Of a stretch of DNA of 32,000 bases, positions 1 through 32,000 are shown in pieces. Location of the stretch: assembly GCA_003352285.1 (NCBI GenBank), contig QQVN01000003.1, positions 392,490 to 424,489 on the forward strand, given 5' to 3'. The DNA is from Thermoproteota archaeon (GTDB lineage: Archaea > Thermoproteota > Nitrososphaeria > Nitrososphaerales > Nitrosopumilaceae). The notes beneath the pieces were generated by a model, which searched no databases, was not told the DNA's origin, and worked only from the letters and a program-made list of their open reading frames with translations. The number at the start of each line of letters is the position of its first letter. The first letter of the stretch is position 1. Both the position numbers and the translations under genes were made by a program.

Positions 1-2
1 AA

Positions 3-2000
3 GAGAGAGGAATTACAATTTACCAAGCAAATGTAACATTACACTATACCCACAAAGGAACTGAATACGTCATTAACATGATTGATACTCCAGGTCACGT
101 AGACTTTAGTGGTAGAGTAGTTAGAAGCCTTCGAGCAATTGACGGTGCAGTAGTAGTATGTGATGCAGTAGAGGGAATCATGACTCAAACTGAGACCGTA
201 ACTAGAATGGCACTTGAGGAAAGAGTAAAACCAGTTTTGTTTATCAACAAAGTAGACAGGCTCATCAAGGAATTGAGATTAACTCCTGAAAAGATGCAAG
301 AGACTCTTGCAAATGTAGTATCTAACTTTAATGACCTAATTGACACCTATGCAGAACCTGATTACAAAGACAAGTGGAAGGTAAAGATTCAGGAGGCTAG
401 TGTAACATTTGGCTCTGCAAAAGACAAGTGGGCAATCAACGTTGATGTTATGAAGGAAAAAGGAATCACATTCAAAGATGTAATTGATGCTTATCAAAAT
501 GGTAAAGTAGATGAACTAGTAGCAAAAGCGCCACTAGCTGAGGCAGTACTTGGAATGGTTGTAAAACATCATCCACCACCACATGAAGCACAAAGATACA
601 GAATTCCAAAAATTTGGAAGGGTGATTTGGATTCAGATATTGGAAAGGCTTTGCTTGCATGCAAAGATGATGGTCCAACTATCATGATGGTAGTAAACAT
701 GGTACTTGACAAGGCAGCAGGACCTGTGGCAGTAGGTAGATTATTCTCTGGAACCATAAAAGATGGCCAAACAATTAACATCATTGATGCAAAACGTGAA
801 GGAAGAATTCAATCAGTAAACTTTTTCATGGGAAACCAAAGGGAACAGGTAGGTGAGCTTGGTGCAGGAAACATTCCAGCACTAATGGGACTAATTGAAG
901 CTCGTTCTGGTAATACCATATCCTCTGTTAGCGGAATCAAAATGTTTGAAGGTGTAAGCTATGTATCTGAACCAGTAGTTCAGGTTGCAGTTGAGCCAAA
1001 GCATCCAAAGGACTTACCAAAACTTGTTGAGGTGTTACGTCAACTAACCATTGAGGATCCAAACCTTGTTGTAAAAATTGATGAAGAAAGCGGTGAGACT
1101 ATCATTGCTGGAATGGGTGTACTGCACCTTGATGTTGCAACTCATCGTATTCAGGATACCAAAATTGAAATTATTACATCAGAACCCTTGATCAACTATA
1201 GAGAGACTGTCAAGGGCGCATGTGAGCCTATCATGTCAAAATCACCAAACAGACACAACAAGATTTTCATGAAAGTTGAGCCACTGGAGCCAAAGATTGG
1301 TGACATGTTACGTTCTGGCCAAATTGGTGAGATGAAAGACAAAAAGGAGATGGCAGATTTGCTCAAAGCCCAAGGGTGGGACACTGATACTATCAAGAGA
1401 ATTATGAAATTAGATTCACGTGGAAACGTTATGATTAATGGAACAAAAGGTGTCCAGTTTGTTGGCGAATCAACTGACTCTATTAACTCTGGATTTGAAG
1501 AAGTAATGAAAGAAGGTCCACTCTGTAAAGAGCAGATGAGGGACTGTAAATTCACATTTACTCACTTTGTTCCACACGAGGACACTGCACACAGAGGTCT
1601 ATCACAACTAGGACCTGCTTCACGTCGTGCATGCATGGGTGCACTACTCACTGCAGGAACTTCACTATTAGAGCCAATTTTAGCTATAGAAGTTAGAGTG
1701 CCAACTGACATGGTTGGAAACGTAGCAACTGTTCTTTCTGGAAAGAGGGGCAAAGTACTTGACATGTCACAAAAAGGCGCACTAAGTATTGTAACTGGTG
1801 AGATTCCAGCATCAGAGACCTTTACACTATCAGAAGAGATGAGAGGACAAACTGCTGGAAAAGCAATGTGGAACTCTCACTTTAAGATGTGGGCTGAGGT
1901 TCCAAAATCTAGATTATCTGAAGCAATAGTTGAGATTCGAAAGAGAAAGGGACTGGCACCCGACCCACCAACTGTTGATGAGTTTATCGATAAAGAGTAA
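3..2000 (+). CDS. fusA: Translation elongation factor 2 (aEF-2), 5' end cut off by the window edge
   Basis: The frame is open from position 3 (ERGITIYQANVTLHY... precedes the track's first Met), so the true start lies upstream of the window. It has GTPase motifs DTPGHVDF (G3) and NKVDR (G4). Near the C-terminus is the archaeal/eukaryotic HEDTAHRG loop carrying the diphthamide histidine. Confidence 0.97.
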   Translation, partial: ERGITIYQANVTLHYTHKGTEYVINMIDTPGHVDFSGRVVRSLRAIDGAVVVCDAVEGIMTQTETVTRMALEERVKPVLFINKVDRLIKELRLTPEKMQETLANVVSNFNDLIDTYAEPDYKDKWKVKIQEASVTFGSAKDKWAINVDVMKEKGITFKDVIDAYQNGKVDELVAKAPLAEAVLGMVVKHHPPPHEAQRYRIPKIWKGDLDSDIGKALLACKDDGPTIMMVVNMVLDKAAGPVAVGRLFSGTIKDGQTINIIDAKREGRIQSVNFFMGNQREQVGELGAGNIPALMGLIEARSGNTISSVSGIKMFEGVSYVSEPVVQVAVEPKHPKDLPKLVEVLRQLTIEDPNLVVKIDEESGETIIAGMGVLHLDVATHRIQDTKIEIITSEPLINYRETVKGACEPIMSKSPNRHNKIFMKVEPLEPKIGDMLRSGQIGEMKDKKEMADLLKAQGWDTDTIKRIMKLDSRGNVMINGTKGVQFVGESTDSINSGFEEVMKEGPLCKEQMRDCKFTFTHFVPHEDTAHRGLSQLGPASRRACMGALLTAGTSLLEPILAIEVRVPTDMVGNVATVLSGKRGKVLDMSQKGALSIVTGEIPASETFTLSEEMRGQTAGKAMWNSHFKMWAEVPKSRLSEAIVEIRKRKGLAPDPPTVDEFIDKE

Positions 2001-2064
2001 AAAGAGAACGACCCCCTCTTAGGCATAATTTTACGACGCATCTAGAACTAACGGACGTTATGAT

Positions 2065-3024
2065 TTGTTGGAGAATGGTTATTTTGTTGTAAATTATGTA
2101 AAATTGATGAACGTTGATAACAACTGTGTTACTGGATTTGGGATATTTTTTTACCCATTTGTATTCATAAATGATAAACCCGGTATTTTACCTAGGGCCC
2201 CACCAAAAAAATCAGGCCGGTCATATAGAAACATCGTGATAAAGAGAAAATTCAAGGATCATGTTACACTGGTAACTGATGATGGGTTTGTAGCCGTAAT
2301 TTCAGACGATAAAAAAAAGACATTAAATTATATCAACTTGATTTTTGCCACATCAATATTACACAGCATACATTATGCCAAACAGGCAACTTCTCCTGAT
2401 CTTGGACATGTTATTTTTCATAAAAATCTAAATCAAATTGAGTTTAATGCCTTAAAATTAACTGAAAGAAACTACATTGCCTTAGATAGAGATGAAGGAG
2501 GACGTTATGGTCGAATAGCTCATGCTTTTCCAAGGAATTGGATTTCTATTGAGCGAATGAATTTTGTTCTAAATCGTGCTAATAAATATAAAAAAAATAC
2601 AAAATTAGTAAACCGCCTCATATTGTTGGCTGAGGGTTGGAGTCACATATACGAATTATCCCCTTCTGCAGGTTTCATGTTCTGTTGGGTTTTCATAGAA
2701 AATTTTATTGATGAATTTTGGAAAAAACATATTGCAACTCTTTCTCGTACAAAAGTTGAAACAGATGCATTAGCAGGATTTGTCTCATGGACGGCATACA
2801 ATAAAATCGAAGTATTATCTCAAGTTGGAAAAATACCTGATTCTTCTAGAAAAGTTATCGATGAAATGAGAAAAAAGCGAAATTCATTTGTTCATGATTG
2901 GAAGCAGATAACTCAAAAAGATGCAGTTCGATGTTTTGGAATTGCAGCGTATATTCTTCTAAATCAATTTGAAAGAAAAAACCCATTTTCAGATTTAGAG
3001 AGAATTAATCAGATACCTGATTAA
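2065..3024 (+). CDS. Hypothetical protein with C-terminal HEPN-like domain (RNxxxH motif); possible Abi-type RNase
   Basis: 319-aa ORF with TTG at 2065 and the first in-frame ATG at 2107. The C-terminal region carries EMRKKRNSFVHDW, i.e. R272-N-S-F-V-H277 (nt 2878-2895). This matches the Rx4-6H / RNxxxH signature of HEPN ribonucleases. The N-terminal ~180 aa have no motif I recognise. Confidence 0.6.
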   Translation: MLENGYFVVNYVKLMNVDNNCVTGFGIFFYPFVFINDKPGILPRAPPKKSGRSYRNIVIKRKFKDHVTLVTDDGFVAVISDDKKKTLNYINLIFATSILHSIHYAKQATSPDLGHVIFHKNLNQIEFNALKLTERNYIALDRDEGGRYGRIAHAFPRNWISIERMNFVLNRANKYKKNTKLVNRLILLAEGWSHIYELSPSAGFMFCWVFIENFIDEFWKKHIATLSRTKVETDALAGFVSWTAYNKIEVLSQVGKIPDSSRKVIDEMRKKRNSFVHDWKQITQKDAVRCFGIAAYILLNQFERKNPFSDLERINQIPD

Positions 3025-3057
3025 GAATAAGATTAACTTATGTAAGAATTTATCATA

Positions 3058-3294
3058 ATGACAAAAGCAAAAGCAATCAAAATCCTACAAGAGTATTCAG
3101 ACCACCTAGAACGCTCATTTATCAGATGGAATGAAAATCCCTTTGAATATACTGACCCCACTCTAAAGGACATTAATCAAACTCTGGGTAAAATACTAGA
3201 AAGAGACTATCTGTTAATCAAAGCAGTTCTAAAAGAGTTACAACCATCTACAAAAAAGAGAAAAGTAAAAAATTCTATTCCAAAAAAGAATTAA
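3058..3294 (+). CDS. Hypothetical small protein (78 aa, lysine-rich tail)
   Basis: ATG-initiated ORF 33 nt downstream of the HEPN-motif gene on the same strand. No recognisable motif. Its stop codon overlaps the stop of the convergent mrr gene (TTAA at 3291-3294). Confidence 0.4.
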   Translation: MTKAKAIKILQEYSDHLERSFIRWNENPFEYTDPTLKDINQTLGKILERDYLLIKAVLKELQPSTKKRKVKNSIPKKN

Positions 3295-4196
3295 CTCTCA
3301 AAATAATCTTCATCTATTTTTTTAAGACTATATGTTTCTGCAGTTTGTACACCAACATCATAGTCAATCATGTATTGTGTTAGTTGGTCTCCATTAATCA
3401 GGACAATCTTTGCATCTGGTGTCTTTACATATTCATAGGCATCTGATGAAAAATCAGATGTTGTAATGAAAATTCCTTTTTTAGATTTTTTCCCTAAGAG
3501 TGCGCCTCCGAAATCTCTTACTTGGTGTATTGGAACAGTATTCTTCCAGCGTTTTGCTTGAAAATAAATTTCATCCAAACCCAATTTGTCTTCTTTAATT
3601 ACTCCATCAATTCCTCCATCCCCTGTTCTTCCTAGTACCTTGTGATCGATTCCATAACCCATCTTTCTTATCAATTCTAAAACTAGTCTTTCAAAAAACT
3701 GTGGAGAGTTATTCTCTAATCTATCCAGTAATTCTTTTTGTAAATTTGCTCTAAGTTCTTGATATCCTTCTATGATTAGATCCTCTGGTGTATATCCTGC
3801 AAAATTTTCTCCATATTGGACCATGGGCCTTTCAATTTCAGGTGACTTCTTTTTAGAGTAAAATTCAACAAAGGGCTGAAACTGCATCAAAAATTTAATA
3901 TCAATTCGTTGAGGGTTTGTTTTTGCAACTTCTATGCCTTGAGAGGTAATTTTTGTATGTCCTCGTCTTGGATCTTCAAGTAGTCCTGCTTTTTTCAGAT
4001 AAAATCTAGCCCATCGCATTCTATTTTGAAAGATTGTTTCATGTGAACTACTTGGTTTTAGTTGATTTCGTTCTTCTTCAGATAAATCAAAGTGCTGAAT
4101 TAGTTTATTTTCAATATCTGTCATTGCATATTCTTTACCATCTTTTACAGTATTCAGTAATGGGGCCATTATGGTTTCAAAATCAGGAATATCCAT
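3291..4196 (-). CDS. mrr: Mrr-family type IV restriction endonuclease (Mrr_N winged helix + Mrr_cat PD-(D/E)xK domain)
   Basis: The N-terminus (IMAPLLNTVKDGKEY...QNRMRWARFYLKKAGLLE) looks like the Mrr N-terminal wHTH. The C-terminus has FERLVLELIRKMGY...GDGGIDGVI...EIYFQAKRW...KGIFITTSDFS, the characteristic Mrr catalytic-core pattern. Confidence 0.88.
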   Translation of the reverse strand: MDIPDFETIMAPLLNTVKDGKEYAMTDIENKLIQHFDLSEEERNQLKPSSSHETIFQNRMRWARFYLKKAGLLEDPRRGHTKITSQGIEVAKTNPQRIDIKFLMQFQPFVEFYSKKKSPEIERPMVQYGENFAGYTPEDLIIEGYQELRANLQKELLDRLENNSPQFFERLVLELIRKMGYGIDHKVLGRTGDGGIDGVIKEDKLGLDEIYFQAKRWKNTVPIHQVRDFGGALLGKKSKKGIFITTSDFSSDAYEYVKTPDAKIVLINGDQLTQYMIDYDVGVQTAETYSLKKIDEDYFES

Positions 4197-4291
4197 GTAT
4201 GAAAAATAAGGTTTGAGGATAAATCTATTTTTGCTATAATCTTAGCCTGCTTTTGGAAAATCTTATTTTCATACCTTCCTAGGATAGAATT

Positions 4292-4627
4292 ATGGGATAT
4301 GGACGCAAACCTAGACGACATTCTAATCGGGATTATCGTAAAGGACGTGCAAAGCCAAAACTAGCAGTAATTGGAGCCATAGTACTAGGAATTGGAATTT
4401 TGGTAATGTTGTATGGTTCAAGTTTTGTAGACTTTGAGAAACGTATGCTAATTGGAGTTGCTACCATTCCTACGGGAGTAATCATGTTGTTACTTAGTAT
4501 GAGAAAAAAGGATCAAATCAGATTTGCAAAAGGAATGGAGAGAGCATCAGATGTATTCAAAGATGATTGCCAGTGTTGTAAATGTCAGAATTGTGGGAGA
4601 GACCACAATCATTGGGTACATGACTGA
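4292..4627 (+). CDS. Small membrane protein with basic N-terminus, two TM helices and a Cys/His-rich tail
   Basis: 111 aa. It starts MGYGRKPRRHSNRDYRKGRAKPK and has two hydrophobic helices (LAVIGAIVLGIGILVMLYG; IGVATIPTGVIMLLLSM). The C-terminus is DDCQCCKCQNCGRDHNHWVHD. No family recognised. Confidence 0.55.
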   Translation: MGYGRKPRRHSNRDYRKGRAKPKLAVIGAIVLGIGILVMLYGSSFVDFEKRMLIGVATIPTGVIMLLLSMRKKDQIRFAKGMERASDVFKDDCQCCKCQNCGRDHNHWVHD

Positions 4628-4676
4628 AAAAATAATTACATTTTCTAAAAATTCAAAATTAATTGATTTTTTGTAT

Positions 4677-6497
4677 CTATTGCTCGTCGCTGTGTGCACC
4701 CTCATTAATGATACGCTGAAGATCCCTATCTAGTAATTTTTGATTTTCGTTTATGCTTCGAAGGGTTCCCGTTAAACCATCAGTTGTCCACACGTAATCT
4801 TGTTCCATTGAAAAGAACAAAGACGAATAATTCTTACAAAGATTTACTAAATTAACTCCTAGAACCGGATCATCAAAATCATTCTCAATTTTTGAAACGA
4901 ATCTGGTAATGTTTTGAGCGAAAAATGTTATTGAATCCCCATTATTTTTTGAATTCCTAATAATATCGGCTTTTAGTTTTGGATTTGGATTTTTCTGATA
5001 ATCTTTTATCCACATTTCCAGAGCATCGTATCTCTGTTTAATGCTAGATAGATCTTCGTAGATTAAATTTCCAAAACGTGTTTTACGTTTCTTAATACGT
5101 TGGTTTTCTTCCTGAATGAATCCTCGTACTTCTTTTATCAGATTCTGTTGGTTTTTCTCTATTGTCTTAATTTCAGCGACGGCATCTTTGGTATTAGTGA
5201 TCAAAGTGTTTGTTTTATTTGCTAATTTTGTAATCTCTATTTGCTGTCTTGCAATTTTTGTGTTTTTAGAATCATCTAAAATTTTAATTGTCATTGCAAT
5301 CATTACGCCTATTGCAATTTCTACTATCATTGTGCCCCAATTACTTAAATCAGTACTTTCAGAAAAATCCCAGCCGGGTTGGATTATGGGAATAATAAGA
5401 ACAGATAAGGAAATCACCGCAAAGCCTGAATAAACTACCATGAAAATTTTTGAAGTGATTATTTTTTTCCCTAGCTTATCTTTTTTTGTGGGATCTTTTT
5501 CAACTGCTTCTTTACGTTCGTCTTCTACGGTTTTACGATAATTAAAAAATATTGTGATACTAACAGTTGAAATTATTGCGACTAAAAGTAGACTAATAGC
5601 TGCATATAGTTGAAACATTTGAATGTCATTTATCTTGTCTTGAACATATTCAGCACCGTTTTTTACAGATAAATTTTCTGGATCTTGTTTTAGTACGTCA
5701 TTGTAAAAACCCAGAGATTTTCTATAGTACTCAATATCGTTGCTTTCATCCCCTTTATCTGAATACACTTTACCTAAATTCTTTAAAACACCTACGTTGT
5801 TTGGATCTTTTTGAAATCCTTGCAACAAATATTTTTCAGCATTTTCAAAATCTCGTTCCAATCCGTATGAAATCCCTAGTTGTGTAAAATACTTGATATC
5901 AGTATTATCTGAGACCGTGATTTTTTCTAAAAATGATCTGGCTTCTATTGGTCTGTTTTTATCATTAAGCAACTTAGCAGTAGTTAAGAAAAGATTGTCA
6001 ATGTTATTGCCTTTTTTTATGAGAGCATTAGCTTCACGTAAAACCTCTTCTGGGTCATCACCTGCCATAACGCGGGCAGACAATAAATTGGAATGAGCAA
6101 CAATATTATCTGGATCCAAATTATGAGCTATTGCAGACTGTATTTTTGCAGCCGCATAATCACCATGAACAAAGTGGAGTGCTGCTAGATTTCCTATCAA
6201 TACAGAATCATTAGGAAAATCCAGAACAGCTTTCACCAAGCAGTCTTCTGCATCGTCTAATTGCTTTAATTCTAACAGATATGCGCATTCATTGGTTCTC
6301 TCCTCTTTGTGAAGTGGATTATCATTCAACAACTGTCTCGTATGATTTAATGCAATTTCAATTTCTTCAGACGAACCTGTCAGAATATCTGAGGTGTATT
6401 CTGAATAATCTTCAGAATACTGGGAATAAACTACTGAAAACGGAGATAACGAAAAAACGACTAGAATGAACATCACATAACATAGTATTATTTTCAT
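4677..6497 (-). CDS. Signal-peptide / TPR-repeat / 3-TM / coiled-coil protein of unknown function
   Basis: 606 aa with an N-terminal hydrophobic leader (MKIILCYVMFILVVFSLSPFSVVYSQ). At least three TPR-like units are present, e.g. GNLAALHFVHGDYAAAKIQSAIAHNLDPDN, FTQLGISYGLERDFENAEKYLLQGFQKDPNN and LKNLGKVYSDKGD...VLKQDPEN. Hydrophobic helices lie at about aa 295-318, 351-372 and 388-406. The last ~200 aa form a heptad-rich and unrecognised C-terminal region. Confidence 0.8.
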   Translation of the reverse strand: MKIILCYVMFILVVFSLSPFSVVYSQYSEDYSEYTSDILTGSSEEIEIALNHTRQLLNDNPLHKEERTNECAYLLELKQLDDAEDCLVKAVLDFPNDSVLIGNLAALHFVHGDYAAAKIQSAIAHNLDPDNIVAHSNLLSARVMAGDDPEEVLREANALIKKGNNIDNLFLTTAKLLNDKNRPIEARSFLEKITVSDNTDIKYFTQLGISYGLERDFENAEKYLLQGFQKDPNNVGVLKNLGKVYSDKGDESNDIEYYRKSLGFYNDVLKQDPENLSVKNGAEYVQDKINDIQMFQLYAAISLLLVAIISTVSITIFFNYRKTVEDERKEAVEKDPTKKDKLGKKIITSKIFMVVYSGFAVISLSVLIIPIIQPGWDFSESTDLSNWGTMIVEIAIGVMIAMTIKILDDSKNTKIARQQIEITKLANKTNTLITNTKDAVAEIKTIEKNQQNLIKEVRGFIQEENQRIKKRKTRFGNLIYEDLSSIKQRYDALEMWIKDYQKNPNPKLKADIIRNSKNNGDSITFFAQNITRFVSKIENDFDDPVLGVNLVNLCKNYSSLFFSMEQDYVWTTDGLTGTLRSINENQKLLDRDLQRIINEGAHSDEQ

Positions 6498-6643
6498 ATT
6501 TTTTTCAACATGTAGTTAAATTTAAACCGCTTTACTATCTTTTGGAAAAGATACGAATAATATATTGATATTATTTTCAAAAATTAATTGTATCGGTAAA
6601 GCATTACAGAAAAATATAATATTTTCACAACATCTTGTAATTC
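6498..6643. promoter_or_regulatory. Divergent promoter spacer between the TPR/TM gene and the OLD-type nuclease gene
   Basis: 146-bp AT-rich spacer. A TATA-like AAATATAATA at 6612-6621 is centred about 28 nt upstream of the ATG at 6644, a spacing consistent with a leaderless archaeal mRNA. A perfect 8-bp inverted repeat AATAATAT-attg-ATATTATT lies at 6556-6575. Such repeats can arise by chance in AT-rich DNA. Confidence 0.35.
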
Positions 6644-8449
6644 ATGAATTTAGTATCTATTAAGATTTCAAATATGCTGAGTTTTGAATATCATGAAAAT
6701 ATTGACGAATGTGAGGAAATTAAATTCAAAGATGGTATAAACACACTAATTGCGCCAAATGGATCAGGAAAAAGTAATTTTCTTGAAATTGTGAACAAGT
6801 TTATCAATTATGGGCTAATTCAGCAAGCTAGTTATTCTGAAGCAAGTATTCAAAGCTATAAAATTAAGGGTGGACCACCCGATTTTACAAATACTATTCA
6901 ACTGGAAGATCTAGAAGTTAGAATCGCAAAGAATCGATATGCAACTTCAGATGCACAAAAGATTAAGGCAACAATAGGATTAAGCAATAGCGATAAAGAT
7001 AATCTTCGGTTTATTCATCAACATGCTTCAGAAATAAATTCACTTTGTGAAAAATACTGTAAAAAATTTCCTACTTTCCCAAATATTTCTGAGCAAGAGC
7101 TAATGCAGATTGATTCTATTACGGTAGAATTTGAATCATCTAATCCTCCACGCAAATTATCTATTACATCGAGACATAACGGAGCAGAACTTTTTGTTCT
7201 TTTCTATATCCAGTTCTTTAGTTTACTACAAAATCTAATTCATATTGCAAACAGAGAAGAGGCAAAAGGATGGACTCTTTTCAAAAATACATTCGCACTA
7301 CTGAATAGCCAAAGAAATTACAATCAAATCGAGTCCATCTTTAAAGTTGGAGGAGATGAATCTAGTGAAATTAACAGTGCAAAATTAGCTCTTAGCAGAG
7401 CAAACCTTCTGGAGTCAGAACAGCAAGAACCATACATCTTCATGTATGTAAGAAAGAGATTAGGTTTTGCCTTTCACCACATGTTAGAAGAAATCGGCAG
7501 TAAACAATTTACTGAATCAGGAACCGATCCTATAGATGCATTCGATGATGAGTTATTTGTAAAAATCAATACGCTTTTGAAAAAGACTTTGGGAATGAGA
7601 CTGCATATTAAAAAAACAAGCCCAAACAGCTTAGATTATGTTTTTTCTTATCGATATTTCGATACAGGCCAACAAGTATCAGTTCAAGAATTAAGTTCAG
7701 GTGAAAGAGGATTGATCCATTTTATTTTTAGTATTTTTGGAAATGATCTTGAAAATGGGCAAATGATATTAGATGAACCGGAAATTCACTTACACCCACA
7801 ATTACAGGAAACTTGTCTTGAGATTATGTTAGAATCTGCCAAATTACAAACTATGCAATTCATCATTGCGACACATTCACCAGTGTTTGTAAATTCTAAA
7901 ACTATAATGGGCGTTCAGCGATTTTATAAAAAAGATGAGAAATTTACTAAAACTATCTTACCTCAACTGACTAATGATAACCATGATCTTGTAAGGTACT
8001 TGGATTTTACACGAGCTACAAAAATTCTGTTTAATACTAAGGTGGTACTAGTGGAAGGAGATTCGGATGAATACTGTTACAAATTTTTATTTGAAAAATT
8101 TAGAGAAAGTAAATCCAATTTGAAAAAAATTGAGTTTATTCACATTATTGGGAAAAACTACTACAGTAAATGGAAGTTATTTTTTGATAGCTGGAAAATA
8201 AAATGTTATTTCATTAGAGATAATGATAATTTTGGGGGAAGCGTGGTAGATATAGAAACAAAATACACTTCTGGTATTTTTATCTTAAAACAAGGTGATT
8301 TGGAAACTTACATTGGAAATGAAAAAAACAATAAACTAGAAAATGCCATAGATTTTTGCCAAAATCGATACAACGACTGGTTAGATGATTCTGAATACGA
8401 AGATAAAAGGGAGGAAATCAAAACAATAATGGAAAAAATAATGTCGTAA
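6644..8449 (+). CDS. OLD-family (OLD/PARIS-like) ABC-type ATPase fused to a Toprim nuclease domain
   Basis: 601 aa. Motifs: Walker A APNGSGKS (nt 6752-6775); ABC signature-like LSSGERG; Walker B MILDEPEIHLHP (D377/E378); H-loop IIATHSP. The C-terminal Toprim (about nt 8042-8311) has VVLVEGDSDE and a DxD element in FIRDNDNFGG. No adjacent UvrD-like helicase, reverse transcriptase or HNH gene. Confidence 0.85.
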   Translation: MNLVSIKISNMLSFEYHENIDECEEIKFKDGINTLIAPNGSGKSNFLEIVNKFINYGLIQQASYSEASIQSYKIKGGPPDFTNTIQLEDLEVRIAKNRYATSDAQKIKATIGLSNSDKDNLRFIHQHASEINSLCEKYCKKFPTFPNISEQELMQIDSITVEFESSNPPRKLSITSRHNGAELFVLFYIQFFSLLQNLIHIANREEAKGWTLFKNTFALLNSQRNYNQIESIFKVGGDESSEINSAKLALSRANLLESEQQEPYIFMYVRKRLGFAFHHMLEEIGSKQFTESGTDPIDAFDDELFVKINTLLKKTLGMRLHIKKTSPNSLDYVFSYRYFDTGQQVSVQELSSGERGLIHFIFSIFGNDLENGQMILDEPEIHLHPQLQETCLEIMLESAKLQTMQFIIATHSPVFVNSKTIMGVQRFYKKDEKFTKTILPQLTNDNHDLVRYLDFTRATKILFNTKVVLVEGDSDEYCYKFLFEKFRESKSNLKKIEFIHIIGKNYYSKWKLFFDSWKIKCYFIRDNDNFGGSVVDIETKYTSGIFILKQGDLETYIGNEKNNKLENAIDFCQNRYNDWLDDSEYEDKREEIKTIMEKIMS

Positions 8450-8621
8450 TTAAATAAAAATTTTCTAAATTTTCATCAAATGCAAATTCAATTATCATAA
8501 TTTTTGTGAGTGGTATCTTTGAATGTTCATTTTTTATTAATTAAATTCCAAATTTGTATTCATAGTATTCTCATCAAATTCTTCACTGAGGAATAATGAT
8601 GTTGAGATTCTTGTATTTTCT

Positions 8622-9602
8622 TCAAAGAAATTCATCATTAGTTTCAAAAGAATCAGAAATTAATCCCTCCAAAACAGTTTTACGATTTCCAAAGAATGTT
8701 CCCATATACTTTGCATATCGAATAAATGTCTCTGCGCTGAGAACGCCGTCATCTTCATTATTGATAATGTCTGTTATTGTGCCTGCAATTGCCTTTGCAC
8801 GACGCGCTTCTATGGCTTTCATCTCCTCGTCAAATTTTTCATGTGTTTTTTCACTCCATGTAGTTCTTCCTCTAAATTCTTTTAGATATTTTCTGTTTAA
8901 ATCGTCGGTTTCAAATGAACTATGTTGATGTATCATCCATAATGCATGTATTTTATCAATAAAATCTCCATTATGTTTGATGTATTTTCTTAATAATGCA
9001 AATTCTAGAAGATCATAAGCTAGTCTCTCTTCATTAAGTTTTAAACAACATTTGAGTCCCAATGATTCCATATCTGTAACTATTTCTATGGATTTTTCCA
9101 TTGTACATTCTTCTAAATTTATGATTTCACAAATTAACTCTTCATTTCTGATGCAAGGATTCTTTGCATGTTTAATTATTAAAAATAAAATTAACTCTCT
9201 TATCTGAGATTCATCTTTTTTTTCTTTTAGCGCATTTGGTTCTTTGGAGATTCTCATCAAAATATCATTTATCTTACTGTCAATATCCAAAAGTAATTTT
9301 TCTAATTTTACTTTATTTTCTCCTCCCTCAGTGATTCCTTCTAAGATTCTTGTTCTTTGGGCATCTAATCTTCCAAGTTGCTGTAGAATCAGATCATCCC
9401 GTTTCTGTCTAGTTTCTTCTTTAATACTGTTGTACAGATATTGAATATCTGCATTAATTGTATTTGGATTAATCTTCATTGTCTCTGCAATCTTTCTTGC
9501 AGAATAACCAAACTCAAAGTGTAGTCTTGCAACTTCATTTCTTCTACCTTCTCTGTCGTTTTTTGTATACGGTCCACCTTTTTTTGCCTCTGTTAAAGAC
9601 AT
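8622..9602 (-). CDS. Hypothetical protein with N-terminal helix-turn-helix
   Basis: 326 aa. The N-terminus RRNEVARLHFEFGYSARKIAETMKINPNTINADIQYL has the pattern of a three-helix HTH (sigma-70 region 4 / transposase-HTH-like). The remaining ~260 aa are helical-looking and unrecognised. Confidence 0.65.
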   Translation of the reverse strand: MSLTEAKKGGPYTKNDREGRRNEVARLHFEFGYSARKIAETMKINPNTINADIQYLYNSIKEETRQKRDDLILQQLGRLDAQRTRILEGITEGGENKVKLEKLLLDIDSKINDILMRISKEPNALKEKKDESQIRELILFLIIKHAKNPCIRNEELICEIINLEECTMEKSIEIVTDMESLGLKCCLKLNEERLAYDLLEFALLRKYIKHNGDFIDKIHALWMIHQHSSFETDDLNRKYLKEFRGRTTWSEKTHEKFDEEMKAIEARRAKAIAGTITDIINNEDDGVLSAETFIRYAKYMGTFFGNRKTVLEGLISDSFETNDEFL

Positions 9603-9763
9603 GTTAGTAATTGGGACTTCTCAGATTTGGAAGATCTGTTGCATTCGGTATTGACTATTAGTCAGCTCAAAATCAACCCAATTTTGAAAATGACCTAGTT
9701 TGCACTAGTTAGTATCATGATTGGATTGTAAACTTGTAAAAAGTAACATCACTCCTTACAATG

Positions 9764-9774
9764 ATTAAAATAAA
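9764..9774 (+). promoter_or_regulatory. TATA-like box for the aRF1-like gene
   Basis: ATTAAAATAAA is centred about 26 nt upstream of the GTG at 9795. This is the spacing expected for an archaeal promoter driving a leaderless or near-leaderless mRNA. Confidence 0.35.
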
Positions 9775-9794
9775 CTGAAACTTGTTTCATTCCC

Positions 9795-10853
9795 GTGAAA
9801 AAAGCATCTGAAACTTCCATGATTGAACCCTCTGAGTGGCTATCTCTAAACCAGTTTATTCATGACATAAAGCAGGTTGATTCTCAATGTATCTCAGTTT
9901 ACTATCCGTACGGAAAGGGAAAAGAAACAATCTCGCTTTTACAAAAGACACACAGAAACAAATCTCTTGAAAAAATAGAGTTAGAGATTGAAAAGAGAAT
10001 CATTCAGCTCAAAAGAAAACCAACTTCTGCAGGAAAATTCACAAAGACTATGTGCATATTTGGGTGGATAAAAAATGGTAAGATACTCACAAAGGAGATT
10101 GGTACTTCAAAGAGTCTCCCGTACATCTACATGGCAAGCAAAAAACCATACATCAAGCCATTTCGTGATATTCTAAAGGCAAACTATAACGTAATTCTTG
10201 TAACTCTTGATCAAAAAACAGCTAAAATACAAAAGATTCATGGAGATAAGATAATCCAAGAAGCAAGTCTTGGAATTGATTTGCGAGGAAGGCACAGAAA
10301 GGGAGGCCAGAGCCAGGGGAGATTCCAAAGGGCAAGAAAAACAAAGATTCACGTATTTTTCAAAAATGTTGCTGACAAGCTAAGAAAGATGGATTCAGAC
10401 TCTGAGCTAATACTGATAGGTGGCACAGGCTCGGCAAAAGAAAATTTTCTTGGAATGATTGATTCTAGACTACAAGAAAAATGTATGATGGTAGATGATC
10501 TGTCATTTTCTACGCCACAAAAAGAGGTTCACAAAAAAATAATCTCCAAACTATACCGACACAGAAGAAAACATGTGTCAAGAATTATCTCAAAGTATGA
10601 TGAATTAGTCAAAGAAGGATTAACTGCAAAGAAAAATGATGTTATTTACAAGGCACTACAAAACGGCAGAGTGGAGACGCTAATTGTTTCTGCCGACTAT
10701 CACACAGATTCACAATTTAACAAAATAATGAAGATGCTAGAGCTTGCAAAGATGACATCGGCTAAAATAGAGTTTGTATCGTCTCCAAAAGTACTAGATA
10801 GGCTAAAAATCAATGATTCGGTCTTGGCAATACTGCGTTACCGCAAAAACTGA
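9795..10853 (+). CDS. aRF1/eRF1-superfamily protein with intact GGQ loop but non-canonical N-domain
   Basis: 352 aa with GTG at 9795 and the first ATG at 9819. The middle domain has LRGRHRKGGQSQGRFQRARKTKIHVFFKNVADKL, with GGQ at nt 10302-10310. This parallels the aRF1 pattern HGRGGQSxxRFxRLRxEKxHNYxRKVAE. The C-terminal domain (LILIGGTGSAKENF... NGRVETLIVS) parallels eRF1 domain 3. I find no NIKS or YxCxxxF motif. It is shorter than the ~410-420 aa I recall as typical for aRF1. Confidence 0.75.
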   Translation: MKKASETSMIEPSEWLSLNQFIHDIKQVDSQCISVYYPYGKGKETISLLQKTHRNKSLEKIELEIEKRIIQLKRKPTSAGKFTKTMCIFGWIKNGKILTKEIGTSKSLPYIYMASKKPYIKPFRDILKANYNVILVTLDQKTAKIQKIHGDKIIQEASLGIDLRGRHRKGGQSQGRFQRARKTKIHVFFKNVADKLRKMDSDSELILIGGTGSAKENFLGMIDSRLQEKCMMVDDLSFSTPQKEVHKKIISKLYRHRRKHVSRIISKYDELVKEGLTAKKNDVIYKALQNGRVETLIVSADYHTDSQFNKIMKMLELAKMTSAKIEFVSSPKVLDRLKINDSVLAILRYRKN

Positions 10854-10952
10854 TGCATAAAACTACAAACTCCCTTAGAAAATATTCAAAATGAATGAAT
10901 TTTTTAAAAATTTGTTTGATGTTTAAAGAATAGGCCTTTTATTTCATTTTGA

Positions 10953-11155
10953 CCTACTATTCCCTGATAACTTCTAGCTTAGTGGTCTCGGCATGAAGCT
11001 AAAAACTTCGACCACTAAACTTTGACGGTGCAAAAACTCCTCAAGATTCTACTGAAAACCTTTTTTTAACGTAGAACTAAATAATTCGTAATTGGTTTGC
11101 ACGCCAACAAACCTAGAAGGGATTGTCATCAGGCAGTCCCTCTAGAAAGTTTTTT
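10953..11155 (+). ncRNA. Candidate structured small RNA (unclassified) in a 330-nt gene-free gap
   Basis: Nested complementarity is visible. A closing helix pairs 10963-10968/11128-11133 (6 bp) and 10971-10977/11113-11119 (7 bp). One hairpin pairs 10980-10987/11010-11017 (8 bp) and extends with 10995-10998/11006-11009. Another hairpin pairs 11094-11099/11108-11113. A TATA-like TTTAAAGAATA lies at 10922-10932 and a T6 run at 11150-11155. I counted 73 G+C in the 180 nt at 10961-11140, above most intergenic DNA here. An internal T7 at 11061-11067 argues against a single + strand transcript. No known RNA family motif was recognised. Confidence 0.2.
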
Positions 11156-11192
11156 GCAAATTATTATAATGTAATCAAATACACATTTGAGA

Positions 11193-11801
11193 ATGTCACA
11201 AATCAAGTGTGTGCTCTTTGATCTCGGAGGAGTTGTTCTAAACTGGAATAATTCCTGGCTAACTGATGAAATAAGCAAACAATTCAATCTCTCAAAGGAA
11301 AAATTTGAGCAAGAATTTGATAATCATTTAGGGGTTTTATCCTCTGGAAAGATGACTGAGAAAGAGTTTTGGGAAAGCATTAGCAAAAAGATTGATGCCT
11401 CAAATCTGATACGACAGGATTCTATCTTAGAACCGGTATTTAGAAAACTAGTATCAATTAATCAATCAGTATATTCCCTTTCCTCAAAGCTAAAAGATAA
11501 CGGACTCTCAATTGGAATTCTATCAAATACTGAACCTGTCACTTATTCTGTGATAGAAAGCTTGGAGTCCTTTGATCACTTTGATTACAAGTTTTTGTCA
11601 TACGAGATTGGCCTGGTAAAGCCAGATCCAAAAATATACGAACACGTTGTGAGTAATCTGCCATACAAAAAAGAGGAATTATTCTTCATAGATGATACAA
11701 TACAAAATGTTCACTCTGCAAATGACTATGGATTAAGAACAGTTCAATTCCACAGTTATGATTCCCTAGTAAATGATTTAGAGCGACTAGATATTCTTTA
11801 A
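11193..11801 (+). CDS. HAD-superfamily hydrolase (subfamily IA-like)
   Basis: HAD motif I is VLFDLGGVV, motif II ILSNT, motif III the lysine in GLVKPDPKIY, and motif IV FFIDDTIQN. The track starts at TTG 11187. ATG 11193 is the more likely start. Confidence 0.85.
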   Translation: MSQIKCVLFDLGGVVLNWNNSWLTDEISKQFNLSKEKFEQEFDNHLGVLSSGKMTEKEFWESISKKIDASNLIRQDSILEPVFRKLVSINQSVYSLSSKLKDNGLSIGILSNTEPVTYSVIESLESFDHFDYKFLSYEIGLVKPDPKIYEHVVSNLPYKKEELFFIDDTIQNVHSANDYGLRTVQFHSYDSLVNDLERLDIL

Positions 11802-11802
11802 A

Positions 11803-12141
11803 TCAAATCTGTATCTTTAGCAGTAATCGAGAGTTTATCTTTTTTCTAATTGGATTAAAATGAATCTTCCCATTCTTAATCAGGTAGCTCTCTTTGAGGT
11901 TCTCATCTTCGGGCAAAAACTCGTATTGAAAATTTCCAAGCTTAAGATCCTGTAGAATTATTCCTTTGATTGGGTGGTCTGATTCATCAAGATCAATCTT
12001 TTCTCTGTTTTGCATGATTACTCTAGGATAGTAATCTCGTTGAAACTTTTCAAGAACATATTTTTTCAAAAAGGTTTCATCATCGCGTGCCTTGAGCCAC
12101 CAATTTGGAGATACATCCATGAAGAACACTAGCTCCTGCAT
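11803..12141 (-). CDS. Hypothetical protein (112 aa)
   Basis: ATG-initiated ORF that fills the gap between neighbouring genes. No motif recognised. Confidence 0.5.
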   Translation of the reverse strand: MQELVFFMDVSPNWWLKARDDETFLKKYVLEKFQRDYYPRVIMQNREKIDLDESDHPIKGIILQDLKLGNFQYEFLPEDENLKESYLIKNGKIHFNPIRKKINSRLLLKIQI

Positions 12142-12185
12142 ACTCTAGTATACTTGTTATTTGCATTTAACACTGTTCAAAAAAT

Positions 12186-12743
12186 TTATGATTCCCCGAG
12201 TCTTGCAAATCTGACATCATACTCTTTTTGCTTTACTGCATTGCTCCCAAATTCCGTCTCAGAGTCATACTTATTCCGTAATGTGGCAAAATACTCTCCT
12301 TTGATTCTCTCGACTTGCTCATTTGCTAAAGACAAGGCATCCTCTCTTGCATATTCTAGTATTTCATGCTCGTTTTTTCCTCGTATAGGAAATTTCTTAC
12401 CCTCAAATGCTTTGGTTGCAAGGCGTCCAATCTCATCTGAATATTCCTGTGCAAGATCAAAATGCCCCTGTTCATGGTTTAGCAATTTTTCACTCATGCC
12501 AGAATCTCCCATAACAAACTCCCTAACCCAAGATAGTTTCTTTTGAAATTCTGGAATCACTGTAATCTTTGATACTGAAAAGAATCGTGGTCTGTCTGGA
12601 TTATCTGCAGTAATGATGGGATTTACAAAAAATCTTATCGATGATAACGCATCGTGTTCATGGGCTGGATTTGGTTCTGCCACAAAGTCAGACCATCGTA
12701 GTTTTTGATCCTTTGACCAATGAATTATGGAATCATCACTCAT
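12186..12743 (-). CDS. HExxH-motif protein, DUF922-like putative zinc metallopeptidase
   Basis: 185 aa. LLNHEQGHFDL contains HExxH. The N-terminal LRWSDFVAEP resembles the conserved start of DUF922-type proteins as I remember them. No signal peptide. Confidence 0.6.
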   Translation of the reverse strand: MSDDSIIHWSKDQKLRWSDFVAEPNPAHEHDALSSIRFFVNPIITADNPDRPRFFSVSKITVIPEFQKKLSWVREFVMGDSGMSEKLLNHEQGHFDLAQEYSDEIGRLATKAFEGKKFPIRGKNEHEILEYAREDALSLANEQVERIKGEYFATLRNKYDSETEFGSNAVKQKEYDVRFARLGES

Positions 12744-12869
12744 GTTTTGCTCATCCCTTGAACAATTATGAATTTAATGGCATGTTTTACCCTAAATACC
12801 TCAAACTTTGTTCCTGATTTTAAAATAAAATTAGAAAGATAGTTAAGATGTCATTTACGCCTCTATCCC

Positions 12870-13181
12870 ATGGGTAAGCGTAAGGTCCTAAACGAATCTG
12901 AACTAAAAGAGATGCAATTGCCTGCCGATGGTGAACTATTTGGCAGAGTAATCAAGATGATGGGCGGAGAAAACTTACTTGTAAAGTGTTCTGATGGTGT
13001 TACCAGAAGAGGAAGAATCAGAGGAAAGCTAAAACGAAGGGTTTGGATTCGAGATAATGATATTGTAATTATTGCTCCATGGGAGTTTGGAGACAAAGAC
13101 CGAGGAGATATCTTGTGGCGTTATACATTACCACAGGTTGACTGGCTCAAGGCAAACAAGCACATCGAAGTCGACTTTTAA
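12870..13181 (+). CDS. eif1a: Translation initiation factor aIF-1A
   Basis: 103 aa with a basic N-terminus. The S1/OB-fold core GELFGRVIKMMGGENLLVKCSDGVTRRGRIRGKLKRRVWIRDNDIVIIAPWEF is typical of a/eIF-1A. Confidence 0.93.
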   Translation: MGKRKVLNESELKEMQLPADGELFGRVIKMMGGENLLVKCSDGVTRRGRIRGKLKRRVWIRDNDIVIIAPWEFGDKDRGDILWRYTLPQVDWLKANKHIEVDF

Positions 13182-13204
13182 CCAACACCTGTTTATTACC
13201 AATA

Positions 13205-13786
13205 ATGAAATCATCTAATGATTTTTCATGCATTTCAGAATGCTCCCAGTGTTGCATTGAGCGAGAGTACTATCCTTCAAAAAAATTTGGTAAAATCGGT
13301 GTACTGATTCTACCAAAAGAAAAAAACAAAATTGAATCTCTAGTAAAAGAGCTTGGAATCAAAATTACAGTTTTGCCAAGAATTGGCATCTCAGATTCTA
13401 AATCAAAAGAACCAACTGAAATCTTGGCTTTTCAGCTAATGGGAAAGGATACCAACGGAAACACATGTCCATTTCTTGATACAGAGTCTGATTTGCGCTC
13501 TCCTCATGGGGGATTTACTTGCAAAATTTATGAGAACAGACCTTTGGCATGCAGGGCGTATCCGTTAATCGAATCCACTCCATTAACCATTGATTCAAAG
13601 TGCAAATTTTGTCAAGAGTGTGGACAACCTGATGGAAATCTCCAATCCGAATTGGAATCTCTAATTCAGATAAAGTCATCAATGCATACCGAGTCAGAAA
13701 AAATCTGGCGTTATGCAACTGGCATTGGAGAAGCAGATGATTCTGATTATATTGCAAATGGCTGGTTTGCAGAAGCAGTCGACTAA
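13205..13786 (+). CDS. YkgJ/UPF0153-family Cys-cluster (putative Zn/Fe-S) protein
   Basis: The N-terminus has CISECSQCC (Cx3CxxCC, a one-residue-longer variant of the CxxCxxCC I recall for the family). Later cysteines are CPFL, CKIYENRPLACRAYP and CKFCQEC, as in YkgJ-type proteins. Confidence 0.7.
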   Translation: MKSSNDFSCISECSQCCIEREYYPSKKFGKIGVLILPKEKNKIESLVKELGIKITVLPRIGISDSKSKEPTEILAFQLMGKDTNGNTCPFLDTESDLRSPHGGFTCKIYENRPLACRAYPLIESTPLTIDSKCKFCQECGQPDGNLQSELESLIQIKSSMHTESEKIWRYATGIGEADDSDYIANGWFAEAVD

Positions 13787-13821
13787 AACCTCATAATAGA
13801 GGACACATTGCTTGCATTATC

Positions 13822-14244
13822 ATGGAGTATGACAAGCATTCTGAACGAGAAGAGGCAACTGAAAAAGTCCTATCTATACTTGAAGAGTGGGCAAAGATTC
13901 CAAGATTCATCTGGTTTAGAAAACTACAAAGAATCTCAGAAATTGAGAAAGGACTACTACGTAATGTCATAAATGATCTAAAAAAATCACGCGAAATAGT
14001 TGAGATTCATGGTGATAACAAACGAAAATTATTTTGTTTGAAAAAACACCTAAAAAAATGTCAGGAAGAAGAGAATCGATTCAGAGGAAAGGAAACAATA
14101 GCAAAGGATGGTTCCAAGACTAGAATTATTCTAGGTAAAACAAAGGCATCTGAGAGAACAAGAAAGCGCCTTGAAAAGCAATCAAGAAAAAGACAGGTAA
14201 AGGCACGTGCAAAAAAGAAAAATAAATCGGGTCGTGTAGCTTAG
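13822..14244 (+). CDS. Hypothetical protein with lysine/arginine-rich tail (possible wHTH)
   Basis: 140 aa. The N-terminal ~75 aa are globular-looking. The C-terminal third is strongly basic (RTRKRLEKQSRKRQVKARAKKKNK). No family recognised. Confidence 0.5.
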   Translation: MEYDKHSEREEATEKVLSILEEWAKIPRFIWFRKLQRISEIEKGLLRNVINDLKKSREIVEIHGDNKRKLFCLKKHLKKCQEEENRFRGKETIAKDGSKTRIILGKTKASERTRKRLEKQSRKRQVKARAKKKNKSGRVA

Positions 14245-14252
14245 TCATTACC

Positions 14253-14471
14253 TTGGTTGAAATCTCTGATGCAGAAAAAGAAAAGCTAACTCCAGAAAAA
14301 GGATTCAATCTAGTTGGCATTGATTACTTTGAGGTTCCAGGAAACCAATTGTACCTGGTCCAGCATTTTGATGTGTATCAGGATGCACTAGCTGCAAAAA
14401 AAGACCGTACTCAGAGTGATGATTATTTTATACTATACAAGGGACCTGGCAACCAATTTTTATGCAGATAA
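14253..14471 (+). CDS. Hypothetical small protein (72 aa)
   Basis: TTG-initiated ORF with non-repetitive composition. No motif recognised. Confidence 0.35.
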   Translation: MVEISDAEKEKLTPEKGFNLVGIDYFEVPGNQLYLVQHFDVYQDALAAKKDRTQSDDYFILYKGPGNQFLCR

Positions 14472-14493
14472 AATTTTCTAAAAAAATGATAAT

Positions 14494-14631
14494 TTAGTGG
14501 CTATGTCCACAGCCACATGAATCATGTCCATGGGATTCTTGTTTTTCATTTCCTGCACATTTGGCACACTTGTTAGAACCAGTGGGTGAGAAAAATCCAA
14601 CTCCACAAGAAATGCATTTCATACTTGACAT
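14494..14631 (-). CDS. Small zinc-ribbon-like protein with His/Cys-rich tail
   Basis: It has CISCG...14 residues...CAKCAG followed by HGHDSCGCGHSH. The track ORF extends to 14727. The internal Met at 14631 (MSSMKCISCG) gives a 45-aa product and looks more plausible. Confidence 0.4.
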   Translation of the reverse strand: MSSMKCISCGVGFFSPTGSNKCAKCAGNEKQESHGHDSCGCGHSH

Positions 14632-14772
14632 GTGAGTACTTTTTTGGGCCCGTATATAACCACTTGTCAAAAGCATGTCAAAACAAGACCAGATGCCCTC
14701 ACCAAAGCAAACAATTCGTGTGTTCATTTATCACACACATCTGTATTATTCATATTGTACCGGATAGGAATC

Positions 14773-14949
14773 ATGGGAGATAGATTACCAAAATTAGATT
14801 CTCATATCATAGATTACTTTCTGTATGTGGCAGAGAAGATGGAGAATCAATTAGATGATGAATCATACGCATCTGTAAAGCGACTATTTGATAAGGATGT
14901 ATTCATGTATGAGAAATTTTTAAAAAATTCTCCTAATACAGAATCTTAA
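14773..14949 (+). CDS. Hypothetical small protein (58 aa from ATG 14773)
   Basis: This is the distal part of the track ORF 14632-14949. The upstream part of that ORF is antisense to the zinc-ribbon gene, so ATG 14773 is preferred. Confidence 0.3.
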   Translation: MGDRLPKLDSHIIDYFLYVAEKMENQLDDESYASVKRLFDKDVFMYEKFLKNSPNTES

Positions 14950-15029
14950 TTCTCAAAAACCCGATCCTTACTATTTATTATTTAGTTGTAATTATCTGAA
15001 TTAAATCGGGAGGGATAAAAATAGAAACT

Positions 15030-16670
15030 TTGAGCCAGTATGAAAAACTGTATTTTATTGAAAAGCTCATCGAGTCTGGTGATGGGGATACCGGCAGGTT
15101 AAACTTTATCAAAGAATCTCTTGAAAAAAATCAACCACTCTTCAAATCCGACCAAAAGTATCTTGATCATAAACTATCAAAATTTGATTTACAAGAAGAA
15201 ATTCATGTAAAAAAAGACACATCATTACTTGATGATATCTCAAATTTGATTTCATTAGGATATGGAGACCCTGGGAGATTACATCACATTTATGCCACAC
15301 TAGAATCTGGCAAAGAACTATTCAACTCTGATAAGGCATACTTGAAAAACAAACTAGAATCACTAAAAAATGAAACAAGCGCATCTTCTGAAGAAACCTA
15401 TGAGAGCAGTACCCGACAAGAAAGTGATGTGACACTAGAACTAAAACAAAAGCTTGCTGATGCCAATGCCAAAATTTTACAGTTAGAGACTATAATTCAA
15501 GAAAAAAAATCAGAGATGCAAAAGCCTGCACCACAAATTCAGGAAAGTAAACCTACAAAATTACGAGGCTCCATGCCAAAAGGATGGACTCCAAATCAAG
15601 AAGTACTAGAAAAGCCAGATGATGGAGGAATTTATGAAAAGATCAAAACTGAAGAAGATAAACTAGCTGAACAAAAGCGAATCAAGGAATTAATCGAATC
15701 TCAACAATCCAAACTAACACAAATTATCTTGAATCGTGAGGAATATGAAAAACAAGTTCAAATTGAGCGTGAAAGATTAGAGAAAAAAATTAAACTTGAA
15801 CGAGAAATGGTTGAAAACCAAACTAGGCTGGCAGAACAAATCAAATCAAAGCAAAATGATCTAAAAATAGCCAAAGAAGAGAGAAATCTTCTTGAGGAAG
15901 AACTCAAAAAGGAAGAAGCCGCATTAGAATCACAAGTAAGGCAACAACAATCAGAGTTGGAAAATATTCGCAAGAAATTCCACCAAATATCAAAGCAGAC
16001 AGAAGAAAAGAGAAAAATGATTGAAATTGAACTACAAAAAGAAAAAGAAAAACTATCTGAGCAAAATGAAATAATCAAAGCAGTAAATGACCAAAGCGAA
16101 GTACTAGAGCAGGTAAAAACTCAGAGACAAAGCATTGAAAAACAAATTGAAGAAGAAAAAAGAAGTCTTTTAGCACAGCATCCTACCTCTGAAAAACTTG
16201 CAAAAGAAAAGATTACCTTAAAGGACATACAATCAGAAAAAACAAAGATTCAGAATCAAATAAAGAAAGAAGAAAAAGAGCTTATTCGTATACGTAAACA
16301 AAAATCAAAATTAGAAGAGCAGATTAAGGCAAGATTAGAAAAACTAGAAAAAGACAAAATAAAAGAAAATGAAAAATTATCACAGGTACTACTTGATCAA
16401 AAAAATATTATCAAAGAGATAGAGTCTGAACAAGAAAAACTAACTCATCAAGCAATTACTGCAAGAGAACTTGCAGCAAAGCAAGCCGAGATAGAAAAGA
16501 CTCGTCTTGAGCGAAACAAGATTGAAAAAGAGATCAGAAAGACAAAATCTGAGTTAGCAACAATTAGACGTCAAAGCAAAAAGTTAGACAAAGATATCAA
16601 CAAGAAAAAGAAGACGACTGTAAAATCAACCCCTAAAACTAGGCGCCAAAGAAAACAAAAGACCGCCTAA
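15030..16670 (+). CDS. Long K/E-rich coiled-coil protein with duplicated N-terminal motif
   Basis: 546 aa with a TTG start. Two ~40-aa repeats sit 60 aa apart (nt ~15051-15359): LIESGDGDTGRLNFIKESLEKNQPLFKSDQKYLDHKL and LISLGYGDPGRLHHIYATLESGKELFNSDKAYLKNKL. They are followed by ~400 aa of heptad-like E/K/Q sequence and a basic tail. Confidence 0.8.
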   Translation: MSQYEKLYFIEKLIESGDGDTGRLNFIKESLEKNQPLFKSDQKYLDHKLSKFDLQEEIHVKKDTSLLDDISNLISLGYGDPGRLHHIYATLESGKELFNSDKAYLKNKLESLKNETSASSEETYESSTRQESDVTLELKQKLADANAKILQLETIIQEKKSEMQKPAPQIQESKPTKLRGSMPKGWTPNQEVLEKPDDGGIYEKIKTEEDKLAEQKRIKELIESQQSKLTQIILNREEYEKQVQIERERLEKKIKLEREMVENQTRLAEQIKSKQNDLKIAKEERNLLEEELKKEEAALESQVRQQQSELENIRKKFHQISKQTEEKRKMIEIELQKEKEKLSEQNEIIKAVNDQSEVLEQVKTQRQSIEKQIEEEKRSLLAQHPTSEKLAKEKITLKDIQSEKTKIQNQIKKEEKELIRIRKQKSKLEEQIKARLEKLEKDKIKENEKLSQVLLDQKNIIKEIESEQEKLTHQAITARELAAKQAEIEKTRLERNKIEKEIRKTKSELATIRRQSKKLDKDINKKKKTTVKSTPKTRRQRKQKTA

Positions 16671-17278
16671 TCTGCTAGCTTAAGGATTATCTCTTCACCG
16701 TTTCCTATTTTGACTGTGCTTGATTGCACATTTGGAATCTGTTGTATTCTCTGGGAGATTACACTCATCTCTGACCTATATTTTTCAGGATACATCATGT
16801 TGTCTATTGCGATAATTCCACCTATTCTAGTCATCTTTAATGCAATCTCAAAGTATTTCATGGTGTTTTCCTTGTCTGCATCTAAAAAAACAAAGTCAAA
16901 TTGCTTATTCTCTGATAAAAACCCATTTAGAATGTTCAGTGCAATTCCGTGTCTGATATCAATAAAATCTTCAACACCTGCTTCTTGAAAATTCTTTTTT
17001 GCTCGTAGAATCTTGTTTTGATTCTTTTCTATAGTGATTATCTTTCCAGAGTTTTCTTTTATTGCATCACAAAACCAGAGAGTAGAGTATCCTGTGGATA
17101 ATCCGATCTCAAGTATGTTTTTTGCTTTTATTGCTTTTAAGATGATATTGAAAAATTCTCCTGTATCTTGAGTGATTGCAAGCATCCTGTCTTCTGGTGG
17201 AACATCCACTTCTCGCATCCTTTCTTTTTGAGCTTCTTGTGTTAATCTTGAGATGACATTTTTAATCAAAGAATCCAT
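16667..17278 (-). CDS. SAM-dependent O-methyltransferase (family 3, caffeoyl-CoA OMT-like)
   Basis: ILEIGLSTGYSTLWF is the SAM-binding motif I. FDFVFLDADKENTMKYFE and GGIIAIDN are typical of class I family 3 O-methyltransferases. Confidence 0.85.
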   Translation of the reverse strand: MDSLIKNVISRLTQEAQKERMREVDVPPEDRMLAITQDTGEFFNIILKAIKAKNILEIGLSTGYSTLWFCDAIKENSGKIITIEKNQNKILRAKKNFQEAGVEDFIDIRHGIALNILNGFLSENKQFDFVFLDADKENTMKYFEIALKMTRIGGIIAIDNMMYPEKYRSEMSVISQRIQQIPNVQSSTVKIGNGEEIILKLAD

Positions 17279-17375
17279 GAATTATTTTTAATTACTGAAT
17301 TGTTGCGTTTAGATGTTTTGTTAACCTAGAAATATTTTTAATGAGTTATATTGACCTGCCTGATTTTTGTGATTT

Positions 17376-17756
17376 GTGACATATTACACTCAAACAAATA
17401 TGATGGACATGGTTGAGGACATAATCGACCTCGACTCTAAAATGAGATTTGCAGCAGTAATTGATTCCAAAGGTAAAATTCTTGAGGCAATAATGAAAAG
17501 TGGAAAACTTTCCTTAAAATCTCAAAAAGAAGAAGAGAATTTCTGTGCTCAAGTTGCAGCACGAAAAAAGATGAGGGAAAAATTTGATAAAAGTTTAGGA
17601 AAGGTCCGTTATGTACATGTGGAAAGAGAAAAGGTAACTCAAATGGTAGTTTATACAAAAAAATATTCTGTATATTTTACCATGGAGCCTGAGATGTCTA
17701 TTTCAGATAAAATCAGAATTGTTACAAAAATAAAAAAGATGACATCTGCATTATAG
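17376..17756 (+). CDS. Hypothetical protein (126 aa; possibly roadblock/LC7-like)
   Basis: GTG at 17376, ATG at 17400. The alternating beta/alpha-looking pattern (RFAAVIDSKGKILEAIMK ... KVRYVHVEREKVTQMVVY) only weakly suggests a roadblock-like fold. Confidence 0.5.
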   Translation: MTYYTQTNMMDMVEDIIDLDSKMRFAAVIDSKGKILEAIMKSGKLSLKSQKEEENFCAQVAARKKMREKFDKSLGKVRYVHVEREKVTQMVVYTKKYSVYFTMEPEMSISDKIRIVTKIKKMTSAL

Positions 17757-17945
17757 ATTGAATTTAGACTGTTTGTTGTGCACATACTAGACTATCAATA
17801 CTCAAGATACCATCAATCTTTGTGGACGAGTCAATCATCGTAATATTCTTGGGAACAATTGTGGGAATTGCTGCCATTTTACCACTAGTGATTAATTTTA
17901 TTTGAGATGCATCACAATCATATAGTCTGAATAAATTGTGATTTT

Positions 17946-18233
17946 ATGGGCTCAAAACCTGTTAAAATTTTGATTGATGAGATGGATGATGGTTGGGATG
18001 AGAAACTAAAACAACTTGGTTATGATGCATATAGTGTCAAAAAACTTCGTGCAGAAGGCATGAAATTAAGAACCGATTATTCTGTGATTAACTATGCAAA
18101 AGAAAACAACATGTTGCTAATTACACGTGATACAGAAAGCGGGCAGGCATGTGAAGAAAATGATCTTCCCTATATTCTGCTTGATAATGAAGAGATCTTC
18201 CGAATTGTAGTGGAAAAATTAACCAAATTATGA
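17946..18233 (+). CDS. Minimal PIN-like (DUF5615 / Mut7-C-like) putative nuclease
   Basis: 95 aa. KILIDEMDD... LGYDAYSV ... INYAKENNMLLITRDTES parallels the DUF5615 pattern (LLDEN...LGHDV...ILVTKDKDF). Confidence 0.55.
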   Translation: MGSKPVKILIDEMDDGWDEKLKQLGYDAYSVKKLRAEGMKLRTDYSVINYAKENNMLLITRDTESGQACEENDLPYILLDNEEIFRIVVEKLTKL

Positions 18234-18265
18234 GGATTTTTATCTTATTGTTACATTGATGAATT

Positions 18266-18517
18266 ATGTCAAGCTGTGATAGACGTACCCGGGCATATAA
18301 GAACGGAAAAACATTTGACCAATGCAAGGAGATTGCTGAGAAAAAAAATACAGAGTTTCAACAAGTAATCTCTGCAAACGGCAAAATACTATGGACTGAA
18401 ATTCTTGAAAACGTAGATCATGATGAGCTTGTTTACAAACTCACTTTAAAGTATCTAAGACGTGACGGTTTTGATATTGGAAATCACAAAATTCCTGAAG
18501 TAAAACCATTTACTTAA
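18266..18517 (+). CDS. Hypothetical protein (83 aa)
   Basis: ATG ORF 32 nt downstream of the PIN-like gene. Its 3' end overlaps the convergent membrane-protein gene by 8 nt. No motif recognised. Confidence 0.4.
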   Translation: MSSCDRRTRAYKNGKTFDQCKEIAEKKNTEFQQVISANGKILWTEILENVDHDELVYKLTLKYLRRDGFDIGNHKIPEVKPFT

Positions 18518-19331
18518 AATCTACCACACAACTTCCATCCGAATTCATCATTCTTCTAGCTAGTATGAATGGAGTTATCAATAATACAGGAATTGATATT
18601 GCAATGAAGACTGTCTGAAGCTGTGTTAAAGCAATGGTGAGTGCAATTCCGCTTGCAGTTCCAACAAAAATCGACAGCAAAGAACCAACGCATGTAGGAC
18701 ACGCAATGAATAATCCAGTTGCAGCACCTACTGTGCTCATTCCTCTCTTTTTCTTTGATAGCCTGATTGCATTGACTGCAATTGCCATGTTTAGTGCTAC
18801 TAAATATGAGACAATTATTTGCAAAAGTAGGTTGATTGGTATTATCTGCAATCCTACATGATCTGTTATGTACACCACAATCTTTGGCATGTATCCTGGC
18901 GCATCACAACATGGAATAATGTTAGCCGATGGCACATTTACCCCATAATGATATGAGAAACTAATTTGTTCATCATACACCAAAGTCCCTGATGTTAATG
19001 AGAAGAAAATTCCATATGAGATGAATGTTATAATGAATATTTTTTGAGATTTTTTTGTAAATGAAATGGCAGCTAGCGTATGAAATATACCTGATCTTCC
19101 AACGAGTGCCTTTTTCTTTTGATAATTATACAATCCATAGGCTATCGAACCTAATGCCAGGGAAAATATGACATAAAATCCATATGATAATCTAATGTAA
19201 GAGTCAATGGCGTCAGGAGTCACCATTTCTGGGTCTTGAAATCTACCATAAACCACAAACGAGGCTATGACTGCAATTATTCCAACAATCAAAAACGGTC
19301 TGCTATTTTTTGTCGTTGCCTGCTCTGACAT
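18510..19331 (-). CDS. Polytopic membrane protein with CC and CPTC motifs
   Basis: 273 aa with about 6-7 hydrophobic helices. Cysteine motifs are IIPCCDAPGY and FIACPTCVGSL. It lies 36 nt downstream of the CBS-TrkH gene on the same strand. Confidence 0.7.
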   Translation of the reverse strand: MSEQATTKNSRPFLIVGIIAVIASFVVYGRFQDPEMVTPDAIDSYIRLSYGFYVIFSLALGSIAYGLYNYQKKKALVGRSGIFHTLAAISFTKKSQKIFIITFISYGIFFSLTSGTLVYDEQISFSYHYGVNVPSANIIPCCDAPGYMPKIVVYITDHVGLQIIPINLLLQIIVSYLVALNMAIAVNAIRLSKKKRGMSTVGAATGLFIACPTCVGSLLSIFVGTASGIALTIALTQLQTVFIAISIPVLLITPFILARRMMNSDGSCVVDFK

Positions 19332-19367
19332 GATTTAGAATTTTTATGATTAGATTAAATTGTATCT

Positions 19368-21185
19368 TTACTTTGCCATTTGCGGCCTGAATATGTAGAT
19401 AATTGCAATTATTTCCAGTCTTCCAAATATCATTAGAAATGCCATTGCCATTTTTGTTGATGGTTCCAAGTCAATTGTAATTACATCGGCCGATAATCCG
19501 CCTGTGGTGATAATTCCTGTTGCTTCAAAAAATGAATTCTCCAAGCTTGCCCCTGTCTCACCTGAAAGATATGCTCCTGCAATTCCTGCAAGCAGTGGAA
19601 ACATTATCAGCATAATGATAATTGTTTTTGTTTCATTTTTTTCGCTTTGAGTTAATTCTTGTGTTCTTGATTTTCTTTTGGAAAGATATTGTTTCATGTG
19701 GATAAATCTGAAAATTTTGATTCCACCTGCAGTTGAAAATCCACAACCCCCAATGAACATTAGTATGATTAGAATGGTATGAGAAACGCTGTTAAGTGCC
19801 TCTAAACTTGTAATCTGCAATCCTGCAGTTGTGCTTGCTGAAATAGTATAGAATATTGAATCCAGAGGATCCAATCCGCTAGTGGATACAAATAAGACTA
19901 TTGCGCCACCTAAGACGGCAAAGTATGTTATGACTTCTTTTCCAAGTTTTGGTGCCAAAAATCGTTTCCTGACAAATGCATAGTGGAAAGTAAATGGTAA
20001 GGCCCCAAGTATCATTGCTGCAAATAATACGATATATTCTTGCCAAAGCAAGTCTACCAAGATTGTAGAGCTTGGTAGGAATCCTCCTGTAGCAAGAGTG
20101 CTCATAGCTAGTGAAAAATTATCAATAAGATTTCTCTCGCCAAAAAAGTATAGCAACAGTGCCACAATTACAATATACAAAGTAAAGATGACTGTAATTG
20201 TACCAAATAATTCTCTCATATGCAGTGTTCTTCCAGAAATGAATCCCCTCATTGCTTGCAATTTACTTTCTGGGTAGAATGCAGTAATTACTAGGTAAAT
20301 GAAACTCATTCCTCCTACAAGCTGTGTAAAGCTTCTGTAAAAGGTAAAACTTTGAGGAAGCTCTTCTGGCTTATCAAATAATGAAATCCCGCCAGTACTG
20401 AATCCAGCAGCACTTGAGAAAAATCCATTTGCAAAAGTCTCTACTGGAGTCAGATTTTCATACTGTAGGACGTAAAAGTATGGAATTGTTCCAAACAATG
20501 TTAGGATAAACAGGCTTGAGAACACAAGAATTGATGCCTGCTGAAGGTTCAGCGATGCCTTTTCCCCATACGAGTTTAGGAAAAAACCTGTCACTAATAG
20601 CAAAACTGTCGTAATGAAAATTCCTGTTGCAGTAACTGTATCGTTTAGAATAGTAGCTAAAATTGCAGGTACCAGTAATAGCACTCCAGAAAATTGTAAT
20701 ACAAAACCTAGGTTTCCTAGTATTGCCTTGACAGGTGGGCTAAGAAGTCTTGGCTGAGTTGCAGTTGCATCTCGTATGACATTTGCAATTGTGACTTGAA
20801 AGATCATGCCTACTACGAAATTATTTTTATCCAGGGCGGGGAGCTTTCTGATCTTATGATCCCTCATTATGTGTAATGCTTCTTGCAGTGTTGCAGATTC
20901 CTGAATGGTAATTAGCGGAGTCGTCATAATGTCCTTTAACCTTGTAGTCTCTGCATTGATCTTTGCATCAGATACTTTACTGATGATGTCTTCATCAGTT
21001 ACAATTCCAATTGGTTCATTTGCTTCATTTGTAACTATGATGTCATCTGTTTCTTTATGTTGAAGCATCCTTGCTGCTTCTCGTGTAGGAGTATTTTGAT
21101 CTAGCATCAACACATCTAGAGACATATAATCTGAGACTGGTTTTGTTAGAACGTAAGATACTGAACGTTCTGGTGCGGTTGACAT
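19368..21185 (-). CDS. trkH: TrkH/KtrB-family cation (K+) transporter with N-terminal CBS-domain pair
   Basis: The N-terminal ~135 aa form two CBS-like units (VSDYMSLDVLML...GIVTDEDIISKV; LKDIMTTPLITI...VVGMIFQVTI). The membrane part carries repeated selectivity-filter-like loops: GFSTGGISLF, TLATGGFLPS, STTAGLQI, GFSTAGGIKIFR and IITTGGLSAD. Confidence 0.85.
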   Translation of the reverse strand: MSTAPERSVSYVLTKPVSDYMSLDVLMLDQNTPTREAARMLQHKETDDIIVTNEANEPIGIVTDEDIISKVSDAKINAETTRLKDIMTTPLITIQESATLQEALHIMRDHKIRKLPALDKNNFVVGMIFQVTIANVIRDATATQPRLLSPPVKAILGNLGFVLQFSGVLLLVPAILATILNDTVTATGIFITTVLLLVTGFFLNSYGEKASLNLQQASILVFSSLFILTLFGTIPYFYVLQYENLTPVETFANGFFSSAAGFSTGGISLFDKPEELPQSFTFYRSFTQLVGGMSFIYLVITAFYPESKLQAMRGFISGRTLHMRELFGTITVIFTLYIVIVALLLYFFGERNLIDNFSLAMSTLATGGFLPSSTILVDLLWQEYIVLFAAMILGALPFTFHYAFVRKRFLAPKLGKEVITYFAVLGGAIVLFVSTSGLDPLDSIFYTISASTTAGLQITSLEALNSVSHTILIILMFIGGCGFSTAGGIKIFRFIHMKQYLSKRKSRTQELTQSEKNETKTIIIMLIMFPLLAGIAGAYLSGETGASLENSFFEATGIITTGGLSADVITIDLEPSTKMAMAFLMIFGRLEIIAIIYIFRPQMAK

Positions 21186-21321
21186 TATTACAGCTCCTTT
21201 ATCCCTAATATTTTAAGTAAGAACTGTCAAGTTTTATTGTTTATAAAAGAAATTTGTTCAAGTTGAAGCAAGTTCGATGACCCATCTTTATATGCATTAA
21301 ATAATAATAAAATTTGTAGGC

Positions 21322-21747
21322 ATGGAAATAAATCAACAACAAGAACCTGATTATGAATCAGTAAAGATCGATTATGTTGGATTTGTAGATCCTTATGCAG
21401 TTGAAGGAATGCTTGTTCTAAAATCTGATGATGGAAAAGAATTCCATATGCGGGCTTTTTCTGGCGAGGTTGCAAGACACATTGCAAGCTTTACTGAAGA
21501 GTCTCGTGATTCTGTTCCGACCATTTACAAAATGCTTGAAGAGATATGTGAAGAAAATGAATTGGTACTTGTAAAGGTAAAGATCTATGATAGTGGGGAA
21601 GTCTTACGTGCGAATCTGTATTTTACTGGAAAGAAAGATGTAGTGTTGAGAAATTATCGTGCCTCTGATGCTATGGCTTTGGCAGTATTTTACAACATAC
21701 CAATCTTAGTTAGAAAAAATCTCTTAAAAGAAAAATTAGAAGCTTAG
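21322..21747 (+). CDS. Bifunctional nuclease (BFN/DUF151) family protein
   Basis: 141 aa. The colinear pattern LVLKSDDGKEFHMRAFSGEVARHI ... PTIYKMLEEI ... VKIYDSGEVLRANLYF ... RASDAMALAVFYNIPILV is typical of DUF151. Confidence 0.7.
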   Translation: MEINQQQEPDYESVKIDYVGFVDPYAVEGMLVLKSDDGKEFHMRAFSGEVARHIASFTEESRDSVPTIYKMLEEICEENELVLVKVKIYDSGEVLRANLYFTGKKDVVLRNYRASDAMALAVFYNIPILVRKNLLKEKLEA

Positions 21748-22835
21748 GTTACTATTTCTTCTAGTCTATCTTCTTCTTGAGCCCTCTTAATCTCCATGGC
21801 AATACGTCTTCCAATACCAAATGTCGTCCCATACTGATATTTTGTATAGGGACTAGTTGTTGCTACTATGGGATTTCCTGGAACTCTCAATGAAACATCA
21901 TAGACTATGATCTCCAAATCCTTTGTAATTACGCTTTGAAGTGAGAATGGGCCAATTATTCCTGGTGGATACTCTTTTGCAACCGCCTTGACAAATTTGT
22001 CACCCATTGAGATTACCTTTTCAAGTAATGATTCTCTAATGCTTGCAGGAGTATGTCCAACTTCGATGTTTTGAATGTCAATGTTCATGTCTAGTTGTTG
22101 TTTTGCTGGCAATGCGTTATAATCATGAATGTTAGTCTGCAATCTTCTCTCTATTCCAATAAAGTCTACATGCTCCGAGATTGGTGTATGAAAATAATTA
22201 AAATTAAGATATGTTCCAATTGCTAATTCCTCAATACTAGAGTTTTCCAAATCCTTACGTGAAATAATTCCTTGTTTGATTCTCTCTTCTGATTTTTTCT
22301 TGTAATCTGAATATGATGAGACAGTAAAGAATGCTCTTTCAAGTTTTCTTGATTTTTCTTGAACTTTGACAATACTTGGCTTGTTAATGTCCTTTGGGTT
22401 TTTGAATAATTTAGGAAATTTTATTCTGGCTTTTTGAAGCAAATAGTATTGATTACGTTTGTGTGAGCGTTCTTCTGCCTGAAATAATGATCTATTTCCA
22501 AAGATTGGTACTTTGAATGAATTCTCAATTGTCTTGTATCCAAGATATGCTGTAAGGGATCTATGTGGGACAATTATTGTGTTGGTATCTCTTAACATTT
22601 TTTGGGTCTTGGCAGATGCCATGTCCTTGAACTTGTTTAATACTACAATTTCATCTGCGATTCTTCCAAATCTTTGATATGGTACTTCTCTTCCTTTTTG
22701 GCATAATACCACTGTGTTGAACTCTTCATCTTTTGCTCCATCCATTACTTCTAGTGCTGAATGGCTTCCAAGTACTCCAATTCTTACATCTCCATAATTA
22801 TCAATAATTTTTTTAATGTCTGACTTTTTTATCAC
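21744..22835 (-). CDS. purP: 5-formaminoimidazole-4-carboxamide ribonucleotide (FAICAR) synthetase, archaeal PurP
   Basis: 363 aa. The N-terminal IGVLGSHSALEVMDGAKDE and the ATP-grasp-like C-terminal half match the PurP family layout. Confidence 0.85.
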   Translation of the reverse strand: MIKKSDIKKIIDNYGDVRIGVLGSHSALEVMDGAKDEEFNTVVLCQKGREVPYQRFGRIADEIVVLNKFKDMASAKTQKMLRDTNTIIVPHRSLTAYLGYKTIENSFKVPIFGNRSLFQAEERSHKRNQYYLLQKARIKFPKLFKNPKDINKPSIVKVQEKSRKLERAFFTVSSYSDYKKKSEERIKQGIISRKDLENSSIEELAIGTYLNFNYFHTPISEHVDFIGIERRLQTNIHDYNALPAKQQLDMNIDIQNIEVGHTPASIRESLLEKVISMGDKFVKAVAKEYPPGIIGPFSLQSVITKDLEIIVYDVSLRVPGNPIVATTSPYTKYQYGTTFGIGRRIAMEIKRAQEEDRLEEIVT

Positions 22836-22879
22836 AAAATAATTATTTTAAAGGAGGTAATATAGCTATTTTCAAAATG

Positions 22880-23089
22880 TTAGGGAAACTCTTCCCAAAA
22901 TTTTTCTTTTCTAGGACCAAATAATGAATGATCAATCTCATCTAGAATGGATTCCAATTCATCCAACTCTTCATATGACTCGATACCATTTTTTGATAAA
23001 GGAAGATCGTTTTCCTGTTTTGAAAGCTCAACTCCATACATCTTTGCAGTAATCCAATCGACTTCCAATACTGCATAGTCTAACTCCAT
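22880..23089 (-). CDS. Hypothetical acidic small protein (69 aa)
   Basis: ATG ORF, strongly acidic (ESYEELDELESILDEIDH). No motif recognised. Confidence 0.4.
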   Translation of the reverse strand: MELDYAVLEVDWITAKMYGVELSKQENDLPLSKNGIESYEELDELESILDEIDHSLFGPRKEKFWEEFP

Positions 23090-23192
23090 ACTATGGATTC
23101 TTGTTTTCTTTATTGTGATCGAGTATGTATGTAAAGATCAAACATAGTTTAGAGCATTCAAGATTTATTCATTGGATGGTTTTAGTACCTTT

Positions 23193-23339
23193 ATGCTTTA
23201 CAGCTTTGAATTATTCTTAGCAGGGATAATTTTATTTTCTGCAATGTTTGCTGGTGGTATCAGTCTTTGGATTAAACGAAGAAGAGAACAAGAAAAGAAC
23301 AATTTTTCTGAAAGTGATGATAAAATTCGTCCTGAATAG
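23193..23339 (+). CDS. Possible small single-pass membrane protein (48 aa), not in the ORF track
   Basis: My translation is MLYSFELFLAGIILFSAMFAGGISLWIKRRREQEKNNFSESDDKIRPE. It has one hydrophobic helix followed by a positive-inside KRRR. It sits in an otherwise empty 300-nt gap. Confidence 0.3.
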   Translation: MLYSFELFLAGIILFSAMFAGGISLWIKRRREQEKNNFSESDDKIRPE

Positions 23340-23396
23340 TGCCAAGTCTGAATTCATCCCCAATAGATAAAATACTCTAACATCGCTGATATTTTC

Positions 23397-23951
23397 ATGA
23401 AACTAATAATTGGCATGACTGGAAGCACCGGAGTCATCTATGGTATCAGAATGCTTGAAGTGCTGAAAAAATTATCAGTTGAAACTCACCTTGTCATGAG
23501 TGAATGGGCTGCAAAATGCATACCAATGGAAACTGAACATACTCCAGATTATGTAAAGTCACTTGCAACAACAGTATCTGATGAAAAAAACATGGCAGCA
23601 AGCGTATCTAGTGGAACACACAAAGTTAATGGAATGATTGTTGCCCCCTGTAGTATGAAGACATTATCAAGCATTGCAAACGGTTATGATGAAACATTGG
23701 TTGCACGAGCTGCTGGTGTCACAATTAAAGAATCTAGAAAATTAGTATTAATGGTACGAGAAACTCCACTGTCTGCTATTCATTTAGAGAACATGCTTAA
23801 ATTATCTAGATTGGGAGTTGTTATTCTACCTCCAGTAACAGAATTTTATACAAAACCAAAATCAATAGATGACATTGTAAATCATGGTGTTGGAAAATGT
23901 CTTGATCAATTTGATATTGAACATGATTTGTACAAACGTTGGGGAAGTTAA
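23397..23951 (+). CDS. ubiX: Flavin prenyltransferase UbiX (UbiX/Pad1 family)
   Basis: KLIIGMTGSTGVIYGIRMLEVL is the flavoprotein fold start. VAPCSMKTLSSIANGYDETLVARAA matches the UbiX core. Confidence 0.9.
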   Translation: MKLIIGMTGSTGVIYGIRMLEVLKKLSVETHLVMSEWAAKCIPMETEHTPDYVKSLATTVSDEKNMAASVSSGTHKVNGMIVAPCSMKTLSSIANGYDETLVARAAGVTIKESRKLVLMVRETPLSAIHLENMLKLSRLGVVILPPVTEFYTKPKSIDDIVNHGVGKCLDQFDIEHDLYKRWGS

Positions 23952-23979
23952 TTTAATTAAATTATTTTAGGAAAGTATC

Positions 23980-24408
23980 TTGCCAAAAATCACTTTTGAA
24001 AAAATTATCAAAGCTGAAAGAAACAAAGTATTTGATATTGTCTCAAATTATGAAGAATTTCAAAAGACTTTGCCCCAGTATTTTCCTTCAATTCGTGTCC
24101 GGTCTGTAAGAGATAATGTGGCCGTAGTTGAGGAACATCTATCCATTGCAGGTAGAGAACTCGTAATGATGACAAAGCACGTGATAAAATATCCAGAGTT
24201 ACATGAGGTCTTTGTAATTGGGGGTGATGCCAAAGGAAGTCACATAGTTGAAAGGTTCGATTCTGTCCCTGAAGGAACAAAAATTACAGTAACTGCAAAC
24301 ATAAAACTGAGTGGTGCACTGAAAATTGCTGGATTATTTGCTAAAGGAAAAATCAAAAATGGTTTTGTTACAATAATGGATGAATTTGCAAAAATTGCTG
24401 AGAATTAA
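23980..24408 (+). CDS. SRPBCC (START/polyketide-cyclase-like) superfamily protein
   Basis: 142 aa with a TTG start. The N-terminal pattern IKAERNKVFDIVSNYEEFQKTLPQY and the length fit Polyketide_cyc2-type ligand-binding proteins. Confidence 0.65.
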   Translation: MPKITFEKIIKAERNKVFDIVSNYEEFQKTLPQYFPSIRVRSVRDNVAVVEEHLSIAGRELVMMTKHVIKYPELHEVFVIGGDAKGSHIVERFDSVPEGTKITVTANIKLSGALKIAGLFAKGKIKNGFVTIMDEFAKIAEN

Positions 24409-24611
24409 TTTTTAGAATCTTGTTTATCTTTGAAATCTTTTAATTCCTTCTCGCCTTCGATTTTGCCTTTTTCATATTCGCCTTTTGCTTTACCAAAGGT
24501 CTTTGCGAGTTCAGGAATCTTCTTTGCACCAAATATGAAGACTACAGCAATGATAATAATGAATATCCATTCTTGACCTGCAATAAAATTGGCTAAACTG
24601 AGTCCTAGCAT
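24405..24611 (-). CDS. tatA: Twin-arginine translocase subunit TatA/E
   Basis: 68 aa with a single TM helix, then FGAKKIPELAKTFGKAKGEYEKG (amphipathic helix). It lies immediately downstream of tatC. Confidence 0.88.
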   Translation of the reverse strand: MLGLSLANFIAGQEWIFIIIIAVVFIFGAKKIPELAKTFGKAKGEYEKGKIEGEKELKDFKDKQDSKN

Positions 24612-24675
24612 GCTCTATTCCAAATAACTGTAGTTGAGATTTAAATGTTCATTATTCTACATGAGTGAATTCATT

Positions 24676-25482
24676 TCAGATGTGGTTATTTTGTGATCTG
24701 AGTCTTTTCTTTTCTCGTCTTTCAATTAGTACCATGCCTGCAAGATAGAGTCCTATCATAGGTCCTGCAATAAACCACATTGTAACTCCGCTACCATCTG
24801 GAGTTATGGCTGCACCAAAAATAACTATTGCAACTATGGCATATCGTATGTTATTTCGCCAAAATTTTGCATCAGTTATTCCTGATGCTGATACCGCATA
24901 CATGATTAGTGGAAGTTGAAAGGATATACCAAATGCTAATAGAAACTGTAAAACAAATGTAACAAAATCCATTACGTTGAGAAACGTTACTAATCCTGCA
25001 GAATCACCGTACTTGTACAAAAAATCAAGGATGTAAGGAATTACAAAAAGATATGAGAACAAACACCCTGCGATGAATAATGCTAGAGCTGGAACAAAAA
25101 TTGAACGGCTAATGTGAATTTCATTTTCCTTTAGTGCAGGTTTTAGAAAACCAACTGCTTCTTTGATTATAACTGGCATGCTAACAACAATTCCAACTAG
25201 AGCTGCAATGTATACTTGAGCAAAAAAGGCTTGACCTGGTGCTGTTTGAATTAATTGAACGCCTTCGGGAACCAAATTAATTTTCATATAGTTTGTTAGC
25301 TGTGCTGCAATGTTGTTTAACGGCTCAGGTGTAGGATAAAAAAACTCAATTCCTTCAAAACTAAATGGTTCTGCATGAAATGTTATCATAAAAGCACTAA
25401 TTGCAACAATAACAATAACAATTCGTAAAATGCGTTTTCTTAATTCTTCTAGATGTTTACTTAGTTCTTGAAATTCTGACAT
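24676..25482 (-). CDS. tatC: Twin-arginine translocase subunit TatC
   Basis: 268 aa. It begins with HLEELRKRILRIVI and has six hydrophobic helices in the TatC arrangement. Confidence 0.9.
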   Translation of the reverse strand: MSEFQELSKHLEELRKRILRIVIVIVAISAFMITFHAEPFSFEGIEFFYPTPEPLNNIAAQLTNYMKINLVPEGVQLIQTAPGQAFFAQVYIAALVGIVVSMPVIIKEAVGFLKPALKENEIHISRSIFVPALALFIAGCLFSYLFVIPYILDFLYKYGDSAGLVTFLNVMDFVTFVLQFLLAFGISFQLPLIMYAVSASGITDAKFWRNNIRYAIVAIVIFGAAITPDGSGVTMWFIAGPMIGLYLAGMVLIERREKKRLRSQNNHI

Positions 25483-25515
25483 CTGAGATCTTTCATTACA
25501 CAGACTATAATTTAT

Positions 25516-25980
25516 CTACTTGCCAGGAATTGGGAGTAATTTTGCATCAGGCAGTCCGCCCTCTTTTTGTTCTTCGGGAGTAATGTCTTGAAACTCCAAC
25601 GTAATAGTGGCTTTGGTCTTAAATTTACTCTCCATCTCTTTTGCTAAAGAGGCAATATCCTTTGGAGCATAGATTTCCTTTGATTCTTTTAGGATTATTC
25701 TTTCTCCCTTTTCAACCTCTTTTCCTCCAAATTTTCCTTTTAGAAAACTGGTAATTGATGGAAGCTCCTTTCTGTCGATGTTGTTGTAATAATATGAAAT
25801 CCCCTTGATTGGTGTGTAGTCATATGGGGTTCCGTTTCTATACATGAACACTCCAATAAAATTTGCATTCTCTTCTGGTTCACGAACACATTTCATATCC
25901 CAATTTAGCAACTTATCTTGGTTATAGCTAAATTTCTCTACTTCATCTGGAGTTAATTTCCAATATCTTGCTCTGCCCAT
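25516..25980 (-). CDS. Hypothetical protein (154 aa)
   Basis: ATG ORF with non-repetitive composition. No motif recognised. Confidence 0.55.
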   Translation of the reverse strand: MGRARYWKLTPDEVEKFSYNQDKLLNWDMKCVREPEENANFIGVFMYRNGTPYDYTPIKGISYYYNNIDRKELPSITSFLKGKFGGKEVEKGERIILKESKEIYAPKDIASLAKEMESKFKTKATITLEFQDITPEEQKEGGLPDAKLLPIPGK

Positions 25981-26080
25981 TTAATTTTTTTAAATCTGAC
26001 CGAATATAAATTCCAACCCTAGTGCTAATCACAAAATTGGGGTGTTAATCCCTTTTATTTGATTAAGAAGATCATAAATT

Positions 26081-26236
26081 ATGGGAATTCGAGCTACAAT
26101 AGTTATAGATGAATCAAACATGGAAAAATTGCGTAATTTGCAATCAAAGATGATTCGAACATCTACAAAATCAATCAGTTTTTCAAATGTTGTAAATCAA
26201 GTGATAGAAGAAGGCTTGAAGCGTTTCAAACCCTAA
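26081..26236 (+). CDS. Ribbon-helix-helix (CopG/Arc-like) small DNA-binding protein, not in the ORF track
   Basis: My translation is MGIRATIVIDESNMEKLRNLQSKMIRTSTKSISFSNVVNQVIEEGLKRFKP (51 aa). It shows a beta-strand (RATIVID), helix 1, and then SFSNVVNQVIEEGL as helix 2. This is the standard RHH layout. Confidence 0.5.
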   Translation: MGIRATIVIDESNMEKLRNLQSKMIRTSTKSISFSNVVNQVIEEGLKRFKP

Positions 26237-26298
26237 GTTTTCATATTTAGTACAATAATCGGGGAACAGTTTATCTCTGAGCTAGTATTTTGTAAGAT

Positions 26299-26721
26299 AT
26301 GGCACAAACTGGAAACCAACCAACTGATTGGGAAAAACTTTGGAAACAATACACTCAATCATTAGATAACTGGAAACAAATGTTTGATTCATTTCAAAAA
26401 GCCAATTCTGAGATGCAAAAAAACTTTAACCAGGTTATGGAAAAGGCATTCTCTGAATCTTCCCCAGATACTGTTAAACAATTTGGAGAAAATTGGCAAA
26501 AAGCACTAAATCAAGCTGGAGTTGACGCATTCAAACAATTTGGAGAAAGTTTTCAAAAATCTATGACAGAAGCTAATGTTGAAGCCTGGAAACAATTTGC
26601 AGAAAACTGGCAAAAAAACTATAGCGAATCTGGAATGGATCAGATGAAAGCATATGGCGAAATGATGAAAAAATTCGCTGAAACTTGGGATTTTATGTGG
26701 CCACAAAAAACCAAAAAATAA
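26299..26721 (+). CDS. W/Q/K-rich helical repeat protein (19-aa periodicity); function unknown
   Basis: 140 aa. Repeats: KQFGENWQKALNQAGVDAF / KQFGESFQKSMTEANVEAW / KQFAENWQKNYSESGMDQM / KAYGEMMKKFAETWDFMW. No signal peptide. Confidence 0.7.
   Translation: MAQTGNQPTDWEKLWKQYTQSLDNWKQMFDSFQKANSEMQKNFNQVMEKAFSESSPDTVKQFGENWQKALNQAGVDAFKQFGESFQKSMTEANVEAWKQFAENWQKNYSESGMDQMKAYGEMMKKFAETWDFMWPQKTKK
26476..26646 (+). repeat. Three tandem 57-bp coding repeats
   Basis: AAACAATTTGGAGAAAATTGGCAAAAAGC starts at 26476, AAACAATTTGGAGAAAGTTTTCAAAAATC at 26533, and AAACAATTTGCAGAAAACTGGCAAAAAAAC at 26590. The period is exactly 57 nt. A degenerate fourth unit follows. Confidence 0.8.
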
Positions 26722-26789
26722 CCAAGGCTACATTCTCAATTTTATTAATTTAAGATAAACATATTATCTTTTGATAATCATGAAATTTT

Positions 26790-27047
26790 ATGGCAGAATA
26801 TATTGTTCATGTAATAATTGAAAACAAACCTGGAATCAGTGATCCTGAAGGGGATACCATCCTAAATGACCTGATATTAAAAGGAAGTTTTTCAAATGTA
26901 ACAAAGGTGCGTTCTGCACAGATGCTAAAGTTTACCATAAAGGCAAAGGACAAAAATACTGCAAAGTCTCAGGTTCAAAAAATTTGTGATGACCTTAGAA
27001 TTTACAATCCAATGGTCAGCAAAATCTCTTTGAATATAGAATCATAG
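26790..27047 (+). CDS. purS: Phosphoribosylformylglycinamidine synthase subunit PurS
   Basis: 85 aa. KPGISDPEGDTILNDL is the PurS hallmark. It lies upstream of purQ and purL. Confidence 0.9.
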   Translation: MAEYIVHVIIENKPGISDPEGDTILNDLILKGSFSNVTKVRSAQMLKFTIKAKDKNTAKSQVQKICDDLRIYNPMVSKISLNIES

Positions 27048-27061
27048 GTACTATCATTTTC

Positions 27062-27099
27062 AGGATGCGATCATAACAATCATCCTAAATCAAATTTTT
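27062..27099 (+). terminator. Hairpin plus T5 run in the purS-purQ spacer (possible terminator/attenuator)
   Basis: AGGATGcgAT-cataaca-ATCATCCT (27062-27086) forms 8 bp with a 2-nt bulge. A TTTTT run follows at 27095-27099, all within a 92-nt spacer. Confidence 0.25.
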
Positions 27100-27139
27100 C
27101 TGGATTGAGATTAAATAACCAAAGAATCTACTCCAATAT

Positions 27140-27820
27140 GTGAAGGTCGGAGTCATAGTCTTCCCTGGAAGTAATTGTGATCGAGACATGTTTCATGTCT
27201 TAACTGATGTCTTCAATCTAAAGGCACAGTACTTTTGGCATGAAAAAGGATTGCCCAAAGATCTTGATGCCATAGTTCTACCTGGTGGATTCTCATATGG
27301 TGATAGATTACGTGCGGGAGTAATTGCAGCTCATAGTCCAGTCATCAAAGATGTAAAAAAGATGGCTGAAAAAGGAACTCCTGTTTTGGGTGTTTGTAAT
27401 GGATTTCAAGTTCTAGTTGAATCTGGATTGCTACCTGGTGTTCTCTTGAAAAACAATTCGCTAAATTTTATGTGTCAATGGACAAATCTTATTGTTGAGA
27501 ATAACACTACGCCATTTACAAACAAGCTAAAACTTCATCAAAAGATTCCAATCCCAATTGCAAATGGAGAGGGACGATACTATGTTGATGAATCAACATT
27601 AAAACAATTAAAGAAAAAAAATCAAATTGTATTTAGATATGAGGAGACCGTTAATGGCTCCCTTGATAAGATTGCCGGAGTTTGCAATGAAGATGGAAAT
27701 GTTGTTGGAATGATGCCTCATCCTGAGCGGGCAACAGAACCTGAAATTAATCCAATTGATCACAAGCCTTCCTCATTGATCTTTGAATCCCTAATTCAGA
27801 AAATTGGTGTTAAAAATTGA
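27140..27820 (+). CDS. purQ: Phosphoribosylformylglycinamidine synthase, glutaminase subunit PurQ
   Basis: GTG start. It has the type-1 glutamine amidotransferase nucleophile elbow GVCNGFQ and the catalytic His/Glu region MMPHPERA. Confidence 0.93.
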   Translation: MKVGVIVFPGSNCDRDMFHVLTDVFNLKAQYFWHEKGLPKDLDAIVLPGGFSYGDRLRAGVIAAHSPVIKDVKKMAEKGTPVLGVCNGFQVLVESGLLPGVLLKNNSLNFMCQWTNLIVENNTTPFTNKLKLHQKIPIPIANGEGRYYVDESTLKQLKKKNQIVFRYEETVNGSLDKIAGVCNEDGNVVGMMPHPERATEPEINPIDHKPSSLIFESLIQKIGVKN

Positions 27821-29979
27821 GCCTAGAAGAGCAAGAATTAGCTCATTTGAAATACAAAATCAAAAGAAATCCCACTCCAACTGAAATTCAAATAGTTGCA
27901 GCTGAATGGTCTGAGCATTGTTCCTACAAATCCTCAAAGAAACATCTCAAAATGCTTCCCATGACAGGGCCTCTTGTAATCTCTGAAAAAGGATATGATT
28001 CTGGGGTTTTAGATGTGGGTGATGGATATGTGGTGACAGTTCACATTGAGAGTCATAATCATCCTTCTGCAGTTGAGCCATATGGCGGTGCAGCAACCGG
28101 CGTTGGTGGCGTAATACGTGATATTCTCTCTGCAGGAACAAGACCGATAGCAATTTTTGATGGATTACGATTTGGAAACATCCAAAAAGATCAGCAAGCT
28201 AGATGGCTTTTCAAAAACGCAGTGTCTGGAATTGCAGATTATGGAAATTGTTTGGGAATTCCAACTATTGGTGGAGAAGTTGAATTTGATGACTGTTATG
28301 AAAACTATGCACTTGTCGATGTTGCAGCAATTGGATTTGGAAAAAAAGAACGATTAATCAAAAATCATGCAAACGTTGGTGATGTAGTTGTACTGCTTGG
28401 TGGTTCCACTGGTCGTGATGGAATAGGCGGCTCTCAGTTTGCATCTGATTCATTAGAAACTGAAGATCGTTCTGCAGTTCAAATTCCTGATCCTTTTATT
28501 GAAAAATTAATCATTGAAGCAATCTTAGAAGCACGTGATGCAAAACTAATTCATGCCATGAAAGATCTTGGCGGTGGTGGATTATCCTGTGCAATTTCTG
28601 AAACAGCTGATACACTTTCAATTGGAATTGAATTGGATGTAAATACCATACACACACGGGAACCTGGAATGCATCCAAATGAAATTATGACTTCAGAATC
28701 TCAGGAAAGAATGCTAATAATAACATCAAAATCAAAATTAAAAAAACTACAAGACATTTGCAAAAAGTTTTCCATAAAGTGCTCAATGATTGGTGTTGTC
28801 AAATCAAATAAAATGATGCACGTAAAAAAAGGAAAAAAGACATTTGCAAATTTACCTACTGCAATTGTGGCAAATGCACCATTATTAGACAGATCTTCAA
28901 AAAAACCACGTTATCTTGAAAAAATAAAAAGCGATGAGAAGATCAAAACTCCTTCTAACCTTTCTTCAGTATTGCTAAAATTAATTGGATGCCCAAACAT
29001 TGCATCAAGACATTGGGTCTATGGTCAGTATGATCATGAAGTAGGAATACGAACTGTTACTAAACCTGGTCGTGACGCATCTGTTCTCAGACTGGATAAT
29101 GGAAAATTCCTTTCCGCAAAAATCGATGGTAATCCAAAACATTGTTACCTTGACCCAAGAGAGGGTGCAATTGGATGCTTTGAGGAAGCATGCAGAAACG
29201 TTGTCTGTACTGGGGCAACTCCAATAGGGATGGTTGATCACTTGCAATTTGGAAATCCTGAAGACCCAGAAATATTTTGGACATTTTTAGAATCTCTTAA
29301 AGGATTAACAGACTTTGCAAAAGAATTCAAAATACCTTGTGTTGGCGGAAAGGTTAGCTTTTACAATGAGACTCCAAAAGGACCAATCAAACCCACTCCA
29401 TTAATTGGTGTTCTTGGGTTAATTGAGAAAAAAAATCCTCAACAAGAAAAGATCTCTGAAAATGATGTTTTGATAATTATCGGTAATACAAAAAATGAGT
29501 TGGGCGGTTCTGAGTATTATGAGTACGTTCACAACTTTATTGGCGGAAAATGTCCAGCAGTTGACTTCCAATCCTCAAAACAAAATATGCAGTTTGTACT
29601 AGATGCAATTAAGAAAAATCTAGTCAAGCATGCTCATGATTGTTCTAAGGGTGGTTTGGCAATTGCGATCTCTGAACTATGTATCTGGAATGACATCGGG
29701 TGTAATGTATCAATTAACGAAATACCCTCTGAAAAAATGGCTGATGATAGAATTCTTTTCTCAGAGTCGCACTCTAGGTATCTACTTGTTTTAGACCAAA
29801 AAAATCTAAAAGAGATTGAAAATCTTCTCAAAAAATCAAAGATTCCATTTGGAATTATTGGTAAATTCAAGGGCGATCAGATAGTCTTTGAAAAAAATAA
29901 GAGCGCTATCAACCTAAGAGTTGATAAGGCACAAAAAACTTGGATGAATTCATTGAGGGAGATAATTTTACATGCCTAA
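27817..29979 (+). CDS. purL: Phosphoribosylformylglycinamidine synthase subunit PurL (small PurL)
   Basis: 720 aa. The TTG start overlaps the purQ stop (TTGA, 27817-27820). PurM-superfamily motifs are EHCSYK, ESHNHPSAVEPYGGAATGVGGVIRD and DLGGGGLSCA. Confidence 0.95.
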   Translation: MSLEEQELAHLKYKIKRNPTPTEIQIVAAEWSEHCSYKSSKKHLKMLPMTGPLVISEKGYDSGVLDVGDGYVVTVHIESHNHPSAVEPYGGAATGVGGVIRDILSAGTRPIAIFDGLRFGNIQKDQQARWLFKNAVSGIADYGNCLGIPTIGGEVEFDDCYENYALVDVAAIGFGKKERLIKNHANVGDVVVLLGGSTGRDGIGGSQFASDSLETEDRSAVQIPDPFIEKLIIEAILEARDAKLIHAMKDLGGGGLSCAISETADTLSIGIELDVNTIHTREPGMHPNEIMTSESQERMLIITSKSKLKKLQDICKKFSIKCSMIGVVKSNKMMHVKKGKKTFANLPTAIVANAPLLDRSSKKPRYLEKIKSDEKIKTPSNLSSVLLKLIGCPNIASRHWVYGQYDHEVGIRTVTKPGRDASVLRLDNGKFLSAKIDGNPKHCYLDPREGAIGCFEEACRNVVCTGATPIGMVDHLQFGNPEDPEIFWTFLESLKGLTDFAKEFKIPCVGGKVSFYNETPKGPIKPTPLIGVLGLIEKKNPQQEKISENDVLIIIGNTKNELGGSEYYEYVHNFIGGKCPAVDFQSSKQNMQFVLDAIKKNLVKHAHDCSKGGLAIAISELCIWNDIGCNVSINEIPSEKMADDRILFSESHSRYLLVLDQKNLKEIENLLKKSKIPFGIIGKFKGDQIVFEKNKSAINLRVDKAQKTWMNSLREIILHA

Positions 29980-31411
29980 AGTAAAAGAAAACTGCGGAGT
30001 AATTGGAATATTCAGTTTAGAAGGTGTAAATGTAATCCCAATGGCAATTGATGCACTACGGGCATTACAGCATAGAGGACAAGAAGCCTGGGGCATTGCA
30101 ATTCCAAATAAAACGCCACTCAAAAAATTAGGATTGGTATCAAACTCCTCCTCTGACTTTAAAAAAATTGCAGAAGAATATTCATCACCTTGTGTGATTG
30201 GCCATGTACGTTACTCTACAATTGGAAGAAGTAACTTGGATAATGCCCAGCCTCTAAAGGTAAAGGATCTCTGTGTTGCACATAATGGAACCATCGCAAA
30301 TGTTCAAGAATTATCAAACATGGTTGGTGGCTGTTCTTTTACTCCTCAAAATGCAAGTGATACGCTTGTTGCTGCACAACGCCTAGTCTCATTAATCTCA
30401 GAAAAAGGAAAGATTGGTCCTGCCTTATCGATATTAAAAAATGAAATGATTGGCTCGTATTGTTTTACTTTTCTATCCGATGATCATTCAGTTTATGCAG
30501 CAAGAGATCCAAAGGGATTTCGACCAATGGTATTAGGCCATAAAGAAGACAGCAATACATACATTGTAGCATCTGAATCTTCAGCACTATCTGCAATTGG
30601 TGCAAGACTTGAGCGTGATGTTAAGCCTGGTGAATTAATCAAGCTTAGCAAAGATGGTATTGAAAATGAAATGTTTTCTAATGATAATAAAAGGGCTCAC
30701 TGTTCTTTTGAATTTACATATTTCGCACATCCATCAAGCAACATGGAAGGCGCAAACATCTACGTTGCAAGAAAAAATATTGGTAAATTCCTTGCAAAAA
30801 AATTCCCTATAAAAGATGCAGACTTGGTCATTCCAGTTCCAGATTCTGCAAGGCCTGCTGCATTGGGCTTTGCACAAGAATTGGGAGTGCCTTTTGATGA
30901 AGGACTCTTAAAAGATCGTTACAGCAAAAAAGGTCCACTACGAAGTTTCATCGAACCTCACCAAAGCGACAGAATAGAAATTAATCGCTGGATTATTCCA
31001 ATTCGTGAAATAATTGAGGGCAAACATGTTGTTGTAGTTGATGATAGTTTAGTTCGTGGTACTAGCTCAAAAGCCATTATCAAAGCATTAAGACGTGCAG
31101 GAGCTAAGAAAATAAGCATGGTGATTACGTATCCTCCAATTCGTTTCCCATGTTATGCAGGAATTGACTTTCCATCTAGAGATGAGCTTGCAACATTTGT
31201 TGAGGGAGAAAATGTCTCTGAAGAAAAAATCATTGAAAAAGTTCGTTCTGATATTGGTGCAGACTTTCTTGGGTACAATGATGCAGAAAACCTTGCAGAA
31301 GCAGTAGGTATTGAAAAGGATTCAATGTGTTTTACTTGTTCAACTGGTAATTATGACTCACTAGGTATACAACCAGAATTTAAAACTAGAATTGAGATGA
31401 AAGGTGAATAA
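29972..31411 (+). CDS. purF: Amidophosphoribosyltransferase PurF
   Basis: MPKVKEN-CGVIGIF is a propeptide followed by the N-terminal nucleophile Cys. The PRTase motif is VVVVDDSLVRGTS. Cysteines CSFEF...CYAG...CFTC are consistent with the 4Fe-4S class. The start overlaps purL by 8 nt. Confidence 0.95.
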   Translation: MPKVKENCGVIGIFSLEGVNVIPMAIDALRALQHRGQEAWGIAIPNKTPLKKLGLVSNSSSDFKKIAEEYSSPCVIGHVRYSTIGRSNLDNAQPLKVKDLCVAHNGTIANVQELSNMVGGCSFTPQNASDTLVAAQRLVSLISEKGKIGPALSILKNEMIGSYCFTFLSDDHSVYAARDPKGFRPMVLGHKEDSNTYIVASESSALSAIGARLERDVKPGELIKLSKDGIENEMFSNDNKRAHCSFEFTYFAHPSSNMEGANIYVARKNIGKFLAKKFPIKDADLVIPVPDSARPAALGFAQELGVPFDEGLLKDRYSKKGPLRSFIEPHQSDRIEINRWIIPIREIIEGKHVVVVDDSLVRGTSSKAIIKALRRAGAKKISMVITYPPIRFPCYAGIDFPSRDELATFVEGENVSEEKIIEKVRSDIGADFLGYNDAENLAEAVGIEKDSMCFTCSTGNYDSLGIQPEFKTRIEMKGE

Positions 31412-31658
31412 AATGGAGACCGCATATGTTCTAGTAAAAAGTTCAATGGCTCATGAGATGGAAGTTATGAATGCAATTTTACGCATTGATGCTGTAAAAG
31501 AAGCACAAGGAACATTTGGAGTTTACGATATCTTTGTAAAGATTCAGGCCAACTCTTCAAAAGAGATTGAAGATGTTATAACAAAACAAATTCGTAGAAT
31601 CCCAAATGTACTGTCTACTACAACCCTTTCTGTCATTCCTGAGCAAGGCGGAAAATAA
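31404..31658 (+). CDS. Stand-alone Lrp/AsnC-type RAM (ligand-binding) domain protein
   Basis: About 81-84 aa. AYVLVKSSMAHEMEVMNAILRIDAVKEAQGTFGVYDIFVKIQANSSKEIEDVITKQIRRIPNVLSTTTLSVI follows the beta-alpha-beta-beta-alpha-beta RAM pattern with no HTH. GTG 31404 overlaps the purF stop (31409-31411). The alternative ATG 31413 begins 1 nt after it. Confidence 0.75.
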   Translation: MNKMETAYVLVKSSMAHEMEVMNAILRIDAVKEAQGTFGVYDIFVKIQANSSKEIEDVITKQIRRIPNVLSTTTLSVIPEQGGK

Positions 31659-31667
31659 TATTCTAGT

Positions 31668-31976
31668 TTGAATCCATTATTCCAACTCAGTACAAGAAAT
31701 TATGATAAAGAATTAGAACTTGTTAGAAAAGCAATGCAAGAACTAGAAACAACTTGTAATGTAAAAAATGGTTTTGAAATCTTTCCTCCTTCAAACATGG
31801 CAGGTTGGACATTTTTTAATTTGCAATTATCTCCTGAATTATTATCTGTCATAGAAACATCTGGGATGATGGAAGGTGCTTTAGGGTTTAGAATTGGTGA
31901 ACAAGTTAAAAATTTTGTAGGACATTATCTTGAATCAAAAGGTAGTCAAGTTAGGATTAAACAAATCAATTATTGA
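31668..31976 (+). CDS. Hypothetical protein (102 aa)
   Basis: TTG-initiated ORF 9 nt after the RAM-domain gene. No motif recognised. Confidence 0.4.
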   Translation: MNPLFQLSTRNYDKELELVRKAMQELETTCNVKNGFEIFPPSNMAGWTFFNLQLSPELLSVIETSGMMEGALGFRIGEQVKNFVGHYLESKGSQVRIKQINY

Positions 31977-32000
31977 TAAAAAATTTTTTTAAATATGAAT

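Follow-up and report, generated by a model that had tools for sequence, protein, structure and literature searches.

Casposons of family 1, the thaumarchaeal family, reportedly include NitAR1-C1, NitNF5-C1/C2 and NitDev-C1, which are said to have been described by Krupovic et al. in 2014 and 2019 and by Wang et al. in 2021. These elements canonically integrate at the 3' end of the EF-2 gene (PMC4046053, PMC6563490, PMC8464041), no other target is as common as EF-2 among thaumarchaeal casposons (PMC4046053, PMC6563490), and the cargo of the family includes OLD and HEPN (PMC6563490). For the casposase of N. koreensis AR1 the target has been defined experimentally, i.e., the TSD ATTGATAAAGAGT behind a TTT leader, and this enzyme accepts a broad range of substrates, among them inserts as long as ~4 kb and terminal inverted repeats (TIRs) that end in TTCTC (PMC8464041). 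The window, by which we mean the whole 32-kb stretch of DNA that was analysed, comes from a marine ammonia-oxidising archaeon and carries a strain-specific block of 7.6 kb with three nuclease-type defence genes. We consider, with a probability of roughly 0.62, that this block represents a defence island specific to the strain and located within a decayed family-1 casposon at the canonical site, the 3' end of aEF-2, and the casposon remains probably explain how the block arrived. The island is an instructive example of kinds of element that are already known, and not a new kind.

Profile searches confirmed the left flank of the original prediction, the stop codon of aEF-2, at position 2000 (NCBIfam aEF-2, 1e-216). 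Between this stop and an aRF1-family gene starting at 9795 we counted seven ORFs instead of the eight reported before, and the public assemblies also call seven. In the closest sequenced relative, Nitrosopumilus sp. b1 (locus L001), whose flank DNA is ~94-95% identical, the aRF1-like gene follows EF-2 directly. When the window was compared with this locus by blastn, positions 1-2015 and 9730-19418 aligned with zero matches between them, and manual alignment extended the left homology to ~2087. Because of this arrangement in b1, the island proper at 2088-9729 (7642 bp) represents a clean 7.6-kb presence/absence difference. The locus L178 has the same empty site, so that the proposed comparison with relatives did find the block variably present. 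Within the window's own population the island was 100% identical in the 11-12 public contigs that were aligned, and no island gene occurred within 10 kb of EF-2 in the other 78 Nitrosopumilaceae species representatives. No outgroup with the EF-2/aRF1-like adjacency was found that could decide between insertion and deletion. As stated originally, there was no tRNA in the 32-kb window and no integrase in the block, nor was there an integrase nearby.

The last codons of aEF-2 (1983-2000, + strand) form a family-1 casposase target. It consists of a TTT leader (1983-1985), the TSD-like sequence ATCGATAAAGAGT (1986-1998), which differs from the AR1 TSD by one base and occurs only once in the window, and AA, which completes the stop codon. 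At 2001-2045 (+) lies a casposon left TIR, AAAGAGAACGACCCCCTCTTAGGC..., with a CCCCC core and the outer end GAGAA (TTCTC on the other strand). It could be aligned to the TIR of L063, an intact casposon whose 45-nt repeat is perfect, and to 20 further termini beside EF-2 genes. The resemblance of the window's repeat to the L063 TIR is greater than that of 99.9% of random window segments; a Nitrosotalea casposon, L228, has the same AAA..GAA..CCCCCC signature at both ends. Alignment of the EF-2-adjacent termini revealed a conserved subterminal motif, CGTTATGATTTGTTGGAGAAT (2056-2076, +), which stands at an equal distance from the TIR in both L063 tandem casposons and in L019, L022, L035, L057, L011, L012 and L001. 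The casposase ORF begins just past this position in L027, which has the variant ACTTGTTGGAG there, and in L054, which has no recognisable copy; Cas1 starts at +109 and +82, respectively, and the HEPN gene of the window starts 107 nt past the EF-2 stop. Judged from these alignments, 2001-2087 is a casposon left end composed of a TIR and the conserved subterminal motif. A casposon terminus was present at 21 of 70 related EF-2 loci, and Cas1/pPolB genes or fragments were found at 15 of these 21 versus none of the 49 loci without a terminus (Fisher 7.5e-11). With a casposon terminal repeat and a casposase target at the left edge, the original statement that the block has no flanking repeat does not stand, and since the EF-2 3' end is the canonical casposon site and the first ~87 bases are a terminus, the view that its route of arrival is not visible is unsupported.

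The island resembles family-1 casposons in its position at the aEF-2 3' end, its leader and TSD (one mismatch to AR1), its terminal repeat type (AAA..GAA..CCCCC) and subterminal motif, its nuclease cargo kinds (OLD, HEPN) and a G+C content below that of the host flank. Unlike them, it lacks Cas1, protein-primed PolB and the three or four small conserved genes (none detected in the window by tblastn at E<=1), and neither a right TIR nor a second copy of the target was found in the 30 kb downstream; it is a relic rather than a functional transposon. It also differs in adding Mrr and the TPR, HTH and Cys-rich genes, which are unreported in casposons. Intact ORFs are packed too densely in the island to conceal pseudogene remnants. 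At L063, which has intact tandem casposons, a copy of the homologous EF-2 end flanks the intact casposon on either side. We propose that a casposon with OLD, HEPN and other cargo integrated at the EF-2 target by its own Cas1 casposase, and that loss or replacement of the transposition module (cas1, protein-primed polB and small conserved genes), the right terminal repeat and the second copy of the target followed, which would have left the cargo immobile and fixed in the population. The b1 lineage would have retained only the ~88-nt terminus, its interior having been deleted, possibly between direct repeats of 16-17 nt, or the cargo never having been received.

The original descriptions of the ORFs matched our results (a DUF4145-type HEPN protein with R-x4-H, Mrr, an OLD ATPase-Toprim protein, a Cys-rich membrane peptide, and TPR and HTH proteins), and three of the products, Mrr, a class-1-like OLD and the HEPN protein, are stand-alone nucleases that appear intact from their sequences. 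The PADLOC analysis proposed at the outset gave strong defence-model matches for Mrr and OLD, and the HEPN protein exceeded its Pfam cut-off. Mrr (3291-4196, - strand) is a stand-alone type IV (modification-dependent) restriction endonuclease with Mrr_N (3.5e-28) and Mrr_cat (4.1e-35) matches in Pfam, a full-length PADLOC mREase_IV match (2.4e-75) and a visible GIDG...QAK catalytic signature; the island contains no methyltransferase. The OLD-family nuclease (6644-8449, +) matches AAA_15 (1.2e-17), AAA_21 (4.6e-17) and OLD-like_TOPRIM (2.1e-12) in Pfam and Old in PADLOC (2.5e-24), and 29 relatives show no variation in its Walker A, Walker B and H-loop or in the acidic residues of its Toprim domain (E471, D475, D526, D528). 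Like P2 Old and the class 1 OLD of Thermus scotoductus (PDB 6p74, the closest solved structure), it joins in one polypeptide an ABC-type ATPase at the N-terminus and a Toprim domain at the C-terminus, keeps the acidic residues and stands without a partner gene, with no helicase, reverse transcriptase or AriB gene adjoining it. It is only distantly similar to 6p74 (E 7e-8 over residues 348-485), its clade is mostly from Nitrososphaerota, and its nuclease activity is predicted. OLD homologues occur within casposons at L092, L094 and L228. Of three close homologues of OLD that were inspected, two have Cas1 as a neighbour. The cargo of L228 comprises an OLD with 39% identity as well as a DUF4145/HEPN homologue of the window's protein (E 4e-5).

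The HEPN protein (2107-3024, +, 305 aa) has an N-terminal alpha/beta domain and a C-terminal HEPN domain with R258-x4-H263. It scored 26 bits against Pfam DUF4145 (cut-off 23.1), its homologues also match HEPN_RiboL-PSP and HEPN_Cthe2314, and R121, W194 and H263 are invariant among 40 of them. The ATG at 2107 is the most likely start, because the N-termini of the homologues align to that codon, and a TTG at 2065 was rejected. With the AF2 model (pLDDT 94.6), Foldseek gave HepT/HepS at a probability of 0.85-0.90 and RnlA as top match, none with a significant E-value. The protein is predicted to be an RNase of abortive-infection or toxin type. Its C-terminal HEPN with R-x4-H is shared with RnlA/LsoA- and AbiV/HepT-type toxins, and its N-terminal domain is, as in RnlA, related to TBP-like folds (Foldseek), although neither sequence nor structure comparison with RnlA reached significance (Foldseek E 0.12, TM ~0.2). 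In the same orientation and 33 bases downstream lies orf78 (3058-3294, +, 78 aa), a placement reminiscent of rnlA-rnlB, which is annotated as a gene in all public assemblies and had no family match in profile searches. It resembles neither RnlB nor MNT antitoxins, and as a candidate partner or antitoxin in a putative toxin-antitoxin pair with HEPN it is speculative. Based on family knowledge, Mrr would cleave modified invading DNA, OLD would nick and cleave DNA in an ATP-dependent manner, and the HEPN protein would be an RNA-cleaving effector of abortive-infection or toxin type, each acting independently in innate defence against viruses or other MGEs.

Among the remaining products, a 111-aa protein (4292-4627, +) had no family match in profile searches; judged by reading its sequence, it has two putative membrane helices followed by a C-terminal tail rich in Cys and His. 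In addition, an ORF 32% identical to it lies in L031, ~9.2 kb downstream of EF-2 and adjoining a casposon-bearing region. The 606-aa protein (4677-6497, -) matches only TPR among families and nothing in PADLOC, and combines its TPR repeats with a C-terminal helical region and with a signal-like N-terminus and hydrophobic segments that were read from the sequence. HTH326 (8622-9602, -, 326 aa), with an N-terminal HTH, has 86 homologues, all thaumarchaeal, and is a divergent paralogue of a family confined to Nitrosopumilales, whose other members occupy core-like contexts beside HisRS or RlmN. Its AF2 model (pLDDT 78) matched only the HTH domains of YlxM, sigma region 4 and DeoR, and it is probably a DNA-binding regulator rather than a recombinase, there being no recombinase fold among the structure matches. 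None of the casposons examined contained Mrr, the TPR protein or the HTH protein.

Like defence islands and MGE-borne defence cargo, the island brings together several stand-alone defence genes that are unrelated to one another and mixed in orientation, varies in presence among close relatives, deviates in composition and occupies an integration hotspot of mobile elements. Unlike these, it is small, with three recognisable defence genes and no multi-gene system (R-M with methylase, CRISPR, Gabija, PARIS), its hotspot is a casposon target and not a tRNA or integrase site, and other casposon relics at the EF-2 site in related genomes are mostly without defence genes. When PADLOC was run on 100 ORFs downstream of EF-2 at the other terminus-bearing loci, almost no defence genes besides Cas1 were found, so the EF-2 site is not a general defence hotspot. 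The original observation holds with these corrections. Its interpretation stands in part: the defence matches, the absence from b1 and the modestly low G+C support an accessory defence island flanked by two translation-related genes; the genes are not syntenic in all relatives, and defence models do match.

The ~88-nt terminus also occurs in b1, where the island is missing. It could thus be a solo relic of greater age that both strains share, and the 7.6-kb block may have arrived later and independently, which we regard as unlikely. One route would be homologous recombination in which the conserved flanks paired with those of a donor that had another flexible island; the other would be an integrase acting in trans with a 16-17-nt repeat as attachment site. 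An imperfect direct repeat, TTGTAAATTATGTAAAA (2087-2103, +) and TTGTAAACTTGTAAAA (9726-9741, +), brackets exactly the strain-specific DNA at its left and right boundaries, with a single degenerate copy in the empty site of b1. Identity to b1 is lower in the aRF1-like gene (84-90%) than in other parts of the flank (91-97%), which would be expected if a flank had been co-imported, and five of the seven genes (orf78, Mrr, Cys-rich, TPR and HTH326) have no homologue inside the casposons examined. However, the repeat is short and A/T-rich, and its copies align locally with one mismatch and one gap, a score equalled by ~3% of random 101-nt segment pairs, which makes the repeat weak evidence. In addition, no integrase lies in the island or close to it, and HTH326, the one uncharacterised candidate, lacks a recombinase fold, the OLD and HEPN homologues are documented casposon cargo, and an arrival exactly at the end of a conserved casposon terminus would be a coincidence.

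The island has a G+C content of 31.9% (2088-9729) versus 35.1% for 9730-32000, and any other 7.6-kb stretch in the window has at least 34.4%. Its genes are lower in G+C than their neighbours (gene-level Mann-Whitney p = 0.005), and GC3 is also significantly lower, while in dinucleotide signature the island does not stand out from the other DNA of the window. Bona fide casposons at other loci likewise have a G+C below that of their own flanks. The lower G+C noted originally is thus real but modest, the contrast having been overstated because one line of the island was set against one line inside EF-2, the most G+C-rich gene in the window (40.8%). The dinucleotide signature would suit ancestral chromosomal DNA of this Nitrosopumilus clade that was deleted in b1, possibly via the direct repeats, its nucleases being housekeeping enzymes of DNA/RNA metabolism rather than of defence; fixation of the island in its population and the core-like contexts of the HTH326 family point the same way. 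We find this improbable, as island genes are missing near EF-2 from the other species representatives, even the closest relatives of OLD share just 48% identity with it and have a patchy distribution, some of them lying in casposons, G+C and GC3 are significantly reduced, and Mrr, OLD and HEPN are established defence-associated families. It is more improbable still that the island is a non-autonomous casposon that a casposase from elsewhere could still mobilise in trans: its left TIR is intact, as is the target, and the substrate range of the AR1 casposase is broad (PMC8464041), but the right TIR, the second TSD and, within the window, Cas1 are missing, and the copies found are all identical and all at one site.

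On the right flank, the original assignment to the aRF1 family stands (eRF1_2 2.8e-13, GGQ motif present), and the gene is conserved in Nitrosopumilales, with 787 homologues. Its score against the NCBI model for bona fide aRF1, 82.7 bits, is far under the cut-off of 234.7, so its role as a translation factor is an assumption. The region upstream of it (9730-9794, +), which we infer to be the promoter named originally, is common to strain b1, aligning with L001 from 12007 on, and a conserved box rich in A and T within it, ATGATTAAAATAAACT, precedes the GTG start by ~30 nt.

The window derives from a Nitrosopumilus with close kinship to Nitrosopumilus sp. b1, and the DNA between the aEF-2 stop at 2000 (NCBIfam aEF-2, 1e-216) and the start of an aRF1-family gene at 9795 had been proposed to be an accessory defence island of eight ORFs. 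We regard the block as a real, strain-specific island with three predicted defence nucleases, in agreement with the clustering of defence-associated genes that the original prediction had put forward; among close relatives its presence is variable. The ORF number was a miscount, as seven ORFs lie in the interval and the identical seven are found in the gene calls of public assemblies. Blastn comparison with strain b1 revealed matches at 1-2015 (95.1% identity), 9730-11029 (87.5%) and 11056-19418 (93.8%). About 150 bp separate EF-2 from the start of the aRF1-like gene in b1, and a beach-sand metagenome contig has the same empty arrangement; both have flanks 94-95% identical to the window and lack the island. 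Since a hand alignment with b1 carries the left homology to about 2087, the strain-specific DNA was delimited to 2088-9729. Within the window's own population every contig carries the island, namely the 11-12 public contigs that encode identical OLD, HTH or aRF1-like proteins; the aligned copies are 99.99-100% identical and are therefore counted as one population, not as independent observations. In the other 78 Nitrosopumilaceae species representatives, no island gene occurs at a distance of up to 10 kb from EF-2. When the two junctions were aligned locally with gaps, an imperfect 16-17-nt direct repeat (2087-2103 and 9726-9741) emerged, bracketing the strain-specific DNA; equally high scores are reached by about 3% of random pairs of 101-nt segments, and the repeat would be consistent with a deletion in b1 mediated by it or with a site-specific insertion. 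An exact-seed repeat search over 1900-9900 found terminal repeats at chance level only. The next relative (aRF1-like gene 84% identical) is rearranged and without EF-2, so that no third genome polarises insertion versus deletion.

The Mrr gene (3291-4196, minus strand) encodes 301 residues, of which 1-300 are covered by the PADLOC model mREase_IV (2.4e-75), and the Pfam domains Mrr_N (3.5e-28) and Mrr_cat (4.1e-35) are both matched at full length. A winged-helix Mrr_N joined to a PD-(D/E)xK nuclease Mrr_cat, with no cognate methyltransferase, is the composition expected of a putative type IV restriction enzyme; ORF reading and Pfam identified no methyltransferase ORF anywhere in the island. 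The OLD-family ATPase-Toprim nuclease (6644-8449, plus strand) matches AAA_15, AAA_21, OLD-like_TOPRIM and the PADLOC model Old (2.5e-24), and its residues K43, D377, E378, H411, E471, D475, D526 and D528 are invariant among 29 homologues. With an ABC-type ATPase fused to a Toprim domain and the catalytic residues kept, it is predicted to be a stand-alone class 1 OLD. Its closest solved relative is 6p74, which we take to be the class 1 OLD of Thermus scotoductus. Assignments to Gabija (class 2 OLD, GajA and GajB), PARIS (class 4) or retron Eco8 (class 3) were rejected because the partner genes are missing. There is no adjacent UvrD-like helicase GajB, the neighbours of OLD being a TPR membrane protein and an HTH protein, and Pfam and PADLOC detected no helicase domain in any island ORF; the island likewise has no AriB Toprim partner or reverse transcriptase, and an Rfam scan of the window matched no RNA family. 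A metagenome and IMG/VR search with the OLD alignment returned distant relatives only (at most 31% identity), its search patterns being too generic to inform, and no Cas1 or pPolB (protein-primed PolB) was found near these relatives in the metagenome loci tested.

The third predicted nuclease, HEPN305 (2107-3024, plus strand), exceeds the Pfam cut-off for DUF4145, and other members of its family also match HEPN_RiboL-PSP and HEPN_Cthe2314. Within its R-x4-H motif, R258-N-S-F-V-H263, H263 is invariant and R258 nearly invariant across 40 homologues. The structure model built from the 40-sequence alignment (pLDDT 94.6) has an N-terminal alpha/beta domain and a helical C-terminal domain, the latter modelled at pLDDT >90. 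Foldseek ranked RnlA at the top (E 0.12, TM about 0.2); the C-terminal domain matched HepT/HepS at a probability of 0.85-0.90 and the N-terminal domain matched TBP-like folds, all without significant E-values, and a PDB-sequence profile search returned a weak AbiV match only. We accept HEPN305 as a predicted HEPN nuclease. The three nucleases of the island would, mechanistically, be stand-alone effectors. Many relatives of HEPN305 are longer (470-510 aa) and carry an extra N-terminal domain of ~200 aa with no Pfam match.

The remaining four ORFs match no defence model; they encode a 78-aa protein (orf78, 3058-3294), a two-helix Cys/His-rich peptide (4292-4627), the TPR membrane protein (4677-6497) and the HTH protein HTH326 (8622-9602). 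One could speculate that HEPN305 is an RnlA-like toxin with orf78 as its partner. RnlA-RnlB combines TBP-like N-terminal domains and a HEPN toxin with a neutralising downstream antitoxin; orf78 has no detectable homologues in family libraries. The HEPN-orf78 pair, like the genes for the TPR, Cys-rich and HTH proteins, might make up archaeal defence modules not yet described. The HTH326 family, with a length of about 315 aa, is known in Nitrosopumilales only, and its other members adjoin HisRS or RlmN in core-like contexts: RlmN in strain b1 (locus L089, 10001-10948) and HisRS in two other genomes. The island protein, 40-50% identical to these core-context copies, has the look of a divergent additional paralogue. 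We rejected a role of HTH326 as a hidden recombinase, as its relatives sit in core-like contexts and its model, composed of an HTH and helices only, matches HTH domains only. The aRF1-like gene adjoins the b1-type RlmN region in three further loci (L175-L177), which points to rearrangements linking the aRF1-like and HTH326-family loci.

The original prediction had also described a lower G+C content, based on 17/60 in one line of the island versus 30/60 in a line of the flank. The direction was confirmed (31.9% in the island versus 35.1% in the remaining 22 kb, with 34.4% the lowest value of any other 7.6-kb stretch in the window), while the size was exaggerated, since the flanking line lies inside EF-2, whose G+C content is the highest of all genes in the window. 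With the 32-kb window as host reference, island genes are lower in G+C (p 0.005) and in GC3 (0.24 versus 0.29, p 0.012), and the dinucleotide signature is not distinct from the rest of the window. Casposons are likewise lower in G+C than their own flanks.

The route of arrival had been described as not visible, but a casposase target and a casposon terminus sit at the left edge of the block. The 3' end of aEF-2 is the commonest target of thaumarchaeal family-1 casposons (PMC4046053, PMC6563490), whose known cargo includes OLD and HEPN nucleases (PMC6563490). The N. koreensis casposase requires a TTT leader and the 13-bp target ATTGATAAAGAGT, and the terminal inverted repeat (TIR) of its casposon ends in TTCTA, a TTCTC end being tolerated (PMC8464041). 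In the window, positions 1983-2000 read TTT, ATCGATAAAGAGT and AA in succession. This is a family-1 site at the aEF-2 3' end, with the leader TTT and the target site duplication (TSD) ATYGATAAAGAGT, and 1983-1998 is one base off the TSD of N. koreensis AR1; Nitrosarchaeum sp. LAS73 (L063) shows the same EF-2 3'-end arrangement. The target is followed by AAAGAGAACGACCCCCTCTTAGGC, with GAGAA (TTCTC on the other strand) near the outer end, and a left TIR is present at 2001-2045. The segment 2001-2087, which includes the subterminal motif CGTTATGATTTGTTGGAGAAT, aligns with the LAS73 casposon termini and about 20 others, and the terminus resembles the LAS73 TIR more than 99.9% of random window segments do. 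Judged from sequence, the position of the island and its left edge tie the block to a family-1 casposon.

In related genomes, two of three inspected close OLD homologues (47% and 44% identical) are encoded directly downstream of a Cas1 gene, with pPolB near one of them, and these loci are thaumarchaeal family-1 casposons. In one of them, L094 (1-15843), the gene order is Cas1, OLD directly downstream and then a TIR-domain protein directly downstream of OLD; the locus also has a 922-aa PolB-like ORF with no Pfam match. A Nitrosotalea casposon at a different target, with clear TSDs and the same TIR signature, carries an OLD 39% identical to that of the window and a 189-aa DUF4145/HEPN protein matching the window HEPN domain (E 4e-5). 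The LAS73 casposon is intact, starting at the EF-2 stop and containing a 341-aa Cas1, a 591-aa pPolB and a perfect 45-nt TIR before ending with a second EF-2 end. It is the first of two family-1 casposons in tandem at EF-2 (L063, 5553-15552), and the second has a 418-aa ORF with no Pfam match in the usual Cas1 position. Of the EF-2 loci surveyed, 70 had 300 bp or more of downstream sequence, and in 21 of these a casposon terminus opens the downstream region. Cas1 or pPolB genes or fragments follow just downstream in 15 of these 21 and in 0 of the 49 others (Fisher 7.5e-11); fragments predominate, which makes decay the usual outcome at this site. Defence genes are absent from most other loci with a terminus: PADLOC, applied to 100 ORFs of 19 such loci, returned Cas1 and two mad2 matches only, and so gives no support to a general defence hotspot at the EF-2 casposon site. 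At another casposon-bearing locus (L031, 11920-21920), the stretch from the EF-2-side terminus to pPolB encodes a SIR2-like protein and a tyrosine recombinase.

The rest of an intact family-1 casposon, namely Cas1, pPolB and the small conserved genes, a right TIR and a second target copy, is missing from the window. Tblastn with Cas1 of L063, L092 and L094 (the latter two casposon-bearing loci with OLD homologues) gave no match in the island at E<=1; the window has a single match, 36 aa long and attributed to chance (E 0.14), at 21604-21708, well away from the island. Searches with pPolB of L092 and L063, the putative PolB L094_922 and the small proteins of L092 found nothing in the island, and their only match in the window is a 51-aa chance match to L094_922 (E 0.62) at 21385-21531. 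For the right TIR, a search allowing as many as 3 mismatches found no inverted copy, the DNA downstream lacks a G5 run in the expected context, and the target TTTATCGATAAAGAGTAA is single in the window, at 1983-2000.

We consider the most likely history, with a probability of about 0.6, to be that the island is cargo left by a casposon that lost its transposition module. A casposon would have brought the defence genes to the EF-2 site and then lost this module, while the cargo stayed. The main rival, a later and independent insertion beside a solo casposon terminus, appears somewhat unlikely. In its favour, strain b1 keeps the same ~88-nt terminus without the island, so the terminus may predate the island, and the extra divergence of the aRF1-like gene from b1 hints at recombination but is not decisive. 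Casposon-like sequence in b1 is untraceable past about +88. Domestication in situ is a further, unlikely history: defence genes would have taken the place of those for casposase and polymerase, the left terminus and its subterminal promoter region being retained, which would leave the HEPN gene in the casposase position and driven by casposon sequences. If true, this would be a natural case of a Cas1 transposon scaffold turned into a fixed host immunity locus, a conceptual counterpart of the origin from casposons that has been proposed for CRISPR adaptation.

Under the preferred reading of leftover casposon cargo, the locus offers a concrete route for defence nucleases into a Nitrosopumilus chromosome, by a ride on a site-specific Cas1 transposon with later decay and fixation. 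Virus defence is poorly charted in marine ammonia-oxidising archaea, which are abundant. The terminus in about 30% of Nitrosopumilaceae species representatives, most of them decayed, suggests that casposons commonly visit the EF-2 site and mostly decay there, and the frequency of such visits bears on how often casposons deliver genes to hosts. The short TIR and EF-2 target together provide a usable annotation marker for casposon-derived islands without Cas1. The island belongs to known kinds, decayed casposons and MGE-borne defence cargo, and is of moderate interest; it leaves the current understanding of casposons and defence islands unchanged.

The right-flank gene (9795-10853, 352 aa) contains GGQ but does not appear to encode a standard aRF1. 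It scores 82.7 bits against the TIGR03676 cut-off of 234.7, with a good fit in the middle domain only, and its Pfam scores for baeRF_family10 (46.6 bits) and acVLRF1 (35.2 bits) are comparable to that for eRF1 domain 2 (50.8 bits). Its conservation across Nitrosopumilales (about 70% identity, hundreds of contigs) rules it out as casposon or island cargo. Between the window and b1 it is the most diverged gene (88% aa; 84-90% nt versus 91-97% further along the flank), exceeding the DNA beyond about 11.8 kb. The intergenic DNA between it and a HAD gene (window 10940-11140; b1 contig 13307-13554) has several conserved hairpin-forming stretches with no Rfam match, such as TAGTGGTC...GACCACTA and GGTTTGCACGCCAACAAACC, and a second indel relative to b1 (26 bp in the window versus 248 bp in b1). 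Further downstream, a 546-aa ORF with no Pfam match (15030-16670) coincides with an extreme AT skew that reaches 0.50, and its homologues (31-34% identity) occupy varying positions up to 10 kb downstream of EF-2 in at least 7 other Nitrosopumilaceae loci.

What the first reader, a model, noticed from the sequence alone, without database searches (positions are those of the whole stretch)
4677..8449. Divergently transcribed pair: OLD/PARIS-like ATPase-Toprim nuclease and an exported-TPR/3-TM/coiled-coil protein - candidate undescribed two-gene system
The 601-aa protein is an unambiguous OLD-family architecture, with an ABC-type ATPase (Walker A, signature, Walker B, H-loop) followed by a Toprim domain (VEGDSDE ... 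DND). As I recall them, the described OLD contexts are:
- stand-alone (class 1)
- with a UvrD-like helicase (Gabija)
- with a retron reverse transcriptase
- the split or fused AriA/AriB of PARIS

None of the partner genes is present here. The gene instead shares a 146-bp AT-rich divergent promoter spacer with a 606-aa protein. That protein combines a signal peptide, extracytoplasmic TPR repeats, three TM helices and a ~200-aa cytoplasmic coiled-coil/unknown domain. If the two are functionally linked, this would be a membrane-anchored sensor or scaffold paired with a cytoplasmic ATP-dependent nuclease. I do not know that combination from described OLD classes. The functional link is inferred only from adjacency and the shared spacer.
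Basis: inference. Interest (0 to 1): 0.75.

Follow-up and report, generated by a model that had tools for sequence, protein, structure and literature searches.

The report
Casposon remnant carrying OLD nuclease cargo
The two genes are real. They sit in the leftover of a self-replicating archaeal transposon (a casposon) inserted at its usual site behind the elongation-factor-2 gene, and each gene's family is accessory cargo of such transposons, so they are probably neighbours by descent rather than a new two-gene immune system.

Summary
A 601-aa OLD-family ABC-ATPase/Toprim nuclease (6644-8449 +) and a 606-aa exported-TPR/3-TM/helical protein (4677-6497 -) diverge from a 146-bp spacer. No helicase, reverse transcriptase or AriB partner is present.

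The context changes the reading.
- **Island position.** The island (about 2001-9700) starts directly after the ef-2 stop codon with a family-1 casposon left end (target copy, TIR and subterminal motif). It has no Cas1, no pPolB and no right TIR.
- **OLD relatives.** Four of the five closest OLD homologues examined (39-47% identity) lie next to a casposon Cas1, three of them also with pPolB. One is the published NitDev-C1.
- **TPR-TM relatives.** This rare thaumarchaeal family is also casposon cargo. It is the last gene before the right TIR in Nitrosopumilus ureiphilus and in a metagenomic contig.
- **Linkage.** It is not conserved: four of six OLD loci lack a robust relative of the membrane family, and no other membrane-family locus has OLD in the same element.
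- **Exception.** In NitDev-C1 a remote homologue of the membrane protein's TM/coiled-coil part is divergently adjacent to OLD.

Best reading: a decayed casposon with independently acting, class-1-type OLD cargo. A true membrane-partner/OLD module remains possible (about 0.2).

The parts
78..2000 (+). 3' 640 codons of the elongation factor 2 gene (aEF-2), the chromosomal target of thaumarchaeal family-1 casposons
   Evidence: Pfam GTP_EFTU, EFG_III, EFG_IV and EFG_C. 83-90% identical to 80 metagenomic ef-2 genes. ef-2 is the commonest casposon target according to PMC6563490.
1983..2000 (+). ef-2 3' end TTTATCGATAAAGAGTAA, the sequence that is duplicated as the target-site duplication in intact casposons; only one copy is present here
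   Evidence: The same 18 nt flank both ends of the intact casposon in L118 (D3). The published NitAR1-C1 TSD begins TTTATTGATAAAGAGTAAAAA. There is no second copy in the window.
1998..2046 (+). Casposon left terminal inverted repeat (TAAAAAGAGAACGACCCCCTCTTAGGC...); no matching right arm in the window
   Evidence: Aligns column by column with the left ends of casposons at ef-2 (A5). The L118 TIR is 46 nt and 100% complementary to its right arm. A C5 run within 30 nt of the ef-2 stop occurs in 15/18 loci with Cas1/pPolB and 14/60 without. No inverted copy was found.
2057..2082 (+). Conserved subterminal motif of the Cas1-proximal casposon end (GTTATGATTTGTTGGAGAATGGTTAT)
   Evidence: 96% identical over 26 nt to intact casposon L118 (E 1.9e-7). 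Unique in the window, with 0 matches expected by chance. Present in 8 of the 18 loci with Cas1/pPolB downstream of ef-2.
2107..3024 (+). DUF4145-domain protein (305 aa; the mechanical ORF starts at TTG 2065)
   Evidence: Pfam DUF4145 1e-5. The DUF4145 region is 36% identical to a 189-aa gene inside NitDev-C1. Annotated as DUF4145 in NCBI.
3291..4196 (-). Mrr-type restriction endonuclease (Mrr_N + Mrr_cat)
   Evidence: Pfam Mrr_cat 4.1e-35 and Mrr_N 3.5e-28.
4292..4627 (+). 111-aa protein with two TM segments and a Cys/His-rich tail; function unknown
   Evidence: No Pfam hit. Hydropathy segments at 24-42 and 52-70, and the C-terminus CQCCKCQNCGRDHNHWVHD.
4677..6497 (-). Exported TPR / 3-TM / coiled-coil + helical-bundle protein (the finding's 606-aa gene)
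   Evidence: TPR hits. Topology. AF2 model. Only three close homologues among 5.8 billion proteins. Modular family of 81 clusters. Family members are terminal casposon cargo in L166 and L001.
6498..6643 (.). 146-bp AT-rich divergent intergenic spacer. A TATA-like run lies about 20-35 nt upstream of each start codon (inference from the sequence).
   Evidence: Sequence read. No promoter experiment or archaeal promoter model was available.
6644..8449 (+). OLD-family ATP-dependent nuclease (ABC ATPase + Toprim), class-1-type by context
   Evidence: Best solved relative is the class 1 OLD of Thermus scotoductus, 6P74 (7e-8). The closest homologues are next to Cas1 in casposons.
8622..9602 (-). 326-aa protein with a probable N-terminal HTH domain; last gene of the island
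   Evidence: No Pfam hit. The N-terminal 120 aa are 40% identical to a 200-aa gene on the contig that carries the TPR-TM homologue P0123. That homologue has weak HTH hits.
9795..10853 (+). Pelota (eRF1-fold) gene, the first housekeeping gene to the right of the island; not part of it
   Evidence: Pfam eRF1_2. GC rises from 0.29-0.33 in the island to 0.36 here. It is not next to ef-2 in relatives.

Best explanation
The region from the ef-2 stop codon to about 9700 is the immobilised remnant of a thaumarchaeal family-1 casposon, or a cargo island built on one.

What is retained and what is lost (shown):
- The Cas1-proximal terminus is retained: the target sequence, the TIR and the subterminal motif.
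- The casposase (Cas1), the protein-primed PolB and the right terminus are missing.
- What remains is accessory cargo: a DUF4145 protein, Mrr, a small TM protein, the TPR-TM protein, the OLD nuclease and an HTH protein.

The OLD gene belongs to a clade that travels mostly in casposons. By context it is a stand-alone, class-1-type enzyme.

Inferred mechanism, from the family:
- An ABC-ATPase dimer controls a two-metal Toprim nuclease.
- The nuclease nicks or degrades DNA of competing viruses or elements, as P2 Old does for its prophage.

The TPR-TM protein belongs to a separate, modular, thaumarchaeal membrane-protein family that is also casposon cargo. It most likely acts on its own at the cell envelope, for example in exclusion or sensing of incoming elements (inferred; no catalytic signature was found).

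The divergent adjacency of the two genes is an inherited cargo arrangement, not evidence of an obligate two-component system.
For: Left end:
- Window 1983-2085 aligns with the left ends of casposons inserted at ef-2.
- The 26-nt subterminal motif is 96% identical to the intact casposon in L118, which has 46-nt perfect TIRs and an ef-2 TSD.
- Published TSD and TIR strings agree.
- ef-2 is the commonest target.

Hot spot:
- 18 of 80 related ef-2 loci carry Cas1/pPolB genes or fragments just downstream.
- The C-run TIR signature tracks with them.

OLD as cargo:
- P0003, P0011 and P0023 lie between Cas1 and pPolB. P0009 lies directly after Cas1, with no pPolB seen.
- L082 has both TIRs.
- NitDev-C1 and NitNF5-C1 are published as OLD-bearing.

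TPR-TM as cargo:
- P0128 ends 11 nt before the right arm of 57-nt, 98% complementary TIRs in N. ureiphilus.
- P0122 ends about 30 nt before a right TIR.

A third shared cargo family, DUF4145, links the window and NitDev-C1.

No conserved pairing. No helicase, RT or AriB is present. The best solved relative is class 1 TsOLD. The catalytic residues are invariant in the clade.
Against: - Only one casposon end is present, with no Cas1/pPolB pseudogene fragments. A solo TIR scar followed by unrelated genes also occurs (L108 and L115), so the cargo could have arrived independently of the TIR.
- In NitDev-C1 a remote relative of the membrane protein is divergently adjacent to the OLD orthologue, in the same arrangement as here. 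This fits a functional pair as well as shared ancestry.
- The sample of readable contexts is small: six OLD loci and five informative membrane-family loci.
- No activity, expression or defence phenotype has been tested.
- The role proposed for the TPR-TM protein is inference only. Foldseek found nothing significant.
Confidence: 0.6

Rival explanations
1. The two genes form a real two-component module carried by casposons. A membrane protein of the 'D..NW...E.GIG' TM + coiled-coil family (here extended by an extracytoplasmic TPR sensor) regulates or localises the cytoplasmic OLD nuclease. This would be a further OLD context besides classes 1-4.
For: - Divergent adjacency in the window with a 146-bp spacer.
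- The same arrangement in NitDev-C1: CUR51625, an exported/TM/coiled-coil protein of 272 aa, lies 114 bp from OLD CUR51624.
- That protein is the only non-member ORF among 11,546 that hits the family profile strongly (32.3 bits, E 3.9e-8). hhalign gives 91% probability, and 0 of 2000 segment-preserving shuffles reach its score.
- A weaker TM-motif hit lies 750 bp upstream of OLD in L082.
Against: - OLD clade members in L007, L008/L009 and L010 have no such neighbour.
- L008 and L082 OLDs are 80% identical but have different upstream genes.
- The L082 hit is at noise level in the full ORF set.
- Close TPR-TM homologues occur without OLD: P0123 with SIR2/TIR, and P0128 with HEPN-AbiV.
- The OLD-like gene near P0122 is in a different tandem element.
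- The NitDev protein aligns only over the TM/coiled-coil part and the start of the C-terminal domain (86 columns), not over the rest of that domain.
Confidence: 0.2
2. The island is an ordinary defence island that accreted at a recombination hot spot behind ef-2. The casposon TIR is only an old scar, and OLD and TPR-TM were acquired separately by other routes.
For: - Solo TIR-like scars followed by housekeeping genes exist in relatives: L084, L090, L108 and L115.
- The ef-2 flank is a rearrangement breakpoint in this clade (L107 is inverted; the Pelota block is displaced).
- Mrr, DUF4145, SIR2 and TIR neighbours are typical of defence islands.
Against: - The window keeps not only the TIR but also the subterminal motif. 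The scar-only loci L084, L090, L108 and L115 lack it. Among loci with at least 5 kb read downstream, only L109 and L140 have the motif without a Cas1/pPolB hit.
- Three island gene families (OLD, TPR-TM, DUF4145) recur inside intact casposons.
Confidence: 0.12
3. The OLD nuclease is not a defence gene but an accessory of casposon mobility (for example excision or end processing). It is retained here as a relic.
For: - Casposons carry a varying nuclease complement: OLD, HNH, NERD, Cas4 and HEPN.
- OLD usually lies in the segment next to Cas1.
Against: - Most family-1 casposons lack OLD, including the intact L118 and L166 elements.
- The window gene is intact with all catalytic residues although the mobility core is gone, which suggests selection for a host- or island-level function.
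- Characterised class 1 OLDs act in phage interference.
Confidence: 0.08

Closest known systems
OLD nucleases of thaumarchaeal family-1 casposons (NitDev-C1 CUR51624; NitNF5-C1 WP_048116321; Krupovic et al. 2019, PMC6563490)
   Same: - Same ABC-ATPase + Toprim architecture.
- 39% identity to the NitDev-C1 protein over residues 1-529.
- Same host phylum.
- Same genomic setting: a casposon end at the ef-2 attachment site.
- A DUF4145 gene and an exported TM/coiled-coil gene are also shared with NitDev-C1.
   Different: - The window element has no Cas1, no pPolB and no right TIR.
- The membrane neighbour carries an extra TPR ectodomain and two more TM helices.
- In NitNF5-C1 the divergent neighbour of OLD is an HNH nuclease.
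Class 1 OLD family nucleases (P2 Old; Thermus scotoductus OLD, PDB 6P74; Vibrio cholerae class 1 OLD)
   Same: [quoted passage not shown]
- No helicase, RT or AriB partner.
- Best solved-structure match is 6P74; best PADLOC model is Old.
- Carried by a mobile element, as P2 Old is carried by a prophage.
   Different: - Sequence similarity to 6P74 is limited to residues 348-485 (E 7e-8).
- Class 1 genes are described as not lying near other defence genes (PMC10568477), whereas this one sits beside Mrr and DUF4145 genes.
- Archaeal host. Activity untested.
Gabija GajA (class 2 OLD)
   Same: ABC ATPase + Toprim. Several GajA PADLOC models score almost as well as Old (7e-24).
   Different: - No UvrD/PcrA-like GajB gene downstream. 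The downstream gene is a 326-aa HTH-like protein on the other strand.
- No GajA structure was found by sequence at E <= 0.001.
Intact family-1 casposons at ef-2
   Same: Identical target (the 3' end of ef-2), a homologous left TIR and subterminal motif, and variable cargo between the core genes.
   Different: The intact elements have Cas1, 3-4 small conserved genes, pPolB, a right TIR and a target-site duplication. None of these is present in the window.

Membership tests
OLD family nuclease | N-terminal ABC-type ATPase with Walker A, signature, Walker B and H-loop | tested here: met
   Pfam AAA_15 and AAA_21. The motifs are read. K43, S351/G353, D377/E378 and H411 are invariant in 27 clade members.
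OLD family nuclease | C-terminal Toprim domain with the conserved glutamate and DxD acidic cluster | tested here: met
   OLD-like_TOPRIM 2.1e-12 at residues 462-528. E471, D475, D526 and D528 are invariant.
OLD family nuclease | ATP hydrolysis and metal-dependent DNA cleavage | not testable with these tools
   Needs purified protein.
Class 1 OLD (stand-alone) | No UvrD/PcrA/Rep-like helicase, retron RT/ncRNA or separate Toprim partner adjacent | tested here: met
   The island genes have no such domains. No Rfam RNA. The downstream gene is a 326-aa HTH-like protein on the opposite strand.
Class 1 OLD (stand-alone) | Single gene not proximal to other candidate defence genes (as stated in PMC10568477) | tested here: not met
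   Mrr endonuclease and a DUF4145 protein lie within 4 kb in the same island.
Class 2 OLD / Gabija | GajB helicase gene immediately downstream | tested here: not met
   no helicase anywhere in 2001-9700.
Class 3 OLD / retron | Adjacent reverse transcriptase and msr/msd ncRNA | tested here: not met
   No RT domain. The NCBIfam retron Eco8 effector model scores 42.9 bits against a cut-off of 250.
Class 4 OLD / PARIS | AriA ATPase with a separate or fused AriB (DUF4435-type Toprim) | tested here: inconclusive
   The AriA and AriAB models hit more weakly (1.6e-18, 2.8e-16) than Old and GajA. The Toprim matches the OLD-like Pfam model rather than DUF4435. No phylogeny was made.
Family-1 casposon | Casposase (Cas1 homologue) | tested here: not met
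   tblastn with four casposon Cas1 proteins finds nothing in the window.
Family-1 casposon | [quoted passage not shown] | tested here: not met
   tblastn with three pPolB proteins finds nothing in the window. No PolB domain in the window ORFs scanned.
Family-1 casposon | Terminal inverted repeats at both ends, flanked by a target-site duplication | tested here: not met
   Only the left TIR and one copy of the target are present.
Family-1 casposon | Insertion at the 3' end of ef-2 with a homologous terminus | tested here: met
   Taken with the three unmet features above, this makes the island a remnant, not a member.

The most novel reading that the evidence does not exclude
A membrane protein family defined by a 'D..NW...E.GIG' TM helix, a coiled coil and a helical C-terminal bundle (sometimes with an exported TPR sensor) is a dedicated partner of a casposon-borne OLD clade. 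This would be a fifth OLD context, in which an envelope-anchored sensor or scaffold controls an ATP-dependent Toprim nuclease in ammonia-oxidising archaea.
Probability: 0.2. Interest if true: 0.65.

Novelty: new member of a known kind. Interest (0 to 1): 0.35.

Why it matters
- **A confound removed.** A proposed new defence system is largely explained by shared carriage on casposons. This is a reminder that adjacency inside mobile-element cargo is weak evidence of function.
- **Casposon decay.** Casposon termini can persist at ef-2 after the mobility core is lost, while nuclease and membrane cargo stay intact. This bears on how casposons seed defence islands in ammonia-oxidising archaea, which have few described immune systems.
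- **A second cargo family.** The work identifies a rare, modular TPR/TM protein family as recurrent terminal casposon cargo. The 2019 catalogue text does not mention it (no occurrence of 'TPR').
- **A remaining lead.** The recurrence of an OLD/membrane-protein divergent pair in NitDev-C1 is a concrete, testable lead for class 1 OLD biology, where partners and triggers are still unknown.

Tried and rejected
- **Genome-collection scan with an OLD alignment.** No thaumarchaeal loci were returned, so it was of little use for neighbourhood statistics.
- **Third homologue search, with the C-terminal family alignment.** Cluster look-ups partly replaced it.
- **Search for a right TIR, a second ef-2 3' copy or any Cas1/pPolB fragment in the window.** Nothing was found, so an intact or non-autonomous two-ended casposon is rejected.
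- **Foldseek of the C-terminal half against the PDB.** Only generic helical bundles came back (best E 0.15). The weak HepT/HEPN matches were not pursued, because the family has no conserved Rx4-6H motif (alignment). The AFDB library was unavailable.
- **The OLD-like gene on the P0122 contig.** I first took it as support for linkage. I rejected it after finding a right TIR and a second left TIR between the two genes.
- **The L082 228-aa TM protein.** I first counted it as a third co-occurrence. I downgraded it because equal scores occur elsewhere in the full ORF set.

Full report
**1. Observation**

The window holds a 606-aa ORF at 4677-6497 (-) and a 601-aa ORF at 6644-8449 (+). They are separated by 146 bp of AT-rich DNA.

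The 601-aa protein is an OLD-family enzyme.
- Pfam gives AAA_15 and AAA_21 over residues 1-417 and OLD-like_TOPRIM at 462-528.
- The best PADLOC models are Old (2.5e-24) and several GajA models.
- The Walker A, signature, Walker B, H-loop, Toprim glutamate and DxD residues can be read in the translation. They are invariant in an alignment of 27 clade members.

The 606-aa protein has an exported TPR domain, three TM helices and a cytoplasmic helical tail.
- TPR models hit residues about 74-272.
- There is an N-terminal hydrophobic signal/anchor and three TM segments. Loop charges place the TPR domain outside and residues 408-606 in the cytoplasm.
- The AlphaFold2 model of residues 290-606 is all-helical: a long coiled-coil-like helix followed by a compact bundle (mean pLDDT 83.8, the bundle above 90).

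No helicase, reverse transcriptase or DUF4435/AriB domain occurs in any island gene, and Rfam finds no RNA.

**2. Surroundings**

The two genes lie in a low-GC stretch (0.29-0.33, against 0.36-0.42 in the flanks). The stretch runs between the elongation factor 2 gene (78-2000) and Pelota (9795-10853).

The other island genes are:
- a DUF4145 protein;
- an Mrr endonuclease;
- a 111-aa two-TM Cys-rich protein;
- a 326-aa protein with a probable HTH N-terminus.

The sequence comes from MAGs labelled Crenarchaeota/Thermoproteota archaeon, where both genes are annotated as hypothetical. All relatives found are Nitrososphaerota, the ammonia-oxidising thaumarchaea.

**3. Where the OLD relatives live**

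The best OLD homologues are 38-48% identical. I read five of them in context.
- P0003 (L007), P0011 (L082) and P0023 (L081) lie between a Cas1 gene and a protein-primed PolB gene. They also sit with the small conserved genes typical of family-1 casposons.
- P0009 (L008/L009) lies directly after Cas1, with no pPolB seen in the stretch read.
- L082 has both TIRs.
- L081 is Nitrosotalea devaniterrae LN890280, and the element is the published NitDev-C1.
- P0013 (L010) is the exception. It lies in a chromosomal setting, with what reads like the 3' half of a tRNA gene just downstream (not run through the tRNA finder).

Krupovic et al. 2019 (PMC6563490) report OLD nucleases in NitDev-C1 and NitNF5-C1. 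They also state that ef-2 is the commonest integration target of thaumarchaeal casposons.

**4. The island starts with a casposon end**

The island begins at the ef-2 stop codon, so I fetched 80 related ef-2 loci.
- 18 of them carry Cas1 and/or pPolB genes or fragments just downstream of ef-2.
- L118 is a complete element. It has 46-nt perfect TIRs (10898-10943 and 18031-18076) and a duplication of the ef-2 3' end TTTATCGACAAAGAGTAA.
- The window sequence 1983-2085 aligns with these left ends over its whole length.
- The alignment covers the C-run of the TIR and a subterminal motif, GTTATGATTTGTTGGAGAATGGTTAT. That motif is 96% identical to L118 over 26 nt (E 1.9e-7) and unique in the window.
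- A C5 run within 30 nt of the ef-2 stop is found in 15 of 18 loci with Cas1/pPolB and in 14 of 60 without. Most of those 14 are contigs too short to tell.
- The published TSD and TIR strings agree.

The window has no right TIR, no second copy of the target, and no Cas1 or pPolB remnant. It is therefore a one-ended, core-less remnant.

In relatives, conserved synteny resumes with the homologues of the window genes at 15030 and 17376 onward. The Pelota-to-14244 block is not next to ef-2, so the right side has also been rearranged.

**5. Where the membrane-protein relatives live**

The word-indexed search of 5.8 billion proteins found only the protein itself and two homologues, P0122 (48% identity) and P0123 (43%). 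A full HMMER scan with the TM and C-terminal half found 81 clusters. They show a modular family:
- the signal + TPR + 3-TM module occurs with several unrelated C-termini;
- the last TM helix (motif D..NW...E.GIG), the coiled coil and the ~140-aa C-terminal bundle occur alone as 210-290-aa proteins.

Contexts read:
- P0128, in the complete genome of Nitrosopumilus ureiphilus, is the last gene inside a casposon bounded by 57-nt TIRs (2185-2241 and 11748-11804 in L166). That element carries Cas1, HEPN-AbiV, a second TPR protein and pPolB, but no OLD.
- P0122 ends about 30 nt before a casposon right TIR. A second, tandem left end follows directly, and the truncated OLD-family gene 1.7 kb away (Pfam OLD-like_TOPRIM 4.8e-17, 26% identity to the window OLD) belongs to that second element.
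- P0123 lies behind an 837-aa SIR2 gene and near a TIR gene, with no OLD within -5.4 kb or +2.6 kb.
- The short form P0204 sits in a conserved DsbA / aRF1 / HIT neighbourhood on two contigs.

**6. Is the pair linked?**

From the OLD side, four of six contexts lack a robust relative of the membrane family. The OLDs of L008 and L082 are 80% identical yet have different upstream genes. From the membrane side, no other locus has OLD in the same element.

The one exception is real. In NitDev-C1 the gene divergently adjacent to OLD (CUR51625, 272 aa, 114-bp spacer) has a signal peptide, one TM helix and a coiled coil.
- It is the only non-member among 11,546 ORFs to hit the family profile strongly (32.3 bits, E 3.9e-8).
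- hhalign gives 91% probability over 86 columns.
- None of 2000 segment-preserving shuffles reach its score; the best scores 18.3 bits.

A second candidate in L082 is at noise level. NitDev-C1 also shares a DUF4145 gene with the window. The simplest reading is therefore that the window island and NitDev-C1 descend from related cargo blocks. A functional coupling of OLD with this membrane family is not excluded, and I put it at about 0.2.

**7. Mechanism**

Shown:
- the domain architecture and intact catalytic residues;
- the casposon left junction;
- cargo status of both families;
- the lack of a conserved pairing.

Inferred from the family (PMC7049728, PMC10568477):
- the OLD protein acts as a dimeric ABC ATPase that gates a two-metal Toprim nuclease;
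- the nuclease nicks or degrades foreign DNA;
- as with P2 Old, this benefits the element or its host against competitors.

For the TPR-TM protein, only the topology and a helical cytoplasmic bundle are shown. Foldseek found no informative match. An envelope-level exclusion or sensing role is speculation.

**8. Comparison and novelty**

The OLD gene meets the family definition and, by context, the class 1 definition (no partner). It lies near other defence genes, unlike the usual description of class 1. The class 2 and class 3 contexts were tested and not met. Class 4 is unlikely by model scores, but no tree was made.

The island fails three of the four defining features of a casposon, so it is filed as a remnant. 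OLD nucleases in thaumarchaeal casposons are already published, so this is a new member of a known kind.

The new points are modest:
- cargo survives after loss of the mobility core;
- a TPR/TM family recurs as terminal casposon cargo;
- the OLD/membrane-gene arrangement recurs in NitDev-C1.

Noticed in passing
window 9795-14244 versus 15030-22835: In 25 or more related contigs ef-2 is followed, after 1-5 kb of variable DNA, by homologues of the window genes at 15030, 17376, 17946, 18510, 19368 and 21322. The Pelota / HAD / eIF-1A / CxxCxxCC block (9795-14244) is not there. In L121 Pelota lies after the 21322 homologue, and in L107 the block is inverted. The ef-2 flank is a rearrangement breakpoint.
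   Followed up: partly
L118 18073-20797: After the right TIR and TSD of the intact casposon comes a second TIR-like start (AAAAAAGGCAGTCCCCCCTTTT) and a second, truncated pPolB gene on the other strand (19127-20797, 48% identical to the first). This looks like a tandem casposon array at ef-2.
   Followed up: partly
L166 2185-11804 (Nitrosopumilus ureiphilus CP026995; L166 is the reverse of record positions 1267933-1289669): An apparently intact family-1 casposon with 57-nt TIRs. It carries Cas1, HEPN-AbiV, two TPR proteins and an inverted pPolB. The genome is not among those named in the passages of the 2019 paper and its supplement that I read.
   Followed up: partly
L084, L090, L108, L115, just after ef-2: These loci have a TIR-like C-run scar after the ef-2 stop but no Cas1/pPolB hit. 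In L108 and L115, the two I scanned, the genes that follow are ordinary chromosomal ones (Na/H exchanger, aminotransferases, a copper protein). They look like footprints of lost casposons.
   Followed up: partly
window 8622-9602 (-) and L002 718-1320 (+): The N-terminal 120 aa of the 326-aa island protein are 40% identical to a 200-aa gene on the contig that carries the TPR-TM homologue P0123. That gene has weak HTH hits. The two islands therefore share a second gene family.
   Followed up: partly
window 4292-4627 (+): A 111-aa protein with two TM segments and the C-terminal cluster CQCCKCQNCGRDHNHWVHD, convergent with the TPR-TM gene (49-bp gap). No family hit.
   Followed up: no
window 6644-8449 (protein P0206): In the 90%-identity clustering, the window's OLD protein is filed under a 52-aa representative named 'LAT3 family solute carrier'. 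This is probably why the homologue search did not return the protein itself.
   Followed up: no
L002 2747-5260 and 7295-7927: The TPR-TM homologue P0123 is flanked by an 837-aa SIR2_2 protein (same strand, 200-bp gap) and by a 210-aa methyltransferase-like protein matching the MADS mad2 model (3.2e-12). A TIR protein lies further upstream. This is another thaumarchaeal defence island.
   Followed up: no
L010 about 10040-10100: The only OLD-clade gene examined that is not next to Cas1 is followed by a sequence that reads like the 3' half of a tRNA gene (GGGGGTTCAAATCCCCCTCCCCGCGCCA). This suggests a tRNA-linked integration site. It was not run through the tRNA finder.
   Followed up: no
L167 2859-3575 and L168 10001-10717: A short (238-aa) member of the TM/coiled-coil/C-domain family sits in a conserved DsbA / aRF1 / HIT / DUF6659 / HEAT neighbourhood on two contigs. 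The family therefore also has chromosomal members that are not in islands.
   Followed up: no
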